From Naegleria gruberi (taxonomy: Eukaryota), in assembly GCA_000004985.1 (NCBI GenBank), contig GG738904.1: a DNA stretch of 64,000 nucleotides, one strand, 5' to 3'. A program made the position numbers and the translations under genes. How positions within the stretch are numbered: the stretch's first letter is position 1; each line of letters begins with the position of its first letter. This document shows, piece by piece, positions 1-64,000 of this stretch. The notes below the pieces were generated by a model. That model did no database searches. It was given only the letters and a program-made list of their open reading frames with translations, and was not told the origin of the DNA.

Positions 1-723
1 TCTGAACATTGGGTTTATTTGGTCGATTCTAAGGGATTAGTTACACAAACTCGTTCTGATTACGAAGAAATGCCACATCACAAGAAGAAGTATGCCAAGA
101 AGGGTGATGAAACTTTGGGTAACTTCCAATCCAAATCTCTTTTGGAAATTGTTCAAAAGACTCAACCAACTGCTCTCATTGGTCTCTGTGGTCAATCTGG
201 TGTTTTCACTCAAGATATCATTGAAGAAATGGCCAAGATTAACCAAAAGCCAATCGTTTTTGCCTTGTCCAACCCAACTAAGAATTCTGAATGTACTGCC
301 AAGGAAGCTATTGAATATTCAAGTGGAAGAGCTATCTTTGCTTCTGGTTCTCCATTCGAAGATGTTACTTACAATGGAAAGACTTATCAATTGAGTCAAG
401 GTAACAATTTGTACATTTTCCCAGCTTTGGGTCTTGGTGCTGTCGTTACCAGATCAAAGCACGTTTCTGATGTTATGATTTTGAGAGCTGCTCAAACTTT
501 GGCCGATCTCACAAGCCAAGATAGATTGGACAATGGATTGTTGTATCCAAGTTTGACAAATATCAGAGAAATTGCTCAAAAGATTGCTGTCCAAGTTGGT
601 AAACAAAGTGTTAAGGAAGGTCTTTCTCAATTGACTGAAGAACAATTACCAAAATCTGAAGAAGAATGGGTTAAAATTGTTAAGGATTATGTATATACTC
701 CAGATTATGAGTCCAAATTGTAA
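1..723 (+). CDS. NAD(P)-dependent malic enzyme, C-terminal part (5' end lies outside the window)
   Basis: The frame is open from base 1. Translation ...WVYLVDSKGLVTQTR...IVFALSNPTKNSECTAKEAIEYSSGRAIFASGSPF...QGNNLYIFPALGLG matches the conserved malic-enzyme C-terminal half (IWLVDSKGL, IIFALSNPT, GRAIFASGSPF, QGNNxYxFPG). The stop is at 721-723. Codon bias is strong (AAG/TTG/CAA/GGT), suggesting high expression. Confidence 0.85.
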   Translation, partial: SEHWVYLVDSKGLVTQTRSDYEEMPHHKKKYAKKGDETLGNFQSKSLLEIVQKTQPTALIGLCGQSGVFTQDIIEEMAKINQKPIVFALSNPTKNSECTAKEAIEYSSGRAIFASGSPFEDVTYNGKTYQLSQGNNLYIFPALGLGAVVTRSKHVSDVMILRAAQTLADLTSQDRLDNGLLYPSLTNIREIAQKIAVQVGKQSVKEGLSQLTEEQLPKSEEEWVKIVKDYVYTPDYESKL

Positions 724-1081
724 ATATTTCAACAATTAATTTAAACCAACTATTATAAACATTTAATATTTCACTGATATTATTTCACACACTTTCAATA
801 TATTCTCCATTCCAATCGCAACAGCGTCCAACCATACTCAATTCTGTCCAATTCTATCTAAATGCAACCTGAGGATCTCCTTCACAACCAAGCGCATCAA
901 CCAAACACTAGTCCGACCAGCACTACGATCCTAGTGCACTTCAATTAATATCATGTCATGAAATCTCTCCACCGTATTACTTTTAAACAAAAAGAAAAAA
1001 AATCTCCAATTGTTAACTGTACAAATCTTTCATCTTTTTCCGAAAGTTAGAGAATAATTTGAAAGAGAAGGTGAACACAAA

Positions 1082-2092
1082 ATGACTAGTCAAGAGAGTA
1101 ATGATGGATCAATTTCCTATGGATGGTGGATTGCCACTCTTTTAATAGGAATTGTCCTGATGAGAATATTGCAATTAATTATGAAATTGAAAAGACAAAT
1201 AAGCAAGGCTGGTGGAACTCCTGGTTATTGGCAATTATTGGCTGAAGGCTTGTTTATCATGCCAATTCTTTCGCCCTATATTGCTCATGGTAATTTCCCA
1301 GTGATTCAAGGATTGATTGCTAAGGAGGAAGAGAGAGCTAAGGGAAGTGATGAAAAGCAATTGATTATTCGTGTCAGTACTCCCTATAGAAATAATTATG
1401 TAATTTGGGATAAGGATTCAGTGAAGGAAGTTTTAGTTACAAAATCATCATCCTTTCCAAAACCTTTGGATTTTTATGAACCTTTCAATATTTTCGATAA
1501 GGATGCTACTTCAATTTTGACAGCTGCCGATGGTCCAGTTTGGAAGAATCATAGACATGTGGTGGCTCCTTCATTCTCAACTGGTAATTTGGTTTTTATG
1601 AGTCAAGTGACTGTAAAGACAGTTGATGCATTGTTTAGAACAAAGTGGAATAAGTTATTGGACCAGGATAGTAAGGGATTCATTATGGATATGGAAGATA
1701 CTACAGCTGTCACTCTTCAAATTATTGGTGAAAGTGGATTTGGTATGGATTTTGGTGTTTTCGATGAAACTAGCTCTGATTCTAAAAAGTTTAGAGAAGC
1801 ATTGAATATTGTCGTGAGAGTTGACTATTATGCCAGATTCTTCCTTGCTAAAATCCCATTCCTTTACAATGCAGTTTCTGATTATACTGGAAATACAGAA
1901 GCTCTCAAGGTGATGAGTGAAAAGCTTGAACAATGCATTTCTCAAAGAGTAGCCGAATTCAAACAAGATCCAGAAAAACCAATGAATGATTTATTGTCGC
2001 TCCTTGTTAAGGCAAACATGATGGATGAAAAACTCACACTCAATGAATTGAAGAGTAACAGTTACATCTTCGTAGTTGCAGGTCATGAGTAT
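1082..2092 (+). CDS. Cytochrome P450 #1 (CYP4-clan-like), first exon through the I-helix AGHE
   Basis: The ORF has an N-terminal TM anchor, P450 core motifs (WKNHRHVVAPSFS, GESGFGMDFGVFDE) and ends ...FVVAGHE, the I-helix AGHETT. The reading frame is lost right after catgag at 2092. The continuation TTATTMQW... is found 5.1 kb downstream. Confidence 0.75.
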
Positions 2093-2685
2093 TGAAAATC
2101 AGAAGGTGTTCTTAAAGATGGTCACTGGTGCCATCAATGGTTTGATTCGTGGATTTTGGTTAAAGATATTATTCCACTTGAAGAACATTCTTCAATTATT
2201 AGGAGATGTTACAGCATGCTATGTGGAAAGTACCGTTAATATTTCCAAAGATATTTTGGAAATGTACAGTTTCATAATGAAGGAATCATTTTTGGAAAGA
2301 TTAAATTCAAGAATTGAGGAGAGAAATCTTTTATGTATTGATTTTGAAATTGTTAACAATGGATTGGTAGATAGGAATGCAGAGTGTTTTAACTCATGGT
2401 ATGAAAATGTATCTAAACATCTTATTGATTGGTCAAGTAAGGCTGTAAGTAATCGATTTGCAGAGTTTACAGAGTTAGTGGATGAAATTTTTGGTCAAGT
2501 TAAGAATGATTATGCAATGATTGCTGATAAAACTATTGAAAAGAGAACAATGGAGTATAATTTTATTACTGAAAAGAAGAGAAGATTGACAGAATTGATC
2601 AAAGAGTTAAAAAAGTAGATTGGTAATGAGTAAATTGAATTGTGTCTGTGCAATTCTGATTGTATTCTTGTAAAGTGGTGATGGT

Positions 2686-3050
2686 ACCTGTCAGGTACCG
2701 TCACAGGTACTTGGCAGGTACGATTTTTACCATCACAGGTACCGTCACAGGTACTTGGCAGGTATCACAGGTACCATCAGGTACCATCAGGTACCATCAC
2801 AGGTACCGTCACAGGTGCAAATGGTACCTGACAAGTACAATCACAGGTACCGTCACAGGTATCTGAATTTCCTCACAGGTACCATCACAGGTACTTGGCA
2901 GGTATCACAGGTACCATCACAGGTACCATCACAGGTACCGTCACAAGTACTTGGACCATCACAAGTACCCTTACAAGGACTTGTAAGGTGCTCAACACGT
3001 ACCTACAGTGTCTGACAAGTATGGTACCTCACAATAACCATCACAGCTAC
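2686..3050. repeat. Minisatellite: ~30 degenerate tandem copies of a 12-nt unit (A/G)TCACAGGTACC
   Basis: Reading the sequence directly: atcacaggtacc, gtcacaggtac and ttggcaggta variants repeat head-to-tail across ~365 bp, with many GGTACC (KpnI) cores. It lies inside the P450 #1 insertion. Confidence 0.8.
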
Positions 3051-3099
3051 AACAAACACCATAACAAATACTTTTTATATCTCCTCCAATCAACTATAT

Positions 3100-4299
3100 T
3101 TATTTGAAATATTTGGATTTCTTAATAGGTCTATGGACATTATGATCATTTTCTGAATCAGAACTAATACCACCTCTATCTGAAGAATCTTCTTCAACAT
3201 CTTCTTCTTCATCATCCTCTTCAACTTCACAATGATCAGCATTTCCAAAGCAAATATTGTACCAAATTGGAGGACCTTCATCAGACTTGTTACAATCATC
3301 TTTATCCATTTGCTTTTCAAAGAATAACTCCATTTCAAAGGCATCAAGTTCTTCATTCAATTGAATAACATCCTTAACAGGTGGTTCTATGATGGCTTCC
3401 TCTTCAATATAACCATTCTCATTGTAACGATTGATGAGAAGAACTGTTTCCTTTGAGGTGTCAAATATCTCTTCTTCCTCCTTCTCATTAAAATCAATAC
3501 TTTCATCATCTGCTATAGTTGCAGATTCCTTCTTTTCATACTCCACAATTAAATTCAAACCACTAACATCTGGTTTGATTACAAGACTGGAAAGCGTGTC
3601 TTCATTTAGAGATGGCAAATCATCATATGGGAAAACAATACTTTGAGTTTCACTAACGGATGAGTATCCATCTTGATCTGCTCTAGCCATTTCGACAGAA
3701 TCATCATCAGTGAGTGCATCATCTTCTGTTAGAATCAATGGTTCATTAAATACATCAACTTGTTCTTCCATCTGAGTTTCTGCACTTGATATAATCAATA
3801 AAGGTTGAACCAATTCATATCTCTCATTGGTGTAAGAGTAAAGGTCAATGTCATCATTGTTTAATAACAAGTTTAACAATGTTGAATTACTAGTCTGTGA
3901 AAGCACTTTTCCCTTCTTACTAAACTCTCCAACAAATGCTTGGAAATTGAATTCACTATTACATTGTTCCAACTCTTTGAAATAAATCAAAGAAGGGTTC
4001 ATTTCAAGTAAATCTGCCAAATCTTCTAATTTACTATCCATGGATAAAAAGTCATCATGCTTCTTCTCCTTAAAAATCAAAAGTAAGAGACAAAGTGCAA
4101 AATAATCACAAGAGTAATCTGCTGATAATCCATTAATATCATCTTGATTGATAGGATCGTTACCAAGCCAAAAAGATGTCAATTCCTTCCTTAGCTTGAT
4201 ATCCAAATAACAGAAATCACTGACAACTTCACTATAAAATTTCTTCTTTACTAATTCTTCTACTAAACACCACTTGTTGAAATATGTATTGTACAACAT
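3100..4299 (-). CDS. Hypothetical acidic protein (399 aa, D/E-rich, no recognised domain)
   Basis: It is a long uninterrupted minus-strand ORF with genome-typical codon usage. It has D/E-rich tracts (EEDDEEEDVEEDSSD). I recognise no domain. Confidence 0.4.
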   Translation of the reverse strand: MLYNTYFNKWCLVEELVKKKFYSEVVSDFCYLDIKLRKELTSFWLGNDPINQDDINGLSADYSCDYFALCLLLLIFKEKKHDDFLSMDSKLEDLADLLEMNPSLIYFKELEQCNSEFNFQAFVGEFSKKGKVLSQTSNSTLLNLLLNNDDIDLYSYTNERYELVQPLLIISSAETQMEEQVDVFNEPLILTEDDALTDDDSVEMARADQDGYSSVSETQSIVFPYDDLPSLNEDTLSSLVIKPDVSGLNLIVEYEKKESATIADDESIDFNEKEEEEIFDTSKETVLLINRYNENGYIEEEAIIEPPVKDVIQLNEELDAFEMELFFEKQMDKDDCNKSDEGPPIWYNICFGNADHCEVEEDDEEEDVEEDSSDRGGISSDSENDHNVHRPIKKSKYFK

Positions 4300-4590
4300 G
4301 ATGGATTATTCCTTTTTTTTCAAAAACAAAAGCTTTCACACAACCTCGAGTCGTGTGAAATGTCTCACACTCTAATATTTTAATATTTTTATAAGGCTTG
4401 AATATATATATATATATATTGAAAAGGGATTGACCGAAACTGGAAGACACATTAATTGGATATCTAAAGAGACCAAACAAATTTTCCTCAGAATTGAAGA
4501 GTCACGTCGCTACGTCCCTCAAGACATCCACACAACTTTGCAAATTAATACAATTGAGAAAAAAAAACTACTTTTATTTTCGACTCAACT

Positions 4591-6966
4591 TTGTTACAAG
4601 TAACAACACACATCAAATTCCAACACAGAACTCAATATAGCAGAATGATAAGAAAAAACTGGTTAAAAGAAGAAGAAGATCTTTTGGTCAAATTGGTAAA
4701 GGAAAAAGGCCACAATTGGACTGAAATTGCTCCCAACTTCGATGTTACTCCAAATGCCTGCCACAAAAAGTATAAGGATTTGTTAAAGAATCTTGGCAGG
4801 AAAAGATCGTTCTGGACTGATGAAATGAAAGCTAATCTCCTTAAATTAGCAAAAGAATATGCCGATAAAGGAATAGAGAAATGGAAGATTATTGAGGAAA
4901 AATTAGGAAAAGAAGCTAAAGCTTGCCAACAGCATTTTTATTATTTAGTCAAACAGCACGGGTTGGATTCTAATGATTTCAACAGCGTCAGACCATTTTG
5001 GACCATGGAAGAGAAGCGCGAATTGACTGAGTTAGTCAATTTGCATGGAAGGAAGTGGAAGAAAATTGAGAAACTAATTAGCTGCAACAGAGATGCTCAT
5101 TCTTGTCAGAGCCAGTTTATGCTATTAGAAAGTAGACAGAATGATCCAATTGAAAAGAAGTTGAACGATATCTTTCAAGCAACGACTTCAGAGACAGATT
5201 TGAATGAAATCTCTCTTTACGAATTCTTCAATATCCCAACAAGTAGATACAATGGGGTTCCAGCATCGACTTTGTTGGTGGATCAAGCAGATGAAGTTGA
5301 TGAAGAAACATTTCATCGTTCTTACATGGCTGGAGATACTGAATTTAGTGTACGTGAGGTTGCAACTGGTAGATTGGTCAGAAAAACCATTGAGGAGATT
5401 TATCTTTCCAGTGGAACATATGAAACATATAGTATTGAATCTGGATTTAATGTGGAAGAAATTGGTAAGTTTCGTTTCAATTACTATTTTCAAAGAATAA
5501 TAATAATGAAAGAATGTAAATTGTTTCCAGCAAATGAAGTATTAGAGTTGAGTGCTACTTGTTTCAAAGCAAAATTATATTTCAATGAATGTGCTCGAAT
5601 TGTTGAAGAGAAACGTTTCATATTTTCCGAACAAGTTCAAGTCCGTCCAGATGAGTGCAGTAGTGTGAGATTACCTGTATCAGATCTTCAAGACAATATG
5701 TTCATCATTAATAACTATCAATTGAAATCCAAGGAAAAGCTTGTAAGAACATCATTACCATGTGGTCAACTTACTGACACCACCCAAACAAAAGAATGTA
5801 AGTATTTTATGAATTATTCTCATAATATTTTAAAGATTTTGACATTTTGTTCAGAACTTTCCCAACTCTAGTTGACTCCAAAGACAAACAGGGAGTCATG
5901 GTTCAACTATTGGGAGCCTATTTAGCAGATGGTGATGGAGGATACTTTAAATTGTATTTTAATGCCAAAAATGAGCAAGAACTTACCTATTATTTTACAG
6001 ATTTCTTAAAAGAAATTTGTGAATTGAATTCAGAGACAATAAGAGAGGATCTTAAATTCAAGAAAGAGGAAGAGTATGTCACCATTAAGCTCAATGATAA
6101 GAATGCTGACAAGGATATTGAACGAGTCTTACAAAATGGTTATCAAATATCCGGGTCCATACTTGTTGCACCTGCATGGTATGTTTTTCACTTTCAATAC
6201 ATTTTTACTAGTAACAAATAGTACTGGCTTACACAGATTTTTAAAAGAAATAGAATTGTTATGTAATAAGTATAATGGCAGTTACCAAACTAGAAAGAAT
6301 TTCTCTTCCATCTTCAACATTACAAATTTTGGTATGTTTAGCTTGTACAAATTTTTCGAAGGTTCTGTACAAGGAGATGGCACATTAGAGAGTAATCGTG
6401 TAACGTTTGGTCAGAATTGTTCAATTTCAGATACTCACCAACAGTACTTTAATCAGGTCCACCATTGTGCAACCATGCTTGGGTTAAAGACTGGCGTGGG
6501 TAAAGTGTGTGAAGAAACTACAGGTTTGAAAATGACTGGTAAGAACATGACCATTTTTGAAAGTGAAGGACTTGAGAAAAAGAAAGTAAATGCAGATGTT
6601 GTGTTTAGACCATTTAATCTTACAGTTCAAAGATTAATAGGTGAATCAATGAAGAAGATGTACTGTTTCAAGAAGAGTAATCACTCCTTCCCAATGTTTA
6701 ATGGAATGATAGTGCAAAATGTTGATACTGATCTAGTTTCTGCTAAAATATGTTATGGGAATAGATGGGAAATTCGTGAAATGGACAACTATGAATCTGC
6801 TGCCACTTTCTGCTTGAAGAAATATATTGCTTCCTTAGGGTTTCCAAGTGACCGTATGACAAGAAATGCTGTAAGAAGATTAATACTAAAAATAGAAGGA
6901 ATAGTATCTGTTAAAAGAAAGCAAAAATCAAACAAGGAATCAAACAAGAAAGTTAAAACACAATAA
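4591..6966 (+). CDS. Three-repeat Myb/SANT-like protein with a C-terminal LAGLIDADG-like motif region (3 exons inferred)
   Basis: Exon 1 (to ~5797) encodes three W-x19-21-W Myb/SANT repeats (WLKEEEDLLVKLVKEKGHNWTEIAPNF; WTDEMKANLLKLAKEYADKGIEKWKII; WTMEEKRELTELVNLHGRKWKKIEKLI). A GTAAGT donor at 5798 and a tattttaaAG acceptor at 5835 join in frame to FDILFRTFPTLVDSKDKQGVMVQLLGAYLADGDGGYFKLYF, which carries a LAGLIDADG-like hhDGDG motif. A GTATGT donor at ~6179 and aaatAG acceptor at ~6221 join to the 6076..6966 frame. That frame has a weaker second motif, LYKFFEGSVQGDGTL. The true start may be the Met of MIRKNW at ~4645. Confidence 0.5.
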
Positions 6967-7128
6967 CATTTCAATTAAAGAATATATTTACTGAACTTTA
7001 TTAAATGACTTTTTATTTCTGAATAAACAAAAGTATATTGAGCACTTTTGCATCCATTTGAAAATTGACAATCATTTCTGCTGAAATGGTCATGTAAGAA
7101 GTATGAATTATGTCATTCTGGAAACTCT

Positions 7129-7186
7129 TCGTATTCATCCACCTGTAACATGTGTTTAGAGTTGCTAAGAAGACAACCACATGAGG
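7129..7186 (+). pseudogene. Relic P450 fragments: ETLRIHPPV pseudo-exon followed by an ACATGAG micro-exon-like copy
   Basis: gaaactcttcgtattcatccacctgta translates to ETLRIHPPV and is followed by a stop. This is the P450 K-helix/ECLRLHPPV region, out of order relative to the gene. Immediately 3', acatgag|gttcgtg... is homologous to the micro-exon plus donor of P450 #2 at 24333-24345. Confidence 0.4.
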
Positions 7187-7234
7187 TTCGTGTTTTATAA
7201 TTAATTTTACAAGTGTTTAACAAAATATTTAAGA

Positions 7235-7842
7235 CGACTGCCACAACCATGCAATGGTTAATGTACGAATTGTCCAAGCGTCCAGAAGCTCAACAAAAGG
7301 CCAGAGAAGAAGCAATCAGAATTGGAGGAGGTGACAATGTTTTGAGAGCTCCAGATTTTGATGATTACAACAATATGGACTATATTCATGGTTGTGTAAT
7401 GGAATGCTTACGTCTCCATCCACCAGTCGTTTCCATGGTAAAAACCTGTGCCAAATCTACCAAAATTGGAAAAACAAGCATTCCAAAGGGATCTTGCATC
7501 TATGTAAATGCCAAGGCCTGTCACTTGTACGGTGAAGATTTTAACACCACTGAATTTACTGGTGCTCAATTCGCTCCAGAAAGATTTTTGGATAAGGATT
7601 TCAAACAAAAGGTTCAAACAAGTGGAGCATGGTTCCCATTCAATATGAGTAATAGAAAATGCATTGGTTACATGTTTGCCCAAATTGAATTGTGTATCAT
7701 GTTGTGTAGAATGTTGCAATTTTATGAATTCAAATTGTTGAATGATGAAAGTAAACCAGCTGAGAAGGTTGAAGATCTTCCTGGTATTACCTTTAGACCA
7801 TCTTCTAATTTGAAGGTTTTGGTAACAAGAAGAACAAAATAA
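7235..7842 (+). CDS. Cytochrome P450 #1, terminal exon (I-helix TT... through heme loop to stop)
   Basis: It follows the acceptor tttaag and translates TTATTMQWLMYELSK...ECLRLHPPV...FPFNMSNRKCIGYMFAQIEL (PFxxGxRxCxG cysteine loop, CYP4-like). The stop is at 7840-7842. It pairs with the exon at 1082-2092. The exon start is ±2 nt. Confidence 0.75.
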
Positions 7843-7964
7843 ATATGAATGTGTAAATATTTATTATACTTAATATATTTAAATTATTGAAATATTGAAA
7901 TATTGAAATTGTAAAGTTTTTAAATAGTTTAAAAATAGAGTTTACAATTTTAAAAAAATAAAAA

Positions 7965-9035
7965 ATGTCTGATGACCAAAAACAAGAAGAAATTGCTTCG
8001 GAAGAAACCATGGAACATATCGCCCAACTGATCAACAAGGCAAGAAGAGTCGTTGTATTTTCTGGTGCTGGTATGAGTGCAGAGTCTGGAATTGATACTT
8101 TCAGAGGAGGAGGTGGTTTATGGACCGGATTGATGGGAAAATTGTTTTTGGCTTATGGAGGTGAGTGGATTTGTCTTTAAATTCGTGTTTATATATATTG
8201 GATATATTGGATTGTATTTAAAATTATTAAAATTATTTAAATATTATTTGATGGTAATTGATTGGAATAATTTATAAATTAATTATTCGTGTGATGATTA
8301 TATGAATGAATGAATTGATGGAATATGATAATATTAGGAACACCATTTGGATGGAATATAACACCACAGATTTGTTGGGGACAATATATTAAACGATTTT
8401 ATGGACCGATTGCTAAAGCTGATCCAAATAATGGACATTTTGCATTGGCCAAGTTGGAACAAGAAGTGTTTGGAGATTATATGGAAGTTATTACACAAAA
8501 TGTTGATGGATTGCATCAAAGAGCTGGATCAACTCATGTCTATGAAGTGCATGGTACAGTAATGAGACATTGCTGTATTGCTGAACGTCACATTTTCGAT
8601 TTTGATGAATATTGGGGAGAAGAGAATGATGAAAAGAAAATGGACTTGCCAGACAAGTCACCAAAATGCAAACATCCAGGGTGTAATAGTACACTTCGTC
8701 CTGATTGTGTCCTATTTACAGAAGCCCTGCCAATGGACCAATGGGAACCTTCTTTCCATGCAGTTGACAGAATGAGAAAGGGAGATGTCATGATTTGTGT
8801 TGGAACAAGTGCCAAGGTCTATCCAGCTGCTTCACTTCCTGGAAGAGCTGCCAGAAGAGGAGCTCATTTAATTGAATTCAATTTGGAAGAAACAGATTAC
8901 AATCAATTACCGAATTATATATTCGTTAAGGGTCCAAGTGGTCAAACACTTCCAACCATTGTAGATAGAGTAATTGAATTGAGAAATGCAAATCAATCAA
9001 TACCATCGGAAAATATTTCTCAAATTGTAGAATAA
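7965..9035 (+). CDS. NAD-dependent protein deacylase, sirtuin (class III/SIRT5-like), 2 exons
   Basis: Exon 1 is 7965-8160 and contains GAGMSAESGIDTFRGGGGLW, the Sir2 NAD-binding motif. The intron has a GTGAGT donor at 8161 and a ttAG acceptor at 8337 and runs in phase 1. Exon 2 is 8338-9035 with QNVDGLHQRAG, HG, the Zn ribbon CC...CKHPGC...C, and GTSAKVYPAASLP. Confidence 0.8.
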
Positions 9036-9208
9036 TATATTGTAAATATTTTAACACAAAATGTAAAAACCAAATTATTAATAGTATTTAATATTGCTAT
9101 AAATTCAAAGTAGATTTCCTAATATTTCCAATTTTGAACATTCAACTGAACCGCCAAAACAAAATTTGAATCAAAAAAAACAAACAAATTACCACGTGTC
9201 AGACAAAG

Positions 9209-11332
9209 ATGACAGCAGCAACAGCAACGAGTAGTGGAAAGGATTTGCTTGTGCAATGCCTGGGACTTGTTGTCTTTTGTGTGGTGGGTGGTCTTTTCGT
9301 CTACTTTATTCCATCGGAACAATATGGAAAAGAGATGATGAACAAGATGACGAATCACGCAAAGATAAAAGATTTGATGAGTAGATTTACTTCTTTGGAA
9401 AGTAAAATAGTAAAGAAAGATAGAGAAACTATTCGAAATCTTTCACCTTCGTGTAAATTAGCACTTGTCGAGAATAGTTTAAAGACCAAACACGTTTCAC
9501 AATTCTTTTCAAGTATTCTACCAAGTGAAAAGTATGAGAAAATTGCCAACCAACTCTCGGAACAAGTTACAGATCAAACTTTTAACAAGTGTGAAAAACA
9601 AATTGATTTTACCAATTTAAAAATCAATTTGAATTTAGAAAAGTTGAAATCAAATCAAGAAATAGTTATTGATTTGAATTTTATGAAAAAGATGGAAGAA
9701 TTAAGTTTCCTTCAATCTTCATTACAACAAGAGCAACACAGTGGATCATGTTCTCAACGAGTGATTGAATCAATTTTAATTCAGAAAGAGTTGCACGATA
9801 TTTCAACACTTCATAATATTACAACACTCGATAAGGCAGTTAATTTTTATGGTCAATTGTGGCTTAGACAAGATTGTTCTGAATCTATTAGTACTATCAG
9901 CAAGTCGTCAGATTTGTTAAAGGAATATTCTCATTTGGTCAACCAACAGGATGTGGATAAGCTTTACCAATTATTGGATGTTGAACCATCTGATCATTTG
10001 AAACCTTTAGAACCAAGAGTGTTAAAATCAATTTTCCAAGAGCAAGAAAAGAAAATTGTAAATGCACAAATTGACAAGTTGGAAAAGCAAATTACTGAGC
10101 TGAAGAATACCATTGGTGAATTTGAAAATCAATCCAAAATCTTGTCTAGAACCATTTCAGAAAAGGAGAAGGAATACAAGATGTCCCTTGAAAAATCTCA
10201 AGCAGAAAATGACAAACTGCAAGTTTTAATAAGAGAAAAGCAAGTTTCCATCTCATCACTTGAATCCAAGCAAAAATCATTGACAGAAGAAGTGGTGAAT
10301 TATCAACGATCTGTATCTAATCTCAAAAGTGATTTGGAAAAGGAATTTGAGAAATATAAGGCTATCAATTTGAAGAATATTCAATTAGAAGATTCCAATA
10401 ACAAGCTCACTCAAAAATCAAAGGATTTTGAGAATGAAATCAAGAAGAAAATTCCTTCCCTTGAAGAAAATATTCAACTCTTGAATAAGGAAAAGACAAC
10501 AATGGAAAAACAAATTCAAGAACTCAAGAATTCAACCTACACCGATTTGATTTCTGGACGTGAAAAGCTTTTCAAGCAAGCTGAAGTATTACAACAAACT
10601 GGAAAGAATATTGACACTATTGGTGGCTTATTGAATCAATTCAATGAAACTCTTAAAGGAGACGAATCCCTTCGTGAAAGAATTGGACAACTCTTGGATA
10701 AATTAGAAAAACAACAAAAATCTCAAAAGGAATTGGAAGAAATAATGTCAAAATCCAAACATTTGGAAGTGGAAGGAAAGGAATGTTTCAGTGCTCTCAG
10801 CGTTTGTCGTGAAGAAAAGTCCAAACTCCTCAATGATAAGCAAGTTGAAAAGCTAGTTCTCAAAGTTTCTTCATTGGAAAAGAAAATTGAAGCCCTCAAT
10901 CAAGAAAAACAAGAATTAGTTTCCAAAGTTGGAGATTATTCGAATACCATCTCAGAAATTGAGCAGAAAAAGAATGAATCTATCGAAAGATCAGAAAACT
11001 TGTCGACCATTCTTGTGGATTTGAAATTAGAACATGTTGAAGAACAAAAACGAAACAAACTCACCATTGAAACTTTAGAACAAGAATTGAACGAAACAAG
11101 GCAATTACTCAATCAAACATCGACCCAACATTCAACAGAACATACTCAAAATGAACAATTACAAAACGAATTGACCAAAATTAAGGACCAATTTACCACT
11201 TGCCAAACCAGCAGTGAAACCATTCTCGAGGAAAATAGAAAACTTTTATTGGAATTGGAAGAAATTAAGAAGGACTTGGTTATTGCTCAATCTGCAAAGA
11301 TTGTTTCTGATTTGAAAGAGGAAGATAATTAA
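9209..11332 (+). CDS. Coiled-coil protein with N-terminal transmembrane helix (707 aa)
   Basis: The ORF is long with good codon usage. The N-terminus has a TM helix, LLVQCLGLVVFCVVGGLFVYFIPS. The rest is a heptad-rich K/E/Q/L coiled coil. Confidence 0.6.
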   Translation: MTAATATSSGKDLLVQCLGLVVFCVVGGLFVYFIPSEQYGKEMMNKMTNHAKIKDLMSRFTSLESKIVKKDRETIRNLSPSCKLALVENSLKTKHVSQFFSSILPSEKYEKIANQLSEQVTDQTFNKCEKQIDFTNLKINLNLEKLKSNQEIVIDLNFMKKMEELSFLQSSLQQEQHSGSCSQRVIESILIQKELHDISTLHNITTLDKAVNFYGQLWLRQDCSESISTISKSSDLLKEYSHLVNQQDVDKLYQLLDVEPSDHLKPLEPRVLKSIFQEQEKKIVNAQIDKLEKQITELKNTIGEFENQSKILSRTISEKEKEYKMSLEKSQAENDKLQVLIREKQVSISSLESKQKSLTEEVVNYQRSVSNLKSDLEKEFEKYKAINLKNIQLEDSNNKLTQKSKDFENEIKKKIPSLEENIQLLNKEKTTMEKQIQELKNSTYTDLISGREKLFKQAEVLQQTGKNIDTIGGLLNQFNETLKGDESLRERIGQLLDKLEKQQKSQKELEEIMSKSKHLEVEGKECFSALSVCREEKSKLLNDKQVEKLVLKVSSLEKKIEALNQEKQELVSKVGDYSNTISEIEQKKNESIERSENLSTILVDLKLEHVEEQKRNKLTIETLEQELNETRQLLNQTSTQHSTEHTQNEQLQNELTKIKDQFTTCQTSSETILEENRKLLLELEEIKKDLVIAQSAKIVSDLKEEDN

Positions 11333-11404
11333 ACCTTTCAAATCAGCATCCTTAATACAATTTACATATTTACAAATTGAATATTTATTATCAAGAAATT
11401 ATTA

Positions 11405-11929
11405 TTAGTAGTAGAATGGTTGATTGTATCCATAACAAGATTGAGATGGTTGTTGATATATTGGATTGAACATTTGATTTTGTGGATACCACATTGGATT
11501 TGGTAATTGACCTTGTTGAGAATACATTGGTTGTTGCTGTTGTAGTGGTGGTGGTGGTGGATATATGACAAGTTGTTGAGCATTACTACTTGGTTGACAA
11601 TAACCATATCCATTCACAGGTTGTGGAAATGGACACATTGGAGGTGGTGGAGGAATGAAACATTGATATGAATATTCATTTATCAACTTGACTTTCAAAG
11701 TACCCATCTGCCAACCCTCACATTTCAAATCAAGATACTTTGATTCACCATCCAATAAATCTCGTAAACGAACTGAGGCTTCATAAAACTTGCCATTGTT
11801 AAAAACTTTAAAGTAGATTCGATCCGTTCCAATGGAAGGAGGATCGAATAGAGTGCTGGTTTCCCAAGGATAAACAGTTGCCTTTAGTTTGACCATTAGT
11901 TTTTTGTTGAGTGTTTCGAATAGTTTCAA
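11405..11929 (-). CDS. Hypothetical protein with P/Q-rich low-complexity C-terminus
   Basis: It is a 174-aa ORF. The N-terminal ~100 aa are globular and the tail is poly-Pro/Gln/Tyr (PPPPPLQQQQPMYSQQGQ). Coding status is uncertain. Confidence 0.35.
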   Translation of the reverse strand: MKLFETLNKKLMVKLKATVYPWETSTLFDPPSIGTDRIYFKVFNNGKFYEASVRLRDLLDGESKYLDLKCEGWQMGTLKVKLINEYSYQCFIPPPPPMCPFPQPVNGYGYCQPSSNAQQLVIYPPPPPLQQQQPMYSQQGQLPNPMWYPQNQMFNPIYQQPSQSCYGYNQPFYY

Positions 11930-12286
11930 TTTCTTTGTGTTCTACCAATGGCAGAATTTCAAATTAAAAAAGAAAATTACTATAACAGTAAAGTGAATAT
12001 TACCAATCCAAAACTGAAAGTTTTCCTTAGTTGGAATTCATCTACGCTATGATTATTTTCTTCAGATACATTTCATAACATTTTTATGGTCAATTCTGCC
12101 TTTGAGTACAACTTATATATATTAAGGGAATTTTCTCAGAAAATTAAATCCAATCAAAAATCCTTGTCAGAAGAAAAGTGAAGTCTTATCAACACAGTTT
12201 CAAATCAATATATCAAACGTGATAGCAATCTAAGCAAACAAAAGTATTTTTCCGAAACGTGATTTCATAAATTCTTCATAAAAAAA

Positions 12287-12877
12287 ATGTCGAACACTCT
12301 CACCATTACTGAACCTGTTGTCTATAATTCGAAACAATTGAATGTTTTGAGAGAAATAGTATTAAAATTGAAGAAGGAAGATCCCTCTCAAACAAATATT
12401 GATTTTGGAGACAAGGAACAAGTTTCGAAAATGTTGAAAAACTATTCGAAAGAATGCCACTGTCCTATCTGTTTAGAAGGAGTATTAGAGGAAGGAGGAA
12501 ATCGAATCCTTGCCTGTAAACACTTCATACACGACAATTGCCTTGATCAACTAACAGAAATTCATGGAAAAAACACAAAATGTCCAATTTGTGTTCAACC
12601 TGTATTTCCAAAAAAGGAGAATAACAAGAAACAAGAACAGAAACTAGGTACTGTCTTTTTTACATCATCTTTTTTCTTAATTACTGGCACATGTATTGCG
12701 TATATTGTAAACACACTCAACCAACCAAATTTGGTTACTGAAATTGTCAATTCGTCCACTAGTTCACAAATTGTTGAATCTTGTGCAAACCTATCTTTGG
12801 ATATTGACTATAAATCGTTTACCGATTGTATTAAGCTTGATGGTTTTTCTGGTAATTGCTATTCAACTTTTTTGTAA
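12287..12877 (+). CDS. RING-H2 zinc-finger protein with C-terminal TM segment
   Basis: CPICLEGVLEEGGNRILACKHFIHDNCLDQLTEIHGKNTKCPICVQ is a C3H2C3 RING. It is followed by a hydrophobic helix, FFTSSFFLITGTCIAYIV. Confidence 0.65.
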   Translation: MSNTLTITEPVVYNSKQLNVLREIVLKLKKEDPSQTNIDFGDKEQVSKMLKNYSKECHCPICLEGVLEEGGNRILACKHFIHDNCLDQLTEIHGKNTKCPICVQPVFPKKENNKKQEQKLGTVFFTSSFFLITGTCIAYIVNTLNQPNLVTEIVNSSTSSQIVESCANLSLDIDYKSFTDCIKLDGFSGNCYSTFL

Positions 12878-13000
12878 AGTTACAAATAAAGAAAACGAAA
12901 GAAATTAAAAAAAACAAAAAATAAACTTTTTAAAAAATTGTTAACAAAATTGCGAATTTTATACAAATTTATTTTAATACAAACAACTACAGACAAGTTA

Positions 13001-13047
13001 GTCACGTTTCGCACTAAGATCACGTTTGCGAAACGTGATTTCCAGTC
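13001..13047. promoter_or_regulatory. Palindromic AAACGTGAT/ATCACGTTT element cluster in the promoter of the 13066 gene
   Basis: atcacgtttgcgaaacgtgat (13019-13039) has 9-bp perfect inverted arms around a gcg spacer. An upstream gtcacgtttcgc half-site and flanking agtcac(c/g) accompany it. AAACGTGAT also occurs at ~12225 and ~12255, just upstream of the 12287 gene. Confidence 0.3.
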
Positions 13048-13065
13048 ACCAGTCAATAAATTAAC

Positions 13066-14181
13066 TTGATTGCCTATTTATTTGGCAAGCAAAAAAAAAT
13101 GGCAAAAGTAAGGTACTACTACAATGACCAATTCGAATCAGATGATTTACTTTCTACAACCTTCTCTTGTCAAGAATCTCCATTCCTTAATCAAGTCAAC
13201 CCTCAATTCAGAGATAACATTAATGTTCAATTGGTATTTAACAAGAAAATAATGCCACCACTTGAAAACCAATCTCTTGCTCAAATTGAATTGGAAAAAA
13301 CTTTTGATGGCTGTCAAGATGTCACAATTATTTATACTGATCTATCAAGTGATGGAAAATTTTGTGGTTACATGAAAACGTATTTGGTTTCTGGTGATGA
13401 TGAAATATTTACAAGGAATTCATTGGTTAGAAACTTGTTGGATTTGGTCAACCAGTTCGATATTCCATACGAAACAGTCTTTGAGAATTTCAGAAACCTT
13501 ATTTCTCAACGTGTTTTACATGTCAATTCCAAAAGTTCTGGTTTTTCAAAGTATTTCAATGGTAATGAAAGAAGATATATTAATGGTTTAGGTATTTTTG
13601 GTGCTTTGAAGAAACTATTCGAAACGGACAATAAGCTTTCGAATAGTTTGAGTCATTATTATGAAAAGAAGAAATTAGTTGACCGACTTTACAAACACGG
13701 AATTTATCATTATTCTTCTTTTTGTAGACTCAGTCTTATTCCACTAATTGGATTTGAAGGAAAAGAAGGTGAGAGAATTAATGTTTCGTCTCTGATACAA
13801 GCAAGAGATATCTATTCGAAACATGAACAATTGTATTTATGTGCTGATGTCGATTCAGAACTAACTATGGGTTTTCATGACATGTTGATTTCAGAATTAG
13901 CTACACAAGTTTGTGATCAGGGAGGCGAAATTCCTGAAACTGGATGCAGAATTCCAGGTTTTTTGGAAGCTTTTGGAAGATTAGGCAAGTTTCTAATAGA
14001 AAGTTGGAAGATTGGAGTAGGACTTGTTTGTTGTTTGGTAATTCCAGAGTTAATTCCTTTGGCAGCAATAGTTGTTGGAGTTTTTTGTTATTATTCTGTT
14101 TCATCATTAAAAAGAAAAGAAGTGAGAATTCTTCTAGCAAAGAAAGTCAAATCAGACGAAACTGGATCAATTTGTTTTTAA
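13066..14181 (+). CDS. Hypothetical protein with C-terminal transmembrane hairpin (371 aa)
   Basis: It is a long ORF with no recognised domain. The C-terminus is hydrophobic: IGVGLVCCLVIPELIPLAAIVVGVFCYY. Confidence 0.45.
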   Translation: MIAYLFGKQKKMAKVRYYYNDQFESDDLLSTTFSCQESPFLNQVNPQFRDNINVQLVFNKKIMPPLENQSLAQIELEKTFDGCQDVTIIYTDLSSDGKFCGYMKTYLVSGDDEIFTRNSLVRNLLDLVNQFDIPYETVFENFRNLISQRVLHVNSKSSGFSKYFNGNERRYINGLGIFGALKKLFETDNKLSNSLSHYYEKKKLVDRLYKHGIYHYSSFCRLSLIPLIGFEGKEGERINVSSLIQARDIYSKHEQLYLCADVDSELTMGFHDMLISELATQVCDQGGEIPETGCRIPGFLEAFGRLGKFLIESWKIGVGLVCCLVIPELIPLAAIVVGVFCYYSVSSLKRKEVRILLAKKVKSDETGSICF

Positions 14182-14822
14182 ACATCATGATTTAGAATAA
14201 ATGTTTCCTGCCAAGACTTTTACCAGAATTTCTATCTGGGCTACATTTCACCATCTAGTAATTAAATAGGTAGATGGTTCTGTTCAAGTAGTTTTTCAAT
14301 CATCATAAGATTTTCAAAATTCCAAACATTATCATCAGAAATATGGATAGGAGAGAACACTCTATGAGAAACTCTAGTTGAAGAATTGATTTGGAAATAG
14401 TCCACTATTTTTCAAACATTCGAATATATCTAATCCTGATTGGAGAGAATGAAACTCCAAATTGATGAAATTTATAAGAGAGGAAGATTTGGAATATTTT
14501 AGAAAGGAATCACTTGAATTATTGGAAGAAAATCAAGACGAAAGTGAAGAACCTGAGTAAGGAATATCAATTGAGGAGAATGTTAAGGGGATGATTCTTT
14601 CGAGTGTATCTACAATTATTTAAATGATGAGTAACCCATCTCATTGTATCAATCATTTTCATAATTAATAAATTAATAATTTAACTTAAACTCCGTAAGA
14701 TACTTTGTAATGTTTTTGAACACACAACTCCGTTCCGTTCCACTCGGCGATGGGGCTTTCCTTTTTCGTCTTCCGAAAAATCTAAACTCAATTATCTATA
14801 AATATCATCCTCATTCATCACT

Positions 14823-16010
14823 ATGACAAGATATTATCAAAAAAAAATGCAACAATCTATTCGTTTCGTATTGTGTTTCCTCTTAATTGCCACAACTTTC
14901 GTCTGTGGTCAATTCTCAGCTTTGGACAAGCCAGTTCATGAATTATCCTTGATTCAAAAGATTAATTCTGATTCCTCTATCAGATGGAAAGCAACCACTT
15001 ACAAGAAGTTTGAAGGAATGACCCTTCGTGAAGCTAGAAAGTATTTGGGAACTGTCATTATTTCACCAATCAATAATTTGCCAAAGAAAAAGATGCCAAA
15101 GAATTTGAAAGCTGCTTCTCATTTCGATGCTAGAGAAAAGTGGGAGGATTGTATTCATGAAATTCGTAATCAAGAAGTATGTTTTTTACAAATTTTACAA
15201 ATCAAATTTTACAAATAATTCAAAAAAAAGGAATGTGGTTCATGTTGGGCTTGTAAGTAATTTTTGTGTGAAATTTTGTGTGTGATATATATATCATGAT
15301 AGTCTCTGCATCTGAAGCCTTCTCTGATAGATTGTGTATTGCCACCAATGGAAGTGTCAATATTGTCTTGTCTCCTCAATATATGGTCTCTTGTGATGCA
15401 ACTGATTATGGTTGTGATGGTGGTTACTTGAATAATGCTTGGAATTTCTTGGCAAATACTGGTATTCCATCTGATGAATGTGTTCCATATCAATCTGGTA
15501 GTGGTCATGTCCCATCATGCTCCAAGCTTAATAAGAAGTGTCAAGATGGATCTGACATTAAATTGTACAAGGTCAGCAAAAAGTCAATTGCCAATTTGGA
15601 CAGTATTGAAGATATCCAAAAGGATATTCAAGAGAATGGATCAATACAATCAGGCTTCTCCGTATACAAGGACTTCTTCTCCTATAAGTCAGGTGTCTAT
15701 CATCATGTCACCGGTTCTTTGGCAGGTGGACATGCCATTAAGGTAATTGGTAAGTAATTTTTGAAAAAAATTAGCACTTTTTAACACTTTTCAGGATGGG
15801 GAACTACAAGTGATGGTCATGATACTCCATATTGGATTGTTGCTAACTCATGGGGAAATTCTTGGGGATTGGTAAGTTTTCAAAAAAAAAAATTTTTTTT
15901 TTTTTTTAACACATTTCCTATTATAGAAAGGATACTTCTGGATCTTGAAGGGTTCTGATGAATGTGGTATTGAATCCAATGCTTGGTCTGGTTTGCCTGA
16001 TTTGCAATAA
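14823..16010 (+). CDS. Cathepsin B-like cysteine protease, 5 exons
   Basis: The exons are 14823-15176, 15231-15252 (22 nt, ECGSCWA), 15303-15749, 15795-15871 and 15927-16010. All introns are GTATGT/GTAAGT...AG, 43-55 nt long, and the phases are consistent. The protein has a signal peptide, HFDAREKW, CGSCWAF, GCDGGY, GGHAIKVIGWG, YWIVANSWG and GYFWILKGSDECGIES, the cathepsin B hallmarks. Confidence 0.8.
15888..15915. repeat. A(11)T(16) homopolymer palindrome inside cathepsin intron 4
   Basis: The sequence is caaaaaaaaaaatttttttttttttttt. Confidence 0.6.
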
Positions 16011-16041
16011 TCAAATGGCCAAGACCTAAAAAATTTGTAAA

Positions 16042-17589
16042 TTACAAATCCAATGACTTTCTGAGAGCAATAAATTCTTCTCTAAAGCATTCAGCATACA
16101 TGTGAATATCTTGAATGATTCCCTTATCGCAAACTATTGATAAACCAACTCGATCGTTAAATGTCATGAGTGTGCAATTGACAGCTACTGCAGATACTAA
16201 TGGAATGAAACCAGCTCCCTGTACAATGTTTCTTCCCAACATGGTATATTTCAACTTGTCGTCTGCTTCAAAACCTTGAACGTTGGAACAGGTGAAGGTT
16301 GTTGAGGCAGCTCCCCAATTCATCAATGAAACTGCCATCTTCTTTGGAAGAAGTGCAGTTCCCAACCACAACAAGTATCTGTTAAAATAGGGCTGTGGAA
16401 GGAACTTGGCAAAATTCATGTTATTCCTCACAGTTTCAAATCTCTTCTGTGGCTCTTCAATGAGTTGAATATTGAGTGGAATGCTACCGAAAATAACGCC
16501 AACAATATTGCCACTCTGTGACTTGCTCTCAGTAGATCTGATATTCACTCCCATTCCCATTCGAGCATTTGTTGTGCTCAATAGTTTTTCCCTCTCTTGC
16601 ATGTTGGATGATTCTTTGGCACTGAGTTTCAATCTGTAACGATCGGAAGCTCCACTCAGCAAGCTCAAGAATAGGTCATTCAATTTTCCATCTAACTTTT
16701 TGGCCACCTTTTTAAATTCTGGCACTGTAAAGTACTTGTCTGTTTCATTTCTCAAATCATTCTCATCATCTCTCAATTGCTCTGTATCATTGAACCAAAT
16801 GAATGAACAAGTGACTTGACCACATTTTGGATGTTTCTTGGAAGCTCTAAACATGGTATCTGGCTCTCCCTTAACGCCAATTCCCAAAATCAAAAAGAAT
16901 GTTGCAACAAAGGCCAAAATCTTCAAAAAGAATCCAATGCAATAGCTCACCAAAGAACCCAACAATGGAATCCTGTTCAATTTTCCTGTCAAATTATTAA
17001 TAATGGTCAATGCTGAATTCCAATTGCTGTGACTACCTTTCATAATCTTGTCAAATTTACTCTGAACATATTCACTTGCCTCCTTCTCATTATCCAACAG
17101 GTCAGTTCCAACAATTTTCTGCAACAAGGTTCCATCTCCAATCCAATGATGAATTCTAAAGAATAGAATCAATCCTCTCGAATAATTTTCAATAACAATA
17201 CATTCCCATAATGGAATAACTCCCTTCACTTGTGAATTTTCCACAGGTTTGAAGGGAGAAAACAATCTTGAACCAATCAATTCACTCAAAATCTCATCCT
17301 CACTCTTTTCCTTGCTCAAATTCAACATTTCATACTTGACATGATTCTCCAAACATACTTCATCAACTCCAATATCAATATACTCTGATTCACTCACTAG
17401 AATACTTCTGAATCGAACATATCTTTGTAAAAGTCTTTCCTTTAATCGTTCTTCAAATGCTTTCCTATCAATCCGATGAATTTTCTCCTCAATATTGTTG
17501 TTGTTGTCATCTTTGGCTGATAATAAAACCAATCCTCCTACAACACATGGTGTTGTCTCGGATTCTTGCATGACCATCAATTGGGACAT
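16042..17589 (-). CDS. WS/DGAT-family acyl-CoA acyltransferase (wax ester synthase/diacylglycerol acyltransferase-like)
   Basis: The 515-aa ORF has the HHxxxDG catalytic motif (FFRIHHWIGDGTLL) at the WS/DGAT position, about 140 aa from the N-terminus. The length and C-terminal region resemble DUF1298. Confidence 0.5.
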   Translation of the reverse strand: MSQLMVMQESETTPCVVGGLVLLSAKDDNNNNIEEKIHRIDRKAFEERLKERLLQRYVRFRSILVSESEYIDIGVDEVCLENHVKYEMLNLSKEKSEDEILSELIGSRLFSPFKPVENSQVKGVIPLWECIVIENYSRGLILFFRIHHWIGDGTLLQKIVGTDLLDNEKEASEYVQSKFDKIMKGSHSNWNSALTIINNLTGKLNRIPLLGSLVSYCIGFFLKILAFVATFFLILGIGVKGEPDTMFRASKKHPKCGQVTCSFIWFNDTEQLRDDENDLRNETDKYFTVPEFKKVAKKLDGKLNDLFLSLLSGASDRYRLKLSAKESSNMQEREKLLSTTNARMGMGVNIRSTESKSQSGNIVGVIFGSIPLNIQLIEEPQKRFETVRNNMNFAKFLPQPYFNRYLLWLGTALLPKKMAVSLMNWGAASTTFTCSNVQGFEADDKLKYTMLGRNIVQGAGFIPLVSAVAVNCTLMTFNDRVGLSIVCDKGIIQDIHMYAECFREEFIALRKSLDL

Positions 17590-17772
17590 TCTTTATCATT
17601 CCGAAAAATATCATATTTGTAAAAACATTTAATAATTAATAATCATCATCATCTTCTTGATACAAACCTCGTAAGTTTTCTTCTTGGTAAAACTTGGAAC
17701 GAGGTAGGGACATGAAATTTTGACATTTTTTTATTCTTTCCTTTTGTAAATGTTTGTGTTGAAATTTACTTG

Positions 17773-19695
17773 TTACATGGTTAAACATTTGGATGTTAGA
17801 CTTGATTTTTCCGGTAAACGAAAGAGAAATCTTGTTATTCCTGTATAGTGTGTTCTATCTGGTTGGATGTAATTTCTAAATTTTTTGAAAGAGTTAAAGG
17901 CCACAACATTATACGGAGCTTTGTTTTCTATCAGTAAGGTTGCATAATTTCCTGGATCCATAACTAGAACGCAATAGATATAGTCTCCATTACATATAAA
18001 GTATCTTAATTCCATGCAATCTCTCTTAAAGGTAGAAAGGATTATCTCAGATAGTTCATCACGAGTTGGTTGCAAGAAATGTAAAGGAGTTAGAGCAAGG
18101 ACAATTTGAGGTGGAAGTATAATGAGGGCCTGTTTGAGTATTTCAAGGTTTGCAAAACAATTTACAGGAGAACCTGTTAATTTGATTGTCATAGGATAGC
18201 TAACATTGAATACTTTCAAATTGATCATCCTTTCAATTGTAAAAGTATTAATCATTTCCGCATCAGCCATATAAATATTTAGATATTCCAATGAAGACAT
18301 ATTCTCCAAGTATTGTAACTCTTCTGCTTTGTACACAAAGCTATCAAGATGAAGAGCGGTCAAATTCAAATCTTGTAATGTTGACAAGTAAAATTGTTGT
18401 ACTAAATGCCTTGTGTTTTTAAGAATAAGCTCTGTCAAACGAGTTCTCTTTGGGCACTTAATTGAAGGTCCGCTGAACTCGCAACTAATAAAGTGTACCA
18501 TTTCCAATGTCTCCGACATTTCAATTATTGCCTCTGCTGACGGTACTGTGCATTCTTTAAGGATTACAACTTCTAGATTCTTCAAGCATTGATTGGTAAC
18601 TATTTTAGCATTCGAAAGTTCAAGTCTTCTCAAATGGGCAAACCTCGAAGGATACATTGTAAAGACATTGTTACGAAATTTTGTTGAAGGATTGAAAATG
18701 ATACTTTTAGAATCTACTGGGAAAATGTTTTCGTTTGCTGTTAGGGCTGCATGATCAACCCTAAAAGAAAGCACCTTATGTAGAGACAATACTTCATCGC
18801 CAGAATTGTGCATTTCAACTATTGATATGTGCATTTCCCTACAAAATTTTGAAACATCATTGAACTTGTTTAAGAATGAAATAGAAGGTACATTGAAGAA
18901 GTGGAAAGAAATCCTTCCCTTTCCTTGCAGAAAGCATGATGTGAAGAGTTCCAATAAGGCACTATTATCTGTAAATACCTCACAATTGAGAGCTATTGAA
19001 ATATTTCTCAAAGGTCGAATAAATTTACAATACTTTTCCACGTGTTCCTTGCTATACAAATACAGTGTTGTTTCAAATGTTTCCATCGATTGCATTGTTA
19101 CACACGAGTCGAGTACAACATTTGCATCCACAGATTTACCAATAAAAAGCCGTAACACTTTCAACTTTTTGAAACGATGCAAACCAGAGCACAAATACTT
19201 GGCAAATTCAGAATCCAACAAGACACTAATAGAAAGCTCACTCAGCCACTCTCCACAAGCAGAAGCAATACTATCAAACAAAGAAGGTTGAGCCTTGTTG
19301 AAGACAATTTCAACTCCCTTGAGTGTTTCCTGATGTTCTCCAATGAATGTAACCAATTCTAATAGTCTAGACTCATCAATAGGTTCGTTTGTGAGCCTGT
19401 CCGAATCACTTGCTTCAATATACTTGACAGCACTATAATACGACTTGATTCTATCCAACCTTTCATAGTTGGTAAAGGAAAACTTCCATAACAATCTACT
19501 ATAATGATAGGGTTTGTGTGCAAGTTGATGGAATTGTTGTGAACACGTAGAGAGTGTATCTAGGACAAAGAATCGATCTAGAAATTCGAAAATATTCAGA
19601 ATGACATCTTCATTGAGTTGTTGTATGAATGTTGTTGGTTTTTCCGCTTCTTGAAGAGTTTCATCGTCTAGCTGAGGATCTGTTTCTATTATCAT
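17773..19695 (-). CDS. F-box-like / leucine-rich-repeat-like protein (640 aa)
   Basis: The N-terminus, NEDVILNIFEFLDRFFVLDTLSTCSQQF, is F-box-like. The body is L/I/N-rich LRR-like repeats. Confidence 0.5.
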   Translation of the reverse strand: MIIETDPQLDDETLQEAEKPTTFIQQLNEDVILNIFEFLDRFFVLDTLSTCSQQFHQLAHKPYHYSRLLWKFSFTNYERLDRIKSYYSAVKYIEASDSDRLTNEPIDESRLLELVTFIGEHQETLKGVEIVFNKAQPSLFDSIASACGEWLSELSISVLLDSEFAKYLCSGLHRFKKLKVLRLFIGKSVDANVVLDSCVTMQSMETFETTLYLYSKEHVEKYCKFIRPLRNISIALNCEVFTDNSALLELFTSCFLQGKGRISFHFFNVPSISFLNKFNDVSKFCREMHISIVEMHNSGDEVLSLHKVLSFRVDHAALTANENIFPVDSKSIIFNPSTKFRNNVFTMYPSRFAHLRRLELSNAKIVTNQCLKNLEVVILKECTVPSAEAIIEMSETLEMVHFISCEFSGPSIKCPKRTRLTELILKNTRHLVQQFYLSTLQDLNLTALHLDSFVYKAEELQYLENMSSLEYLNIYMADAEMINTFTIERMINLKVFNVSYPMTIKLTGSPVNCFANLEILKQALIILPPQIVLALTPLHFLQPTRDELSEIILSTFKRDCMELRYFICNGDYIYCVLVMDPGNYATLLIENKAPYNVVAFNSFKKFRNYIQPDRTHYTGITRFLFRLPEKSSLTSKCLTM

Positions 19696-20190
19696 GATGA
19701 CGCTAATTTTTTGTTATTGTCCTTTTGTTGGAAGGATGAACAAGATAGAACAAGATTATTGGGTGTTGTTGATGTTTTTAATCCAACACTTCAGGACGTT
19801 CAACAGAATGTGATGATGAAATCACTCATAGTAATGACGTGGTTTTTTTAAAAAAAAAAATAAAAAGAATAAAAATATTTTTGATGCACAAAACTTGTAT
19901 TTTCTAAAGAACAACACATCACACTAGTATTTCCATCACAATAATTATCAGGATATAACACGATGAATATCAAGGCTATTTTTCAACACTAGTTACACTA
20001 ACCAAGGAAAATTGGACTACTTTGATTATTATTAATATCATGAAATTATTGATGATGACGATTAATTCTAATTCCTTACAGCACACATTTGATCATCACA
20101 TCATCATACATTTCCATCCTACATTGTGAGTACTCTTATATAGTAAAATAATATAACAATAATAACAACAAGTTCTCTGGCCTCCATTTC

Positions 20191-22920
20191 ATGTTTTCAT
20201 CACTGAAAGAGTTCGAAAGTTCTCCTTTCTTCTCCTTTCCCTGCAACAGCCGTTTGAATTTCATCAAAATGATCTACTCTCTGCAAACTCATGTCAAAGT
20301 GTCAGAACCCAACAGAAAAAAATACATCAACATCATGACATTTTCATCATCTCCACAACAGCAGCTGATAAGAACACTTACAACAACAATATTCATACTA
20401 TTATTCATCACATCTTTCATCCATGCCAATGTCTATGACTTTTTACATAATGCCACTATCAAGACACAATCAACAATAACAAATTATAATTCCCTGAATG
20501 CGACTATTGTAAATATACCGATTGCTTATCAAGTTTATGTAAACAAATTGGCAAAACTTCAAACAGGATCATCAACATTTGAAGATGTCTCTGATTTTAT
20601 TGGTAGTTCATTGGATTTTCTGACATCTTCAACGAATCCTAGATGTGTCATTTCACAAGATTATGACACCTTTCCAAGTATTAACAAGTATAAGGAAACG
20701 TATAATACTATTGTGAAAAGCATGTCAAATGCCTCGGATGTTTGTAATAATCCTACTGTGATTAATACGGGATCGATACCTATTGAAACGGCTCACTATT
20801 CGTATATTATTAATCAAGTTTCTCCTAGTGTGGTTATTTCTACATTAGATTCGTATGAAAAATGGTTGAATATTTTGAGAAATTCTATGGTTTCGAAGAA
20901 TACGAGACTTTCACTTTGGAATGCAACATTTAGTGATGCATTCAAGACACAACCAGTGCATAATGCACCATTTTCTTTTGATTTTGTTCCTTATTCAAAT
21001 TGGAGTAAACTCTACACAGATAGTACAATGAGAAAGGAGCTGATATCATATCTTCAGGAGGATATAGTGACGGATATGGCCTTGTTTAAGTTATTCTATT
21101 CTACACATTTGAAAAATAATGGAACTGGACTTGCTTATTCACCAATTAGTAGTAAGAGTGTAAATTGTGGCTCAATATTTACCAATTCTACACTCAGATA
21201 TCAATATCATGCAGCCATTATGAGGATTAATGCTCGATTGGCCTATTTTCTTACCAAAGCACCAACTGGATCGAGTAGAAATGTTTCTACAGTATTTAAC
21301 TTGGCACTATTCAATGCCAAAACATATTTTGATGATTCAGTTGTTTCCATTGATTATAGTTTCAATTTTGAAGCAACTAGAAGAATGTTATTCAATGGAA
21401 TATTTGATGACTTTCTTTCTCTATTCATCAAAAATCCTTCCAGCAAATATTTGACATTTACCTCATCTGATTTGCAAGATGTCTATGCTTACTTTGTTCA
21501 TCCAGCATGTTTCACTTACTATTATACCTACAGCCAATTGTATCTCAGCACAACAGACTCTACTTCACCAATAATAGCCAATGATGCCATTTACATTACA
21601 ATTGCGAGTGTTGGATTTTTAATTTTCATGACTAATTTATTTGCCTACTTTTTAGGATTTAAAATCATGACCAAGAAGAGACTCTTCTTACCATTGTCTG
21701 CTCCTCCATTCCTATTTACATTGTGCATTTTCTTTGTGTATGGAGTCAAGTCGAATATTCCAACTGAATCTTATTGGGTTCAAATGGCTTTGGCATTCTT
21801 CCCTGCTCCATTATTTATTGCCTCATATTTAGTTTCAGTTTCCAGATTTACCTATTTGAAGAATATTGAAAAGTGCACCAAGTATTGTTGCAAATCTTTG
21901 AGATTTCACAGATGCATGACCTCTAGAGGAATTTCCATATTTGCTGCATTATTTTTGACTATATTCCTCTTCATTGTTTGTGGCATTCCAATCCTGATTG
22001 TTTTAGTTGCTCTTGTCTTTTCATTTGTCAATTTCCCAACTGAAATTGTTATTTTAATGATTGCTATCCAGACAATTTTATTGCTTTTCATAGCAACTTT
22101 ATTCTTTATATTTGATTTGGCCTCCTCTGGTATCAATACAATCAAAAAGAAGGGTCTCTCCTATTATTTGGCTTTTGACGATCCATTCATGTATAGAACA
22201 GATCTCTTCTTGATGTTTATCATGTTTCTCTCGGCCATTCCTTTCATAACAGGTGCCATTCAGGATTCTTTCGATTTCTTTGTTTTGAGAAAGATTGCCT
22301 CCATCATTTATTTCCTTTGTTTCTATCTAGTTTTGGGAGGAAGTGTTTCTTTGAAATTCTGGTTTGATACCCTTTCAAAACTTGTAAGAAAGAAAACAGA
22401 TATTACTCATGACTTGCAAAAGTACATGAATGTGGAATCATTCAGAGAAATGTTCAAATCATATTGTGAAAATGAATTTTCAAGTGAAAATTATCTTTTA
22501 TATGAGGAATTGGAAAAATTACAACAGAAAGGAAAAGTCTATGAGGATGATCTTGTCAGAATTAATACATTGTACTTGGCCAATCGTGCTCAATATGAAG
22601 TCAATTTGCCATCTGTCACCAAGAGAAAGTTTAGAGAGTTATTGGAAGATTTTGACATTACTGCTTTTGAAGGAGGAAGTATTGAATCAGATTCTTCCAT
22701 TCCACTCTCAGATACATCAGGTTCCTCCTCTCAAGCACTAGTTTCCAGTCAACCAAAAAAGAAGAAATGCATCACTGTTCAACAATTGAAAGATGTTTTA
22801 GCATTTGAAGTTGTCAAAAACATGGTCGACACTTACAGTAGATTGGAATTGACTTCTGAATTTAACAAATGGAAAGAATTGAATGATTTTAAAGCAGAAC
22901 AAATGGGAGTCGATGTTTAA
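20191..22920 (+). CDS. Multi-pass membrane protein with C-terminal RGS domain
   Basis: The likely start is MTFSS at ~20335, with a signal peptide. An ~450-aa ectodomain is followed by ~7 hydrophobic helices and a C-terminal RGS domain, SFREMFKSYCENEFSSENYLLYEELEKL...YLANRAQYEVNL. Confidence 0.6.
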   Translation: MFSSLKEFESSPFFSFPCNSRLNFIKMIYSLQTHVKVSEPNRKKYINIMTFSSSPQQQLIRTLTTTIFILLFITSFIHANVYDFLHNATIKTQSTITNYNSLNATIVNIPIAYQVYVNKLAKLQTGSSTFEDVSDFIGSSLDFLTSSTNPRCVISQDYDTFPSINKYKETYNTIVKSMSNASDVCNNPTVINTGSIPIETAHYSYIINQVSPSVVISTLDSYEKWLNILRNSMVSKNTRLSLWNATFSDAFKTQPVHNAPFSFDFVPYSNWSKLYTDSTMRKELISYLQEDIVTDMALFKLFYSTHLKNNGTGLAYSPISSKSVNCGSIFTNSTLRYQYHAAIMRINARLAYFLTKAPTGSSRNVSTVFNLALFNAKTYFDDSVVSIDYSFNFEATRRMLFNGIFDDFLSLFIKNPSSKYLTFTSSDLQDVYAYFVHPACFTYYYTYSQLYLSTTDSTSPIIANDAIYITIASVGFLIFMTNLFAYFLGFKIMTKKRLFLPLSAPPFLFTLCIFFVYGVKSNIPTESYWVQMALAFFPAPLFIASYLVSVSRFTYLKNIEKCTKYCCKSLRFHRCMTSRGISIFAALFLTIFLFIVCGIPILIVLVALVFSFVNFPTEIVILMIAIQTILLLFIATLFFIFDLASSGINTIKKKGLSYYLAFDDPFMYRTDLFLMFIMFLSAIPFITGAIQDSFDFFVLRKIASIIYFLCFYLVLGGSVSLKFWFDTLSKLVRKKTDITHDLQKYMNVESFREMFKSYCENEFSSENYLLYEELEKLQQKGKVYEDDLVRINTLYLANRAQYEVNLPSVTKRKFRELLEDFDITAFEGGSIESDSSIPLSDTSGSSSQALVSSQPKKKKCITVQQLKDVLAFEVVKNMVDTYSRLELTSEFNKWKELNDFKAEQMGVDV

Positions 22921-23238
22921 TCCTCAATCTTTCAATAAAAAGTTTGACAAATTTCAAAATATTTAAATATTTGAATAAGTTCATAGATTCGAATTTCGGC
23001 AACATCATCTCGTACACAAAATCTCTCACTATTGCAAAGCACGATCGCTCAAAAAACCAAATAACCACAGCGCCAAAGCATCCTTATTTGGAAAAACTAA
23101 TATCCGTCATCGCACGCTCACCATTTCGGGGAATATATTACAGAGAAAGAATCGACCAACAAATAATTGAAATAAATTCCTCACCTTCTCCAAGGAGAAA
23201 TTCCCAACAATTTGAAAAAAAACAAAGAAAACATCGTC

Positions 23239-24928
23239 ATGGCTTTAAGCGAAATTATTTTGGGAATTGTTTGCGTTTTTGCTGCAATTCTTCTCTTCTT
23301 CCTCATTTCAATTTATAATAATTATAAGAAAGTGAGTCACATTCCAGGTGCTTTCCAATTCTTCTTGACTTTTAAGAATATTCCAATCATTTCACCTTAT
23401 TTGAGTTTCGATGGACACAAGAGAATGGAACAATTGGTCAAAACTCACGGAGATCCAAAAACTGGACTTGTCAGATTATCCATGTTCGATAGAAATATGG
23501 TTGTAGTTTCAGATAGAGACATGTTGAAGGAATTGTTGGTCGTTAAGGGTGGAATTTTCATCAAATCTTGGAAATTATATGAAGTTTTCAATGCTTTCGG
23601 CAAGAATATCTTATCAATTCTCGATGGTACCAGTGATTCATGGAAAAATCATCACAAAGTAGCTTCAGGTGCTTTTGCTTCTAAAAATTTGGAATACATG
23701 TCAAGAGTTGCCTCAAAATCTTTGGATTTGTGTAAGGAAAGTAAATGGGATGGTGAAATGGAAAAGGCATTGAAGGAAGGAAAGGAAGGTATTATTATTG
23801 ATACCAATGCTGATTTTAGTGATATTACTTTGGGTAAGTTTCGAATTTTGACATTGTCATGTTGACCTTTCGAATAATAGACGTTCTTGGTAAGGCTGCT
23901 TTCGGTTTGGACTTTTCCATCTTTGATGAAACTAACCCAGAAGGTAGAATTTTCAGAAAATCCCTCGAAAAGATGTTTACCACTGGTGTAATCTTAAAAC
24001 GTTTCGTCGGATTAAATCCAGTCCTTTCCTGGGCTTTCCCATGGGCTTGCAAATATACTGGTTTAGATAAGGCAGTAAAAGTTGTGAGTGATAAGTTGGA
24101 TGCAATCATTGCGGAAAGAACTCGTGAAGTAGAATTGCGTGGAATGGAAGATGGAAACACATCCGAAACTGGTGTTGAAGAAAGAAAGGATTTGTTGAGT
24201 GTTTTGGTTGAAGCCAATTTCATTCAAAAGGGAATCTTGTCAGGTGATGAACTCAAATCTGACGCTTATATCTTTTCGCTTGCTGGGTATGTATTCGAAT
24301 TTTAAACTATTTGTCCTAATTTATTTTCATAGACATGAGGTTCGTATTTGCAAATTTACAATTTTTTGTAATGATTTTTTTATTTGAAATTTTAGACAAC
24401 TTCAACAACTTTACAATGGGTTTGTTACGAATTATCAACAAAACCAGATATTCAAAATAAGATTCGTGAAGAGATTGATTTACATCTCGGAAAGGGTGTA
24501 AATGCCAGAGCTCCAAACTTTGACGATTATCCAATTATGAACTATGTCAATGCTGTCATTATGGAAACTGCAAATAGAAGTGATCGAAACTGGGATAAAC
24601 CTTTAGAATTCATTCCAGAAAGATATCCAATGAATGCTGAAGAACAATTGAGAATTCAACATGATTTCACTTGGATTCCATTCTCTATGGGTAATCGTAA
24701 ATGCATTGTAAGTACTTTTTGAAAATTTCACAAGTTTACAAAATTTTTCAGGGTTTCAAGTTTGCTCAAATTGAAGCTTTTACAATTCTTGTAAGATTAC
24801 TTCAATTCTATGAATTAGGATTGGATAATGATGAATCTAATCCAAAGGATCAAATTGTTGATGTTCCTGGCGTTACAGTTCGTCCAGGAAATTGTAGAAT
24901 TATTCTCAAACCAAGAAAGGATCTTTAA
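23239..24928 (+). CDS. Cytochrome P450 #2 (paralog of #1), 5 exons including a 7-nt micro-exon
   Basis: The exons are 23239-23833, 23881-24286, 24333-24339 (ACATGAG encoding (G)HE of AGHETT), 24396-24707 and 24752-24928. The donors are GTAAGT/GTATGT/GTTCGT and the introns are 44-56 nt, with consistent phases. The protein has ...DVLGKAAFGLDF...FSLAGHETTSTTLQWVCYEL...PFSMGNRKCIGFKFAQIEAF. Confidence 0.8.
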
Positions 24929-25509
24929 TTTCGAATACAATTTTGTAAATAGTAAAAATAAATAAAATAATTTAATTCATAATATTGTTGATGATACAGT
25001 GGAGGTTGAAAATGCAATTACAAGTTGTGGTTGTTTGAAAATTTATGGAGCTTGTCAGAGGGTAAATACTGACATGTACAGTTGACAAGATCTTGAGTAA
25101 TAATGAAGATCTTTTGGAGTTTAGAATCAATTTTGTTAACACTTACAATTGGATGTTTCTCATCCTCTTCGATCTGAGCTTTACAGCAAGTAATATTTCC
25201 AAAAATAGCTATTGTTTGCAATGTTAAAAAAATTAATGAGACACATTTTCGATATTTTGTTTAAAATTACCTCAAATGCAAGGTGGAAAAACAAAATTAT
25301 TTCTTTTAAGGTCTAAGTGTTTCATAATATGTCTGTTGCCAACAACCTGCCAATCCACTACAAATTAAATCTGCACAGCTTTTGAAAATAACATTTTGCG
25401 TCTAAACCACACGCCCCAACAAAAAAAATGCAACAAACAAGAATGCTTCACTCATCACCCAACCATTCCCACAACACCAACAACAAAAAAATCACAATAT
25501 TAATTCATC

Positions 25510-26389
25510 ATGAGCAAAGGTATAAACAAATCATCAGTAAGTAACCATATAAACAAGTACTCTAATAATTATAAAAGAACACTAAGAAGAAAACTAACAC
25601 CAAGACAACTGTGAAGAAAACCAACACCAAGAACACTGTGAAGAATACCAATACCAAGAACACTGTGAAGAACACTGTGAAGAACACCAATAAGAAGAAT
25701 ACCATCAAAAAGAAGAATCCAAAGCGTAAGTGTTATTGTTATTTATTAATTTACTAACATTGTTAATAGTTGCTCGGGAAGTTGTCAATTACACAACTGT
25801 GAATGCCAAATGGTTCCTTTATGCTCCAACCACCACCGAAAGTGGTTTCAAAGCTACATTTATTCCAGTCAGTGGTCCATTTAACAGAGTTGAAGAAATG
25901 AAACGAGTTGCTTGTTTGCAAATGTTTTGTGAAAGTTGTGCTATAACTTTGGGTTTTTATTTGGATCCAAGTATGTTCAAAAGATTTCAAACTGGTATTC
26001 GTATTGCATCATTGAAACCTGAATGGTTCTCTCATTATTTCGAGTCATGTGGTGGAAAAATGAAAAACAGAGTTCAATATATTCGTTACAATGGTCACAG
26101 TTTGAGTATTACTTGTCCTTCTTATGAATTCTATGGTTTGGAAAATATGCCACCTTTGAATTGTAATGGTAGTTATGCAAGCACGGTTTTTCAAGTTTCC
26201 CAACCAATATTGATGAACCATCCATTTCAACCACACTTTAAATGGATTGAACAGTGGAAATTTGTTTACAGATTGTATTTCTCTAAACTCGTATTTATAT
26301 GCAATCCAGTAACGAATATGGTTTCAGTAGATTTGGAATTTACAAAGGATGTACAAAGTATGGATTGTACTGGTTTCCAAATTGTTTAA
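25510..26389 (+). CDS. Hypothetical protein with N-terminal K/N/T-rich tandem-repeat region, 3 exons
   Basis: Exon 1 is 25510-25536 (MSKGINKSS). A 41-nt GTAAGT intron follows. Exon 2 is 25578-25725 and encodes (NTVKNT)n repeats from a 21-nt DNA tandem repeat, aacactgtgaagaa(c/t)accaa. A 44-nt intron with a ttTACTAACat branch site follows. Exon 3 is 25770-26389 and has no recognised domain. Confidence 0.5.
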
Positions 26390-26399
26390 TAAATAATTT

Positions 26400-26879
26400 T
26401 TATTCATTAAAATCAATTAATGACAAGTCACATTCTTCTCGTTTCAATTTCAAGAATAGCACATTATTGAACTTGAATGGATTTTCTGCTAAATTGTCTG
26501 TTGTATCAACATGAACAAATAAAGACTTGAAGGCTCTATTTTCTGCATACAAAATTGAATTTAAAGAGTAAAGTTTTAATCTTCGGGTTGCAGAGGGTAA
26601 ATCAAATACTTCACGTAGAATTTTCAAATATTTAGTATCTGTAAATTCTACAACACCTTCATCCTCATCAATTCCATAATCAATCAAAGTTCTTTTTAAT
26701 TCATCCATTAGAGCTCTTGGATTAACAATAGATGGTTTCATAACACAATTCGGAATATACAGATGATCATAAAATTGATCATCTGTAATTTCTTCTCCTT
26801 CACAACAAATCATAACTACGGGCAATTCGTAAATGGTGTTATAAATAGGAATTATATTGGCTTCAGCAACACGAGGCAT
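26400..26879 (-). CDS. Hypothetical protein (160 aa; the extended N-terminus in the ORF track is translation of the upstream repeat)
   Basis: The likely start is MPRVAEANIIPIYNT. The ORF track extends it through the 78-bp repeat, which is probably 5'UTR or promoter. Confidence 0.4.
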   Translation of the reverse strand: MPRVAEANIIPIYNTIYELPVVMICCEGEEITDDQFYDHLYIPNCVMKPSIVNPRALMDELKRTLIDYGIDEDEGVVEFTDTKYLKILREVFDLPSATRRLKLYSLNSILYAENRAFKSLFVHVDTTDNLAENPFKFNNVLFLKLKREECDLSLIDFNE

Positions 26880-26890
26880 TTTGTCAGTTA

Positions 26891-26968
26891 AAATATTTGA
26901 TCGTCGATTCCCCGTGCCAGTGTTGTGGTAGTAAAAGTGATTCCGTAATCGACTCTCAAAAAAACTGA
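26891..26968. repeat. Direct repeat copy 1 (~78 bp), immediately 5' of the H3-variant ATG
   Basis: aaaatatttgatcgtcgattccccgtgccagtgttgtggtagtaaaagtgattccgtaatcgactctcaaaaa matches 30545-30622 with 4 mismatches. It contains an internal inverted repeat, gtcgattcc...(g)gaatcgac. Confidence 0.7.
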
Positions 26969-26971
26969 AAA

Positions 26972-27532
26972 ATGACTCAAACTTCTTCATCAACAGCAGA
27001 AACATCTACAGAAACCTCGGAAGTTCCAAACAACACATCAACCAAAACACCATCAACAACACCATCAAAAACACTATCAAAAACATCAACCAAAACACCA
27101 TCAAAAACATCAACCAAAACACCATCAAAAACACCAAGAAAAACACCAAGAAAAACACCAAAAAAAACACCAGCAAAGAAATCTGCAAAAAAACCATTCA
27201 CAGGAGGAATTAAAAAGCCACACAGATATAGACCAGGTACTGTAGCTTTAAGAGAAATCCGAAAGTATCAAAAAAGCACTGAATTATTGATAAAAAAAAA
27301 ACCTTTTTGTAGGTTGGTGAGAGAAGTTGCTCAAGATTACAAATCTGATGTTAGATTTCAAGCGAATTCACTCCTTGCACTTCAAGAAGCAGCTGAGGCA
27401 TTTATTATTGATATTTTTGAGGATACTAATCTTTGTGCCATTCACTCCAAAAGAGTTACTATTTTGCTCAAAGATATGCAACTTGCATTAAGAGTAAAAG
27501 GTGTTAATTATATTGGTTTATTAAATAAATAA
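26972..27532 (+). CDS. Histone H3 variant with extended repetitive N-terminal tail
   Basis: The histone fold [94 protein letters not shown] is near-identical in layout to canonical H3. The N-tail is replaced by (K)[22 protein letters not shown] repeats. The gene has no intron. Confidence 0.8.
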
Positions 27533-27565
27533 TATTAATCATCATCATTTAATATCTTTAAAAAA

Positions 27566-27749
27566 ATGTCTTGTACTTTAGAAGATATTTTTCAAGACAC
27601 ACAATTCAAAAAGTTCAACGATAAAGGAAAACCGTATTGTGAAGGAGTTGTACATTTAAAACAAGAAGACTTATACAAATTTTTAGGAATAAAAGAAGTT
27701 AAAAAGAAAAGGATATTAGAAACCTCCGAATTAAATCGATGTAAAAATG
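27566..27749 (+). CDS. SAM-domain-like N-terminal ORF running into the assembly gap (partial)
   Basis: MSCTLEDIFQDTQFKKFNDKGKPYCEGVVHLKQEDLYKFLGIKEVKKKRIL shows the SAM pattern L..DL..LGI....R..IL. The ORF continues as X because of the N run. Confidence 0.4.
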
Positions 27750-28919
27750 NNNNNNNNNNNNNNNNNNNNNNNNNNNNNNNNNNNNNNNNNNNNNNNNNNN
27801 NNNNNNNNNNNNNNNNNNNNNNNNNNNNNNNNNNNNNNNNNNNNNNNNNNNNNNNNNNNNNNNNNNNNNNNNNNNNNNNNNNNNNNNNNNNNNNNNNNNN
27901 NNNNNNNNNNNNNNNNNNNNNNNNNNNNNNNNNNNNNNNNNNNNNNNNNNNNNNNNNNNNNNNNNNNNNNNNNNNNNNNNNNNNNNNNNNNNNNNNNNNN
28001 NNNNNNNNNNNNNNNNNNNNNNNNNNNNNNNNNNNNNNNNNNNNNNNNNNNNNNNNNNNNNNNNNNNNNNNNNNNNNNNNNNNNNNNNNNNNNNNNNNNN
28101 NNNNNNNNNNNNNNNNNNNNNNNNNNNNNNNNNNNNNNNNNNNNNNNNNNNNNNNNNNNNNNNNNNNNNNNNNNNNNNNNNNNNNNNNNNNNNNNNNNNN
28201 NNNNNNNNNNNNNNNNNNNNNNNNNNNNNNNNNNNNNNNNNNNNNNNNNNNNNNNNNNNNNNNNNNNNNNNNNNNNNNNNNNNNNNNNNNNNNNNNNNNN
28301 NNNNNNNNNNNNNNNNNNNNNNNNNNNNNNNNNNNNNNNNNNNNNNNNNNNNNNNNNNNNNNNNNNNNNNNNNNNNNNNNNNNNNNNNNNNNNNNNNNNN
28401 NNNNNNNNNNNNNNNNNNNNNNNNNNNNNNNNNNNNNNNNNNNNNNNNNNNNNNNNNNNNNNNNNNNNNNNNNNNNNNNNNNNNNNNNNNNNNNNNNNNN
28501 NNNNNNNNNNNNNNNNNNNNNNNNNNNNNNNNNNNNNNNNNNNNNNNNNNNNNNNNNNNNNNNNNNNNNNNNNNNNNNNNNNNNNNNNNNNNNNNNNNNN
28601 NNNNNNNNNNNNNNNNNNNNNNNNNNNNNNNNNNNNNNNNNNNNNNNNNNNNNNNNNNNNNNNNNNNNNNNNNNNNNNNNNNNNNNNNNNNNNNNNNNNN
28701 NNNNNNNNNNNNNNNNNNNNNNNNNNNNNNNNNNNNNNNNNNNNNNNNNNNNNNNNNNNNNNNNNNNNNNNNNNNNNNNNNNNNNNNNNNNNNNNNNNNN
28801 NNNNNNNNNNNNNNNNNNNNNNNNNNNNNNNNNNNNNNNNNNNNNNNNNNNNNNNNNNNNNNNNNNNNNNNNNNNNNNNNNNNNNNNNNNNNNNNNNNNN
28901 NNNNNNNNNNNNNNNNNNN
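27750..28919. other. Assembly gap (N run, ~1170 nt)
   Basis: A continuous run of n. ORF-track proteins made of X (27566..28951, 27592..28938, front of 27747..30545) are artefacts of the gap. Confidence 0.95.
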
Positions 28920-30545
28920 TTACATACTGTTCACACAAGAAAACAGAATGATAAAGTATGTGTAGATAAATTACCAGAAAAAGTAATGATTAAATTGTCA
29001 ATGGATGGTAGAGAATTTGGAAATTTACGAACAGTTGTAGTTACTTTGAATATTTTAAATTTACATTTATTCGGAACACAAGAAAGAGACTGTGTTTTCC
29101 CAATTCTAATGTATATAGGTGAAGAGAAAGATATTATTAATTATATAACTGAAATTGAAAAAGAAGTTATTGAACTTTCTACCAAACATATTACTATCAA
29201 AGAAAACGAGCATGATGCTACACTATCACTTGAAAATACAACCCAAACAATTCCATTAGAATTCTATTGGGTGAGTGATTTAAAATCACTTGAATATTGT
29301 TCATTATTGAAAGAACATGCTATGTTTTGTCCTTTCTGCAACATTAAGAAACAAAATTCATTGTCTGGGATTTGTTCTGAAAATAGTAGAAATTTACAAC
29401 ACAAAATGGGTGTTAAATCATCCAATATTTTCATATGCATTTTGCATATGGATGAACGAATTACTGAATATATTTTGAAAATGACCTTAAAAACTTCGGA
29501 ACTTGAAAAGCAAATGAAAACCAATATTTGTTCATTAGAAGGTTTTGCTGATTTTAATTTTCATTCATCAAGTGTTTTAGTGAAAGATACAATCGAAGAA
29601 GAAAATGCTCTCACAGTTAAGGAATATTCATTTATGTTATCTGGCGGGCATTGTAATAAGCTTTTTGGATCTTTTGATAAAGTTTTTGGATTTTTGAAAG
29701 ATTCAAACTCAAATATGTATAATATTTGGAAAAAATACAAATCAATTAGACAGTGGTTGTATTATACAAATGAAGATTTGGAAAAGAAATCATTAAAGGA
29801 TTGGGAAAATTTTGATTCTGAGTTAAATGAATGGAGATTGCTTTTTGTTCTACAAAAAGCTGATAGTGGAAGAATAGGAGATTACATTCATATTGCCACT
29901 GCACATCTTTATGACTTGCTTTCAACTTATGGAAGTCTGGTTCCTCTTTCAAATCAAGGTGTAGAAAGTTCTCATCAATTAGATTGTTTGATTATGGAAA
30001 GAGGGACAAGTAAGGGTAAAATGTCTATTGGTACCAAAAAAGCTCAAGCTGGCTCCTCAAAACCAAACGTGGAAACTGTATCCAAACCTGCTTCCCATAC
30101 TCTTGAGTCTAGTGATCTTGATAATGAGCAAGAACATAAGGAATTTAATTATGAATCATTTATTAAGAAGACAGAATCTTGTGACTGGAATGATTTATTC
30201 CAAGTTTGTCAAATCATGCTGAAGAAACTTAGAAAGTTGTATTTATCTTTTACTTGTGAAGAAGTACTATTTGTCCGGTTAGAAAGAAGGACTGGTAAGG
30301 TAATAAGAAAAGATTGGACAAGAGACATTTTAACTATGTCTCCCAACTTTACTCTGCCTATCCGAAAACCAACCAATGTTCTCATTCAAAAACCAGATAA
30401 CATTAACACTGAAGTGATATCTCCACAGCTTGCTCCATCCCAAGATGTTCCTAAAAGAACAGTTGAACTCAAACAATCCCAGGAATATGGATTGGTTGTG
30501 AATGGTGATGATGATGGGTTGATGAATGATGATGTCTTCTATTAA
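28920..30545 (+). CDS. Large uncharacterised ORF emerging from the gap (C-terminal ~540 aa), possibly the same gene as the SAM ORF
   Basis: The ORF is open from the gap edge: ...IKLSMDGREFGNLRTVVVTLNILN...CVFPILMYIGEEKD...FCPFC...ICILHMDE.... It has a C/H cluster but no confidently recognised domain, and an acidic tail. It is flanked by the 78-bp direct repeats. Confidence 0.45.
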   Translation, partial: LHTVHTRKQNDKVCVDKLPEKVMIKLSMDGREFGNLRTVVVTLNILNLHLFGTQERDCVFPILMYIGEEKDIINYITEIEKEVIELSTKHITIKENEHDATLSLENTTQTIPLEFYWVSDLKSLEYCSLLKEHAMFCPFCNIKKQNSLSGICSENSRNLQHKMGVKSSNIFICILHMDERITEYILKMTLKTSELEKQMKTNICSLEGFADFNFHSSSVLVKDTIEEENALTVKEYSFMLSGGHCNKLFGSFDKVFGFLKDSNSNMYNIWKKYKSIRQWLYYTNEDLEKKSLKDWENFDSELNEWRLLFVLQKADSGRIGDYIHIATAHLYDLLSTYGSLVPLSNQGVESSHQLDCLIMERGTSKGKMSIGTKKAQAGSSKPNVETVSKPASHTLESSDLDNEQEHKEFNYESFIKKTESCDWNDLFQVCQIMLKKLRKLYLSFTCEEVLFVRLERRTGKVIRKDWTRDILTMSPNFTLPIRKPTNVLIQKPDNINTEVISPQLAPSQDVPKRTVELKQSQEYGLVVNGDDDGLMNDDVFY

Positions 30546-30622
30546 AAATATTTGATCGTCGATTCCCCGTGCCAGTGTTGTGGTAGTCAAAGCGATTCCG
30601 GAATCGACTTTCAAAAATTCAA
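30545..30622. repeat. Direct repeat copy 2 (~78 bp), immediately 3' of the large 28920-30545 ORF
   Basis: The same element as copy 1. It is also followed within 10 bp by an ATG, here opening only a 21-codon ORF. Confidence 0.7.
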
Positions 30623-31038
30623 TAAAATGTGCCATCAAATAAAATTTTATCAAAGGCCTTTATTGTTAGAAATAATAATTATTATTTAAATATTAAACAT
30701 TGTTACTTCATATAATCAAATTAAAAGCATGTTAAATGTTTAATATATAACAAATAATAACTGTAATAATCGGAATTGTAAAATTCTGGAAGATTTTAAA
30801 CAGTAGTGGTTTTAATTGGTTCAAAAAGTGGCAAAAAAAAATTTGGCGCAAAGAGCGGTCGACAATTTGTCGAGTCTTGCTGAATGGTTATTTTCAACTC
30901 TAGATTTGTAGTGTGAAAAGCAAACATTCAATTTCAAAATCTCTTTTACCCGAATGGCCTTTTGCGGTTAGAGCTCGTTATCACGCACTTGCTCAAGAAT
31001 CATTTTGAAAAAAAAACTTTACGAAACTTGCCTAAACC

Positions 31039-32448
31039 ATGAACGAAACAGAATGCAAGGATTGCGTCTCGGATAACCACAGCAAAGTTTCCAGCGCAAG
31101 CACATCCAACCTTTCCAACATTACCACAACCTCTGTAGGCTCTCTAGAATTATTCGAAACCATGATTGTCCAACCGATTGGCCATTCGATTCTTCAACTT
31201 TCGTCCAAACACAAAATTCTCATCATTTCCATTAAATGGTTTGGTTGTCCAATGTGCCAAAAATTAATCGACAATCTCGATGAATACCTCCCTTCTTTAC
31301 TAATGCTCAACATTATTCCTGTCATTTGCCATCAAGAAGACGAAACCAAATTTGGAAAGCACATTTCACATACGAAACTGTTTCATTGTAAAATTTCAAC
31401 ACAAGCCAAGAGGATGCTGTTGATTGACAAGGCAAGTGTTGTAAAGCACATGAAAGCCATGCCAACGATTTTGAAATTACTTGTCAAGGAAAAGAGAAAA
31501 TTATTTTTGCCTTCGCTGTCAGAAATCAAAGATATGGAGCTGGTGTCAACTTTTGGGATGCATATTGTGAGGAATGGACAAGTGGAGACTAGTTATTTTT
31601 ATAAGAATTTGTTGGATAGACCTGATTTGGGTCAGTTTGTGTTTAATCTTTCGAATAGAAAAGAAGAAACGATTCAGGAAGAAGGAGATGATAAGGAAAT
31701 GGTAATTTCGTATAAGAAGAGTGAAATTGAAGAAGTGGAGCAGTTTTTACCTAATCTTATCAAGCTATACCCAGATTTGAAGAAAGTTTTTTCATCAATT
31801 CGGCAAAAACGAGTTCAATTACCTTCTAGTGAACTTTCGAATAATTTACAAATAGGTCAGCCAACCTCCTCCACACCAACCTCACCTACCCTTCAAGTTC
31901 CACAGCCAGCTAACGGCGGTAGACCTTCCACATCATCAGTTGGCTCATCCTCTTCCTCAATTTCCACATCTTACATTAGCATGTCAAATGTCCTCGAAAA
32001 TGCCACAATGAGAACTTATTTCAAAGCTCACTTGAGTAACATGTACAGTTTGGAATTGGTTTTATTCCTCGAACAGGTGAATATTTACAAATTCCTTGTC
32101 AAGTCATTGAAATCTCAATCAACTTGTCAAAATTTACTTTCGTCTGAAGAGCAAATTCTTCAGGACATTAGTTTGCCAGCATCTGAAATGGTAACAACTA
32201 TCCCAGAGTATGAAACTAAAGCTAGATATATTGTGGAAACATTTTTGAATGATGAAGCCATGTTTCACATTAACACGAGTCGAAAGTTGACAGATAGAAT
32301 GAAAACCCTAATTGAAGAGAAGGGTTTTATTGAGGAATTATTTGATGAGATTGAAATGGATGTGAAAACTTCCATGTTAGTTTATTTATTTGCATCGTTT
32401 AGACAAACTACATTGTTTACTGAAATGATGCAACGATTTAAAAAGTAA
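31039..32448 (+). CDS. Protein with N-terminal CxxC (thioredoxin-like?) region, S/P-rich linker and C-terminal RGS-like domain
   Basis: WFGCPMCQ is a CxxC motif. The central tract is SSTPTSPTLQVPQP...SSSSISTS. The C-terminus, TYFKAHLSNMYSLELVLFLEQVNIYKF, fits the RGS consensus F..FL..E.S.ENL.F...VE.YK. Confidence 0.5.
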   Translation: MNETECKDCVSDNHSKVSSASTSNLSNITTTSVGSLELFETMIVQPIGHSILQLSSKHKILIISIKWFGCPMCQKLIDNLDEYLPSLLMLNIIPVICHQEDETKFGKHISHTKLFHCKISTQAKRMLLIDKASVVKHMKAMPTILKLLVKEKRKLFLPSLSEIKDMELVSTFGMHIVRNGQVETSYFYKNLLDRPDLGQFVFNLSNRKEETIQEEGDDKEMVISYKKSEIEEVEQFLPNLIKLYPDLKKVFSSIRQKRVQLPSSELSNNLQIGQPTSSTPTSPTLQVPQPANGGRPSTSSVGSSSSSISTSYISMSNVLENATMRTYFKAHLSNMYSLELVLFLEQVNIYKFLVKSLKSQSTCQNLLSSEEQILQDISLPASEMVTTIPEYETKARYIVETFLNDEAMFHINTSRKLTDRMKTLIEEKGFIEELFDEIEMDVKTSMLVYLFASFRQTTLFTEMMQRFKK

Positions 32449-32768
32449 AAAACTGAATAGTTTTCTACGACTATTTAATATTATTCAATGTATGAGCAAC
32501 CAAAGGATGATTTTATCTGTTGAAATATAGGAAACTAATTATTTGTGACCGAAACTTTGTAATTTGAAATATGAGTCGAAAAGTTAATTTGTAAATTGAA
32601 TCAAATTTTGACAAAGTGAATCAGTGAAGGTTTCATTAGGGGAAATCAGATTTCCATCCAAATTTGGAACCTTACATCTAACTTTTTGAGTTTGTTCCAA
32701 ATGAAAAACTATTCGAAATGGTTTAAATTAGCACCATGGTGGTTGAACTATGCTATCCAACAAAAAAA

Positions 32769-33740
32769 ATGAAAACAAATCTAATCTTTTCAATTGCAAT
32801 TCTACTCTTACTCGCAATCCTCTCAGTTCAAGCAACTGACAGCTATCAAACTAAACCTCCAGTTGTCGTAGTTGACAAGTATCACAAGCCAAAGCATTGT
32901 AAGAGAAAATGCTTAAAGCACAAGTGGATTAAGAAGTGTTTGAAACACAAACTCGTCGGTCAAAAGAAGGTCTGTGATCAATATGCCATTGTCGGTGCTG
33001 GCAAATGTCTCAAACATAAGAAATATTCCAAATGTGACAAGTACAGTAAGGCAACAAAGAAGTGTGTCTTGCATGCATACAAGACTGTTGGATGCGCCAA
33101 GAAGAAGTATTGGAAAGTTTGCGATTCTTATGGAACTAAGAAGATTTGCATCAAGAAGGGTTTCAAGAAGTTCTGTGCCAAGTACAAGATTATCAACAAG
33201 TGCGTCAAGAAGGGATATAAGAAGGTCTGTAAGAAATTCAAGAAGGTTCCAATCAAGAAGTGTGAAAAGAAGAAGGTCTGCGACAAATACACTGTTGATT
33301 CTTACAATAAGAAGGTCGCCAAATGTAGATATGTTAAAAAGTGCAAGATTGTTTCATGGGCAAAGAAATGCGCCAAGTATAAGAAGGTTAAATATTGTAA
33401 GGAGAGAAAATCAGTTAAGAAGTGTTGTCTCATTAAGAAGAAATTCTTCTGTGCCAAGCATAAGACCATCAAATTCTGTAAGCACAAGAAGACTATTTCC
33501 AAATGTGTCAAATATCAAAAGAAGAAGTATTGTGCCAAGACAATTATTATTCCACCAAGATGTATCAAGAAGAAGTATTATAAGAAGTGTTTGAAACGTT
33601 CAAAGGGTAAGAAGATTTGTAAGAAATTCAAATTTGTTGGTGGAAAGAAGAAGTGTTGCAAGTCAATCAAGAAGAAGATTTGTATCAAGAGAAAGACATG
33701 TAAGAAGTCATCAAAACCAATCGTTACACCATCCTTGTAA
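32769..33740 (+). CDS. Secreted, extremely Lys/Cys-rich protein (signal peptide + ~300 aa of KKC-type repeats)
   Basis: The signal peptide is MKTNLIFSIAILLLLAILSVQA. Then come ~48 Cys spaced 6-10 residues apart in K-rich context (CLKHK, KKCVKKGYKKVCKKFKK...). The predicted pI is extreme. The ORF track starts 11 codons upstream at 32736. Confidence 0.6.
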   Translation: MKTNLIFSIAILLLLAILSVQATDSYQTKPPVVVVDKYHKPKHCKRKCLKHKWIKKCLKHKLVGQKKVCDQYAIVGAGKCLKHKKYSKCDKYSKATKKCVLHAYKTVGCAKKKYWKVCDSYGTKKICIKKGFKKFCAKYKIINKCVKKGYKKVCKKFKKVPIKKCEKKKVCDKYTVDSYNKKVAKCRYVKKCKIVSWAKKCAKYKKVKYCKERKSVKKCCLIKKKFFCAKHKTIKFCKHKKTISKCVKYQKKKYCAKTIIIPPRCIKKKYYKKCLKRSKGKKICKKFKFVGGKKKCCKSIKKKICIKRKTCKKSSKPIVTPSL

Positions 33741-33783
33741 ATTAATAGCATTTACTGAAGAATAAACTAAAATTCTGGTTCTT

Positions 33784-33856
33784 AATCAAATATAAAAATT
33801 AATTCGCCCACCGTGGGGGTCGAACCCACGACCACAAGGTTAAGAGCCTTGCGCTC
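33784..33856 (-). tRNA. tRNA-Lys (anticodon CTT)
   Basis: The minus-strand sequence GCCCGTCTAGCTCAGTCGGTAGAGCGCAAGGCTCTTAACCTTGTGGTCGTGGGTTCGACCCCCACGGTGGGC(g) folds as a canonical cloverleaf with a 7-bp acceptor stem, a GTTCGA T-loop and a CT-CTT-AA anticodon loop. It closely resembles eukaryotic tRNA-Lys-CTT. Confidence 0.85.
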
Positions 33857-34316
33857 TACCGACTGAGCTAGACGGGCTACATGTTCATGATAAACGTATA
33901 CTATTGATAGTCTTTACCTTTCTCAAATGATTTTAATAGTTAATTGACAGTCATTTCCATAAACCAAACTGGTTCTTGAACTGCCCTCATCACATGCACA
34001 ATAATATTCCTCACAATATGATATAATTATTGGACTATCAGAATGTGAAACAACGTTTCCCAAAACAATTGAATGGCAGGAACCTCCAAATCAGTCAATA
34101 TTTCATAAAACATGCCATCCTTTACAATCAGCATTAAATTCCTCATCTCTCCAACAATTTCTTCATAAAATCTTCTCAAATAAACAGAAGTAGCATTTTT
34201 GCGATATTCTGAGAAGAAGGGAAATATAAAATCGAGAATGTTTAATAAATCATCATGGCGATGAACATTTTTTATATAAAAATTTTAAAAAGACTTTTTG
34301 AAATTGATTTGAATAA

Positions 34317-36629
34317 TTAATTATCATCAGTCATTGTATCAAAGTAATCTAAACTCTCTGCATTGTAATAAACATCCTCAATAATTTCAACAACTTGTGG
34401 AGAATAGTCGAGAGTGAGAGCAGCTTCCTTAATAAGTGGAATGTGTTCCTTATTTTCTTCTTTGAGTAATTCATTTCTAATCATTAAATAGTAGCATCGG
34501 AATACTGGATTAAGTAATTTAAAGCAATCTTCTACTAAGGATCCTTCATAGTGATCTGCTAAAGCGGCACACGAAATGACAATTCTGTCATTGTCTGAAT
34601 TTTGAAGGAGAGTCGAATCTGTGCACTTTTCAATCACATCCTTGTTCAGCACATCCACACCCGAGTAGAATTTGTTGGCCAATTTCAATCTAGGAATCAA
34701 GTAATGAAGTGGAGAAGCCAAATGATACACTACTTGTCCGCTATCTTGCATAAAGAGGAATCCACTATATTCCTTAGGATTGAGCTTGAGAGATTCTTCA
34801 ATCATGGCCTGTTTCCACTTCTTGAGAGAAAAACCATCCTGAACATAACTGGTCAATTCCTTCTCTTCTTGAATAATGTTTGGTTTATCTAAAAATCTAA
34901 AAATTGATTCATCAGCTCCATATTGTCCAATCATTGTCAGCTGCTCACCATTCCAAATAAACATTATAGTCGATTTCTTATTAAGCTCATCCAAGGAAAG
35001 ATTTTGTTGCTTCCAAACTCTCCAAAAATCTTCTCTCCAGTTTGCTCCCTTTTTTTTAAGGAGTGGCCAATCAATCCAGTCTTGATTATCCAATTCAGGA
35101 CAGCTCACTTTCCATTCATTATTGTAGTGGAAGAGACTCACTCTCTTTCCGCATGGAACCTTGAAGCAATAGAGGTAGTCATCAAATCTTGGGAGTATTG
35201 ATGAATCTCTCAGATCAACAGTTCTACCACAAGTTTGTGAAACTATTGAGTAGCACTTGTCAAATTTAATGATACAACCATCAAGAGCCATTAAGTGTGG
35301 ATGAAGGTTGTCAACATTTGGAGGGATGGAGCATTGGAACAGGGTGGCATTTTCGATCTCTGAATTGTTACTAGCTTCAAATGGCACTACTCTAATTCCA
35401 AATAAGTGTTTTAAAACGTAAATTCCATTCATGAAGAGATTGGCAACATAGGATTCAATTGAGCTGATTTTGTTTTTCTTGATATGTTTAGATTCATTCC
35501 TGAATGATGCTCTCAATTTAGAAAGATTATCTGTAATGCAAAACTTGTTCAAGAAATTAATGACATCCTTTTGTTTTTCCAAAAGTTTCTTACCAAACGC
35601 AATAACTTCATCACAATCATCAGTGAATTCAACTTTTAACTGATCATACTCAGGCAAAAAATTCTGCTCATATACATCCCAATTATGATTCGGGAAACTC
35701 AAGACATGATCTTGAAAATCGTTCATCTCTTGGTAGTCTGTAATTTCATTATTTTCCATCAATTGTCTGGAAAATAAGAGTTTTCTCTTGCCATGAACAA
35801 TATTCTTTTTAGAGGTTTTTAGTAATGCTTGGGTAGGTCTTCTCGATAAGTAACCAGTGTAAACGTCTTGATAGTTTTCTCTTTCATCAGAATATGAACC
35901 ATTTTGTGCAAGTTCGAAAAATCTCTTTGCTTTTTGGAAACAATAATCCAATTCTTCTGCATTTGCACTGATTAATCTAGGAATATTTAAATGATGAATA
36001 GCCCAATTCTTTCTGAAATAGCTCATCTTTTCATCTTCATAAATGACATAAACCTGATCAATCAAATGACTTGTCACTGCTTGGTTATATACAGGTTGAT
36101 GATAATGCATGTATGAAATGAAATAACTAGTGTTATACACTGAAACATCCAATTTAAACTCAATGTCTTCTCCCAAGCAGGTCTTGATCGAAATTTGAGT
36201 CTCCCACTTGCTTTGCATATCACTTGCCAAAGCTCCCAATAATTCATCTGTAGATTTATATTCATCCACAACCAAAATTATATCAAAATCAGATTCTGCC
36301 AAATATTGAATCACCTCCTTCTTTTCATCATTCCTCCAACAAACACCAATCAATTCATTCCCATGCGAATCAGTCACTCCATATGGCTCGATCGATCCAG
36401 CATCTCTCACCTGTGAATAATAGGCCTGTGATCCGAAAATATACATTCCTCTCACCTGATCATCACCAAACTTTTCAATTCCCATCTCCCGAACAATTTG
36501 CAAGATCGGATCCTTAAAATCTGATAATTTTTGTATGGAATAAATTTTCTCCCCCTCCCCTGAAGCTGAAGAAATCATAGGATCATGATCAACAGCATCA
36601 TCAGACATTGTAATATTGTTGCTATTCAT
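34317..36629 (-). CDS. Hypothetical protein (770 aa), no confidently recognised domain
   Basis: It is a long ORF with genome-typical codon usage. The N-terminus has a weak GS...DFDII pattern (nucleotidyltransferase-like?), but the spacing is atypical. Confidence 0.5.
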   Translation of the reverse strand: MNSNNITMSDDAVDHDPMISSASGEGEKIYSIQKLSDFKDPILQIVREMGIEKFGDDQVRGMYIFGSQAYYSQVRDAGSIEPYGVTDSHGNELIGVCWRNDEKKEVIQYLAESDFDIILVVDEYKSTDELLGALASDMQSKWETQISIKTCLGEDIEFKLDVSVYNTSYFISYMHYHQPVYNQAVTSHLIDQVYVIYEDEKMSYFRKNWAIHHLNIPRLISANAEELDYCFQKAKRFFELAQNGSYSDERENYQDVYTGYLSRRPTQALLKTSKKNIVHGKRKLLFSRQLMENNEITDYQEMNDFQDHVLSFPNHNWDVYEQNFLPEYDQLKVEFTDDCDEVIAFGKKLLEKQKDVINFLNKFCITDNLSKLRASFRNESKHIKKNKISSIESYVANLFMNGIYVLKHLFGIRVVPFEASNNSEIENATLFQCSIPPNVDNLHPHLMALDGCIIKFDKCYSIVSQTCGRTVDLRDSSILPRFDDYLYCFKVPCGKRVSLFHYNNEWKVSCPELDNQDWIDWPLLKKKGANWREDFWRVWKQQNLSLDELNKKSTIMFIWNGEQLTMIGQYGADESIFRFLDKPNIIQEEKELTSYVQDGFSLKKWKQAMIEESLKLNPKEYSGFLFMQDSGQVVYHLASPLHYLIPRLKLANKFYSGVDVLNKDVIEKCTDSTLLQNSDNDRIVISCAALADHYEGSLVEDCFKLLNPVFRCYYLMIRNELLKEENKEHIPLIKEAALTLDYSPQVVEIIEDVYYNAESLDYFDTMTDDN

Positions 36630-36840
36630 TTGTTTTTAATATTTTGAATTTTTTTTTGAATTTATTTTTTGTTGAGTTTTTGAAAGTTCCAATTTGAATT
36701 TGATTAAATTTTTGGATGTGAGTGCGAACTTGTATTACAACAAATTGTAAAACACGTTGTTTCTTGAAGAATTCAAATCGTAAATGATTAATAGTTAGTC
36801 AATGGATGGACCTGGGTGACACATTGAAATTCTTCAGGTC

Positions 36841-38973
36841 TTAGTCAACATCTTCCATGTAATGTCCATCATGATTAATAAATTTCCAATTTTCTAGCAA
36901 TTTATCAATTGACATTCTTTTTGAGGGATCTTTGTGCAATAGCCCACAGAGAGTTTCCTGTAACATTGTTGTTTGTCTATCACTTAGCTCAGGATATTTG
37001 TGAACGAGTTCATCAATAACTTCATTAATAAATGAGTGAATCGCTTCATGTGAATCATGAGCAGCAACCCATTCACCAAATCCAATTAGTTTTTCATATT
37101 CTTGATTGGTGTTTTCATGAAAACATTTCATCCTTTTCATAACAAGCTCTTCAGATCCATTGTAATTAAGCAGGAATTTTAGAATTAATAGAAGAATATT
37201 AATTCCAACACTCCAAGAATCCATTCTAAACATAAAATTTGTGTGGATGATTCTATTTCCAAAATTATATTTGCAGTAATAAGATTCTGGTGAATTTACA
37301 AAGTCTGTTCCAGTTGTGGGAAGAGAAATAATAACTTTGTCATTGAAAATCTCCATGTCTGAAACATCAATTGATTCCTCAAAATCACAGAATAATAATG
37401 TAAATATCTCATTAACGAATTTAGATAATAAATTATCTGATTTGGTATCCATGTGAACTATATTAAGAGAATGCAAATCCTTAACACAGAGACATATTAA
37501 TTCAACCTTGTTAAGGAAATCGGTAATGTTAGATATTTTGTTTTTTTCTAAATATTTAGAAAAATCAGCTTCACATCTCTCCATTAAAACAAATTTCATT
37601 TCTGAACCGTCGTCGCTGAACGCATGACCAGCCCTCAAGACTTTCACTAAATATTGTTTCTTATGTGTTAATAATTTCTTATATATTTCTTCGAAATTAT
37701 ATGAGTGATCCATTGGAATTGTTTTCAAATATTCACTTTCACTATTTACACATTCTTTAAGCTCTCTTAGTGATATTATGTCTAATTGCTTTTCTTTGTT
37801 TTCTTCCATCTTTTTGAGAACAGTATAATGACTCAAATGTTGTAATTGATCAATAGATTCAATACGAGATCCAAGAGGTTCAATTAAATATTCCAAAGAC
37901 TGGTCATTAAATATTTCTTTACATTTTTCTATTAGTTTTTCCAAATCCACACCATTGAGCATTACAACATGTTGTACTTCATTGAGGTAATGTACAAAAA
38001 TGTATCGAATAGTTGAAAATTCATCCCACATGGGAGCCACAATTATTGTTTCCTTCTTGATAAGTTTCTTCCAAACTATTGGATCACACTCAAGTTCTCC
38101 AAAATATGGATCCGTTAATGATGGAAAGGAATTCATTTCTTGATAGATTTGTCTTGCTTTTCCTCCTTCACCTATCGACAGGTTTCTTATAATTTTATAT
38201 ACAAATCCTGCCTTACATTTAGGGTCAATACACAAAATGTTTTCAATGCATTGAATTGCATCATTAAATTCTCCTAAATTTAAATGGCAATTTGCCAATA
38301 GTAACCGAATACCAGTTAAAAAATTCAAATCTTTCAAAATTTTGTAAAAGTAGGTTTTTGCACTTTCAAAATTTCCAATTTTGTAATAATCTAAAGCAAT
38401 TTGAAAAATGCTCTCTATATAGTTTGCAGTTATTATCGTACAGTCTGAAAATTCAGTTGTGTTCTTCTTAATAAATTTCTTTGAATCAATAATTGATTCT
38501 ATAATTTTCAGACATTGCATTCTTGTTAGTTCGCGACCTTTAATTTTCATTATTAAATCAATCAGTTCAAAATCAATTCCTCTTTTCTCCAATTCATGCT
38601 CTATATTATCTGAATCTATTTCCTCTCCAAAAACAAAATTATTTTCTAATTTCTTAATTCCTCCAATCTCTTCAAAACTTGATACTTCAAAATCTGTTAA
38701 TCTGATTATTGGAAATTCTATTGGATTAATATTCAATACTATAAAATTATTTACGCTAATATCGTAATGTATAACTTTATGCCACGGCCTTGTTTGTGTT
38801 AAATAATTTTTCAAGAATTTTAGTAATTCATCTTGACCAAAATTCGAAACTGAAACTAATCTTGGGATCAAGTGCTCGATCTCCTCGTTATCAAATTCGA
38901 AAACATAATCCAATGTATTATTCAAAATGATTACTATTTCCGTGTGGCCCAAGTTATTCGCAAGATCTATCAA
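36841..38973 (-). CDS. TPR-repeat + protein-kinase-like protein (710 aa)
   Basis: The central TPR-like helices are NFESAKTYFYKIL...LLLANCHLNLGEFNDAIQCIENIL. The C-terminal kinase-like region has LHSLNIVHMDTKSDNLL, an HxDxKxxN catalytic-loop variant, followed by an activation/helical region. Confidence 0.55.
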   Translation of the reverse strand: MIDLANNLGHTEIVIILNNTLDYVFEFDNEEIEHLIPRLVSVSNFGQDELLKFLKNYLTQTRPWHKVIHYDISVNNFIVLNINPIEFPIIRLTDFEVSSFEEIGGIKKLENNFVFGEEIDSDNIEHELEKRGIDFELIDLIMKIKGRELTRMQCLKIIESIIDSKKFIKKNTTEFSDCTIITANYIESIFQIALDYYKIGNFESAKTYFYKILKDLNFLTGIRLLLANCHLNLGEFNDAIQCIENILCIDPKCKAGFVYKIIRNLSIGEGGKARQIYQEMNSFPSLTDPYFGELECDPIVWKKLIKKETIIVAPMWDEFSTIRYIFVHYLNEVQHVVMLNGVDLEKLIEKCKEIFNDQSLEYLIEPLGSRIESIDQLQHLSHYTVLKKMEENKEKQLDIISLRELKECVNSESEYLKTIPMDHSYNFEEIYKKLLTHKKQYLVKVLRAGHAFSDDGSEMKFVLMERCEADFSKYLEKNKISNITDFLNKVELICLCVKDLHSLNIVHMDTKSDNLLSKFVNEIFTLLFCDFEESIDVSDMEIFNDKVIISLPTTGTDFVNSPESYYCKYNFGNRIIHTNFMFRMDSWSVGINILLLILKFLLNYNGSEELVMKRMKCFHENTNQEYEKLIGFGEWVAAHDSHEAIHSFINEVIDELVHKYPELSDRQTTMLQETLCGLLHKDPSKRMSIDKLLENWKFINHDGHYMEDVD

Positions 38974-39176
38974 TGCTTCAATTTCATGATTAGCAAGTTC
39001 CGATCGAGCTAAGAACCTCTTTCAATTTTTCTGGATTGTTTTCGTTCACACAATCAATACAATTTTGAAAGACTGAAGAATGGATATTCTCCAAGTTTGA
39101 CAACTGTTTTTCTGTCATCACAATATTACATTCAATATTTTTTTTAATTATTTTAAATAATTTTATTCGAAAGATC

Positions 39177-41357
39177 TTATTGTTTATCATTTTTATGACC
39201 ACCAGTGTACATTCCCACAACATTTGAATTACTTCCATTATTAAACTCTGATTCACTTGAATATTGTAATTGACAATCATCTTCTGGTAAAAATTTCAAA
39301 ATAAATTCACCAATCGATGGTGGAACCAAAACTTGAGCTGGATTGGTGCTCTTCTTATCACTTCCTCTAATCATGGAAGACCACGAGCTCAATAAACCAC
39401 CTCCACTACTACTACTACTGCCACCACTCATCGATGAATTCTGATGTGATGAGGTAATGCTTAATGATGGTTGAGTTGAATTCAAAATTTGAGTAATTGA
39501 ATTGTTCAATGAATTTTCATCCAATACGCTCTTCTTGATCTTGAAATTCATTTGAACATCCTTAATGTTGGTAATGTGATTTTGGAGAGCTGCTTGAATG
39601 TGACTGGTCAAGTATGAAGTCATGCAGTGAATTCTCTCAGTAGATTGAGAAGCCAACCAGATACGAATCAAAGCATAGGTCAATTGATTGTACTTTTGTC
39701 CAACTTCAGAGTCCTTCTTTGCCAAAAAGACATGATTAATAACTCGATTTCCACTTCCAGAAGTAAAGAATGGAGCAAATCCAACTGTAATGTTCTGACC
39801 ATTCGAAGAGGATCCATTCACAATATTCACCTCCTTACTTCTCAATTCTCCAGGGAAGGCATCGACAACATATCTCTGAACCATCTTGTTGAAATCTTCC
39901 AAAGTTTCACACTCTTTAAAATTGTGAACGACTACTACGGTAATCTTTCTTGGTTTTCCAGTGGTTGGATTAATACCAGTATCTCTCCTATTCAATAAAT
40001 CGTACAATTTCTCATGTTCTTCCCATGTCATTTCATTTACAACGTAGAGAATAAAGTGAGACATGTTCAACAGAACTTCCTCAATGGTATCTTCGAGCAT
40101 TCTCTTCTCACGAACGTTTCTCTTAATGGCCTCATTCCATTGTTGCTGTTGAATAATTTCTGGATCGATCCACATTTGTTGTTGAGTGCTTGTGGATGAG
40201 AGTGGAGTAGTTGGCATCTTTTTTGAAGCTGTCAATTGTTGATTTTCATGAACGATAATCTCATCAGAGGTAGGAACCATTCCTTCCTTTTGAATTTCTC
40301 TCAATTGTCTCTTGACATCTGCCACTCTGACAGCTCCTCTCAATCCCATTGTATCAACAAGTAACCAATCTCTTCCTTGATTATTCTTTGGAACTTTGAA
40401 ACAAAGAGCTGGAGTACTCTGAGTCAATCCAACTCTCAAATCAGATCCACTCAACTCATTCAACAAGTGAGTTTTTCCACTATTCTTAAATCCCAAAACA
40501 CTGACAACACAACTTGGTTGTTGTGTGAATTTGTGTTCAATTTCAGCAAAGTAATTGATATAGTGATGATCACGACGATTACGATGCTTCTTTCTAGAAG
40601 AATTTGATGGATTGGCAGTTGAACTGAATGGATCATCAACATTTGAATCACGTGGAGTCAATTCACCATCTGAAGCACTCGACAAATCTGAATGATCAGT
40701 TGCTGTATTATTACTTGGCAATCCTCCACATGCAAAACTAGGAGATGGAGGTCTAGAAGGTGCATTTTGAATGGCACTTGCAGTTGGCAACACTCCAGGA
40801 ATAATTGCCTGAGTATTAATATAGGAATGATTCGAATTTTGTGTCATTTGATTTTGAATACTATGATAAATATGTTCATTCTGTTCTTGATGAGCTAGAG
40901 CAGCTGCTTGATTCATAGATTCTCTTATTCTATCCAAAATTCTCAATTCCAATTCAGTTGACAATTTAATTGACCATCCCTTATGTGTCAAATGATGAGG
41001 AGAAGGATCATCCATGTCAACAATCAAATCATAATCTTCATGATCATCTGTAAATAAATTTCCACCATTCCATTGATATTGATTGTAATATTCCATCATT
41101 GAAGGTGATAATTGATGAAGAAATTGAGACGAAACTTCTAAATGTCCGCTTCCCAAATTGCCGTTATTATTCGAAACAAAATTATTTTGAAAATGATATT
41201 GATCAGATGAAGACATGGAACTTCTGTTGGAGGAATTAGGAGAGCTGTGATGATAGAAAGCGTGATTACTTGCCACTAATCCTGAAGAATTAATTTTGGA
41301 CAGGTCAGTTATGGCATGTGAAGGACTACCAGTTTGTGAATTGATGGTATTTCCCAT
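39177..41357 (-). CDS. P-loop NTPase (GTPase-like) protein with S/Q/N-rich low-complexity flanks (726 aa)
   Basis: The Walker A/G1 motif is VLGFKNSGKTHLLNEL and the G3 motif is LLVDTMG. Long N- and C-terminal low-complexity regions flank it. The family is not assigned. Confidence 0.5.
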   Translation of the reverse strand: MGNTINSQTGSPSHAITDLSKINSSGLVASNHAFYHHSSPNSSNRSSMSSSDQYHFQNNFVSNNNGNLGSGHLEVSSQFLHQLSPSMMEYYNQYQWNGGNLFTDDHEDYDLIVDMDDPSPHHLTHKGWSIKLSTELELRILDRIRESMNQAAALAHQEQNEHIYHSIQNQMTQNSNHSYINTQAIIPGVLPTASAIQNAPSRPPSPSFACGGLPSNNTATDHSDLSSASDGELTPRDSNVDDPFSSTANPSNSSRKKHRNRRDHHYINYFAEIEHKFTQQPSCVVSVLGFKNSGKTHLLNELSGSDLRVGLTQSTPALCFKVPKNNQGRDWLLVDTMGLRGAVRVADVKRQLREIQKEGMVPTSDEIIVHENQQLTASKKMPTTPLSSTSTQQQMWIDPEIIQQQQWNEAIKRNVREKRMLEDTIEEVLLNMSHFILYVVNEMTWEEHEKLYDLLNRRDTGINPTTGKPRKITVVVVHNFKECETLEDFNKMVQRYVVDAFPGELRSKEVNIVNGSSSNGQNITVGFAPFFTSGSGNRVINHVFLAKKDSEVGQKYNQLTYALIRIWLASQSTERIHCMTSYLTSHIQAALQNHITNIKDVQMNFKIKKSVLDENSLNNSITQILNSTQPSLSITSSHQNSSMSGGSSSSSGGGLLSSWSSMIRGSDKKSTNPAQVLVPPSIGEFILKFLPEDDCQLQYSSESEFNNGSNSNVVGMYTGGHKNDKQ

Positions 41358-41631
41358 TTTTCTATTAACAGTCGGTTAGTTTGGTGGTTAGTGGAAGGAA
41401 AAACTGCTTCCCAGTGTTGAAATTTTTTTTAAATTTATTTTTAATTTTTTAATTAATTGATGACGTTTGACTTGCAAGCAATTTCCATATGTGTGAATTG
41501 GGAAACCTTATCATTTGAAAATTATTGAAATATTCTTAAATTCTTTCAATAATAATTAGCAGTACATTAAAGAGATTGATTCTACTATTTTTCCTTCACA
41601 AATCACTTTCTAATTTTGCTCTTTCGAATAA

Positions 41632-42691
41632 CTAGCAAAAAGTTTCTTCAAATGGCTGGCAATTTCCCTTTCCCAAAATTGCAAAATAAACATTATCAAA
41701 CCTATTCTTGAAAGCTGGTTCGTTCAATACTTGTTCGAAACATGACGAAACTGTCTTGGTATCATTCAAGTAAGCTCCACATCCAAATGCTCCCAACACC
41801 AAATCTCTTTCCTCCATCTTTAATGCACAATAGAGCACCATCCTAATCTTTAGTTTCGTATGTTTGATGAATAGTTCCTCATTTAACACTCCGTGCTTAT
41901 CATAATATTTTGAATGATCTGTCTTTCTGAAATATTTGATTCTCAAATCAATGGCACCAGCAGCAGCCACATTAATGAATATACAGGGATCCACAAGTGA
42001 ATAATCGCCAGTTTCTTTAAAGTTTCTAATAATTGGCAATTGAGGAGTATAGGTTACTCCAAATTCCAAAATATGATGAGGATCTTCATCTGTATTCAAT
42101 GCTCGCTTTTCAAGTTCCTTTCCAACAATTTCATTCAAATCAGGATCAATACTATATCTGTAAATTACTGATTTTCTCTCAATGAATTCTTCCTGAGTTC
42201 CTAAATAAGGAACCCAATACTTTCCACAAATTGTTCTTCTCGATGCTTTCAACATTTCCAATTTTAACCATTCAACAATATTTGATGAACCTACCCAAAT
42301 TCAAAACCATTGGCGTTCTTCCAGTTTTTTCAAACAATTCAAAAGCAACTTGCAAACAATCAGCATCCAAAACTTTAAAACAAGTTTTCTTTTCTTCATC
42401 ACTTGGTAATGATGACGATTGTAATTCTATAAATTGTGCAACTTCTTCCTCAGCTTTGTGTTCATCATCATGTCCAAGCAGCACAGTTCCTTCCTTGATT
42501 GTTCGGATGTGGTCCGATAAATTAATTTCCTTCTTTTTCAAATAGTAAGTCTGCTCTGCGAATATTTCCTTATTTTCAGCAAGGACAGAACCAGGCAATC
42601 TGGTGAATGGCAAGAGATTGATGAGGGAGAATGAACAATCGTTGGTTCCTTCTATATTGAGTGTAGGCATTTTTTTATTGTAAAACCCCAT
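41632..42691 (-). CDS. Macro-domain protein of the bacterial-type PARG / DUF2263 family, 2 exons
   Basis: Exon 1 (minus strand) is 42691-42295 and ends ...TPMVLNL. A 49-nt intron spans 42294-42246, with GTAGGT donor and gaaAG acceptor on the minus strand. Exon 2, 42245-41632, continues ASRRTICGKYWVPYLGTQEEF...LVLGAFGCGAYLND. VLNxAS...QEE...GAxGCGxF is the signature of the microbial-type PARG/macro family. Confidence 0.5.
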
Positions 42692-42772
42692 TTCATTCTC
42701 AAATGTTCATTGTTCTGTATTGATGGTTAGTTTCTTATGAAGAAGAAATAATATAAGTAAGATTTTGATTTC

Positions 42773-44263
42773 CTAAAGTTTTAACGAAGTCATGGATGAT
42801 AAACTGATCATTGGAGATCTTGGTGATAGCCTCTTTTGCTTTGCATTCCAATCATTTGAAACTTTCTGAATGGTCTTGTTAGAGAATTTGAGTCTTGAAT
42901 AGGAATCTACCAAGTTGCTCAGCACGTGAAGTTGAATATCGGCAAATAAATCATCTGTTAATGCATTTTGATTATCTGCAAAACTAATATTGTCCATAAT
43001 TACGGTCTTTACAGAATAGAGATCAGAGGGCAAATTCAATTGGAAAGGTGAATCTTCGTACAAGTATTTCTTTACCATTCGGTGTGCAATTTTCTTTCTT
43101 TGCCTTAATGCTGTTTCACGTTTATATTTCTCAATATCAGCATAGCACAGCAAATTTTCAGGGCAAAACGACTTTCTCAAATAATCCAAGAATATTTGAA
43201 ATGTTTCCTTATTGGAAATTATCATTTCAATTTCTGAATCACATTCTCTTTTTTCTTTTGAATCTGCATGGATGGCTCTAATTATAGGAATTAAAATTGT
43301 GAGAACCAACTCGAATGTACTGTAAGCTGCAACTACAAATCCAGAAGGAACGAAATAGTCCACAATCTCTACCACTGAAGCAACACTTAAAAATGTAAAG
43401 ATTACTGCAGTCAAGATTTGAGTGGCAACCAAAAGGAAAACTTCCCTCTTAATATGCCAAGTATCATTGTCAACAGTAAAGCAAAGTCCAATAGCAATAA
43501 ATTCCACAATAAAATAGCAAATACTAATTCCCACAACAAATAGAGTTGAGGGAAACCCTAACCCACATCCTTTTCCAAGTGAAATCAAGAGTGCTCCATC
43601 CATAAAGTAATGTTCATTTTGGAAAAAGCTATCCTCTACTACCATAAGCACAAACCACAGAAAGAGTTGGACTCCAATGGAAAGCCAAAATACTATGAGA
43701 GATGCTGTATTGTTGGTGAGAATGGAGTGTGCCTTGATGATGAATTTCTCTCTTGTCGTATTCTCTTCACGAGCTATAACTTGATTATTTTCAAAAGTTT
43801 CCACAACAGATGTCATGACTGATGAATTGACATTCCTATTACTAGTTGATATACTGTTGTTATTACTATTGTTGGAATTTTGTTTGGCTTGAATAAACAA
43901 GCTCTCTGTGTTCTGTTGTTCTTGTTGCATGCAATAGGAGCTTGATAAAGTGTTTGTCTTTATCAAATTGAATCTGTGCTGAAATACTAATCGCAAACAC
44001 CTCAATATTGAAGGCATTGCAAAACAAGGAGGAATTGAATAGCTAACAATACTAAATATCATACAGGGAAATCTAGATCTACCAACCGTAAAACGGAGAA
44101 GAGTAACAGATACATAGATAAAACTCCCTGTTAGTGTAACTACAATACCACTGATGGTACGTGATTGAAGATGTCCACTTTTCCTCTTCTTTATCACTCC
44201 TATGGCACAAATAACAACAAGAATGATGTACAAAACCAAACATGTTGCTGATAATATTGGCAT
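42773..44263 (-). CDS. Multi-pass membrane protein with C-terminal RGS domain (496 aa)
   Basis: It has ~7 hydrophobic helices. The C-terminal RGS domain is ETFQIFLDYLRKSFCPENLLCYADIEKYK...YLYEDSPFQLNL. Confidence 0.6.
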   Translation of the reverse strand: MPILSATCLVLYIILVVICAIGVIKKRKSGHLQSRTISGIVVTLTGSFIYVSVTLLRFTVGRSRFPCMIFSIVSYSIPPCFAMPSILRCLRLVFQHRFNLIKTNTLSSSYCMQQEQQNTESLFIQAKQNSNNSNNNSISTSNRNVNSSVMTSVVETFENNQVIAREENTTREKFIIKAHSILTNNTASLIVFWLSIGVQLFLWFVLMVVEDSFFQNEHYFMDGALLISLGKGCGLGFPSTLFVVGISICYFIVEFIAIGLCFTVDNDTWHIKREVFLLVATQILTAVIFTFLSVASVVEIVDYFVPSGFVVAAYSTFELVLTILIPIIRAIHADSKEKRECDSEIEMIISNKETFQIFLDYLRKSFCPENLLCYADIEKYKRETALRQRKKIAHRMVKKYLYEDSPFQLNLPSDLYSVKTVIMDNISFADNQNALTDDLFADIQLHVLSNLVDSYSRLKFSNKTIQKVSNDWNAKQKRLSPRSPMISLSSMTSLKL

Positions 44264-45455
44264 GATGATGGTATCATTACAATTGGCCCATTCATTCTTT
44301 TGAAAGGAAGGTATGGAGGAAATAAATTCGGGACACGTTGAATTACTACTATTAGTATTGTTGTTGTTGATATATTAAAATTATTATTGTTGGTAGAATT
44401 TTGTTGTAATTTAAAATTAATGAGTAACATCCTAATTGTAATGAACAGGCTTAAATTATTATTACTATTATTACTATTATTCTTGTTGATGTTTTACTGA
44501 CTTGTTTGCAAAGTCTCTTTTTTATAATATAGGAAAAATTCAAGCAAATGTTATCATACATCATGGCAACTAATCAGGAGTATCTCCAAACATCATTCAG
44601 AGATGGTACATCATCCCACATTATACCCATAATGATGAAAAGTATTAATATAACAGTTTTTTTCTCATCACCAATTTAATTACATATTTTTTGAAAAAAT
44701 TATTTTTTAAAATATTATCATAATACCTTGCTTCACCAATAATTACTTATGATAAGGAGAAGACTTGATTTCAATATCAAATAAGGCTTCAAAACGCTTA
44801 TTGAATTTACGTGAACAGTTGGTGGAAACCGTTGGTGGACCCAACACATTACGCGCGCAAAATTATTTTCCCTTCACTTCATCATCAACTACAGCGGTAT
44901 TCTATTTAATTCACCACCGAAACAAGCCAACAAACAAATTTCCAATATCAACTATTGAGCAAGTTTACAAAATTTTAATACAATCCCCAATTGTATAATT
45001 CTATATTCTCCAAGACATCAACATTTCCAATACCTTTCAGTCAAATTCTCAGCGATTTCATTCAAGTTATGTGCTTTTTTGGTGACCTTCTCCGCCCTCA
45101 TCAATCCTTAAAAAAGAAAAAAAATTTAAAACACACGCACCATTTTCCACAACAACAACAAAAACTGCACACAACAACAGAGAGCTACAAGAATAATAAT
45201 AATATTAAGAATAGCGACAGGACAATATAAAATTCATATACAAAAAAATGGTCCAAACCTTTGAGAATAATCAACTTGATGATGATGATGAATTAATGAT
45301 CACGATGAAGAATACTTCATCTGCATCGGTATCGAGTAGTGTTGATGCTACTGCTGTTGTGGCCGAATCCGAGAGTAATTTAATGGCAGCAACAAATTCA
45401 TTATCTACAACCGAAAACAGTAAAATAATTCGATGATCATCATGGCAAGAAACAG

Positions 45456-46334
45456 TTGCTGTTACCATCGACATCTACCACATCTACAATACGAGAATAT
45501 TCGCCAATTCATCATGAGCATGCCATGTCCATTGTTAATCAATTGGTCAGAGAAGGAAAGGTTGCAAGTTTTAGTGCATCATCTGTGAAAGATGTCAGTG
45601 ATCATCATTTGGCAGTTAAGTCTCTTGCACAATTATTAACAGAAGAAGAAGAACAACATGATGCAATGAATCAGCCACTTTCACCCAATTTCTTACTCGT
45701 TATCGTATTCAAGACAGTTCGTTTATTGGATTTACTTCACAAACATCACCTCGTGTACAGAAACTTGACATTGGAAAACATTCTAATTGAAAAGTTGCAA
45801 GATGGCAACTTGAATGTCCATTTAAATAATCTCGACAAGTCAATTGAACTCTTAATTGACCAACAAGTCAATTTAACATCCACAATTTCATTCCAAGGTG
45901 ATGAACATGCAGTTAGTTACAATGCTCCACTCCATCAATATTTTGACTTTAACAGAAATGCACAAATTACTCATGGCTATGAACCTCCAGAAATAATCCA
46001 CTCAACAACTTGCGAAAAACCTTTCATTTGCTTGAAAAGTGAAATTTGGAGTTTGGCCATTTGTATCCTACGAGTTCTTTTTAGAAAATCAATAATTATT
46101 CATCCAGAGAATTATGTTGAACAATTGGATGAACTGTTTGGTAGGGAGGTTGATGAAGATTTGGTGGCTACTCAGGACGAAAGTAAGACAATCATGACAT
46201 GTCTTAAGGAAATGACTAGAAATATGTTGTGTCCGAATGTATACGAAAGGTGGAGTTGTGCTGATGTTATTGAGTACATTTGTCTTGCTTCCACTTTTTT
46301 GAAAAGTATTACTCAAGAGTTTTTGAATCAATAA
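45456..46334 (+). CDS. Protein-kinase-like protein with degenerate catalytic loop (likely pseudokinase)
   Basis: LHKHHLVYRNLTLENILIE sits where HRDLKPENILI is expected. GYEPPEI and EIWSLAICILRVLF follow. The upstream ORF 45248-45436 may be a 5' exon. Confidence 0.4.
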   Translation: MLLPSTSTTSTIREYSPIHHEHAMSIVNQLVREGKVASFSASSVKDVSDHHLAVKSLAQLLTEEEEQHDAMNQPLSPNFLLVIVFKTVRLLDLLHKHHLVYRNLTLENILIEKLQDGNLNVHLNNLDKSIELLIDQQVNLTSTISFQGDEHAVSYNAPLHQYFDFNRNAQITHGYEPPEIIHSTTCEKPFICLKSEIWSLAICILRVLFRKSIIIHPENYVEQLDELFGREVDEDLVATQDESKTIMTCLKEMTRNMLCPNVYERWSCADVIEYICLASTFLKSITQEFLNQ

Positions 46335-46492
46335 GTTTCTAATAAAATGTAAATGTTTGGGGTTTAAACATTTTGAGGAGTTTAGAGATATGGAAAATGA
46401 AAAATCTTAATCAACAACTGTTGATGGTTGTCTACTTGTAGATTTTCAGTAAGCAACAGAAAGAAACGAAACTGTAGACGAAACTGAAAAAA

Positions 46493-49056
46493 ATGGAACA
46501 AGACTTTGAATACAATAGCTCATCAGAGGCGATTAGCATTTTGAATGAAGATGATCAAGAGGGAGAATGTTCTCCACTCACGGATCATATTACAGAACAC
46601 TTGTTGGCTCTTTCGTCTGCGGATATAAGTGATGATGAAGAACATGAGGAAGAAATGAGCCGAAACATGGACGAAAGTTGTTATTCATTGTATTCCAATT
46701 CACCAAACAAGAGAATTGAAGACATTTTGAATACAGGAATTAAATCTCCATACAACAATCGACCAAGAAGTGAATTTTCATCAGAAAATATATCAGAATA
46801 CAATGATGATGAATTGGACGAAACTATGCTCACGCCACAAGTCAGAAGAAGTCAACCTCCTCAACCGATTAGTTATGAAGCTGATGATACTTCATCAATT
46901 GAATCATTGAGTAGTTTGAGTAGTTATAATAGCGAAGATTATTCATGTAGTAGAAGTAAGTTTCACTTTCTTTCGTATAGTTTTCAAATATTTTAATAGT
47001 GCTGAATAATCCAATTCTTAATCACCCTTATCATTCTCAATATCCTCAAGTGAGTGCTCCTTCCCTTTCCCTTCAATTAGGAATCAATCAATTTGTCACT
47101 AATCAATTACAAAAGAAAAACATAGTTCAATATCTTCAAGATTCAGAACAAGAAAAGGAAACAATCAAATCCAATGTTGAAAATCTCAAGAAGGAGTTGG
47201 AAAGAAAGGATGCAGATGTCAAGGGAGCAAGAGGAGAAAACGATCACCTCAAAAAGGAAATTCAAAAATTAAATGACAAGATTAAACATTTGACAGAAGA
47301 GCTCACAAACGAAAAGAAAAATGTACTGGAGAATAAGAATAGCTTTTCAATCGATTTGGAAAAGAAGGAATCTGAAATTGAATTCCTCAATTCAAATGTT
47401 GAAAAATTAAGAATTGAAAATGAAAAATTAAATCAAGAACAAGGAATTGAAAAGATGAAACATGATGAAGAATTGTCAAAGATGGAATTCATGTTGGCTG
47501 AATTGAAATCTGAATTGGTTGGTTTGAAGGAGTATTGTTTGGAGACTCAAGCTCAGCTGACTGATGAATTGAAGAGAGTTGTTGAATATAGTAATGATCT
47601 TTCGAATAATATCAAGATTCAGAAGGAAGAATTGGTTGTAATGAAGAGTATTAATAGTGAAATTATAGAAAATTTAAAGGAGAAAAATGATTGCTTGAAA
47701 ACTTATGGAGAATTGGTCAATTCAAAGACTCAATCGCTTGATTTGAGAGAATCGTATATCGAGGAAGAAAGGCAACGACACAGAGAAGAACTGACAATCC
47801 TTATGGAAAGATCACGAGCTATTGAGCAAAACAATGAAGCACTCAAAGAGTTGAATCAAAAATTGGCCATTCAAATCAAATCTCAAGACGGTGCCATGAA
47901 AAATTTGCTGTCACTAATCAAGAAACTTGAAACTGAAAGCGAAGATTTAAAGCAAACTCACAAACAGAACATTAAGGAATTGACTGATTCGTTCAAACTC
48001 ATGTTAAAAGAATCAGTTCTGAAAATGTCATCTGAAAACAATTCATCTCCAGAATTGGCAAAATCAGAACAAGTGAATTTCGAATTGAAACTTGTCATTA
48101 AGAAACAAGAGGAAGAATTAGCCAAAACGAGAAAATTACTCCAACTCTCCAAGAAGGAAATCGAAGATCAACATCACAGATTCGAGCTCTATAAATTCGA
48201 ATTGGACGAATCTTCCAAAAAGAGAGCATCAGAATTGAATCAATTAAGATCTTCAAATTCTCAATTATTGGAAAATTATTTAGATACTGAACGAGAAAGA
48301 AGTGTCATTCAAATTGAATTCAATGAATTGAAATTGGAAAATTCGAGAAAGGATCATTTAATCAAACATTTGGAACAATCTCTATCCGAAACGAAAGCTG
48401 GAATGGAATCAATATTTAAGGAGAATAATTCATTGAAAAATCAAGTTGCCTCCATTAAGCAACAATATGCAGAGGATCATTTTGTTGTGCCGCCAATTAC
48501 TCCAAGAACTCCTATTCGAAAGGAATCGAATACCACTCCAACTAAATCTCGAGTTATTACACCAGCCCAGACATCTGTCAAACGTCCTACCAGTGCTTCC
48601 AAGTCAACCAATTCGTATAACAATTACAACTCAACCTTAGTCAATACTCAAACTAATTCATCCTATAGTTCACAACATCAAAGTTTGAGAAATTCTGGCA
48701 GTTTCGGCTCAGCTGTCATTAAACCAATTTCTCCAAAACACATGACGAATCATTCAGCTTCGAATACAAGAATGAAAGATTATCCAGTAGACGAAACTGA
48801 GATTACAGTCACTACCATCATTCCAAAGAATTCACAATCGTCAACTCGTCCAGGAAGTGCTGGAAGATCAGGTATTCCAACAATGATTTCGTCTTCCAAT
48901 CAGAAACGACCTCCTTCTCGACCAAACAATTCGAATAATTCTAATAGAAAGTCAACTCCAACAAGTACAAGAACTCAACTTTCGTCTACGATTGGATCGA
49001 CTAGACCACAAACAGTTTTGAAGAATTTGACACCTGCCAGAGGACTTTTTATGTAA
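46493..49056 (+). CDS. Acidic N-terminus + long coiled-coil + S/T/N-rich tail protein, 2 exons
   Basis: Exon 1 is 46493-46955. A 44-nt intron (GTAAGT...taatAG, 46956-46999) joins in frame to exon 2, 47000-49056. The middle ~450 aa are K/E/L heptad coiled coil. The C-terminus is Ser/Thr/Asn/Pro-rich. Confidence 0.55.
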
Positions 49057-49199
49057 ATAAATTTTTTCACAATAGTTTACAATAGTTTAATTTATTGGAA
49101 ATCAATCAATAAATAGAAATCCAAAAAAGTAGGAAAATTGTAACCAAGAAAACTGTTCTGCACATCACTGTCAGCAATCAAAAAAAAATATATTTCCAA

Positions 49200-50513
49200 A
49201 TGATTCATCACGATATTATTTCCGTGATTGCCAGCTTTCTACCACTTCAACAAATGATGAAATTAGAAAGAGTTTGCAAGGAGTGGAAACTAGGTCTCTA
49301 TCTTCATTGCTCCTCTGTGAAATCTTTCCAATTGACCAAACATTTACTCTATTTAATACAAGTACCTATTCCGAGACCTCTCATTTCGGATAAACAGGCA
49401 AGGAATGCACTTCGAGAATATTGTTATTCGAATGAAAAGACATTGTTTAATAATCAAGCATTTATTGCACCGAAAGATCAGAATCATCGGTTGACTATTC
49501 GAAAGATGGTTTCCAAGTGGTTTGGTGAGATGTTCGTGCATGTAGAGAAATTGCACTTTTCTGATGTTAGATTTTCAGGAGATTTGGTTGATGATTTCTT
49601 TTCAAGTCGAGTGTTTTGTGAAAAAATTAGACAATTGACATTTGTTGGATGTCACTTGATGAAATCATGTGCCAAAGAGTTTACAAACAAGATGAAGAAT
49701 GTGGAATGTATTATTTATTATAAGAATAAGTTGGAGGATGTGGATTTGAAGCATTTGACAGAATTTGTGAAAAGTTCTTCATTGAAATATTTGTATTATC
49801 CACAAGCTGATTTGGTCAACTTGTCTAAATTGACAGAGAAGGATAAACTCTCACCATTTTATTATGAATTGGATGATGAGTTCAAAGGAGAGGATGGAGA
49901 GGATGCCAAACATCAGGTTACCATTTTCGATATTGAAAAAACCAAACAATTTCACAAAACAAAAGGAAATTTTCATGAAACTTTGAAAATGTTTGGAATT
50001 ATTTCAAATGAATTTGAAGAATTTTATTACAAAACTTTGGAATTACCTGCCAATGAATGTATTTCACAATTTAATAGATTAATTGACAATGGAATGCACT
50101 TTTTTGATGTTAATTTTAAAAACGACTTTGTGATGGAATTGTTTTATAATCATTGGAGGCACTTTAATGTCATTGATTTTTTCCAAAATTATTTCAATCT
50201 CAAGCGGCACAAGACAGAAGTGTTACAGAAATTGTTAGCAAACTCAAAGTCAACTGAAGAACAATTTGAGATTGTTCAACAATTTTGGCCTCGATGCTCA
50301 ACCACCATAGAAAAGATTTCCCTATTGCAAATCTCCAGGATGAACAACGTGTTGGAACAATTAATTGAGGAGAAAATTGTAGAAATTGATTGGAAGGAAT
50401 TTGAAAATGAAATTGATTTCTGTGGTGTGTTGAAAATTGTTAAACAATGTTTAAGGAAGCGAAAGACAATGGAAAACAAGCTTTCCCCAGCCAATAAGAA
50501 AGCCAAACAGTAA
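49200..50513 (+). CDS. F-box-like domain protein (437 aa)
   Basis: The N-terminus, IISVIASFLPLQQMMKLERVCKEWK, has an F-box-like LP..(I/L)...L......V(C)K.W pattern. The remainder is unassigned. Confidence 0.45.
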   Translation: MIHHDIISVIASFLPLQQMMKLERVCKEWKLGLYLHCSSVKSFQLTKHLLYLIQVPIPRPLISDKQARNALREYCYSNEKTLFNNQAFIAPKDQNHRLTIRKMVSKWFGEMFVHVEKLHFSDVRFSGDLVDDFFSSRVFCEKIRQLTFVGCHLMKSCAKEFTNKMKNVECIIYYKNKLEDVDLKHLTEFVKSSSLKYLYYPQADLVNLSKLTEKDKLSPFYYELDDEFKGEDGEDAKHQVTIFDIEKTKQFHKTKGNFHETLKMFGIISNEFEEFYYKTLELPANECISQFNRLIDNGMHFFDVNFKNDFVMELFYNHWRHFNVIDFFQNYFNLKRHKTEVLQKLLANSKSTEEQFEIVQQFWPRCSTTIEKISLLQISRMNNVLEQLIEEKIVEIDWKEFENEIDFCGVLKIVKQCLRKRKTMENKLSPANKKAKQ

Positions 50514-50584
50514 ACAAATAAATTTCGAAAGTCCATCTAAGGCATTATTATTAAGCCAGTGATTAATATGGGTAATTTGTGTAA

Positions 50585-50656
50585 GGGACCATGGTCTAGT
50601 GGTATGATTCTCGCTTTGGGTGCGAGAGGCCGTGGGTTCGATTCCCACTGGTCCCC
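50585..50656 (+). tRNA. tRNA-Pro (anticodon TGG)
   Basis: GGGACCATGGTCTAGTGGTATGATTCTCGCTTTGGGTGCGAGAGGCCGTGGGTTCGATTCCCACTGGTCCC has a 7-bp acceptor stem GGGACCA/TGGTCCC and a GGTTCGATTCC T-arm. The anticodon loop is TT-TGG-GT. It is highly similar to eukaryotic tRNA-Pro. Confidence 0.85.
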
Positions 50657-50734
50657 TTTCCTTTTACTCCCTTCATATTTTACAATAAGGCAGTTTATTT
50701 TACATGCTTTTATTGTTAGATTAACAGGTTTTGA

Positions 50735-52153
50735 TTACACTTCAAATGTTGAATAATTTAAACAAGCATCCAATATAAATTCCTTATCCAATAAAAAGTG
50801 GTCCCTTATGTATAATAGGCATGTATAATTGTTTTGTATACATTCCCTGACAAAAGATCGATTCAAATCCATTGAATTTCCAACTCTTAATAAAACCATT
50901 GCGTCCTTCTTAATTGCCTCCAACATGAGTTCTCTATCCTTATAAATTTCAGGATAATTAATATTGGATGGGACGAATCCAAGTCGAATAGCTTCCTTAG
51001 CATCGTTTTTATCCTTCGATAACGACAATTTATCATTCCAATATTGTAACATATTTCTTTCAATAGACCATTCCTCCTCAGTGGATTGATCATCAACTTG
51101 AGATTGGAATTCATCCTGAAGCCTCTTAGAGGCATGGACGATAGCATGTCTATTCTTTGAAATTGCCAATTGTACTATTTCTGTATCATCTCTAAATCTA
51201 TCTGCATATCTCAGAGATAGAGGGTTCTTTCCAATAGCTTCTTCCACTATTTCTTTATCATATTTCAATGGTTCTTCAACATATCTCAATAAATCTCCAT
51301 CCTTCCTTAAAGCACACAAAACAATTTCTCTATCGTATCCTCTAATCATCTTACTAGCAAACCGAAACTCTGCCGAATTCTTCTTAACACTCTCCAATAC
51401 TATTGTTCTATTTTTACGAATTGAAATATCCACATACTCCAAAATCACTGGCTTTCTACTCCTCTCAATATACTTTATCACAAACTCTTCACTTCTTAAA
51501 AACTTGAAAAGTCCATCCAATTTCAATGGTTTTCTTAACATGGCTACCATTGCCATTTCTTCATCAATGATTAGCTCATTTGCAAATTCAATTGCATACT
51601 CATTCCTATACACAGCTTTCATCATGAATTGTTTGTTCCCTAATAGTGATTTATCAGTATAATTGAGAATATACTTGTTCTTCTCAACCAAGTTCAATAA
51701 AACATCTTCATACAAGCTAAACTCAGGCCAAGTTGTGAAAATGTGTTCAGTAACTCCCCGAGAAGGTTGGTTTTTGGAATTTCTCAAAACAGCCAATATT
51801 ATTTCAACCTCAGCTTTCAAATGTTCTCCTATAAACCAATAGGCATCTGCATGACTTTTGACAGCAATCAAAGCAAGTTCTCTATCATTCTGAATATCAT
51901 CCCTCAAATGTTCCATAAATAATCCACAATATTCCAACAATATCTTTATAAACTCTCTCTTTTCCATTAATTGATTCGGTATTTCAATCGTTGTTGAACG
52001 TCTATATTTTCTACAATAAATATACGAAACAATTTTGAAATATTTCAATTCTCGCTGAATGAAAAAGTAATTTCGGAATAAATTTTTCAACCATTCACTC
52101 TTAAAATTGACATCAAGAATAATAGAAACTCTATCACCAGCACGATCACACAT
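50735..52153 (-). CDS. DUF4116-like repeat protein (472 aa)
   Basis: A ~35-aa unit repeats: (I/V)(V/L)xAVxxNxxAxxFAxxxL(R/K)xDxE (VLESVKKNSAEFRFASKMIRGYDREIVLCALRKDGDLLRYVEEPLKYDKEIVEEAIGKNPLSLRYADRFRDDTEIVQLAISKN...). This is typical of the DUF4116 family. Confidence 0.5.
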   Translation of the reverse strand: MCDRAGDRVSIILDVNFKSEWLKNLFRNYFFIQRELKYFKIVSYIYCRKYRRSTTIEIPNQLMEKREFIKILLEYCGLFMEHLRDDIQNDRELALIAVKSHADAYWFIGEHLKAEVEIILAVLRNSKNQPSRGVTEHIFTTWPEFSLYEDVLLNLVEKNKYILNYTDKSLLGNKQFMMKAVYRNEYAIEFANELIIDEEMAMVAMLRKPLKLDGLFKFLRSEEFVIKYIERSRKPVILEYVDISIRKNRTIVLESVKKNSAEFRFASKMIRGYDREIVLCALRKDGDLLRYVEEPLKYDKEIVEEAIGKNPLSLRYADRFRDDTEIVQLAISKNRHAIVHASKRLQDEFQSQVDDQSTEEEWSIERNMLQYWNDKLSLSKDKNDAKEAIRLGFVPSNINYPEIYKDRELMLEAIKKDAMVLLRVGNSMDLNRSFVRECIQNNYTCLLYIRDHFLLDKEFILDACLNYSTFEV

Positions 52154-52436
52154 TTTTTCATCAATTAATTTTTTAATTAATCACCTCGTTGTGGTTAGAA
52201 AATATGATCTTGATGATTTTAAGGCTGCAATGTTTTTTTTGGATCCGAGTTCAACACACAGCCAATAATTGAAATAAATTGTAAATTCCGATACTCTATA
52301 TTCTTATTGACCAATAAATATAAACATGTTCGATATTGTTCGGTGCTCGATTCGTCCTTCCTCCCTCAACAGAAGCAAAACCTCCTTATTCATTTTTATT
52401 ACATTCAATTGCTACATTGTTTTTGTTTATATGAAA

Positions 52437-53660
52437 TTATTTCTTCTTCTTGGCAAAGAAGTTACCAGAAGAAACCTTCTTTTCATCCACTGAAGTCAAA
52501 TTAGAAAGCTTATCCGAAACTTGGCATGAAGCAATTCCTTCGTCATAGAGTGAAAACCATGGATAATTATTCTCCTTATATGTTTTCTTAGAGATTGGAG
52601 TAGGTGGACACTCCTCTCCAGTAATTTTCTTCCACATTTCACTATTCACAATGTGGACGAAACATTTGCCAGCTGCAGTCAAATCCCAGAACGATAATCC
52701 AAAAGGATCCTTATAAATCTTTTGCTCAATTCTTCCACCAACACCCAATCCCATCTCCATTCCATCACTTTCGTCTTCGGTTACAGGTCCTCCTCCTCTC
52801 AATCTCAATACCAAATGAAGTACACCTCCATTTGTAATGTTGTAATCTTTCAATGTTCTTCCATCTTCCAATTGTTTACCAGCGAAAATCAATCGTTGTT
52901 GATCTGGAGGAGTTCCATCTGCCATCTGAACTGCATACTTGACATCTTCAATTTGATCATTTGAATCTGTATAAACAACAATAGTTTTACCTGTTAAGGT
53001 TTTGACCAAAACTTTCATGGATCCACCACCAACAGTTCTAACTTGTCTTTCAAGTGGTAAATGTGAAAGTGCATCTTTTCTTGCTTGATAAATCCTAAAT
53101 TGAATTCCACCATAATCAGCATTTCCAGTCAACTGTTCCTCAACTGTTTTTCCACTTCCAAGTGGCATGGCAACAAATTGCTTGACAGTTGTTTCATCAC
53201 AAGCAATTCCATCAATCCATAATTGATTAGGGAGAACCATATAGTTTTGTTTCTTATTCTTTCCAAAATCTGATTCATCCCATTCATCTCCAGTGAGTGC
53301 ATTGATCATTCCAACTCCCATTTGAACAGCAAGTGGGAAATCATTGTTGGTTACATCTGATTGACAGAATGGCATGTTGTGGAAACTATTCGAATAGGAA
53401 AATTGAATCCACATGGCTTCACTCTGATATAATGGAATGAATACTCCACCATGTTCTAACCAATGGGCAGGAACTGTTTTTGAATAATCTTCTACTCTCT
53501 TTATTGGAAATCTACCTAAAGAGCATGGAAGAGGATAAGTTTTTCCATCATTGGGAATTCTCAAGGTTCTATGGAAGGAAATTTCTAACGAAGAATCAAA
53601 TAGACGGAGAGAATGTTCTTCATTGACAGTTATTGGAATGTTATGTTCTTGTACGAGCAT
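52437..53660 (-). CDS. Protein with an embedded ubiquitin-like domain (407 aa)
   Basis: The central [76 protein letters not shown] is a clear ubiquitin fold with an LRLRGG C-terminus. It is flanked by ~220-aa N-terminal and ~110-aa C-terminal unassigned regions. Confidence 0.55.
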
Positions 53661-54166
53661 TTTTTTTGTTTACAAAATCACAAAACTCAAAGTTAACCCT
53701 TTAGTATTATGAAAATGAAAAATTGGCAAGGGTTCCCCCTGTTTTCTAGTCGCTTGTTTGCGACTAGCTAGGACTAATAAAAGTTTATTTTTACGACGAT
53801 TATTGCAGGGCGATAGGTTTTTGGTTGGTGGATAGTGGCAAAAATTGTTTGAACCAAAAAAAGGATTGATTTGTTGTAAATGTACAACAAATCGAAAATA
53901 AAAAGATATATTTCATTCGCCCAATACTGTACTAATTCTCTCCTCTTGAATAGTACCAAAAGGGTACTAATCTTCCACCCAGAGTATTCTTTCGATTACC
54001 CATCAATAGTGGTGAGGCCAAGATTCAATACTTAATTGAGTGAAATAGTAACATGTTCATTGTAAATTTTACGACTGTAGCAATGTTCATTGTAAATTCC
54101 TAAAATTCTATTTTTAATCTTTAAAAAAAATTCTAGAAAAGACGTTTCTGCACCAAATCAACCAAA

Positions 54167-55294
54167 ATGTTCGCAACTCATAACCACAACAATAATCAAT
54201 TCGTGCGTACTTCTCAGTATGAAGAAGAGGAAAATAACGATGTAGATTATCAAGGAGTTACCCATGTGCGTAGAATGATACCCATCATATTCAACAATCA
54301 AGAAGTTGGATATGAAGCCTTCGTATCAGAGGCAGGTGCTTCTTTCGATCAAGGAAATTCTTCTTCCTCATCAGCCACTACACCGTTCGCCTATGATGAT
54401 GAATATGATGATATCTCTCCAGAAGAGCAACAAAGGTGTCCAACCATGCTCATATACTTGAAGGGTTCTAATGGTGTCAAACGTAAAATTCTACAGGATA
54501 TTACTTGGGAATTATATCATTTTGATGGACTCATGATGCGTATCGGAAAACTCTTCCCACAAGAAGAACAAGTGAAAATTTCATGTGTAATTGGTAAATC
54601 ACGAAAAGTTGCCATTCAAAACGACGATGATTGGCAGCATGCTCTCCAACAATTGCTTTTAAATGATGAAACTATGATCAAGATATTCATCAAGAGTCAA
54701 AATCAACACCAACAGTCAAAAAAGAAGAATAAGAATCTCCTTCAAAAGATTGTTGACAAACAAGAAAAACAACAAGCAAGGAAACACTTTAAACAAGACG
54801 CTCTCATTGATACTTCTTCCATCAGGAATGTTTACATTGATGCTGGTAGTATTCTTCTCCACGTCCGTGATTTGAAGAGTCTTGCTTTTAACAGTGACAA
54901 GGATATTGCAGAGAAGACACTCCTCCGACTTGCAAAATCTCTCCATCAAACCGAATCATTCAACCACGTACACGTTTTCTTCAACTCCACCATGAATGTC
55001 CAACCAGAAGAGAATGAAGCAGGTACATTTGTTGTATCTATTGCTGAACCATTCTCCACTTCTGGTGACTTGATGAAGGAATTTTTAAACAGACAGATTA
55101 TAGCTGGCGCTTTGGAATCTTGTCTGGTTGTTTCTTGCGACCGTGTATTGTTAAAGGATTTGAATGATTATGGTGATGTGAAGGTTTGCAATGCTCGTTC
55201 TTGGTTTCGAATTTGTCAACATTCTGATGAGTTGATGATGACTAATAATCATAACAATTCCAAGGATTGGTTGAGAAATATATTAGTGAAATAG
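54167..55294 (+). CDS. Hypothetical protein (375 aa), possible PB1-like N-terminal module
   Basis: It is an ORF with normal codon usage. The segment ...KVAIQNDDDWQHALQQL resembles the acidic OPCA-type PB1 segment. Confidence is low. Confidence 0.4.
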   Translation: MFATHNHNNNQFVRTSQYEEEENNDVDYQGVTHVRRMIPIIFNNQEVGYEAFVSEAGASFDQGNSSSSSATTPFAYDDEYDDISPEEQQRCPTMLIYLKGSNGVKRKILQDITWELYHFDGLMMRIGKLFPQEEQVKISCVIGKSRKVAIQNDDDWQHALQQLLLNDETMIKIFIKSQNQHQQSKKKNKNLLQKIVDKQEKQQARKHFKQDALIDTSSIRNVYIDAGSILLHVRDLKSLAFNSDKDIAEKTLLRLAKSLHQTESFNHVHVFFNSTMNVQPEENEAGTFVVSIAEPFSTSGDLMKEFLNRQIIAGALESCLVVSCDRVLLKDLNDYGDVKVCNARSWFRICQHSDELMMTNNHNNSKDWLRNILVK

Positions 55295-57625
55295 TTACTA
55301 GCCAATAATACCATTATTATCTCTACATTGTAAATATCCACCACTTCCAAATAAAACAAGTTTTCACATATCTCACACAATTTTAATTTACTAGAGCATC
55401 TCTACTAAACTTCATACTCAACCGAGAACTGTGAACATGAAGATAAGAAGATGAACTGCAACTTTTGTATGTCAAGACTGACACTAAAATATGTTCCATA
55501 TTTGTATGTCCACAACAATAACCAACCTGGATTTTGGAATGGTTAATATGGGCATAAAACGTGGATGCAAGAGATTCCACTCAATGTGTCTCAATTCTTC
55601 TCTTTCTGTCCAATCTTTCTATTTATTGAAACTTGTCATCACTTTCAGATTGGAGAATCATGCATTAACTGATCACTTGAATATACTACTTTTGAAATTA
55701 AAGAGAGAGGCAACTACAGCTCCGTTCCAATTCATTTTTCTTGGAGTTCAACTACAGTTTTTCAACAAACTGCTTGACCGTTTACAATCATTTACAAAAT
55801 ATTAATTATGAAAGTTGTTGGCAATTTACAGTTCAGAACAACTTCACCTCTCAAACCCTTAACTGCCAAACATCATTCAAACCTTAGATCATTTACAATT
55901 CGGTCATGGACTCTTTTGGCTAATTATCTATTATCTCCAAACTATGAAACCTATCCTCAACCATGCCTTACACTAATCACCAACTTTCGTTCCTACAAAA
56001 TTGACTAAGGTTGAGTGACTTGTTGATGGAAATCTCCCGCCAAATAAATTAAAAACTCAGAGACGTTACGTTTGAAAATTTTAAAAAAAAAGGCTAGAAA
56101 TCTTCCCTGCTGGTTTGATAAGAAGCCTCAAATGAAGAAGCCTTTTCATCATCAGAGTAATAATTTAATTTATAGTATGATAGTAGTATTTATTCCTAAT
56201 AGTAGTAATCAATGAAATGATCATTCTACTGTGATGCGATCAATATTCAATATATTATTAATATAATTCAAATAATTATTTAAATAAGCCTAAAGTGAAA
56301 AAAGCATCATGAATCATCAAAAACTGTAGATCATCATATGATCAATTACAATTTATCGTAAACAGAACTGATGGCCAACAATTTATTCAAAATGGCAGAA
56401 TTATCAGCATGAATCATTAATTATTCAAATTAATATTATTTTCGATCAATTTACTTTTTCTGATATCATGTTTCTTTTCATACTGTGCTTGCTGATTATT
56501 AAACCATAACAACAATTAACATACCAGAGGAGAACAATTCCCCCTCAATACCGCAATGACAATAGTACAAATTAATTCAACACAATACTGTTAATGGTAG
56601 AAAATTATACACTGTGGCCACACACGAACATAACCAGAATTGTACCTCTATTAATTATACTATCTAGTAATTATTGAACATATTATAATACTTAATGGTA
56701 TTTAACTGGGACAATAGCAATGAAATTCGAATATTTTCAAAATGTTTCATTTATTGAGACCTTTTATTGGTGATATGAATGTTGTGAATTTATTTTACAC
56801 CAGATTAGTTTTGAAAAACCTGAAAAGATGTTCATAGCACCTTATTTTATTTATGCACCAAAATTTCCATGTTTGTATTTTTGATCAATTACGTCTACAC
56901 CACATTTAAATACCGGAAATAACCATTTTAAAAAATTGTCATCTTTCCAGTCGTATTTGCATCCTTATGATGATGTTTCAACATGCAATCTTAGAGAGAT
57001 AATCATCTCTGTTCGTATTACTTCATTACTTCTGATATCATGTCATAATGATTGTATTTTTAAGTTATAGAGATACACTTCACTATTGTTACAATAGTGG
57101 AATTGAGGCGGGAATGACAGTTGGCAGTTAGTTAGTTGGCATTCAATATCTTTTATCTTGTACAACCAACTCAACGTTTGTTTCACAACAAATCATAGAA
57201 TATTCACTTTCAATGGCATTACCATTTTTCAAACTCAAATCTCCTATCATTAATAACTTCAAAACACCTCAACTATACCATACAACAAAACTTGGAGGAA
57301 TAGAATAAGATAATTACAGTGAAAATTCTTGTATTTGCTCTCAAATTACCCGATATAGAATTCTATTTACTCAGTTCGATTATAGAGTCCGTATCTTGTA
57401 CTATAAGAGAGATAATTTAGATTGGTTTAAAACATTTATGGCGTGAAGTTTGTACAATTCGATAATTCCAATAGATTCAACTTAAATTCATGGACCAACA
57501 ACAAATTGGTGGAGCAAAATGAATTTGGATTGGACGTCTGATGCCTCCCAAAAGTATAAATTCAAGCCAAACAGCAACATATTCCACCCAAAAACAAATC
57601 AAAAAAAAAACAACACACAAGTGAA

Positions 57626-58183
57626 ATGAACACTACTGCATCAAATAACTCTGCTCCAGTTTTTGGCAAGACCTCAACAACTAATAATCAATTACTTGAT
57701 ATTGATAATTTTTCCTTTACTGACATAATGTCTGCTGCTAGTCAATTTACTGATAACGCTTTTACTTTCTCTGAATCATCAACATATACTGTTGCTTGTT
57801 CAACTCCAAAGAAGAGAAAGATGAGTGCTAGATATGAAGACGAAATGGTCAATCAAGATGGTGATAACGAAGAACAACAATTAACTGTAACAACATCTTG
57901 TAAGAAAGTCAAAATGGAAACCTATACTGCTGCTACTTCTCCAACAAAGAAAAAGTTGCCAATCTTTAAACTCTCTGAAAATAAGACAAAAGATGCCAAT
58001 GTTGATCCAATGAACGCTGACTGTTCATCAATGAGTGCCTTGAAGGGAAATATGTTAGATTGCTTTAATTCAATTAATAGTATTGCTAGTGAATTGAATG
58101 ATGACTTTTTCAAATCATCAGTTTCTTCCTTTACTTCAGCTGATTTACAAGATTGTCTCAGTCTCTTGAATCAAAACTTTTAA
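57626..58183 (+). CDS. Small basic-NLS protein A (185 aa), paralog of 61590-62093
   Basis: A TATAAAT box lies ~70 bp upstream. TFSESSTYTVACSTPKKRKMSARYEDE aligns with TFSMTMIYDVAASNDKKRKTSPVSEEE of ORF 61590. Both share a C-terminal DC(F/L)N... helix. Confidence 0.35.
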   Translation: MNTTASNNSAPVFGKTSTTNNQLLDIDNFSFTDIMSAASQFTDNAFTFSESSTYTVACSTPKKRKMSARYEDEMVNQDGDNEEQQLTVTTSCKKVKMETYTAATSPTKKKLPIFKLSENKTKDANVDPMNADCSSMSALKGNMLDCFNSINSIASELNDDFFKSSVSSFTSADLQDCLSLLNQNF

Positions 58184-61100
58184 TTCTCTCAACAATCAAA
58201 ACTTTTAATTCTCCTAACTGTACAGATTTAACTTGTAAATTAACTGTAATCTAACTCCCTCTAAGGTTGAATCAACTCTCATGGCTCAACAACTCTAAGA
58301 AATACTTTATGTATTCTAATAAATCAGAAAATCTTTGAAAAAACTTGAATTGTTTATTCTCTCCAATATTTAGTGAGATTTCTCTTCTCTGTAATGTATT
58401 CGAATCAAATGATGAATGCCCAAAGATTTGATCGTTTGTATTGTCGTCATCTTTACGAGAGGTATCACCATCACTGCTGAGAGCAACATCTACTTTAAGA
58501 TAGTTTACAAACCAAACTTGGCGCCAAAATTACAAAAATCTCTCGAGTCATCATTGTAATGGAATCCAAACTTGATGAAATCATAGACTATTATATTAAT
58601 TGATCAACCAGTAAGCAATACCAAATGCTGCTTTACAATTTCCTTTCAAATATTAACTTGCAAACAACATGAAAATCATCGGCGGTACTTAGTTGATTGC
58701 TGACATTAACTTCACTAACAATAAAGTTCAACAAATGCCTCATAACAAGTAGGAAATCACTCAAAGTAAGTGAACGGTTTTTTGTCATTGTACATTACTC
58801 ATAATGAAGTTCTTGATTCAAGTCCCATATTTTGGCAGGTATAGTGCTAAAGCGTAAGTAAAACTGTCAGATTTCATATTAAATTTGATAAAACATTAGT
58901 AAGATGTATAGCGTGTTCCAAAGAGAAGAGATTCTCTGTTCTTAAGTTCTTGTTGTTGATTATTATTGAAATTACCAACTTTAAAGTTTCCTAAAATGGT
59001 TAATTTGTGAACAAAATTAAAGGTATGTGAATAGATGATTCTTTACTGTAGATTGTTTTCATTTGTGGATGATTCTTACTGTAGATGACAATTTAGTTTG
59101 GAGTTTAGTTTCGTTTGTTGATTCGCTCCAATATTTGAGGCTAATGTCGTCATTGTCACCGCTTAATTATTGAAGATTGACATCATTTTAAATCATGGAA
59201 TTATTCCTCAGCTATTAATTATTCTTTAATCTGCTTGTTGCTCAATAAAAAAACCTGTCGATTAAGAACAAGTTTCGAATATCAGATTGAGTTGCTCATT
59301 TGGAGTTTGAACATGATAAATTAAATCAAACAATTGGAAAACTTGCAATTCTGTAAGATGACAAGCTGTAGACGATTATTGTATGAATGTATAATAATTA
59401 GTTTGTAAAATCTATTCGAATGTATATTCATCTTCAGAGGAAGCACTAACACATGGCAATTAACTTTTCTTTTTGGCTAATCCGAGCGTTTCGAATAAGT
59501 GGAATATTGATCACAAAGTAGTAAATTTTCAACTATTTGTGAAATGATTCTCATTCGTGGGATGAGCGACATGTCGTTGATCAAAATTATCAGAAACTGG
59601 ACTAAACACGATGTTGTTGATAATTCTCATCCGAAATAAATGAGAGAATATATTGTAATTCAATGAAATGGTCAATCAGATTCTTATTTTCACTTGAATA
59701 ACCGTAGATGTTACTGTAGTTTCGTTTCGAATGTAAACTAATCTGCAAGTGAAGCCCAATATTCAGATTCTCTTCAGTATCATATCACAATTCAGCCAGA
59801 TACTGATCCTCATCATCCATTTACCATAATTCCAATAGATGTCAAACTGTAGTGACCTTTCTTACAAAGAGTGGACGAAAGCTTTAGTATTTGATATTCA
59901 AGATGATAAATCATGCAACTCAATAAGCAGTAGTTTCTGCAATTGACTGGAGAATATTCATTAGATACTTTAATTTGCAAGCGTTCCAAATTCTGCAATC
60001 ATATCATAAATCTTCAAAAATATCTGAAACTGAACTAAAGTGGATCAAGGAAATCAAAAAAACATGATTCGTTAGATTTTTCAGTGAATATACAGTGTGA
60101 TTGTAAAACTGAGGAATACATTAGAATTGTTCTACATGCATAAAAATTGTAAATTTACTGTAGTTCGAAAGTGAACTAATGTGAAACGATTCTTCAGATC
60201 AATAAAAGGATAATATCACCCATGAGCAGATAGCTATCTCTCTTCCATCTATTTCACATGTTCAACGATTAAAATTCACTTCAAACTCTTTTTCACATGG
60301 TTTGTAAACTTTCGAATAAGTTTTTATACAATAAATCGACAACTTTCAAAGAATCTTCAAAACTTACTATTCTTGTTGAGCTGTCATCAATGAAAATAGT
60401 TATACGCCAAACATTGATAATTAGAAAGTTACCATCTTTTGCAGAGGATGAAGTTCCCTGTCAAATAATTGGCAAGTCACCTGCCAGTAAATAAAACTCT
60501 AATTTAAAGTGTAAAATTTACTTGTTTTTCAATTATGTTTCAACTCTGTCGATATTTAAACATTGTATCAGTTTCGGATTATACTTTCGAATAGCTGTTC
60601 TCAGGCTGTCATTCGAATAGGATTAATTTTCTTGATTTGGTAGTCCTATATCCGTATCAAAGATTCTTGTAGCCAATAATTTATGTTGTAAGTTGGAATC
60701 TTGATTAATTACCATTCTATATTTTCGCTATTCGAATTATGTTTCGTATACGAATTATTGGACTTGTGAAATTAAAGATATATTCAAATGTTGCTCCTGC
60801 TCTATTGTTATCCAGTTGTGGTTGATCATGTTTCCTAACATGTTCCTCAACTCGTCATCTCACCTATTATCCATTCTTGGAATTTCAAAAACCTCAATTA
60901 TTCGAAACTCATTGTAATCGAATGCAAATTAATAAAAGAAGAACTGCATTTCATCATTGATATCAATTCCATTCTTTTTGAAATTCACTGTAGATTAATC
61001 TCTATTCGAAACTACAGTTAGTGAACTAGTGTGTGAGTGGGGAGAAATCAATAAGAACGCAACAGATACGAAACTTGAAGGAACTATCCAAACACAATCA

Positions 61101-61589
61101 CTTTCAATCAACGGTGAAAAGTAACTAATTAGAAATTCGTAAATACGAAATAAAACTAATGTCTCTGTCACTTGTTATTTTATTTCTAACGTATTTTGAA
61201 TTGACAGATAGCTAGCCGGCATTGTGCAAAATCCATTCATTCATGAAAATAATCATTTATTTAGCTCTGTAATCATTTAACAGCTTTTTCAATAAATTGA
61301 TAAAACATTTGGCAGTTGACAGCTCTTTTAAACAGCCAACCTCAAATTTTTGACTTATCTATCACGAATAAACTTGATTTCATCTTGAAAATACTCGAAT
61401 TATTTTCTTTGACTTGTTTTATACTGAAATAAACCATAAATACAGAAATTTTGAATCTCCCAGAATTGATTCTATTATTTCTAAAACGGAATCTAATTAC
61501 ACTTTGAGTGATTATCATCTTCATACAGCTGAAAACTTTTTCATGGTCCACAGAATTAACATTTTCAATCCTTCTTCCTTTTTCTGTCA

Positions 61590-62093
61590 TTGACAAGTGA
61601 CAAGATCATGGACAGTATAAATATCAACGAATTTTGTGCATCAAATGATTCAACAACACAAACAAAAAAAAACAACAAGAACAACAAAGCAAAAATGAGC
61701 TCAACTGCTATCCAAACTCCAACTTTCTCCATGACAATGATCTATGACGTTGCTGCTTCAAATGATAAGAAGAGAAAAACTTCTCCAGTCAGCGAAGAAG
61801 AACATCAAATTGCCAACTGTCAACCAAGAAAATCAATCAAAGCTTCATCATCAACATCTCCTTCAAGAAAGAACAAAACAATTCCTAGAGTTGAAAGTCC
61901 AAAACAACAACCTGCTCTCCGTACTAGTGGTTGTACTTTGAATGCTGTCAATAATCAAGAATTATTGACATCTGTCTACTCAATTGAACAAAATATCAAA
62001 GATTGTTTGAATGAATTGAAGGGAATGGAAGAATTTGGTTTCTCTTCTGAATTGAGCATGGAATTTGAACAAGCTTTCTCCATGTTACATTAA
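61590..62093 (+). CDS. Small basic-NLS protein B (167 aa), paralog of 57626-58183
   Basis: See protein A. It shares the TFS-x3-Y-x-VA-x-S-x2-KKRK-x-S...E-E core and the C-terminal motif. It lies in a gene-poor region. Confidence 0.35.
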   Translation: MTSDKIMDSININEFCASNDSTTQTKKNNKNNKAKMSSTAIQTPTFSMTMIYDVAASNDKKRKTSPVSEEEHQIANCQPRKSIKASSSTSPSRKNKTIPRVESPKQQPALRTSGCTLNAVNNQELLTSVYSIEQNIKDCLNELKGMEEFGFSSELSMEFEQAFSMLH

Positions 62094-63264
62094 GTCAACT
62101 GTCAATTTGACATCTAGGAATTTTGAATCGATAATTGTGATTCAAAATTTGTAAATTTATTCGAATGTAAAATAAGAACAACAACAACAACTCTAGGCAA
62201 ACATCGTACTCACACAAGTAGTACCAAGCGAGAAGAAACATACACTTCCTTCTCAATATTCCAATTTTGTAAAATTTTTGATCATTATAAATTATTATTT
62301 CTTTAAAAGTTTATTCAATTTCTTAAAAAGTGTTCGAAATAAAGTTTCTAAAAGTATTCGAATCAAAACTAAATATTAAGTGAACATTCATCCGCAACAA
62401 ATAGGATCAGCATTTAATTCTCCAAATAAGGGTGTAATGAAATTCAGTGATCACAAACAAGGTGATGAAAATGATAAATATTGTTAATAGCAATTTTCCA
62501 CTAATTTCAAGGCATACAATTGACAATAAAGGAGTGATTTCGCCTGCAACAGATGGATTTGGTTGTGTGACGGTTCATTGCGTGAGGAGTGTTTGCTAAT
62601 ACAATTGATTTTACAATTTCGAATGGAAGAGTGGATGATAGGGACTTGAAGTTTGTAGTGGATCCTTAATACAACACGAATTGAAAAGCATCATGTACAG
62701 AGCTACCTTTTGGTTGTAATTCACGTGTTGGTTTTCCAGAGTTTCGTCTCCTCCAATGGCACAAGTGCTTCATTCTCTAACAGTTCTGAAAGTCTTGCCA
62801 TGATACGAACGTACTTTCACTATTTCTGATAACATGATATTCTCCAATATATTTGAATCTTAACTACGATAGTTAGGGAAATAAATAATTTACAAATCAT
62901 TTTGGTGGAAAAGAGCTTTTTAATTATCTCAGTAATATCATTACCTGTCCACCCATATGAGTTGTCAACAAGTTTCAGAAACTTAACCTCATCACTGGTC
63001 ATGTAGAGCATATTCTTCTCTGAATTCATAAAATTGACAATATTATTAAATGTTATTGTAAACATAAACAATGGAACACAAATGAAGAAAGTAATCTCTT
63101 CCTTTGTTTCATTGTTTTTATATTTTATAATAATATTAGTAACCTTGTTACTTTGTTACTTGCTTAATTAAGATACCGCTCGTTCAAAATCAGTGCCATT
63201 TACATAAATGAGTTGCGACCTAGATGCTCAAATACGAAACATCAAAAAAAATTAAACAACTATA

Positions 63265-64000
63265 ATGCATTCCTCCTCTTTGAAGAGATTACCTTCACAG
63301 CAACTTGTGTTGATGTTTGGCATGTTTGCAGTGATGGCTCACTTAGTATTTGGTCAAAACATATTCACCCAAAACTTTAAACAGGCCATCAATGCTGCAA
63401 CCAATGAGTACAGTCATTCTCAGGAATGGAATTCTTACAAGGCAAGTCTTGGTTACACCTTTCCTGTTCCTACTTGTACCACAAGTGCTAATGACGCTGT
63501 TTATCCACAAGTATTCAATTGGACATTGAATGAGCTAGTTCTTTGCTATGAAATGGAAGCAGAAGATCCATGGCCAATGATGCATGAAAAGGCAGGGACA
63601 ATTACTTGTCAAGGCATTGAAAAATCATTACAATATCTTCAATTTGACAGCTAATTTCTTAATTCTCAATACCTCACAATCAGGATATTTCCCAACATTG
63701 AAAAATGCTGTTCAGAGTTCAATCTGTCATGTTGCTATTGCGTCCACAAACTATGAAGAAAGTAGAGCTAGTGAAGTTGACTTCCAATGTAAGTATTATT
63801 AAGAGATATAGTTCTCTAACACATGTGTAGGTCCATATGGAACAAGTTATACAGGAATATTGAGATCAGAACGTGATAATAACACCATACTAACCACACC
63901 TTCCGATCTTAACAAGGAAGGAATAATTGTTGCAGCTCCTTATTTGACAACTTCCTATGAGTATGCAAAATCCAATTTTCCAAAAGCAACCATCCTATCA
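63265..64000 (+). CDS. Secreted protein, 5' exons (gene runs off the window end)
   Basis: The signal peptide is MHSSSLKRLPSQQLVLMFGMFAVMAHLVFGQ. The ORF runs to 63654. Further open frames follow, with a GTAAGT donor at ~63790 and an acceptor at ~63830. No family is assigned. Confidence 0.35.

What the first reader, a model, noticed from the sequence alone, without database searches (positions are those of the whole stretch)
2087..7240. ~5.1-kb insertion exactly at the I-helix exon/intron boundary of a P450 gene, flanked by a CATGAG duplication
P450 #1 reads ...FVVAGHE (catgag at 2087-2092) and then loses frame. The continuation TTATTMQW... resumes at ~7235, after gttcgtg...tttaag. In the paralog P450 #2, the same junction is a 56-nt intron, gag|gttcgt...tttag|ac. 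In P450 #1, the sequence immediately 5' of the retained short intron is again CATGAG (7181-7186). So about 5.09 kb (2093-7180) is bracketed by a direct 6-bp duplication of the exon end, which looks like a target-site duplication. The inserted block carries its own gene content: a 3xMyb/SANT gene with a LAGLIDADG-like motif, a 399-aa acidic ORF, a 180-aa ORF, a 12-nt minisatellite and a scrambled P450 fragment (ETLRIHPPV). No donor/acceptor pair restores the P450 frame across this block, so the gene is either disrupted or relies on non-canonical splicing. I cannot find TIRs or LTRs at the termini (tattgaaaatcag ... aagacaacca).
Basis: partly seen in the sequence, partly recalled or inferred. 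Interest (0 to 1): 0.7.

Follow-up and report, generated by a model that had tools for sequence, protein, structure and literature searches.

The report
Mobile gene cassette splitting a P450 gene
In the sequenced Naegleria gruberi strain, a 5.1-kb block of genes sits in the most conserved codons of a cytochrome P450 gene, is absent from a 98%-identical wild relative, and looks more like a recombination-driven "homing" cassette than a cut-and-paste transposon, although that mechanism is inferred and not shown.

Summary
The window is Naegleria gruberi NEG-M. The block is real. P450 #1 (1082-2089 and 7234-7842) is split at AGHE|TT, and JGI annotates the halves as two genes. A syntenic metagenome contig that is 98% identical reads straight through the site as one ORF. 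Relative to that allele the insert is 2090-7233 (5144 bp). It therefore includes the second CATGAG (7180-7185, not 7181-7186) and the 48-nt "retained intron".

The empty allele reads CACGAA at the site. The 24 nt left of the insert carry 9 differences, against 11 in the other 2065 nt (p 1e-13).

The cassette has no TIRs, LTRs, transposase, reverse transcriptase or ribozyme. Its acidic ORF and its Myb gene also lie next to each other on another NEG-M scaffold (99% and about 95% aa identity). Its right end is an 86-nt K-helix pseudo-fragment of the P450 #2 lineage, followed by ACATGAG+GTTCGT, which is identical to P450 #2's microexon/intron junction.

My best reading (about 0.4) is a P450-associated cassette copied in by gene conversion, possibly driven by its own Myb-fused, intein-like LAGLIDADG protein, as in yeast WHO elements. 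The LAGLIDADG call rests on motifs only.

The parts
1082..2089 (+). P450 #1, 5' part. Annotated as the truncated gene NAEGRDRAFT_73304, 337 aa, ending AGHEY*.
   Evidence: Translation of 1082-2092 equals P0003. Pfam p450 when joined to 7234-7842.
2066..2089 (+). Hyper-divergent 24-nt patch (IFVVAGHE codons) directly left of the insert.
   Evidence: 9 of 24 differences from the empty allele L003, against 11 of 2065 in the rest of the left flank. Fisher p 1e-13. Mostly synonymous third positions.
2084..2089 (+). Left CATGAG (His-Glu codons of the I-helix AGHETT motif).
2090..7233 (+). DNA present in NEG-M and absent from the empty allele (5144 bp). A 2-nt placement ambiguity (AG) exists.
   Evidence: L003 and L004 align to 1-2088 and 7234-7661 at 98-99% identity, with nothing in between.
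2085..2618 (+). ORF of 177 aa from an ATG inside the left CATGAG. No homologues found. Reality as a gene is unproven.
2683..2950 (.). 12-nt minisatellite (TACCATCACAGG, about 20 copies). Also present in a decayed copy in the relative.
3100..4299 (-). 399-aa acidic ORF (NAEGRDRAFT_73306). Has a 98.7%-identical paralogue on another scaffold.
   Evidence: pI 4.05.
4645..6966 (+). Gene NAEGRDRAFT_73307. Exons are 4645-5464, 5531-5797, 5836-6178 and 6222-6966. It encodes three Myb repeats followed by a region with intein-like blocks and two LAGLIDADG-like motifs.
   Evidence: Model equals P0001. Pfam Myb 4.6e-20. Pfam Hom_end only E 0.15. hhalign to PI-SceI E 0.13.
7095..7180 (+). Pseudo-fragment of a P450 #2-lineage K-helix (MNYVILETLRIHPPV..VFRVAKKTTT, with one frameshift and a 9-nt deletion).
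   Evidence: blastn 85.6% over 90 nt to the relative's P450 #2 allele L007 (E 4e-22). blastp E 6e-11 to the N. fowleri orthologue P0007.
7180..7185 (+). Right CATGAG. Together with the preceding A and the following GTTCGT it is identical to the P450 #2 microexon/intron B junction.
7186..7233 (+). 48-nt spliceosomal-type intron (GTTCGT...TTTAAG), absent from the empty allele.
7234..7842 (+). P450 #1, 3' part. Annotated from 7249 as the separate gene NAEGRDRAFT_73308.
23239..24929 (+). P450 #2 (NAEGRDRAFT_73318), used for comparison. It has a 7-nt microexon at 24333-24339 and intron B at 24340-24395. A NEG-M-specific 111-nt in-frame deletion lies at 24568, just after the K-helix MET.

Best explanation
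**What is shown.**
- The sequenced strain (N. gruberi NEG-M) carries 5144 bp inside the AGHE|TT codons of a P450 gene. A 98%-identical relative lacks this DNA.
- The block is a multi-gene cassette with no transposon hallmarks.
- At least its two large genes are found together at a second NEG-M locus. A decayed piece of the cassette is in the relative.
- The insert is bordered by P450-type sequence that does not match the empty allele. On the left there is a 24-nt patch that is recoded relative to the empty allele. On the right there is a P450 #2-lineage K-helix pseudo-fragment joined to an 'HE' microexon-like CATGAG plus a short intron. That intron ends exactly where P450 #1 resumes.

**What is inferred.**
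- The cassette was copied into, or exchanged at, this site by homology-guided double-strand-break repair (gene conversion) from a donor in which the cassette already sat between P450 I-helix sequences.
- It did not arrive by cut-and-paste transposition.
- The duplicated CATGAG is then two homologous His-Glu codon pairs from two P450 sources, not a target-site duplication.

**Further inference, less certain.** The break is made by the cassette's own product. That protein has three Myb DNA-binding repeats fused to a degenerate intein-like region: block A SYMAGDT, two LAGLIDADG-like motifs that each keep the catalytic Asp, and blocks F/G ..HSFPMFNGMIVQN. On this reading the cassette is a nuclear homing-type selfish element targeting the conserved P450 I-helix sequence, working like yeast WHO elements. 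The host-gene fragments it carries would be relics, or homology arms, from earlier host P450s. Unlike WHO elements it appears to leave the host gene split.
For: - **Empty site.** It lies on a syntenic contig with the malic-enzyme gene upstream. L003 and L004 are 98.0% and 98.8% identical to the two flanks.
- **Patch.** 9 of 24 differences against 11 of 2065, p 1e-13. Five consecutive synonymous third-position changes. This pattern fits sequence from a diverged homologue, not random mutation.
- **No transposon or ribozyme features.** No TIRs or LTRs. No transposase or reverse-transcriptase domain. No group I or II intron.
- **Second locus.** P0071 (5 of 399 aa different) and P0002 (about 95% identical in aligned parts) lie on one 573-kb scaffold with adjacent accession numbers. 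No second copy of either P450 #1 half is on record, so this is not a haplotig.
- **Copies are not freshly duplicated.** The roughly 5% aa divergence between the two Myb-gene copies exceeds the 0.6% between the P450 #1 alleles outside the patch. This argues against a recent one-off capture from the other NEG-M locus.
- **Host-gene relics.** The K-helix fragment assigns to the P450 #2 lineage. ACATGAGGTTCGT is identical 13 of 13 to the P450 #2 junction. The two pieces are joined through a 2-nt microhomology.
- **Insertion point.** It lies in the most conserved P450 motif, which is typical of homing elements (general knowledge of inteins and homing introns).
- **Nuclease candidate.** Pfam Myb, three repeats. 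The only Pfam match of the C-terminal region is Hom_end, the PI-SceI/HO family (E 0.15). The best hhalign and Smith-Waterman alignments to PI-SceI are collinear from LAGLIDADG motif 2 to the terminal VVHN / IVQN. Motif spacing is comparable to PI-SceI.
- **Family distribution.** The family is known only from N. gruberi: P0001, P0002 and a 32%-identical third member, P0075.
- **WHO precedent.** Host-gene fragments beside the endonuclease gene and allele divergence abutting the cleavage site are described in PMC7282813 and in bioRxiv 10.64898/2026.08.13.744650.
Against: - **The LAGLIDADG/Hint assignment is not statistically supported.** Pfam gives 12.6 bits against a cut-off of 21.1. hhalign probability is below 1%. 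The shuffle z-score is 1.2. Both AlphaFold models failed, at pLDDT 33.
- **No cleavage activity, expression or target is known.**
- **The P450 is not kept intact.** A classical homing element, or a WHO element, would keep it intact.
- **The flanks of the second copy could not be read.** A P450-embedded donor is therefore hypothetical. No other N. gruberi P450 more than 50% identical to P450 #1 turned up.
- **Patch polarity is unresolved.** NEG-M's IFVVAGHE looks ancestral at protein level, while its codons are the rarer ones.
- **A native intron is possible.** A position-0 intron exists in a related P450 (L008). The interior of the 48-nt intron is not significantly similar to P450 #2 intron B (z 0.17). 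So the intron may be native to P450 #1 and the 6-bp repeat may be a real TSD.
- **The paralogue may be decaying.** The gene model for P0002 skips LAGLIDADG motif 1.
Confidence: 0.4

Rival explanations
1. NEG-M's P450 #1 natively had a 48-nt intron at GHE|TT. A 5090-bp element (2090-7179) inserted at the exon/intron boundary through a staggered break, duplicating CATGAG. The relative separately lost the intron by a short gene conversion from an intron-less homologue, and that conversion also produced the 24-nt patch.
For: - There is an exact 6-bp direct repeat, and CATGAG occurs nowhere else in 5.3 kb.
- An intron at exactly this position exists in P450 #2 and in the P450 #1-clade contig L008, so it may be ancestral.
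- The interior of the 48-nt intron is not detectably similar to P450 #2's intron B.
- NEG-M's patch matches the outgroups at protein level.
- The cassette is multi-copy.
Against: - No TIRs, LTRs, transposase, reverse transcriptase or poly(A).
- It needs two independent rare events at the same nucleotide in two lineages that are 98-99% identical.
- It needs an element already carrying a P450 fragment to land by chance in another P450. On my rough estimate, P450 genes are well under 1% of the genome.
- N. lovaniensis and N. fowleri orthologues have their intron 8 nt downstream, not at this position.
- The 13-of-13 identity to the P450 #2 junction, with the rare GTTCGT donor, would be coincidence.
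Confidence: 0.25
2. A one-off, non-selfish repair event. A spontaneous double-strand break in P450 #1 was patched by synthesis-dependent or microhomology-mediated repair that copied a 5-kb segment, plus P450 pseudogene pieces, from elsewhere, with template switches. The Myb gene is an ordinary host gene with no role in mobility.
For: - Scrambled order of P450 pieces: the K-helix fragment lies upstream of the I-helix microexon.
- 2-nt microhomology at their junction.
- No transposon features.
- Only two full copies are known in NEG-M.
- The nuclease assignment is statistically weak.
Against: - The two NEG-M copies differ by about 5% in the Myb protein, against 0.6% between the P450 #1 alleles. 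The window copy is therefore not a fresh copy of the other locus.
- A further decayed copy exists in the relative (89% identical), and a third divergent family member exists. Both point to a longer-lived repeated family.
- Both junctions fall at the same conserved codon boundary.
Confidence: 0.2
3. An old, expanded intron that is still removed by the spliceosome, with nested genes. The P450 remains functional in NEG-M, and the relative lost the whole intron precisely.
For: - Both P450 halves are intact ORFs.
- Frame-preserving GT-AG paths exist. For example 2089 to 7172, a 13-nt exon, then the 48-nt intron.
- Microexons of 7 and 17 nt exist at this place in related P450s.
Against: - No GT-AG pair restores AGHETT. 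The best path inserts QPHE, including a proline, into the oxygen-binding groove.
- JGI models the gene as two truncated genes.
- The seven registers allowed by the repeat give GT..GA, TA..AG, AT..AC and so on, but never GT..AG (reasoned from the sequence, not computed).
- Other introns seen in this window are 38-66 nt, and one of about 175 nt is read from the sequence at 8162-8336.
Confidence: 0.08
4. Assembly artefact. A repeat copy was wrongly placed inside the P450 in the draft assembly.
For: The assembly is a draft with gaps (1170 N at 27750-28919), and the cassette is repeated.
Against: - Both junctions are codon-precise.
- The window copy differs from the other copy.
- The flanking patch and the P450 relics are unique junction sequence.
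- The two P450 halves lie in the right order and orientation.
Confidence: 0.03

Closest known systems
WHO elements of Torulaspora and Lachancea yeasts, and the domesticated HO endonuclease (Coughlan et al. 2020, PMC7282813; Osborne et al. 2026 preprint)
   Same: - A free-standing gene, not translated within the host protein, for an intein-like LAGLIDADG protein fused to an extra DNA-binding domain.
- It sits at a conserved host enzyme gene.
- Pseudo-fragments of the host gene family lie beside it.
- Alleles are nearly identical up to the site and sharply diverged right at it.
- Extra copies occur at other loci.
- No TIRs and no TSD are required.
   Different: - The DNA-binding domain is an N-terminal triple Myb repeat, not a C-terminal zinc finger.
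- The host gene is a P450, not FBA1.
- The host gene is split rather than given a replacement 3' half.
- The cassette carries two more ORFs and a minisatellite.
- The organism is a heterolobosean, not a yeast.
- Similarity of the nuclease region to HO/VDE is sub-threshold.
- No cleavage data exist.
VMA1 intein / PI-SceI (VDE) and other homing inteins
   Same: - Insertion in the most conserved motif of a conserved enzyme.
- Collinear motif order: A-like block, two LAGLIDADG-like motifs, F/G-like block ending IVQN (against VVHN).
   Different: - Not in frame with the host.
- It has its own start codon, its own introns and a Myb domain.
- Ser in place of Cys1 and Gln in place of the penultimate His, so protein splicing is not expected.
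- The 5-kb block contains other genes.
Cut-and-paste DNA transposons with target-site duplications. The same window holds a clear example at 25356-30913.
   Same: A discrete presence/absence polymorphism, multi-copy, flanked by a 6-bp direct repeat.
   Different: No terminal inverted repeats and no transposase domain. The empty allele does not contain the repeated hexamer. The flank is recoded.
Intron gain or insertion by double-strand-break repair with short flanking direct repeats (proposed for Daphnia by Li et al. 2009; recalled from memory, not checked here)
   Same: Short direct repeats flank newly inserted DNA at a site that behaves as an intron position. Several different intron positions cluster within 25 nt of this site in related P450s.
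   Different: The insert is 5 kb with genes. It has no GT-AG ends of its own. It is repeated elsewhere.

Membership tests
TIR cut-and-paste DNA transposon | Terminal inverted repeats at the ends of the insert | tested here: not met
   The repeat finder on 1900-7400 finds no inverted repeat at the termini, using either 2090/7179 or 2090/7233 as ends.
TIR cut-and-paste DNA transposon | Encoded transposase (DDE, hAT, Mutator, PIF and similar) | tested here: not met
   Pfam and PHROGs scans of all four products find only Myb domains.
TIR cut-and-paste DNA transposon | Target-site duplication: one copy of the repeat present at the empty site | tested here: inconclusive
   CATGAG flanks 2090-7179. 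The only empty allele reads CACGAA and lacks the 48-nt intron. It lies in a recoded patch, so the pre-insertion sequence of the NEG-M lineage is unknown.
LTR or non-LTR retrotransposon | LTRs or a poly(A) tail, and reverse transcriptase | tested here: not met
   No long direct repeats at the ends. No RT domain. No A-run at either end.
LAGLIDADG homing endonuclease, PI-SceI/HO type (Pfam Hom_end) | Two LAGLIDADG motifs, each with a conserved acidic residue, about 100 aa apart | tested here: met
   LLGAYLADG (Asp394) and FFEGSVQGDG (Asp529) in P0001, 135 aa apart, against 108 aa in PI-SceI. This is motif-level reading only.
LAGLIDADG homing endonuclease, PI-SceI/HO type (Pfam Hom_end) | Significant profile match to the family | tested here: not met
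   Pfam Hom_end 12.6 bits, E 0.15, cut-off 21.1. hhalign to PI-SceI E 0.13. PDB sequence searches hit only the Myb domains or unrelated proteins, and no LAGLIDADG or intein protein. Shuffle z-score 1.2.
LAGLIDADG homing endonuclease, PI-SceI/HO type (Pfam Hom_end) | Alpha-beta-beta-alpha-beta-beta-alpha fold pair, flanked by a Hint fold | tested here: inconclusive
   Two AlphaFold2 runs gave mean pLDDT 33. No fold search was attempted on such models.
LAGLIDADG homing endonuclease, PI-SceI/HO type (Pfam Hom_end) | Site-specific cleavage of the empty allele | not testable with these tools
   Needs protein expression and cleavage assays.
Intein | In-frame insertion translated with the host protein. 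Cys/Ser/Thr at position 1 and at +1. Terminal His-Asn. | tested here: not met
   The gene has its own ATG at 4645, has three introns, and lies 2.5 kb from either P450 half. The block ends IVQN followed by Val.
WHO element | Intein-like endonuclease fused to a zinc-finger domain | tested here: not met
   The extra domain is an N-terminal triple Myb. There is no CxxC-rich tail (sequence).
WHO element | Host-gene fragments beside the endonuclease gene | tested here: met
   P450 #2-lineage K-helix pseudo-fragment at 7095-7180 and an I-helix microexon-like piece at 7179-7185.
WHO element | Integration replaces part of the host gene and keeps it functional | tested here: not met
   After AGHE the frame runs into TAT TGA. 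The two halves are 5.1 kb apart. No canonical splice path restores AGHETT.
WHO element | Alleles nearly identical on one side and sharply diverged at the cleavage or integration site | tested here: met
   0.5% divergence in 1082-2065 against 37% in 2066-2089. The diverged tract is only 24-27 nt, not a whole gene half.
Group I or group II homing intron | Self-splicing ribozyme core | tested here: not met
   An Rfam scan of 1900-7400 at E<=1 finds only three sub-threshold snoRNA or miRNA chance matches.
Spliceosomal intron (expanded) or introner | GT...AG ends whose removal restores the reading frame and the motif | tested here: not met
   Enumeration of GT and AG sites. The registers allowed by the 6-bp repeat never give GT..AG (read from the sequence).

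The most novel reading that the evidence does not exclude
The cassette is a nuclear homing genetic element of a free-living excavate. Its Myb-fused, intein-derived LAGLIDADG nuclease recognises the DNA encoding the conserved P450 I-helix (...GGN CAT GAG|ACN ACT...). It moves between P450 alleles and paralogues by break-induced gene conversion and carries relics of earlier host P450s. On this reading three features would be traces of an arms race between nuclease and target: the recoded CACGAA patch of the empty allele, the tiny microexons, and the cluster of different intron positions (-17, -7, 0, +8) around this site in Naegleria-type P450s. Introns or recoding would be breaking up the recognition site. 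This would be the first WHO-like element outside budding yeasts, built with a different DNA-binding module.
Probability: 0.25. Interest if true: 0.85.

Novelty: new variant of a known kind. Interest (0 to 1): 0.6.

Why it matters
- **If the homing reading holds.** Free-standing, intein-derived endonuclease elements of the kind that gave rise to yeast HO would not be a fungal oddity. They would have arisen, or spread, in a very distant eukaryote with a different DNA-binding fusion.
- **Practical value.** It would supply a natural long-recognition-site nuclease candidate aimed at a conserved enzyme motif.
- **Intron evolution.** It would link selfish nucleases to intron and microexon turnover in their target genes, which could be tested directly by comparing N. 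gruberi strains.
- **If the mechanism is mundane.** The result still corrects the reference annotation. NAEGRDRAFT_73304 and NAEGRDRAFT_73308 are two halves of one P450 that is interrupted in NEG-M but intact in a close relative. The neighbouring P450 (NAEGRDRAFT_73318) carries a strain-specific 37-aa deletion that removes the ExxR arginine.

Tried and rejected
- **Reading the second NEG-M copy.** The look-up of encoding contigs has no record for N. gruberi models P0001, P0002, P0075 or the 399-aa ORF. The flanks of the other copy could not be read.
- **Structure.** AlphaFold2 on the C-terminal 512 aa with a 3-sequence alignment, and on the 292-aa core alone, both gave pLDDT 33. Fold searches were therefore not run.
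- **Remote homology for the nuclease part.**
  - Whole-library phmmer found only P0002 and P0075.
  - PDB phmmer and hmmsearch found nothing relevant.
  - NCBIfam and PHROGs found nothing relevant.
  - The pairwise shuffle test against PI-SceI was not significant.
- **Wider collections.** JGI metagenomes and IMG/VR hold no relatives of the nuclease region. A 32-nt exact probe for further P450 #1 alleles found none. Viral origin was rejected for lack of any hit and because the gene has spliceosomal introns.
- **Exact look-ups.** Seven exon-level ORFs were not in the collection. Only the full P450 #2 model was, and that led to the relative's allele L007.
- **Rejected element classes.** PIF/Harbinger (no DDE partner, no TIRs), Helitron, Crypton and Polinton (no Rep/Hel, tyrosine recombinase, polymerase or integrase domains), and group I/II introns.
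- **An apparent intron similarity.** The 48-nt intron looked similar to P450 #2's fourth intron (z 4.6). I put this down to shared A/T-rich, branch-site-like motifs and do not take it as evidence of an introner family. No further copies are in the window.
- **Polarising the patch.** Codon usage and outgroup proteins point in opposite directions, so polarity remains unresolved.
- **Literature.** No paper describes a Myb-LAGLIDADG fusion or this element in Naegleria. The source project PRJEB11402 was not found.

Full report
**Identity of the window.** The Myb gene product matches 'predicted protein [Naegleria gruberi]' P0001, and its contig is 297,120 bp. My spliced models reproduce four JGI proteins exactly:
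- P0001 = NAEGRDRAFT_73307
- P0003 = NAEGRDRAFT_73304
- P0076 = NAEGRDRAFT_73308
- P0077 = NAEGRDRAFT_73318

The window is therefore from the N. gruberi NEG-M draft assembly. It is AT-rich (about 33% GC) and has short introns.

**Checking the observation.**
- P450 #1 runs from 1082 to ...GCA GGT CAT GAG at 2089, then reads TAT TGA.
- The frame resumes at 7234 (ACG ACT GCC ACA ACC ATG CAA TGG) after GTTCGT...TTTAAG (7186-7233, 48 nt).
- That short intron is itself preceded by CATGAG at 7180-7185.
- Joining the halves gives a full-length P450 (Pfam E 3.9e-63).
- JGI annotated the halves as separate genes of 337 aa (ending AGHEY*) and 197 aa.
- The listed contents are all there: the ORF at 2085-2618, the 12-nt minisatellite, the 399-aa acidic ORF (pI 4.05), the four-exon triple-Myb gene and the P450 fragment.
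- No TIRs or LTRs exist, and there is no ribozyme.
- P450 #2 (23239-24929) does have gag|gttcgt with a 56-nt intron. There, ACATGAG is a 7-nt microexon between two introns.

**The empty site.** The 90% cluster of the truncated P450 contains a 478-aa protein (P0074). It is encoded on an ENA metagenome contig (L003, 7990 bp, run ERR1078381) and on the Logan assembly of the same run (L004).
- L003 has the malic-enzyme gene upstream, as in the window. It aligns to window 1-2088 at 98.0% and to 7234-7661 at 98.8%, with nothing in between.
- It reads ...TAC GTC ATG GTT ATT GCC GGC CAC GAA ACT ACT GCC ACA ACC ATG... as one ORF.
- Relative to this close relative, NEG-M therefore has 5144 extra bases (2090-7233). 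These include the second CATGAG and the 48-nt intron. The empty allele has CACGAA where NEG-M has CATGAG.
- N. lovaniensis and N. fowleri orthologues (59-61% aa identity) have no 5-kb block. Their short intron lies 8 nt further downstream.

**A recoded patch at the junction.** Of the 20 mismatches between L003 and window 1-2089, nine lie in the last 24 nt (2066-2089). One more lies 3 nt into the right flank, and the next after that is 96 nt further on.
- Nine of 24 against 11 of 2065 gives p about 1e-13.
- The differences are five consecutive synonymous third positions plus conservative replacements (IFVV against VMVI). This is the pattern of a segment taken from a diverged but functional homologue, not of random damage.
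- I could not tell which allele was converted. NEG-M's YIFVVAGHE matches outgroups, but its codons are the rarer ones.
- Whichever allele it was, a short conversion-type tract ends exactly at the insertion point.

**The cassette is repeated.**
- The acidic ORF has a paralogue with 5 differences in 399 aa (P0071). The Myb gene has a paralogue about 95% identical in aligned parts (P0002). Both lie on one 573-kb scaffold with adjacent accession numbers.
- Neither P450 #1 half has a second copy on record. The other locus is therefore not an alternative haplotype of this one.
- The roughly 5% protein divergence between the Myb-gene copies is much larger than the 0.6% between the two P450 #1 alleles outside the patch. 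The window copy is therefore not a fresh copy of the other NEG-M locus.
- The relative's metagenome also holds a truncated copy, 89% identical, of the acidic ORF's last 100 codons plus the minisatellite (L005).
- A third family member, 32% identical, sits on a 2.7-kb NEG-M scaffold (P0075).
- Nothing related was found in JGI metagenomes or IMG/VR.

**The right end is made of P450 relics.**
- The segment 7095-7180 translates, with one frameshift, to MNYVILETLRIHPPV..VFRVAKKTTT. Its best protein matches are the N. fowleri and N. lovaniensis orthologues of P450 #2 (E 6e-11).
- The relative's own P450 #2 allele (L007) matches it at 85.6% over 90 nt (E 4e-22).
- The fragment ends ...ACAACCAC and overlaps by 2 nt with ACATGAG|GTTCGT. 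Those 13 nt are identical to the P450 #2 microexon and intron B donor.
- GTTCGT occurs at only these two places among the ten short introns I compared.
- The second CATGAG can therefore be read as a homologous His-Glu codon pair from another P450, not as a target-site duplication.
- Against this reading, the interior of the 48-nt intron is not detectably similar to intron B (z 0.17). Also, an environmental P450 #1-clade gene (L008) has a 17-nt microexon and an intron at exactly GHE|TT. A native intron in NEG-M, lost in the relative, therefore stays possible.

**The encoded protein.**
- Residues 1-165 are three Myb repeats. Pfam gives 4.6e-20, and the nearest solved relatives are Reb1, c-Myb and SNAPC4.
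- The rest has no significant database match.
- By eye, and by the best sub-threshold alignments, it follows the order of an intein-derived endonuclease: SYMAGDTEFSV (block A-like, Ser226), LLGAYLADGDG (Asp394), FFEGSVQGDG (Asp529), and ..MYCFKKSNHSFPMFNGMIVQN (F/G-like, ending at 643).
- PI-SceI, whose sequence I verified against PDB 1dfa, aligns collinearly from its second LAGLIDADG motif to its terminal VVHN. The statistics are insignificant, however.
- The only Pfam hit is Hom_end at E 0.15.
- Both AlphaFold attempts failed.
- I therefore treat 'Myb-fused intein-like LAGLIDADG nuclease' as a lead supported at motif level, not as an established fact.

**Interpretation.** Four points together favour a homology-guided copy (gene conversion) of a cassette already embedded in P450 sequence over cut-and-paste transposition:
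- there is no transposon machinery;
- the cassette carries relics of another P450, and they end at the same codon boundary where it abuts P450 #1;
- a conversion-like patch ends at the junction;
- the insertion lies in the family's most conserved motif.

The closest described system is the yeast WHO element family. It has a free-standing intein-like endonuclease with an added DNA-binding domain, host-gene fragments beside it, alleles 99% identical up to the site and strongly diverged beyond it, and secondary copies elsewhere (PMC7282813; preprint).

The present case fails WHO membership on two counts. It has a Myb domain where WHO proteins have a zinc finger. It splits the host gene instead of supplying a replacement half. 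No canonical splice path restores AGHETT, and the nearest gives AGHEQPHETT.

I give the homing-type reading 0.4. A non-selfish repair capture gets 0.2, a still-spliced giant intron 0.08, and misassembly 0.03.

**What remains unexplained.**
- The polarity of the patch.
- Whether the 48-nt intron is native or imported.
- NEG-M's P450 #2 has a clean 111-nt deletion that starts right after the K-helix GAAACT, while the relative's allele is intact. The cassette's P450 fragment spans that very breakpoint. Whether this is coincidence or a related event is unknown.
- Intron positions around these codons differ among related P450s: -17 and 0 in L008, -7 and 0 in P450 #2, +8 in the N. lovaniensis and N. 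fowleri orthologues, and none in the relative's P450 #1 or in the N. lovaniensis P450 #2 orthologue. This would fit a recurrent break site, but that is speculation.

Noticed in passing
window 25356-30913: A second presence/absence difference between NEG-M and the relative. This 5558 bp (including the assembly gap) is missing from contig L007, which reads CCTGCCAATC|TGAAAAGC. The insert starts CACTACAAAT and ends ATTTGTAGTG, a perfect 10-bp CACTA-like terminal inverted repeat with no obvious TSD. It carries a histone H3 variant with a TPSKT-repeat tail (26972-27532; Pfam Histone 4e-37), two ORFs with no family match, and an ORF of more than 541 aa with no Pfam match (about 28.9-30.5 kb). It looks like a TIR transposon with cargo, about 430 bp downstream of P450 #2.
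   Followed up: partly
window 24568 (P450 #2, NAEGRDRAFT_73318): NEG-M's P450 #2 has a clean in-frame 111-nt (37-aa) deletion directly after K-helix ..VIMET. It removes the ExxR arginine and the following strands. The relative's allele (L007) and the N. fowleri and N. lovaniensis orthologues are intact. The gene is probably non-functional in NEG-M.
   Followed up: yes
window 24333-24339; L008 1797-1813: Microexons of 7 nt (ACATGAG, P450 #2) and 17 nt (TTGTTGCTGGGCATGAA, environmental P450 #1-clade gene) encode part of the AGHE motif between two very short introns. Intron positions around this motif differ between related genes (-17, -7, 0, +8, or none). The N. lovaniensis orthologue of P450 #2 is entirely intronless.
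   Followed up: partly
L005 (ENA ERZ929261 k127_254167) 486-1097: The relative carries a truncated copy, 89% identical, of the last 100 codons of the acidic ORF plus the minisatellite. It is joined to 485 nt of unrelated sequence. It is an old, decayed member of the cassette family.
   Followed up: partly
P0075 (NAEGRDRAFT_76925, on a 2689-bp NEG-M scaffold): A third, divergent member (32% identity, E 1.9e-12) of the intein-like/LAGLIDADG-like family. It has no Myb part in the annotated model and retains MVGLYMADGNS. Its DNA could not be retrieved.
   Followed up: partly
window 27750-28919: A run of 1170 N (a scaffold gap) inside the putative TIR element. ORFs listed across it are artefacts.
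   Followed up: no
L001 813-1883 (N. lovaniensis): A DDE_3 transposase gene lies about 4 kb upstream of the N. lovaniensis orthologue of P450 #1. Gene neighbours of the orthologues (WD40, rhomboid, RGS) differ from those in N. gruberi (malic enzyme, and a downstream gene at 7965 that I did not identify with any tool), so synteny is not conserved.
   Followed up: no
window 2085-2087 and 7181-7183: Each CATGAG contains an ATG. The left one opens the 177-aa ORF of the cassette, in the +1 frame relative to the P450. The right one opens only a 7-codon ORF.
   Followed up: no

What the first reader, a model, noticed from the sequence alone, without database searches (positions are those of the whole stretch)
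4591..6966. Myb/SANT x3 gene with a LAGLIDADG-like motif inside the inserted block
Three tandem Myb/SANT-type repeats (W-x19-21-W) are followed, after an inferred 38-nt intron, by VMVQLLGAYLADGDGGYFKLYF. This fits the LAGLIDADG homing-endonuclease core (hydrophobic-hydrophobic-D-G-D-G). About 150 residues later, after an inferred 43-nt intron, comes a weaker second motif, LYKFFEGSVQGDGTL. If real, this fuses a sequence-specific DNA-binding domain to a homing-endonuclease-like domain inside a nuclear insertion. That combination is reminiscent of HO-type or domesticated endonucleases and would be unusual. The LAGLIDADG assignment rests on short motifs only.
Basis: partly seen in the sequence, partly recalled or inferred. 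Interest (0 to 1): 0.6.

Follow-up and report, generated by a model that had tools for sequence, protein, structure and literature searches.

The report
Myb-fused intein-like endonuclease gene copy
A Naegleria gruberi nuclear gene joins three Myb DNA-binding repeats to what is probably a very diverged relative of the yeast VDE/HO intein-type LAGLIDADG endonucleases, and this copy lies in a 5.1-kb piece of another chromosome region that was pasted into a cytochrome P450 gene and broke it.

Summary
The spliced product of 4645-6966 (three GT-AG introns) is identical to the N. gruberi 'predicted protein' NAEGRDRAFT_73307. The three Myb repeats are solid (Pfam E 5e-20).

The LAGLIDADG reading is probable but not proven:
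- No Pfam, NCBIfam, PHROGs or PDB HMMER hit reaches threshold. The only trace is Hom_end at 12.7 bits against a cut-off of 21.1.
- Structure prediction failed.
- Profile-profile comparison with a VDE/HO/DnaB-intein alignment does align both motifs, the block-D lysine, block H and the C-terminal intein block. They align in order, and the alignment ends on the intein's last Asn. The two halves give P 6.5e-5 and 1.6e-3 against shuffles.
- The N-terminal Hint half is not detectable, and the splicing residues are absent.

The family has only three members, all from N. gruberi.

The 'inserted block' is real. A related environmental Naegleria has the same P450 uninterrupted. The 5,090-bp insert (2090-7179) is not a transposon or a homing cassette. 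It is a truncated 99%-identical copy of another N. gruberi locus and starts at codon 522 of a 697-aa gene.

Verdict: a new variant of a known kind, resembling HO, with moderate confidence.

The parts
4645..6966 (+). Gene NAEGRDRAFT_73307: CDS of 4 exons (4645-5464, 5531-5797, 5836-6178, 6222-6966), 724 aa
   Evidence: The spliced translation is identical to P0001.
4660..5127 (+). Three Myb/SANT repeats (R1 4660-4785, R2 4810-4950, R3 4996-5127)
   Evidence: Pfam PF13921 E 4.6e-20 and PF00249 E 6.8e-20, 3 stretches each. Best PDB sequence match is S. pombe Reb1, 5eyb, E 6e-6.
5465..5530 (+).
   Evidence: Removing it is required for identity to P0001.
5798..5835 (+). 38-nt intron (GTAAGT..AAAG)
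   Evidence: The similarity to P0003 resumes directly after the acceptor.
6179..6221 (+). 43-nt intron (GTATGT..ATAG)
   Evidence: The alternative 58-nt acceptor would create a TGA stop.
5263..5891 (+). aa 207-381: unassigned region between the Myb repeats and the endonuclease core. It could be a degenerate N-terminal Hint/DNA-recognition region, but this is not shown.
   Evidence: It is conserved in P0003. MAFFT places it against intein block A, but hhalign finds no signal (P 0.46 and 0.31).
5892..6017 (+). First LAGLIDADG region (aa 382-423). Motif LLGAYLADG is at 5907-5933; D394 aligns with PI-SceI D218.
   Evidence: hhalign aligns family residues 176-217 with VDE 206-246, score 27.7, 0/200 shuffles reach it, Gumbel P 6.5e-5. 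The motif is conserved in the 33%-identical P0003.
6292..6315 (+). Block-D-like RKNFSSIF. K502 aligns with PI-SceI K301 (KNIPSFL).
   Evidence: BLASTP HSP, HMMER alignment, MAFFT. The column is nearly invariant in A2.
6352..6381 (+). Second LAGLIDADG motif FFEGSVQGDG. D529 aligns with PI-SceI D326.
   Evidence: The sub-region test gives P 1e-3.
6466..6498 (+). Block-H-like CATMLGLKTGV (aligns with PI-SceI LARSLGLVVSV)
6658..6720 (+). C-terminal intein (Hint block F/G)-like MYCFKKSNHSFPMFNGMIVQN. The alignment ends on the intein's terminal Asn. The penultimate His is Gln and the +1 residue is Val.
   Evidence: The hhalign alignment ends at VDE residue 454 of 454. The sub-region test gives P 2e-3.
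6721..6963 (+). 81-aa C-terminal tail with predicted helices and a basic KRKQKSNKESNKKVK end (NLS-like, by inference)
   Evidence: secondary structure only. No family match.
2090..7179 (.). 5,090-bp inserted segment that interrupts a P450 ORF. It is a truncated copy of another N. gruberi locus on a 573-kb scaffold.
   Evidence: Empty site in L001/P0025. Paralogues of all three genes lie on one scaffold with consecutive UniProt accessions D2V8Z8/8Z9/900. The left edge is fixed. The right edge is inferred from the CATGAG repeat.
2088..2618 (+). 3' fragment (codons 522-697) of a 697-aa gene that is intact at the other locus (NAEGRDRAFT_65340). Here it is annotated as the 118-aa NAEGRDRAFT_73305.
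   Evidence: tblastn of P0029 aa 522-697 gives 99.4% identity. Residues 1-521 are absent here.
2680..2990 (.). GGTACC-rich, imperfect 12-nt-based repeats in the intergenic part of the segment
   Evidence: They are also present next to the acidic-gene fragment in the metagenome contig L003.
3100..4299 (-). Acidic 399-aa gene NAEGRDRAFT_73306, transcribed divergently from the Myb gene. No recognisable domain.
   Evidence: Exact match to P0021. The paralogue P0022 is 394/399 identical. No Pfam, PDB, PHROGs or NCBIfam hit.
1082..2089 (+). P450 N-terminal half (annotated NAEGRDRAFT_73304, 337 aa). It ends ...AGHE and then reads Y-stop inside the insert.
7234..7842 (+). P450 C-terminal half (TTATTMQW...). 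It is annotated from its first Met as NAEGRDRAFT_73308.
   Evidence: The joined halves give one continuous Pfam p450 match, E 3.9e-63.
2066..2089 (+). 24-bp tract abutting the insert that differs at 9 positions from the empty-site sequence; one more difference lies at 7236. The changes are mostly synonymous.
   Evidence: 10 of 25 mismatches over 2,517 aligned bases fall here; binomial P 2e-15.
7180..7233 (+). Second CATGAG (7180-7185, a direct repeat of 2084-2089) followed by a 48-nt GT..AG intron-like segment (7186-7233). Both are absent from the empty-site sequence.
   Evidence: The segment resembles the intron at the same E|T codon boundary of the paralogous P450 (24340-24395): 33 identical columns, 4/500 shuffles reach the score.

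Best explanation
What it is. NAEGRDRAFT_73307 is an intact nuclear gene.
- Its product starts with three Myb repeats, followed by about 220 unassigned residues.
- Next comes a two-motif LAGLIDADG endonuclease core of the intein type (PI-SceI/VDE and HO; Pfam Hom_end).
- That core ends in a remnant of the C-terminal intein (Hint) block. An 81-residue basic tail follows.
- The protein-splicing residues are gone: no N-terminal nucleophile can be identified, the terminal HN has become QN, and the +1 residue is Val.
- The residues that align with the PI-SceI catalytic Asp218, Asp326 and Lys301 are kept (D394, D529, K502).

How it most likely works (inferred, not shown). It is a free-standing, sequence-specific DNA-binding and probably DNA-cleaving protein. 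The Myb repeats would add target recognition, as the zinc fingers do in yeast HO.

The copy in this window.
- It is not at its home locus.
- A 5,090-bp stretch of the home locus was copied here (shown). It holds the last 176 codons of a 697-aa gene, the acidic 399-aa gene and the whole Myb gene.
- It was copied into the I-helix codons (AGHE|TT) of a P450 gene.
- The most likely route is repair of a double-strand break by ectopic or templated copying (inferred).
- Whether the gene's own product made that break is open.
For: Gene and Myb repeats.

Family. There are only three members among about 15 billion proteins, all from N. gruberi. The 33%-identical member P0003 keeps G-x-Y-x-A-D-G and NAKNE-x-ELT.

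Similarity to inteins.
- Pairwise BLASTP to PI-SceI gives three weak, collinear HSPs.
- The only Pfam trace on the core segment is Hom_end.
- An HMM of 16 VDE/HO/DnaB inteins scores the protein at P 0.0025, on blocks D, E and H.
- hhalign scores 28.3. Column shuffles give 15.5 +/- 2.3 (maximum 22.5). Reversed controls give 13.8 and 15.9.
- Independent halves give P 6.5e-5 and 1.6e-3, with 0/200 shuffles reaching either score; Fisher combined P is about 2e-6. Using hhalign's own P values, the combination is about 1e-4 by my calculation.
- MAFFT alone puts blocks C, D, E, H, F and G in register.
- P0003 alone hits motif 1 in register.

Insertion.
- An uninterrupted orthologous P450, with the same malic-enzyme neighbour, occurs in metagenome contig L001. 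It is 98-99% identical on both sides.
- Paralogues of all three genes in the segment sit together on the 573-kb scaffold, at 99%, 99% and 95% identity.
- The P450 halves have no paralogue at 90% identity or above. So this is neither a second haplotype of the same locus nor a larger duplication.
Against: - No curated profile reaches threshold. Hom_end scores 12.7 bits against a cut-off of 21.1. PDB, PHROGs and NCBIfam give nothing.
- HH-suite's own probabilities are low: 4.7% for the whole protein and up to 31% for motif 1 alone.
- When 12-column segments are kept intact but reordered, 10/200 shuffles reach the real score. Much of the score therefore comes from short motif-sized pieces.
- The N-terminal Hint half gives no signal.
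- AlphaFold2 failed on the single sequence (pLDDT 34) and reached only pLDDT 45 with an intein-seeded alignment. The Foldseek hits to PI-SceI and I-DmoI are circular because of that alignment.
- The intein alignment was chosen after I had seen the resemblance, and the split points of the sub-tests were chosen after the fact.
- No activity, expression or target data exist.
- The source-locus gene model P0002 lacks motif 1 and block D. At least one copy may therefore be decaying.
Confidence: 0.6

Rival explanations
1. The C-terminal 500 residues are a lineage-specific domain unrelated to LAGLIDADG enzymes or inteins. The two G-D-G motifs and the other block matches arise by chance and from composition.
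For: - All HMMER-level searches are negative, and HH probabilities are low.
- Shuffles that keep 12-column segments intact often reach the real score.
- No confident structure was obtained.
Against: - Four or five further blocks align in the right order and spacing, and the alignment ends on the intein's last residue.
- Independent halves are both beyond 200 shuffles, and reversed controls stay at background.
- The three catalytic positions coincide.
- Motif 1 is among the few stretches conserved at 33% identity.
- The only Pfam trace is the expected family.
Confidence: 0.22
2. The fold is LAGLIDADG/intein-derived, but the protein no longer cuts DNA. It would be a domesticated DNA-binding factor, for example a transcription or chromatin factor, that uses the Myb repeats plus a dead endonuclease scaffold.
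For: - The motifs are atypical: position 6 is L or Q instead of an acidic or small residue, and E523 replaces A.
- The family is old enough to have a 33%-identical paralogue. Long retention of a nuclear gene suggests a host function.
- Domestication of LAGLIDADG scaffolds as maturases and DNA binders is established knowledge.
Against: The residues aligning with D218, D326 and K301 of PI-SceI are all kept. Nothing here tests activity in either direction.
Confidence: 0.3
3. The 5.1-kb block is a classical homing cassette. The endonuclease would cut the conserved P450 I-helix sequence, and the cassette would be copied in by homologous repair, co-converting the flanks.
For: - The site is the most conserved P450 motif.
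- An empty site exists.
- A 27-bp tract at the junction is replaced by a diverged, mostly synonymous version, P 2e-15. This looks like co-conversion.
Against: - The left junction lies inside the coding sequence of an unrelated 697-aa gene that is intact at the other locus. The cassette therefore has no homologous flank there and was not resident in a P450.
- Only two copies exist.
- There is no intron or ribozyme and no in-frame intein, so the host gene is simply broken.
Confidence: 0.05
4. The block is a DNA transposon that inserted with a 6-bp target-site duplication (CATGAG), with the Myb protein as an accessory factor in the manner of Harbinger elements.
For: - CATGAG flanks the 5,090-bp segment on both sides.
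- Harbinger elements encode a Myb-like protein (established knowledge).
- A diverged fragment occurs in another context in the metagenome.
Against: - There are no terminal inverted repeats.
- There is no transposase, integrase or reverse transcriptase.
- The left end is a truncated host gene.
- There are only two copies.
Confidence: 0.04

Closest known systems
HO endonuclease of Saccharomyces (free-standing, intein-derived LAGLIDADG nuclease that starts mating-type switching)
   Same: - Nuclear and free-standing.
- The best similarity is to the VDE/HO (Hom_end) branch.
- Splicing residues are lost while the endonuclease catalytic positions are kept.
- An extra DNA-binding domain is fused to the intein-like body.
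   Different: - The extra domain is three N-terminal Myb repeats rather than C-terminal zinc fingers.
- Similarity is far below family thresholds.
- The N-terminal Hint half is not detectable.
- No target or biological role is known.
- The organism is a heterolobosean, not a yeast. Independent origin and common descent cannot be told apart here.
PI-SceI (VMA1-derived endonuclease, VDE), an intein with a LAGLIDADG core
   Same: Blocks C, D, E, H, F and G are collinear. D218, D326 and K301 align with D394, D529 and K502. The alignment ends at the terminal Asn.
   Different: - It is not inserted in a host protein at a conserved site.
- There is no Cys1, no block-B His, QN instead of HN, and Val at +1, so it cannot splice.
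- The spacing between the motifs is 135 aa rather than 108.
His-Cys box homing endonucleases of Naegleria rDNA group I introns (I-NgrI, I-NjaI and relatives)
   Same: Same genus; nuclear site-specific endonucleases (literature, e.g. PMC2602781).
   Different: - A different fold and catalytic motif.
- Those enzymes sit inside self-splicing introns on the rDNA plasmid.
- No ribozyme or intron RNA occurs here.
Reb1/Ttf1- and c-Myb-type multi-repeat Myb DNA-binding domains
   Same: Three tandem Myb repeats. The best PDB sequence matches are S. pombe Reb1 (E 6e-6) and c-Myb R1R2R3 (E 1e-4).
   Different: To my knowledge and in the literature searched, those proteins carry no nuclease-like domain.

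Membership tests
Myb/SANT DNA-binding domain | Profile match above the curated threshold, with repeats of about 50 aa carrying regularly spaced aromatic residues | tested here: met
   PF13921 scores 72 bits (cut-off 22.9) and PF00249 scores 71.4 bits (cut-off 24.4), 3 stretches each. The Trp spacings are x18, x22 and x18 (read from the sequence).
LAGLIDADG homing endonucleases | Significant match to a curated LAGLIDADG profile (LAGLIDADG_1/2/3, Hom_end) | tested here: not met
   Nothing for the whole protein at E <= 10. On the core segment, only Hom_end at 12.7 bits, E 0.15, against a cut-off of 21.1.
LAGLIDADG homing endonucleases | Two LAGLIDADG motifs about 100-140 aa apart, each ending in a conserved acidic residue followed by Gly | tested here: met
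   LLGAYLADG (D394) and FFEGSVQGDG (D529) lie 135 aa apart. They align with PI-SceI D218 and D326. Profile-profile P is 6.5e-5 and 1.6e-3 for the two halves.
LAGLIDADG homing endonucleases | Pseudo-dimeric alpha-beta-beta-alpha-beta-beta-alpha fold | tested here: inconclusive
   The single-sequence model has pLDDT 34. The intein-seeded model has pLDDT 45. It shows helix-strand-strand-helix-strand-strand at residues 304-377 of the 518-residue query (protein residue = query residue + 206). Its Foldseek hits to PI-SceI and I-DmoI depend on the seeded alignment.
LAGLIDADG homing endonucleases | Site-specific DNA cleavage leaving 4-nt 3' overhangs | not testable with these tools
   Needs the purified protein and candidate targets.
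Inteins (Hint domain with splicing activity) | N-terminal block A with a Cys/Ser nucleophile and block B T-x-x-H | tested here: not met
   hhalign finds no signal for the N-terminal region (P 0.46 and 0.31). No nucleophile can be placed; MAFFT's partial alignment starts after position 10 of the intein.
Inteins (Hint domain with splicing activity) | C-terminal blocks F/G ending in His-Asn, followed by Cys/Ser/Thr | tested here: not met
   The block is present and aligned to the very end of the intein (P 2e-3). However, it ends Gln-Asn and is followed by Val, so it is a relic and not a working splice junction.
HO-like free-standing intein-derived endonucleases | Intein-type body that lacks splicing residues, retains catalytic residues, and carries an added DNA-binding domain | tested here: inconclusive
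   The architecture fits, but homology is only at profile-profile level and the N-terminal Hint half is unproven.
Homing element (self-copying endonuclease cassette) | The cassette sits in its own recognition site with homologous flanks, and empty and occupied alleles exist | tested here: not met
   An empty site exists. But the left flank of the insert is the middle of an unrelated gene, and the cassette's home locus is elsewhere.
DNA transposon | Defined termini (inverted repeats), a transposase, and a target-site duplication | tested here: not met
   A 6-bp direct repeat is present. There are no terminal inverted repeats, no transposase domain, and the segment ends cut through a host gene.

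The most novel reading that the evidence does not exclude
Naegleria carries an active enzyme that works like HO: a Myb-guided, intein-derived LAGLIDADG nuclease that makes programmed or recurrent double-strand breaks in the nuclear genome. On this reading, three features at the P450 AGHE|TT site would all be repair scars of its activity. These are the 5.1-kb copy of its own locus, the loss or gain of a 48-nt intron, and the 27-bp conversion tract. This would be a second, independent domestication of an intein endonuclease outside fungi. It would also be a possible entry point to the unobserved sexual or switching biology of Naegleria.
Probability: 0.12. Interest if true: 0.85.

Novelty: new variant of a known kind. 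Interest (0 to 1): 0.6.

Why it matters
- Free-standing nuclear endonucleases derived from inteins are, to my knowledge, known only from yeasts (HO). A Myb-fused counterpart in a heterolobosean would show that this route of domestication is not unique to fungi. It would also supply a natural example of a LAGLIDADG core extended by a modular DNA-binding domain, which is what nuclease engineers build by hand.
- The gene is annotated only as 'predicted protein', and I found no literature on it.
- Independently of the fold question, the locus is a cleanly resolved case of a multi-gene ectopic duplication that disrupts a gene. An empty-site reference is available. The same codon boundary also carries a conversion tract and an intron presence/absence difference. 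This is useful material for studying break repair and intron turnover in Naegleria.

Tried and rejected
Protein searches that gave nothing
- Pfam on the whole protein and on four segments, NCBIfam, PHROGs, and PDB by phmmer and by family profile. Nothing beyond the Myb repeats, apart from the sub-threshold Hom_end hit.
- The exhaustive 1.84-billion-protein HMMER search and the word-seeded searches found only N. gruberi paralogues. No alignment deep enough for structure prediction could therefore be built.
- The acidic 399-aa protein and the 697-aa protein have no recognisable domain.

Structure
- AlphaFold2 on the single sequence was unusable.
- AlphaFold2 with an intein-seeded alignment was weak. 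I treat it and its Foldseek hits as circular.

Searches for further copies
- Scans of JGI metagenome and IMG/VR contigs with family patterns and with a 28-nt exact element sequence found nothing.
- No genomic DNA for P0001, P0002 or P0003 is on record in the contig index. The 573-kb source locus could only be inferred from proteins.

Ideas considered and dropped
- Group I/II intron or ribozyme in the block: none. tRNA: none.
- Terminal inverted repeats: none.
- A classical homing cassette. I favoured this after seeing the junction tract and dropped it once the left end proved to be codon 522 of another gene.
- A GT-AG intron that removes the block. No canonical pair restores AGHETT. Two frame-preserving splice variants that add QPHE or RQPHE are not on record as proteins.
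Full report
ORGANISM AND GENE MODEL

The window is nuclear DNA of Naegleria gruberi. It is about 33% G+C with short GT-AG introns.

Joining 4645-5464, 5531-5797, 5836-6178 and 6222-6966 gives a 724-aa product. That product is identical to the N. gruberi 'predicted protein' P0001 (XP_002671538, NAEGRDRAFT_73307, UniProt D2VWA0).

A third, in-frame 66-nt intron was overlooked. I had no RNA data.

MYB REPEATS

Pfam finds three repeats: Myb_DNA-bind_6 at E 4.6e-20 and Myb_DNA-binding at E 6.8e-20. The best PDB sequence matches are S. pombe Reb1 and c-Myb R1R2R3. This part of the finding is secure.

STANDARD SEARCHES ON THE REST OF THE PROTEIN

- Pfam shows no LAGLIDADG or intein family for the whole protein, even at E <= 10.
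- The PDB gives nothing by HMMER with the single sequence or a family profile.
- PHROGs and NCBIfam give nothing relevant.
- On the isolated core segment the only Pfam trace is Hom_end (PF05204, the VDE/HO endonuclease domain) at 12.7 bits, E 0.15, below its 21.1-bit cut-off.
- An exhaustive HMMER search of 1.84 billion cluster representatives found only two relatives, both from N. gruberi:
  - P0002, a roughly 95%-identical paralogue;
  - P0003, a partial 321-aa protein that is 33% identical. It conserves G-x-Y-x-A-D-G and the following NAKNE-x-ELT.
- With so shallow a family, AlphaFold2 on the single sequence failed (pLDDT 34).

PROFILE-PROFILE EVIDENCE

I noticed that the region resembles the block order of PI-SceI (VDE) and not just two motifs. 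I confirmed my recalled PI-SceI sequence against the PDB; it is identical to 1dfa. I then collected 16 VDE, HO-like and DnaB-type inteins and compared alignments.

Initial comparisons:
- BLASTP gives three weak but collinear HSPs. One of them aligns KNIPSFL...FLAGLIDSDG with KNFSSIF...KFFEGSVQGDG.
- An HMM of the inteins scores the protein at P 0.0025 on blocks D, E and H.
- hhalign scores 28.3 (P 0.0084). It aligns family residues 294-437 with VDE 299-454, ending exactly on the intein's terminal Asn. Family residue numbers here count within the 518-residue query; protein residue = query residue + 206.

Controls:
- Column shuffles give 15.5 +/- 2.3, maximum 22.5 (n = 120).
- Reversed query and reversed template give 13.8 and 15.9.

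Split tests:
- Split into two independent halves, the N-half aligns motif 1 and about 30 following columns (176-217 with VDE 206-246; score 27.7; 0/200 shuffles; Gumbel P 6.5e-5).
- The C-half aligns 134 columns (score 26.1; 0/200 shuffles; P 1.6e-3).
- Fisher combined P is about 2e-6. With hhalign's analytic P values the combination is about 1e-4 by my calculation.
- Smaller sub-tests give P 1e-3 for motif 2 and 2e-3 for the C-terminal Hint block.
- P0003 alone hits motif 1 in register (P about 0.01-0.03).

MAFFT, without guidance, aligns blocks C, D, E, H, F and G. In the combined alignment the nearly invariant columns are G183, K296, G318, G324 and G358 of the query.

D394, D529 and K502 fall on PI-SceI D218, D326 and K301. 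I know these as its catalytic residues from the literature (my recollection, not checked here).

CAVEATS

- HH-suite's probabilities are low, at 5-31%.
- Shuffles that keep 12-column pieces intact reach the real score in 10 of 200 trials. Short motif-sized pieces therefore carry much of the signal.
- The N-terminal Hint half gives no signal at all.
- I chose the comparison family and the split points after seeing the resemblance.
- The intein-seeded AlphaFold2 model has pLDDT 45. The two LAGLIDADG helices are its best parts, and it shows a helix-strand-strand-helix-strand-strand pattern. This model, and its Foldseek hits to PI-SceI and I-DmoI, are not independent evidence.

I put the probability that the core is truly LAGLIDADG/intein-derived at about 0.75, and the probability that it is still an active nuclease clearly lower. 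The splicing residues are absent: QN instead of HN, Val at +1, and no identifiable residue 1. It is not an intein; architecturally it resembles HO.

THE INSERTED BLOCK

A P450 ORF (1082-2089) stops right after ...FVVAGHE. The frame resumes at 7234 with TTATTMQW... Joined, the two halves give one continuous p450 match (E 3.9e-63). NCBI annotates the halves as separate proteins.

The N-terminal half clusters with P0025, a 478-aa protein from an environmental metagenome. Its contig, L001, carries the same malic-enzyme neighbour and an uninterrupted P450. It is 98.0% identical to window 1-2088 and 98.8% identical to 7234-7661. The block is thus a true insertion relative to a close relative.

WHAT THE BLOCK IS

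All three genes in the block have paralogues on one 573-kb scaffold, with consecutive UniProt accessions (D2V8Z8, D2V8Z9, D2V900):
- The acidic 399-aa gene (3100-4299, minus strand) has a 394/399-identical paralogue on the same scaffold as P0002.
- The small ORF at the left end (annotated as 118 aa) is 99.4% identical to residues 522-697 of a 697-aa protein encoded next to them.

The window's segment begins exactly at codon 522 of that gene. The junction with the P450 shares only the dinucleotide AG.

The P450 halves have no paralogue at 90% identity or above.

Hence the 5,090-bp segment (2090-7179) is a truncated, recent, ectopic copy of the home locus of the Myb gene. It is not a transposon: there are no inverted repeats and no transposase. 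It is not a homing cassette, because it has no homologous flank. It is not an intron, because it has no ribozyme and no GT-AG pair that restores the motif.

The Myb gene differs more between the copies (28 of 557 aligned residues) than its neighbours do (about 1%). The other copy's model skips the segments that hold Myb R2, motif 1 and block D. I could not tell whether this is decay or mis-annotation.

THE JUNCTION

The junction has three further features:
- CATGAG occurs on both sides of the segment (2084-2089 and 7180-7185).
- The second CATGAG is followed by a 48-nt GT..AG segment (7186-7233). The empty-site sequence lacks it. It resembles the intron at the same E|T boundary of the paralogous P450 at 23245-24919. 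That paralogue also has a 46-nt intron 7 nt upstream, leaving a 7-nt micro-exon ACATGAG.
- Ten of the 25 mismatches between the window and L001 over 2,517 bases lie in 27 bp at the junction. They are mostly synonymous (P 2e-15). The window's version is the one closer to the paralogue.

Two histories fit these facts:
- One complex repair event in the NEG-M lineage that copied from a P450 paralogue and from the Myb locus.
- An insertion in NEG-M plus an independent intron loss with a conversion tract in the other lineage.

Both histories require a break at this exact codon boundary. Neither shows who made it.

CONCLUSION

The Myb assignment and the insertion are certain. The 'mobile' flavour of the block is not supported.

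To my knowledge this combination has not been described. I rate it a new variant of a known kind.

Noticed in passing
window 2066-2089, 7186-7233 and 7236; L001 5985-6011: The P450 in this window has a 48-nt GT..AG intron-like segment at the AGHE|TT codon boundary. Next to it is a 27-bp tract with 10 mostly synonymous differences. The 98-99% identical metagenome orthologue has neither. This looks like intron gain or loss coupled to a short gene conversion from a paralogue.
   Followed up: partly
window 24287-24395: The second P450 gene in the window (23245-24919) appears to need a 7-nt micro-exon, ACATGAG (24333-24339). It lies between a 46-nt and a 56-nt intron and is required to encode AGHETT. 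The second intron sits at the same codon boundary as the insertion site in the first P450.
   Followed up: partly
window 7100-7147: About 135 bp after the Myb gene's stop there is a short P450 K-helix-like reading, SMNYVILETLRIHPPV (tblastn E 0.023 against the host P450). It lies out of order relative to the I-helix that follows. Its origin is unknown: the source locus, a third template, or chance.
   Followed up: partly
window 2680-2990; L003 840-1097: There are GGTACC-rich imperfect repeats based on a 12-nt unit (GGTACCATCACA) downstream of the acidic gene. They are conserved next to an 89%-identical fragment of that gene in the metagenome contig, where the upstream part of the gene is replaced by unrelated sequence.
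   Followed up: partly
window 4334-4360: A 12-bp-arm inverted repeat around CTCGAG (TTTCACACAACCTCGAGTCGTGTGAAA) lies in the 345-bp region between the divergently transcribed acidic and Myb genes. It could be a shared regulatory site.
   Followed up: no
P0001 vs P0002: The two copies of the Myb gene differ at 5% of residues, with a cluster at aa 304-317. The flanking genes of the same duplicated segment differ at about 1%. The other copy's gene model skips aa 42-113, 364-418 and 478-517.
   Followed up: partly
window 13453-13548: There is weak similarity (tblastn E 0.009, 44% over 32 aa) to residues 122-153 of the 697-aa protein P0029. The window may hold a distant paralogue of that gene.
   Followed up: no
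window 27750-28919: A run of 1,170 N (an assembly gap). It explains the 2% G+C bin in the composition profile.
   Followed up: no

Follow-up and report, generated by a model that had tools for sequence, protein, structure and literature searches.

A RAG1/Transib-like element of Naegleria gruberi carrying a histone H3 variant and two internal palindromes

Results

In the 64-kb stretch of Naegleria gruberi DNA analysed here (the window), a small gene, X, lies on the plus strand at 25510-26389. It has about three exons, with introns near 25537-25577 and 25726-25769 that were read by eye (GTAAGT...TACTAAC...TAG is visible). X has no known domain and matched no Pfam family. In tblastn and blastp comparisons it was 31-45% identical to the gene found directly upstream of the large gene Y in the related loci L001-L006. 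X and Y are adjacent at eight loci, and this adjacency is ancestral. To the right of X, an unannotated ORF of 159 aa runs on the minus strand (26400-26879), divergent from the H3 variant described below. It is an orphan, with no homologue among the 5.8 billion proteins searched and no Pfam family. N. lovaniensis (L004) and a metagenome contig (L006) each have a homologue at the same position and on the same strand, matching it at 27% over 118 aa and 32% over 114 aa, respectively.

The histone H3 variant occupies 26972-27532 on the plus strand (Pfam Histone, 4e-37) and is annotated as 'histone H3 [Naegleria gruberi]'. Against human H3.1 it shows 67% identity; the histone fold has canonical length and aligns without gaps, and the N-terminal tail, made of Thr/Ser/Pro/Lys repeats, is novel. 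An identity as CenH3 was rejected, since the lengthened loop 1 and divergent fold are absent and only the N-terminal tail is novel. Orthologous histone cargo genes are found in L006 (Pfam Histone) and L004. Homologue searches with the H3 variant were swamped by canonical H3 and H3 doublets.

Gene Y (27566-30545, plus strand) is broken by an assembly gap of 1170 N (27750-28919), which had been noted in a previous sequence-only reading of this DNA. Its first 61 codons (about 27566-27749) had been labelled there as a SAM-domain ORF, a label that was not confirmed: no Pfam family matched at E<=0.1, and the full-length homologues P0002, P0006 and P0007 gave no SAM match either. This short ORF and the large ORF beyond the gap are most likely one gene of roughly 950-1000 aa, a reading suggested by gap-free relatives on the basis of position and size; against the N-termini of full-length relatives the 61-codon ORF had a non-significant HMM score of 0.3, and shuffles reach 8.2.

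Y alone had no match in Pfam or the PDB. A profile of the 48-sequence Y family matched RAG1L (6b40, 2.1e-9), zebrafish RAG1 (3jbw, 4.9e-9), HzTransib (6pqn, 5e-7; profile 100-524 versus chain 9-441) and mouse RAG1 (4e-6). Three family members matched Pfam RAG1 (best 1.9e-7), and Transposase_21 was weakly matched in only one. Residues C137, Y322, H324, H329 and E349 are invariant in the 48 sequences, and D29, D120, C140, C173 and H176 are kept in at least 90% of them. The core contains D, D and E along with the motifs C(2)C and H(4)H, as in the definition of the RAG1-like (CMCT) motif (PMC12730594). We also modelled Y with AF2; a 5-sequence alignment gave an unusable model (pLDDT 35), and the model retained had a pLDDT of 77, a pTM of 0.76 and a core above 90. 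In a Foldseek search of the PDB with this model, RAG1 filled every one of the top 38 places (lowest E 4e-10; probability 1.00); the TM was only moderate, about 0.45 over about 420 columns, and the next fold was Hermes, at 1e-3. Profile hits, motifs and modelled fold together show that Y is a RAG1/Transib-like DDE transposase. A Fanzor/TnpB omega-RNA, considered for the structured element directly after the ORF, was rejected because Y has no TnpB/OrfB Pfam match and matches RAG1.

Two direct copies of one repeat bracket the H3 variant and Y, at 26890-26974 and 30545-30629 (85 nt, 89% identical, 3655 nt apart). Identity rises to about 95% in a 78-nt core, and blastn aligned the copies at 94.5% over 73 nt. 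The 64 kb contain exactly two occurrences of a 34-nt core (expected 0). The repeat reported in the sequence-only reading is real, and the window has no copies of it other than these two. The internal 9-bp inverted repeat described there exists as well and is longer, with arms of 20 nt (AATATTTGATCGTCGATTCC / GGAATCGACTTTCAAAAATT) that are 85% complementary. An ATG follows each copy, opening the H3 variant ORF after copy 1 and only 21 codons after copy 2, and the ATG of the minus-strand ORF lies 10 nt to the left of copy 1. RNA folding gave copy 1 a z-score of -2.1; that of copy 2 was -3.7. At the gathering threshold, Rfam found only two tRNAs in the window, none on the repeats; at E<=1 no family matched within 25300-31000. 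ARAGORN likewise returned only two tRNAs, unrelated to the repeats.

The ends of the element lie outside these repeats. The left terminal inverted repeat (25356-25392, plus strand) consists of CACTACAAAT, a 16-nt spacer and TTGAAAATAAC; the right one (30887-30913), read on the minus strand, has the same two blocks separated by 6 nt. This bipartite pattern is present at only two sites in 64 kb, in inverted orientation (expected 0), and the element spans 25356-30913 (5.6 kb, CAC...GTG ends), with the 78-bp repeats internal to it. The terminal 8 nt, CAC[T/A]ACAA, are invariant in 12 ends from 7 related loci, and the ends of five complete elements are identical over 10-12 nt. CAC termini were found in N. 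lovaniensis and the metagenome contig too. About 155 nt separate the left end from the X start downstream of it, here as in the other loci, and the spacers of the two ends differ by 10-11 nt in the window (10), L006, L005 and L001. The Willaertia loci are very AT-rich, which made a generic inverted-repeat search uninformative, and their ends were found with the CAC terminus as probe. CAC-initial inverted repeats laid out as heptamer, spacer and second block are those described for Transib (PMC1131882; Kapitonov & Jurka, 2005). A reading of the repeat itself as the 3' terminal inverted repeat, via CACAACAC in its loop, was dropped, as the real termini lie outside it.

L006 and L004 have the same order of features as N. 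gruberi (X, minus-strand ORF, palindrome, H3, Y, second palindrome), with the palindromes at the same two positions. Histone-less relatives have a Tet-like dioxygenase inside the terminal inverted repeats instead. The genes that flank the unit in L006 and L004 bear no relation to those in the window, the N. gruberi and N. lovaniensis clusters occupying unrelated genomic contexts, and paralogous lineages of the family coexist in one genome. We found no second element copy or MITE within the 64-kb window; a candidate 210-bp MITE (16367-16576) was discarded, having only 8 nt in common. A scan of JGI metagenomes for further loci gave no confirmed relative. None of the five complete elements had a target-site duplication (flanks CAATC/TGAAA, AACAC/AAGAG, ACTGG/AATTA, CATGT/GAAAA and GACTT/AAAAA), and each appears to be single-copy in its genome. 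For these two reasons mobility is putative only, and given the missing 5-bp target-site duplication we classify the unit as Transib-like and not as canonical Transib. It might be an old, possibly domesticated, locus.

These data bear on the proposals that the repeats delimit a mobile unit that captured a histone, or that they mark where a segmental duplication ends. The unit does carry a histone and resembles a mobile element, but its CAC...GTG ends at 25356 and 30913 leave the repeats internal, and it also holds X and the minus-strand ORF, beyond the repeats. Segmental duplication finds no support: nothing else is duplicated, and the layout is inherited, as seen in N. lovaniensis and the second organism. 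Overall, we regard it as extremely unlikely that the copies are terminal direct repeats, attachment-like sites, independent MITE insertions or segmental duplication edges. Such origins would agree with direct repeats around 3.65 kb and with the likeness of each copy to a miniature inverted-repeat element. They are opposed by termini that enclose X and the minus-strand ORF as well, by the ancestral adjacency of X and Y, and by the lack of further copies or other duplicated sequence in 64 kb. The same two positions are occupied in three organisms, which excludes both a segmental duplication of recent date and MITEs that inserted independently.

Each copy is a palindrome without strand. Palindrome E1 (26880-26974, of which 26890-26974 is the repeat proper) has arms centred on GTCGATT / AATCGAC and makes up the entire 92-bp region between the divergent minus-strand ORF and the H3 variant. 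Its mirror symmetry extends from one start codon to the other and takes in the start-codon contexts (CATTTTGTCAG / CTGAAAAATG in N. gruberi; CCATTTTTTAGGGTGTCGAATG / CATTCGACACCCTAAAAAATGG in L006). The first base of palindrome E2 (30545-30629) is also the third base of the Y stop codon. A small candidate subterminal palindrome, GGTCGACAATTTGTCGAG (30857-30874, no strand), also contains GTCGA, and GTCGACAATT is present in L006 too (5571), between E2 and the right end.

In a blastn search of related loci the repeat gave short chance matches only. The equivalents of E1 are at 1453-1531 in L006 and about 9487-9563 in L004, and in all three species the non-coding DNA that separates the divergent start codons consists of E1 alone (71-92 bp). 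The equivalents of E2 are at 5156-5218 in L006, 19 nt past the Y stop, and at about 12824-12895 in L004, where it overlaps the stop; E2 thus starts at the Y stop codon or within about 20 nt of it in the three species. The arms in L006 are perfect, over 22 nt in E1 (spanning start codon to start codon) and 19 nt in E2, and the four GTCGAWT/AWTCGAC sites in 6.3 kb of this contig are all palindrome arms. Across six palindromes from three organisms, with the arm alignment anchored by hand, 85% of the arm positions paired (slid controls, 32-53%), and compensatory changes were seen in 6 of 16 pairs, a result matched by none of 500 shuffles. The loops are 25 to 48 nt long and not alignable between species. 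The palindrome arms show conservation and co-variation, with the loops left free. Arms are more alike within one genome than across genomes, and histone-less relatives lack GTCGAWT palindromes.

Inverted arms that co-vary around free loops would be expected equally of a DNA cruciform, an RNA hairpin and an inverted site to which a protein binds. Under the last of these, the palindromes would be binding or synapsis sites for an element protein (the transposase, X or the orphan ORF), aiding or regulating transposition or bounding an excisable H3-Y cassette. Such sites would account for arms that are kept while 25- to 48-nt loops drift, for copies that in three organisms have just H3 and Y between them, and for the likeness of arms within a genome, as expected if one protein recognises both; the GTCGA core also recurs in the small palindrome that lies about 45 nt in from the right end. 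A comparable arrangement is known in En/Spm, with its inverted subterminal TNPA motifs. The arms are unlike the CAC termini and their second blocks, however. In histone-less relatives a transposase of this kind occurs with the same termini but without the palindromes, which therefore go with the histone cargo and not with the transposase. Moreover, E1 adjoins two start codons, a position not required of a pure binding site. We consider this explanation possible but doubtful.

An RNA hairpin is unlikely. The transposase mRNA would have a stable stem-loop in its 3' UTR (a terminator, or a processing or stability signal), and the palindrome would also lie in the 5' region of an H3-Y transcript if this starts inside the minus-strand ORF. 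The start of copy 2 at the Y stop, or no more than about 20 nt from it, in three species is consistent with such a hairpin, as are the compensatory changes and the stem energies (-22 kcal/mol for copy 2, z -3.7; -32 and -33 kcal/mol in L006). But copy 1 lies where two divergent genes have their 5' ends, and neither mRNA would then be expected to contain a full hairpin. In addition, no G-U asymmetry favours one strand, the mismatches are pyrimidine-pyrimidine or G-G and C-C, and no Rfam family matched.

Discussion

We favour, as the probable explanation, that the repeats are an internal palindromic cis-element (E) of a Transib/RAG1-like transposon, copy 1 being a promoter and leader, and copy 2 a homogenised copy with a promoter or boundary role. 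Because it fills all 92 bp between the two divergent ORFs, copy 1 most likely serves the minus-strand ORF/H3 pair as a 5' leader and a promoter that is symmetric and bidirectional. The promoter or 5'-leader module suggested in the sequence-only reading thus fits copy 1 best, and for copy 2 it is plausible and unproven. The data demonstrate the anatomy of the element, its termini, the homology of Y and the conserved, co-varying palindrome arms; promoter activity, co-transcription and gene conversion, like mobility, we infer. Copy 1 would drive the cargo pair, the minus-strand ORF leftward and H3 rightward. The rightward transcript probably covers the transposase as well, because Y starts only 33 nt past the H3 stop.

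Copy 2 seems to have been homogenised recently with copy 1 in N. gruberi, probably through gene conversion in which copy 1 was the donor, which would explain both the 95% identity and the meaningless ATG and 21 codons after copy 2. It is probably a second promoter (outward or antisense) or the 3' boundary of the H3-transposase transcription unit. Downstream of it there are 21 codons in N. gruberi and an unconserved ORF of 105-121 aa in L006, and in N. lovaniensis 120 bp separate it from the right end. With no conserved gene to drive there, a pure promoter model leaves the arm conservation of copy 2 unexplained. A repeated sequence inside a transposon that is putatively a promoter module recalls MuDR (Mutator), in which identical terminal repeats serve as promoters for the element genes; those promoters are terminal inverted repeats, whereas the repeats described here are internal, direct and each palindromic.

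The core of Y is homologous in profile and fold to Transib, RAG1 and RAG1L (ProtoRAG, HzTransib), with the series D..D..C(2)C..H(4)H..E. Its spacings, 17 residues from the second D to CxxC and 20 from the second H to E, are close to those of RAG1. The CAC-first bipartite ends with a variable spacer and a partly A-rich second block are also Transib-like, and the spacer difference of about 10-11 nt between ends recalls RSS12/RSS23. Unlike Transib, the element resides in a heterolobosean amoeba, its transposase family is about 950-1070 aa long and Y has no direct Pfam match. The terminal heptamer is CAC[T/A]ACA and not CACAATG or CACAGTG, five of five elements lack the 5-bp target-site duplication, and each genome has an apparent single copy. 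The cargo differs as well, comprising the H3 variant and the orphan ORF, or a Tet-like dioxygenase. In contrast to RAG, the conserved small partner X is located upstream of Y and is not a Kelch-type RAG2. The Tet-like dioxygenase inside the terminal inverted repeats of histone-less relatives likens the family to transposons with chromatin or epigenetic cargo; compared with TET-cargo transposons, the unit described here differs in having a histone as cargo, a non-fungal host, and PDB and Pfam matches to RAG1/Transib.

A further, very unlikely, reading is that of a single-copy, long-lived, possibly domesticated RAG1-like recombination system of a deep-branching eukaryote, acting on conserved signals of its own (the 12/23-like asymmetric termini, the paired palindromes around the H3-transposase cassette, or both) without target-site duplications, with H3 or Tet remodelling its own chromatin. 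If this were true, the transposase would excise, invert or otherwise rearrange DNA, and the element H3, or the Tet-like dioxygenase in sister elements, would counter silencing or license recombination.

RAG1, which assembles the antigen-receptor genes of vertebrates, descended from Transib-type transposases, and the Transib and RAG-like literature that we compared concerns animal hosts (fruit flies, mosquitoes, sea urchin and starfish). Here we describe a clear RAG1-fold transposase family in Heterolobosea (Naegleria and Willaertia), whose ends differ in spacer by about one helical turn and which is always adjoined by the small partner gene X. Its cargo consists of chromatin genes: one lineage has an H3 variant whose tail is novel, another a Tet-like DNA dioxygenase. 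A transposon bringing its own histone would, if so, be an unusual route of chromatin manipulation. The 78-bp repeats are of moderate interest as a conserved, co-varying palindrome used twice within the element. If confirmed, the family would provide a distant outgroup for the origins of the 12/23 rule and of the RAG1-partner arrangement, and a possible origin for some Naegleria Tet-like genes.

Two palindromic repeats flanking a histone gene and a broken ORF

The direct repeat pair described in the sequence-only reading is genuine: copy 1 (26890–26974) and copy 2 (30545–30629) are 89% identical over 85 nt and lie 3655 nt apart, and the 34-nt core of the repeat occurs exactly twice in the window, versus zero occurrences expected. 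The internal inverted repeat was also present, each copy being an imperfect palindrome with 20-nt arms (AATATTTGATCGTCGATTCC / GGAATCGACTTTCAAAAATT). Both copies folded better as RNA than shuffled sequence, and neither matched an Rfam family, even at E ≤ 1. As had been read from the sequence, the ATG after copy 1 opens a histone-fold ORF (the H3 variant, 26972–27532, + strand; Pfam Histone, 4e-37), and the ATG after copy 2 opens just 21 codons. The SAM-domain label given to 27566–27749 found no support in a Pfam search.

The gene between the repeats encodes a predicted RAG1/Transib-like transposase

Between the repeats lies a predicted gene that we call Y (27566–30545, + strand), broken by an assembly gap (27750–28919). 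Its downstream ORF (28920–30545) shows 100% identity to Naegleria gruberi NAEGRDRAFT_73321, and relatives occur in Willaertia magna and on metagenome contigs; queried singly, the ORF gave no match in Pfam or the PDB. An exhaustive profile search gave 220 representative relatives. In a 48-sequence alignment of the family, C137, Y322, H324, H329, and E349 are invariant, and D29, D120, C140, C173, and H176 are kept in at least 90% of the sequences. These residues form a D..D..C(2)C..H(4)H..E pattern, the signature of the CACTA/Mirage/Chapaev/Transib/RAG1 clade (PMC12730594). Against the PDB, the family profile matched amphioxus RAG1L (6b40, 2.1e-9), zebrafish RAG1 (4.9e-9), mouse RAG1 and, over almost its full length, the Helicoverpa Transib transposase (6pqn, 5e-7), and three family members matched Pfam RAG1 directly. 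When an AlphaFold model of Y based on the 48-sequence alignment (pLDDT 77, pTM 0.76) was compared with the PDB using Foldseek, the top 38 matches were RAG1 chains throughout (E down to 4e-10, probability 1.00), the first non-RAG1 fold being Hermes (1e-3). On the residue pattern, the PDB profile matches, the Pfam members, and the modelled fold, we assign Y as a predicted RAG1/Transib-like DDE transposase. Some distant relatives of Y carry a fused Ulp1 (Peptidase_C48) protease domain (P0010, P0014), and in one relative a fungal Zn(2)-Cys(6) domain is present.

At two gap-free loci, one from N. lovaniensis (L004) and one on a metagenome contig (L006), Y starts 10–13 nt past the histone stop codon and comprises 942–1070 codons; the Y core of the window aligns from residue 393–466 of such gap-free proteins. 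A 61-codon ORF begins 33 nt past the histone stop of the window. Direct comparison with full-length relatives revealed no significant N-terminal similarity; because its position and the size of Y at the gap-free loci agree, this ORF is almost certainly the N-terminus of Y. Approximately 330–400 codons of Y are hidden in the 1170-N gap.

A partner gene and a shared insertion

At eight loci (two from Willaertia, one from N. lovaniensis, a second N. gruberi-type paralogue, and four metagenome contigs), the gene 15–131 nt upstream of Y is a homologue of the partner gene X, or its positional equivalent where homology is undetectable. X always lies directly upstream of Y on the same strand, encodes 210–260 amino acids, contains no Pfam domain, and has spliceosomal introns in N. 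gruberi and L006. It was located at 25510–26389 in the window, 9306–9947 in L001 (Willaertia), 3–248 in L002, 9189–9977 in L003, 8402–9064 in L004, 4871–5509 in L005, ~297–1023 in L006, and 200–889 in L007. X sits where an accessory subunit would, but is too small for a Kelch-type RAG2.

The X–Y interval of the window (1176 bp) contains an orphan ORF on the minus strand (26400–26879, 159 aa), copy 1, and the H3 variant. Since L006 and N. lovaniensis L004 share the order X, minus ORF, histone H3, Y, this insertion is not confined to N. gruberi. Relative to the window, the minus ORF is 32% (L006) and 27% (L004) identical, and the histone 55–58% identical over ~145 aa (tblastn). Genes in these histone-bearing elements are tightly spaced (1–33 nt).

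Ends and mobility of the unit

We searched for the ends by comparing, locus by locus, the sequence upstream of X with that downstream of Y, and the best inverted matches all begin with CAC. In the window, the left end (25356–25392, +) reads CACTACAAAT-16 nt-TTGAAAATAAC and the right end (30887–30913, −) CACTACAAAT-6 nt-TTGAAAATAAC, a bipartite pattern absent elsewhere in the 64 kb. Ends were likewise located at 159 and 6064 in L006 (CACTACAAACCA-21/11 nt-TGTCTTTCGCT), 8104 and 13014 in N. lovaniensis (CACAACAATTTA), 4663 and 11174 in L005 (CACAACAAATTA), and 9177 and 17238 in Willaertia L001 (CACTACAATTTA). The first eight bases, CAC[T/A]ACAA, are invariant across 12 ends from seven loci, and the second block is 10–11 nt deeper on the left than on the right in four of the five complete elements. 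This unequal spacing resembles the heptamer-spacer-nonamer, RSS12/RSS23-like ends of Transib (PMC1131882). Because of the inverted CAC termini, we place the predicted unit at 25356–30913 (5558 bp, gap included). The proposal of a mobile unit carrying a histone gene is partly supported: the histone gene lies within a transposon-like unit, but both repeats are internal to it and are not its ends.

The unit is flanked by a P450 gene and an RGS-domain gene, with no flanking synteny with N. lovaniensis. In a neighbour-joining tree of Y, histone-bearing loci interleave with histone-less ones, and N. gruberi-type genomes hold at least two diverged element lineages together. Judged from these comparisons, the changed context, interleaved tree, and coexisting lineages are what would be expected of a mobile-element family. 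Ongoing canonical transposition is disfavoured by two absences: no target-site duplication was found at any of the five complete elements (in the window, flanks 25351–25355 / 30914–30918), despite identical termini of 10–12 nt, and no second copy or miniature derivative was seen in the 64-kb window. The right flanks of the five elements are A-rich (TGAAA, AAGAG, AATTA, GAAAA, AAAAA).

Just downstream of the RGS gene, 32736–33740 (+) encodes a repetitive Lys/Cys-rich protein (334 aa, signal-peptide-like start), followed by a tRNA-Lys(CTT) gene (33805–33877, −); a tRNA-Pro(TGG) gene lies at 50585–50656 (+).

The palindromes accompany the histone cargo

The 78-bp repeats are internal to the element, and the two-palindrome layout recurs in both other histone-bearing elements. 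In L006, the first palindrome fills the whole gap from the minus-ORF start codon to the histone start codon (CCATTTTTTAGGGTGTCGAATG...CATTCGACACCCTAAAAAATGG, 22-nt perfect arms) and the second lies 19 nt past the Y stop (TTTTAGGGTGTCGATTTAA...TTAAATCGACACCCTAAAA); these four arms are the sole GTCGAWT/AWTCGAC sites in the 6.3-kb contig. In N. lovaniensis, one separates the two divergent start codons (TTGAGCGTCGAAT...TTTGGACGCACAA) and the other overlaps the Y stop (TTGACCGTCCAAT...ATCGACGGTCAA). The arm consensus is TTGANCGTCGAWT, in inverted pairs, with a GTCGAWT core common to all three species. Outer arm positions vary between species yet remain complementary: in a small sample with arms anchored by hand, 85% of arm cells are paired and both sides have changed in 6 of the 16 pairs; none of 500 shuffles attained these values, and slid registers pair at only 32–53%. 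As histone-less relatives have no GTCGAWT-type palindromes, the palindromic element goes with the histone cargo module and not with the transposase as such. Another short palindrome, GGTCGACAATTTGTCGAG, lies at 30857–30874, ~45 nt inside the right end of the window unit, and shares GTCGACAATT with an L006 site (5567–5583) that lies after the second palindrome and before the right end.

The palindrome loops (25–48 nt) are unrelated between species, as are the two loops of L006; only in N. gruberi are they identical between the two copies. Because the loops match too, the comparison points to recent homogenisation of the N. gruberi copies, most simply by gene conversion with copy 1 as donor and copy 2 as recipient, which would explain the copied AAAATG and the meaningless 21-codon ORF.

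Apart from copy 1, no non-coding DNA separates the divergent minus ORF and H3 variant, and the symmetry of copy 1 reaches into the start-codon contexts on both sides. The simplest reading is that copy 1 is a putative symmetric bidirectional promoter and leader, which would supply identical upstream sequence to both cargo genes. It probably drives Y as well, since there is no space for a separate Y promoter. Downstream of copy 2 there is no conserved gene to be driven, and the conservation of its arms must be accounted for otherwise: copy 2 may be an outward or antisense promoter, form a 3′ hairpin in the transposase mRNA, or bind protein as a boundary that pairs with copy 1. For the palindromes overall, we rank a putative promoter/leader role first, a binding site for an element protein second, and an RNA hairpin third.

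Chromatin genes as cargo

The H3 variant has a fold of canonical length, is 67% identical to human H3.1, aligns gap-free through the fold, and is therefore not CenH3-like; a novel Thr/Ser/Pro/Lys repeat makes up its tail. A/C-rich coding repeats of 12/27 nt build the N-terminal regions of X (25575–25726) and of the H3 variant (26984–27223), encoding Lys/Thr/Asn or Thr/Pro/Ser/Lys tails, and the repeat finder links the two. A protein database search with the orphan ORF gave no match, self included, and the called genes at the N. lovaniensis locus omit both the orphan ORF (9066–9485, −) and the H3 variant (9563–9997, +); the cargo genes are under-annotated.

Full-text literature searches yielded neither a paper connecting Naegleria with Transib or RAG1-like transposases nor one on a transposon-borne histone H3. 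As a whole, the elements represent a Transib-like lineage that has a partner gene and chromatin cargo, contains co-varying palindromes internally, and shows no visible target-site duplication.

Histone-less elements carry, inside the terminal repeats and between Y and the right end, a gene for a Tet/JBP-like 2OG-Fe(II) dioxygenase. The L005 gene (9906–10925, −) matches the Naegleria Tet1 structures 5cg8 and 4lt5 (E = 2.7e-12), and an HxD...H gene occupies the matching position in L001 (16029–17077, +). TET-carrying CMCT transposons of fungi are a parallel case (PMC12730594), and some Naegleria Tet-like genes may be transposon cargo.

What the first reader, a model, noticed from the sequence alone, without database searches (positions are those of the whole stretch)
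27566..30545. SAM-domain start and ~540-aa C-terminal ORF of unknown family spanning the gap
Before the gap there is a clear SAM-like module. After it runs a long ORF with no domain I can name, a C/H cluster (FCPFC...ICILHMDE) and a segment IKLSMDGREFGNLRTVVVTLNILN, which loosely recalls the first-Asp region of some DDE-type transposases, followed by an acidic tail. Its 3' end abuts direct-repeat copy 2. Together with the repeats, this is the best candidate in the window for an uncharacterised element-encoded protein. The resemblance to transposases is weak, and I may be over-reading it.
Basis: inference. Interest (0 to 1): 0.5.

Follow-up and report, generated by a model that had tools for sequence, protein, structure and literature searches.

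The report
RAG1-like transposase gene in Naegleria
The unnamed 541-residue ORF is the intact catalytic core of a RAG1/Transib-type DNA-cutting enzyme in the amoeba Naegleria gruberi, always paired with the same small partner gene in related amoebae: a protist cousin of the enzyme family behind vertebrate V(D)J recombination.

Summary

The SAM-like start is not supported. The 85-nt repeats are not terminal inverted repeats. They are two copies of a palindromic cassette, one between the divergent gene Y and the H3-variant gene, the other just after the T stop. Two relatives show the same layout.

T always follows a small gene X (nine loci). In three Naegleria-type loci the block is X-Y-H3v-T. 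The block's neighbours differ between species, and it is absent from the syntenic N. fowleri site. No TIRs were found. I cannot decide between a host-retained recombinase and a low-copy two-gene transposon, and lean slightly to the former.

The parts
25510..26389 (+). Gene X: a partner gene of about 215 aa and unknown fold. The main exon is 25730-26389. A short basic first exon and a GTAAGT intron lie around 25510-25760; those exon-1 limits are approximate.
   Evidence: It is homologous to the gene directly upstream of T, on the same strand, in all eight other loci (L001-L008). It has no Pfam or PDB match. dN/dS is 0.32 between L006 and L002.
26400..26879 (-). Gene Y: a small protein of about 159 aa, transcribed divergently from the H3 variant. 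The ORF extends to 27005, but the likely start is the ATG at 26879-26877.
   Evidence: It is conserved in L004 (1031-1456, minus strand; tblastn E 1.4e-14) and in N. lovaniensis L008 (start near 9483). It has no Pfam family.
26890..26974 (.). Palindromic cassette, copy 1 (the 85-nt direct repeat). The arms are AATCGACGATCAAA (26896-26909, minus) and AATCGACTCTCAAA (26947-26960, plus). The cassette fills the Y/H3v divergent intergenic region.
   Evidence: The motif AATCGACNNTCAAA has exactly four perfect hits in 64 kb, and all four are cassette arms.
26972..27532 (+). H3v: a histone H3 variant (186 aa). It has a TPSK-repeat N-terminal tail and lacks the canonical ARTKQT tail.
   Evidence: Pfam Histone E 4e-37. 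A homologous gene sits directly upstream of T in L004 and L008. The best PDB matches are canonical H3, not CENP-A.
27566..27749 (+). Probable first 61 codons of T (pre-gap). This assignment rests on position only.
   Evidence: The start-codon context and the distance from the H3v stop match the T starts in L004 and L008.
27750..28919 (.). Assembly gap (1170 N). It hides roughly 390 residues of T, the N-terminal DNA-binding part.
   Evidence: The length is consistent with the homologs.
28920..30545 (+). T: the C-terminal 541 aa of a RAG1/Transib-superfamily transposase homolog. It comprises an RNase-H-like catalytic domain with an interleaved zinc module, a helical C-terminal domain and a disordered acidic tail. 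Key codons: D29 29004-29006, E69 29124-29126, D120 29277-29279, C137 29328-29330, C140 29337-29339, C173 29436-29438, H176 29445-29447, H324 29889-29891, H329 29904-29906, E349 29964-29966.
30545..30629 (.). Palindromic cassette, copy 2, immediately after the T stop codon. The arms are at 30551-30564 (minus) and 30602-30615 (plus). No gene starts at it.
   Evidence: An equivalent post-T palindrome is found in L004 (5157-5218), L008 (about 12826-12897), L006 (about 4383-4400) and L002 (about 3626-3643).

Best explanation
T is a member of the RAG1/Transib (CMCT-clade) superfamily of DDE transposases. The 541 residues after the gap form an RNase-H-like catalytic domain. The acidic triad is D29, D120 and E349. 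A zinc module made of C137-x2-C140 and H324-x4-H329 is threaded between the second Asp and the Glu, as in RAG1 (D600/D708/E962; C727/C730/H937/H942). These points are shown.

The mechanism is inferred from that family. The protein binds specific DNA sites through the N-terminal part hidden in the gap, nicks DNA with two metal ions, and most likely resolves the nick by transesterification, as RAG and Transib do.

The gene is not solitary. In every locus examined it lies directly downstream of the small gene X, which evolves in parallel with it. In the Naegleria-type loci, a divergent pair (Y and a histone H3 variant) sits between X and T. A palindromic cassette then occurs both at the Y/H3v promoter and just after the T stop. 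These points are also shown.

My reading of its status is an inference, at roughly 55:45. I think it is a transposon-derived recombinase module retained by the host: one close copy on record for N. gruberi, no TIRs, and both genes under purifying selection. I think this slightly more likely than a currently proliferating transposon. X would be its obligatory partner, and the cassette arms are candidate binding or regulatory sites.
For: Identity and homologs:
- The post-gap ORF is 100% identical to N. gruberi NAEGRDRAFT_73321. Only five close relatives appear in a 5.8-billion-protein index.
- An exhaustive profile search finds 220 relatives.

Active-site signature:
- In the 45-sequence alignment, D120, C137 and H176 are invariant. 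D29, Q54, E69, C140, C173, L175, R180, Y322, H324, H329 and E349 are conserved in at least 90% of members. The window protein keeps all of them.

Sequence-profile evidence:
- Against all PDB sequences, the 17 best hits are exclusively RAG1L (E 6.6e-7), RAG1 (about 1e-5) and HzTransib (2.4e-3).
- hhalign against verified mouse RAG1 gives 89% probability, E 2e-6. It aligns H324=H937, H329=H942 and E349=E962.
- The N-terminal half on its own ranks HzTransib first. It aligns colinearly to RAG1 with E69=E662, D120=D708, C137=C727 and C140=C730.

Structure:
- The AF2 model has pLDDT 77.7 and pTM 0.75, with residues 20-360 mostly above 90.
- Foldseek ranks 1-39 are all RAG1, with E down to 1e-9.

Module:
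- X lies upstream of T in nine loci. The X and T identity matrices run in parallel.
- dN/dS is 0.22 for T and 0.32 for X.

Lean towards host retention:
- Only one close copy from N. gruberi is on record.
- No inverted repeats above shuffle level flank the block in seven loci.
- The H3v and Y genes are conserved inside the block in three species.
Against: - The window protein itself hits neither Pfam RAG1 nor any PDB chain. The link needs a profile or a predicted structure.
- AlphaFold was trained on RAG1 structures, so the closer match to RAG1 than to HzTransib may partly reflect training.
- D29=D600 rests on the fold alignment and on invariance, not on a printed residue alignment.
- About 390 N-terminal residues are missing in the gap, so the intactness of the N. 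gruberi gene is unproven.

Against the host-retention lean:
- The block has unrelated neighbours in N. gruberi, N. lovaniensis and W. magna. It is absent within 10 kb of the syntenic RGS gene in N. fowleri.
- W. magna carries two unlinked X-T pairs, one of them truncated.
- The wider family behaves like repeats. Two N. gruberi paralogs at least 90% identical lie on different scaffolds. One metagenomic cluster has 26 members on many short contigs. Some members carry Ulp1-protease fusions.
- Short TIRs (under about 15 bp) would escape my search.
Confidence: 0.7

Rival explanations
1. X-T (with Y and H3v as cargo in Naegleria) is an autonomous, still mobile low-copy DNA transposon of a new CMCT lineage. 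T is the transposase and X an accessory DNA-binding or regulatory protein, like TnpA beside TnpD in CACTA elements. Its short termini have simply not been recognised.
For: - The block has different neighbours in every species. It is absent at the N. fowleri site that is syntenic with the window's downstream flank.
- W. magna has two unlinked X-T pairs, one truncated after residue 603.
- Even a distant relative (L007; T only 25-29% identical) has an X-like gene upstream (hhalign P 3e-4).
- The catalytic residues are intact everywhere.
- Relatives are multi-copy.
- Conserved non-coding islands sit upstream of X and after T.
Against: - No inverted repeats above shuffle level lie between the 1.5 kb upstream of X and the 1.5 kb downstream of T, in seven loci.
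- There is no consistent CAC...GTG or heptamer-spacer-nonamer pattern.
- Only one close copy from N. gruberi is on record.
- Long-term carriage of a well-conserved histone H3 variant and its divergent partner inside a 5-kb DNA transposon would be unusual.
- Local rearrangement is frequent between N. gruberi and N. fowleri anyway (an inversion and a relocation within 20 kb). Lost synteny is therefore weak evidence for transposition.
Confidence: 0.35
2. The H3v-T unit bounded by the two cassette copies is itself the mobile or excisable unit. The 85-nt direct repeats, or their inverted arms, would serve as recombination sites.
For: - Cassette arms flank exactly H3v+T in inverted orientation in the window (26947-26960 plus, 30551-30564 minus).
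- L004 has 14-nt perfect arms in the same layout: TCGACACCCTAAAA ... TTTTAGGGTGTCGA.
- A post-T palindrome is also conserved in L008, L006 and L002.
- The arms are unique to this locus within the 64-kb window.
Against: - Loci without H3v (L002, L006) show only the post-T copy, so the sites are not always paired.
- Copy 1 is also simply the Y/H3v divergent promoter region, with each arm a few bases from an ATG.
- The arms do not resemble CMCT termini.
- No circular or empty form was observed.
Confidence: 0.1
3. T is a decaying relic or mis-assembled pseudogene with no present function. The pre-gap and post-gap ORFs may be unrelated pieces.
For: - The gene is interrupted by a 1170-N gap, and the flanking frames differ if the gap length is taken literally.
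- The pre-gap 61 aa show no similarity to the homolog N-termini.
- One W. magna copy is truncated, and the L002 copy carries a frame break.
Against: - The frame is open for 541 codons in a 33% GC genome.
- All 14 signature residues are retained.
- Intact orthologs of 900-1070 aa exist in at least six other loci.
- dN/dS is 0.22.
- A relative is present in a Pharyngomonas transcriptome.
Confidence: 0.05

Closest known systems
RAG1 and the RAG1-like transposase of ProtoRAG (BbRAG1L)
   Different: Identity is only 12-16%. Full-length homologs show no RING or N-terminal zinc-finger domain by Pfam. The partner X is about 215 aa with no detectable kelch or PHD domain, so it is not shown to be RAG2-like. 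X lies upstream on the same strand. No RSS-like ends were found. The host is a heterolobosean amoeba, not an animal.
Transib transposons (e.g. Helicoverpa zea HzTransib, PDB 6pqn)
   Different: Transib elements are single-ORF with CACWRTG-type TIRs and 5-bp TSDs, and are reported almost only from animals (PMC4411706; bioRxiv 10.1101/2021.09.26.461848). Here there is a two-gene unit, no TIRs were found, and TSDs cannot be tested.
CMC superfamily (CACTA/EnSpm, Mirage, Chapaev) and the newer CMCT lineages (Plavaka, ESTA, Lanisha)
   Same: [quoted passage not shown] CACTA elements also encode two proteins. One family member weakly hits Pfam Transposase_21, and three hit DUF1280.
   Different: The window protein and nearly all relatives fail the Pfam Transposase_21 model. 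There are no CACTA-type termini. No phylogeny against Repbase families could be run, so the lineage within CMCT is unassigned.
Catalytically active domesticated transposases (the concept; examples from my own knowledge: Kat1 and alpha3 of Kluyveromyces lactis, PiggyMac of ciliates)
   Same: Only one close copy is on record. The catalytic residues are retained. The protein is under purifying selection. It has been conserved across genera without recognisable transposon ends.
   Different: No host process (programmed rearrangement, switching) is known or shown here. Chromosomal position is not conserved between species.

Membership tests
RAG1/Transib superfamily (CMCT clade) transposase core | RNase-H-like catalytic fold superimposable on RAG1 | tested here: met
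RAG1/Transib superfamily (CMCT clade) transposase core | D, D, E catalytic triad conserved at the corresponding positions | tested here: met
   D29, D120 and E349 are invariant or at least 90% conserved in 45 sequences. D120=D708 and E349=E962 in hhalign alignments to verified mouse RAG1. D29=D600 is inferred from fold and strand position only.
RAG1/Transib superfamily (CMCT clade) transposase core | [quoted passage not shown] | tested here: met
   FCPFC (C137, C140) and HIATAH (H324, H329) are read directly from the sequence. They align to RAG1 C727/C730 and H937/H942. The motif definition is from PMC12730594.
RAG1/Transib superfamily (CMCT clade) transposase core | Statistically significant sequence similarity to known members | tested here: met
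   With a 45-sequence profile: RAG1L E 6.6e-7, RAG1 about 1e-5, HzTransib 2.4e-3, and no other family among the top 17. hhalign E 2e-6. Not met with the single sequence or the 5-sequence profile.
Pfam RAG1 (PF12940) | Score above the curated gathering threshold | tested here: not met
   The window protein has no hit at E<=1. Only 1 of 45 relatives hits, at E 5e-5.
Transib transposon (element level) | Terminal inverted repeats with CAC... termini resembling RSS heptamer and nonamer | tested here: not met
   No inverted repeat above shuffle level flanks X..T in seven loci. The RSS-like pattern scan gave nothing consistent. Short TIRs cannot be excluded.
Transib transposon (element level) | 5-bp target-site duplications | not testable with these tools
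   Element boundaries are unknown. The near-identical N. gruberi paralog loci could not be fetched.
Transposable element in general | Multiple dispersed copies in one genome | tested here: inconclusive
   For this lineage, one close copy from N. gruberi is on record and W. magna has two (one truncated). Distant paralogs in N. gruberi include two copies at least 90% identical on different scaffolds. No whole-genome DNA search was possible.
Domesticated (host-retained) transposase | Orthologs at conserved chromosomal positions in related species | tested here: not met
   Micro-synteny (X, Y, H3v) is conserved, but the flanking genes differ in N. lovaniensis and W. magna. The block is absent near the syntenic N. 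fowleri RGS gene.
Domesticated (host-retained) transposase | Purifying selection on an intact ORF without transposon ends | tested here: met
   dN/dS is 0.22 between L006 and L002. ORFs are intact in at least six loci. No TIRs were found. A vertically persisting transposon could also meet this feature.
SAM domain (for the pre-gap 61 aa) | Match to a SAM-family profile | tested here: not met
   No Pfam family at E<=1 for the 61 residues. None at E<=0.01 in the full-length homologs. The domain would be cut by the gap, so this does not strictly exclude it.
RAG2-like partner (for gene X) | Kelch beta-propeller and/or PHD finger | tested here: not met
   Four X homologs have no Pfam family. The X profile has no PDB hit at E<=10.

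The most novel reading that the evidence does not exclude
The X-Y-H3v-T block is a domesticated RAG1-like recombination system in a free-living amoeba. T would be a catalytically active recombinase working with its partner X. It would be genetically tied to a dedicated histone H3 variant, and the conserved palindromic cassettes on either side of H3v-T would be its recognition sites. It would carry out a programmed DNA cleavage, excision or rearrangement. This would be an independent taming of a RAG1/Transib-type enzyme outside animals.
Probability: 0.1. Interest if true: 0.85.

Novelty: new variant of a known kind. Interest (0 to 1): 0.55.

Why it matters
RAG1 is the textbook case of a transposase turned into a host enzyme. 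Its known relatives (Transib, ProtoRAG/RAGL) come almost entirely from animals, and a broad screen recovered only 35 Transib transposases.

Here a family with the complete RAG1-type active site and zinc module turns up in Heterolobosea (Naegleria, Willaertia, Pharyngomonas), in an amoebozoan, and in many environmental eukaryotes. No Pfam model covers it, and the records are annotated as hypothetical proteins. The N. gruberi model is truncated by an assembly gap and lacks two catalytic Asp residues.

One lineage is under purifying selection, with a single close copy on record for N. gruberi, and is always coupled to a partner gene. This gives a tractable protist system (N. gruberi is culturable) for asking two questions. 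How do RAG1-like enzymes work with accessory subunits? Has this chemistry been domesticated more than once? At a minimum it adds a new lineage and host range to the CMCT clade, and it corrects an annotation.

Tried and rejected
1. Single-sequence and 5-sequence-profile searches of Pfam and PDB found nothing relevant.
2. The first AF2 run, with 5 sequences, was unusable (pLDDT 34.7).
3. The search for homologous proteins with the 45-sequence alignment returned only close relatives, because of the candidate cap.
4. The afdb50 fold library was unavailable.
5. The TIR search found no inverted repeats above shuffle level between the flanks of X..T in seven loci.
6. CACAGTG/CACTGTG heptamers and heptamer-12/23-nonamer patterns gave nothing consistent. 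The CACTGTG cluster at 25634-25673 is a coding 27-nt repeat in exon 1 of X.
7. I tested whether the cassette motif is a general Naegleria promoter element and rejected this. Its only exact hits in 64 kb are the four cassette arms.
8. The Rfam scan of 25000-31500 found no RNA family.
9. SAM domain and homology of the pre-gap peptide to homolog N-termini: neither is supported.
10. H3v as CenH3: not supported by its best matches, which are canonical H3. It does lack the canonical tail and the alpha-1 glutamine.
11. X against Pfam and PDB: no match.
12. Loci of the near-identical N. gruberi paralogs P0021 and P0156 could have given element ends and TSDs, but they are not on record.
13. Literature searches for Transib, Chapaev or EnSpm in Naegleria found no prior report.
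Full report
WHAT IS THERE

The window is Naegleria gruberi. The C-terminal 379 residues of the post-gap frame are 100% identical to NAEGRDRAFT_73321. An N-run occupies 27750-28919. Before it, an ATG at 27566 opens 61 codons. After it, one frame stays open for 541 codons, from 28920 to the TAA at 30543-30545. The only long dispersed repeat in the window is an 85-nt pair at 26890-26974 and 30545-30629, 89% identical. The second copy begins on the last base of the stop codon. The public gene model starts at Met163 of the fragment, so it lacks two of the three catalytic residues described below.

WHAT THE PROTEIN IS

Pfam and the PDB give nothing for the single sequence or for a profile of its five closest relatives. 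An exhaustive profile search found 220 relatives. In an alignment of 45 of them (17-49% identical to the window protein), fourteen positions are invariant or nearly so: D29, Q54, E69, D120, C137, C140, C173, L175, H176, R180, Y322, H324, H329, E349. The window protein has all of them.

A profile of this alignment hits only RAG1-family chains at the top of the PDB list. These are amphioxus RAG1L (E 6.6e-7), zebrafish and mouse RAG1 (about 1e-5) and the Helicoverpa Transib transposase (2.4e-3, covering the whole core).

hhalign of the family profile against it gives 89% probability and E 2e-6. It aligns H324=H937, H329=H942 and E349=E962. The N-terminal half alone is not significant against the single RAG1 sequence (P 0.038). 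It is colinear, however, with E69=E662, D120=D708, C137=C727 and C140=C730. Against the PDB, its top hit is HzTransib with the same residues matched.

The roles of RAG1 D600/D708/E962 (catalytic) and C727/C730/H937/H942 (zinc ligands) are established knowledge of that enzyme. [quoted passage not shown]

In the model, D29 lies on the first strand, D120 at the end of the fourth strand, and E349 on a helix. This is the RNase-H arrangement.

Two caveats apply. AlphaFold was trained on RAG1 structures, so 'closer to RAG1 than to Transib' should not be over-read. D29=D600 is inferred from fold and conservation, not from a printed alignment.

THE N-TERMINUS AND THE SAM CLAIM

The 61 pre-gap residues hit no Pfam family at E<=1. 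The full-length homologs hit no SAM family. The peptide is not significantly similar to the poorly conserved N-termini of the homologs. That it is the start of T rests on position. It begins 33 nt after the upstream histone gene, in the AAAAAATG context seen at the T start in the other loci. The implied length fits the 900-1070-aa homologs.

THE GENE NEIGHBOURHOOD

I fetched eight related loci:
- W. magna, two loci (L001, L003);
- N. lovaniensis (L008);
- five metagenomic contigs (L002, L004-L007).

In all of them, T is directly preceded on the same strand by a homolog of the window ORF 25730-26389, which I call X. For the distant L007 the X relationship is only suggestive (hhalign P 3e-4). 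X has host-style introns and a basic N-terminus. It has no Pfam or PDB match. The pairwise identity matrices of X and T run in parallel.

Three loci have two further genes between X and T: the window, L004 and N. lovaniensis. One is Y, a small protein on the minus strand. The other is a histone H3 variant, H3v.

H3v is 63% identical to canonical H3 in the fold, but it lacks the canonical tail and the alpha-1 glutamine. Its best PDB matches are canonical H3, not CENP-A.

THE REPEATS

The 85-nt repeat is a palindromic cassette. Its two arms, AATCGAC-NN-TCAAA, face each other about 40 nt apart. Copy 1 fills the space between the Y and H3v start codons. Copy 2 follows the T stop and starts no gene. 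The motif's only exact matches in 64 kb are these four arms.

L004 has the same layout with 14-nt perfect arms at both places, but unrelated spacers. N. lovaniensis, L006 and L002 keep a palindrome after T. The cassette is therefore a conserved, locus-specific element. It is not a transposon TIR pair in any simple sense, and its role (regulatory or recognition site) is open.

MOBILE OR TAMED?

Evidence for mobility:
- tblastx of 44 kb of the window against all loci matches only X, Y, H3v and T. The neighbours in N. lovaniensis and W. magna are unrelated.
- The N. fowleri locus of the downstream RGS gene is syntenic with the window's downstream side over four genes, yet lacks the block within 10 kb.
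- W. magna has two unlinked pairs, one truncated after residue 603.
- Distant paralogs include two N. gruberi copies at least 90% identical on different scaffolds.
- One metagenomic cluster has 26 members on many short contigs.
- Some members carry Ulp1-protease fusions.

Evidence for host retention:
- Only one close copy from N. gruberi is on record.
- ORFs are intact in at least six loci.
- dN/dS is 0.22 for T and 0.32 for X between L006 and L002.
- A conserved histone gene pair lies inside the block.
- No inverted repeats above shuffle level, and no RSS-like pattern, lie around X..T.
- The same N. fowleri comparison shows an inversion and a relocation within 20 kb. Lost synteny is therefore weak evidence for transposition.

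I lean about 55:45 to a host-retained, transposon-derived recombinase module, and keep an active low-copy two-gene transposon as the main rival.

COMPARISON AND NOVELTY

At the level of the catalytic core, the protein is a member of the RAG1/Transib (CMCT) superfamily. The fold, triad, zinc motifs and profile similarity were all tested and met. It is not a member of Pfam RAG1. It cannot be filed as a Transib element, because TIRs were not found and TSDs are untestable.

It differs from all described lineages in three ways: its obligatory upstream partner X, its link to an H3 variant in Naegleria, and its host range. Named members come from Naegleria, Willaertia and Pharyngomonas among the Heterolobosea, and from the amoebozoan Planoprotostelium.

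Full-text searches found no report of Transib, Chapaev or EnSpm relatives in Naegleria. Published surveys describe Transib as rare and animal-centred. I rate it a new variant of a known kind, of moderate interest. It would rank much higher if the module proves to be a domesticated, active recombinase.

Noticed in passing
window 26972-27532 (+); L004 1528-1914; L008 9563-9997: A histone H3 variant gene sits directly upstream of T in three Naegleria-type loci. Its long TPSK-repeat tail comes from 12-nt tandem repeats at 26984-27223. The fold is 59-63% identical to canonical H3 and to the other variants. The canonical ARTKQT tail is absent, and the alpha-1 glutamine is replaced by C, R or G. Best PDB matches are canonical H3, not CENP-A. 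The gene is unannotated in the N. lovaniensis locus.
   Followed up: partly
window 26400-26879 (-); L004 1031-1456 (-); L008 about 9065-9483 (-): Small gene Y (about 140-160 aa) is transcribed divergently from the H3 variant and conserved in three loci. It has no Pfam family and its function is unknown. A role related to the histone variant is conceivable but untested.
   Followed up: partly
window 28920-30545 versus NCBI model NAEGRDRAFT_73321: The public protein model (379 aa) starts at Met163 of the post-gap frame, because of the assembly gap. It therefore lacks D29, D120 and the CxxC motif, which helps explain why the gene stayed a 'predicted protein'.
   Followed up: yes
L010 9258-9270 (N. 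fowleri, intergenic upstream of the RGS ortholog): GGAATCGACTTCC closely resembles the right arm of the window's cassette copy 2 (GGAATCGACTTTC, about 425 nt upstream of the N. gruberi RGS start). It could be a footprint, a shared promoter element of the RGS gene, or chance.
   Followed up: no
L001 13216-13233 and 13279-13295 (W. magna, about 500 nt after the T stop): Two small hairpins are built from the RSS-heptamer pair: CACTGTG-ATGG-CACAGTG and TCACTGTG-ACA-CACAGTGA. They are the only such heptamers in the 22.7-kb locus, and no equivalent occurs in the other loci.
   Followed up: no
window 25600-25700: A 27-nt tandem repeat contains CACTGTG three times (25634, 25661, 25673). It lies in the basic first exon of X and encodes TKNTVKN repeats, so the heptamer resemblance is probably coincidental.
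   Followed up: partly
window 20191-22920 (+), 23212-24305 (+) and 31039-32448 (+): RGS-domain genes lie on both sides of the block (909 aa upstream, 469 aa downstream), with cytochrome P450 exons just upstream of X. N. fowleri also has two adjacent RGS genes at the syntenic site (L010 7124-8647 and 10001-11308).
   Followed up: partly
window 2687-2938: A degenerate tandem array is built on CACAGGTACC(A/G)T units (six copies of a 68-nt register). It is unrelated to the finding.
   Followed up: no
N. gruberi proteins P0020 (NAEGRDRAFT_82344), P0021 (NAEGRDRAFT_76258), P0156 (NAEGRDRAFT_70118): These are distant paralogs of T elsewhere in the N. gruberi genome, about 24-25% identical with the full catalytic signature. 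Two of them are at least 90% identical to each other on different scaffolds, which suggests a recently active sister family. Their loci could not be fetched.
   Followed up: partly
L002 about 2206-2254; L003 12249 onward: The L002 copy of T is split into two ORFs by a frame break near the CILHMDE motif. The second W. magna copy loses homology after residue 603 and runs into AT-rich low-complexity DNA. So some copies of this lineage are damaged.
   Followed up: partly
L010 279-3256 (N. fowleri): Reverse-transcriptase and RNase H genes, probably a retroelement, lie about 7 kb upstream of the RGS ortholog, near the synteny break.
   Followed up: no
window about 25400-25510; L004 about 200-296; L005 about 160-261; L007 about 90-199: The region upstream of X shares A-rich and ACA-rich islands across loci whose proteins are only 35-50% identical (for example AAAAAAAATG[A/C]AA..ACAC and ACAACAATCAAAAA). 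It may be a promoter or leader, or a terminal region of the unit. This was judged by eye only.
   Followed up: no
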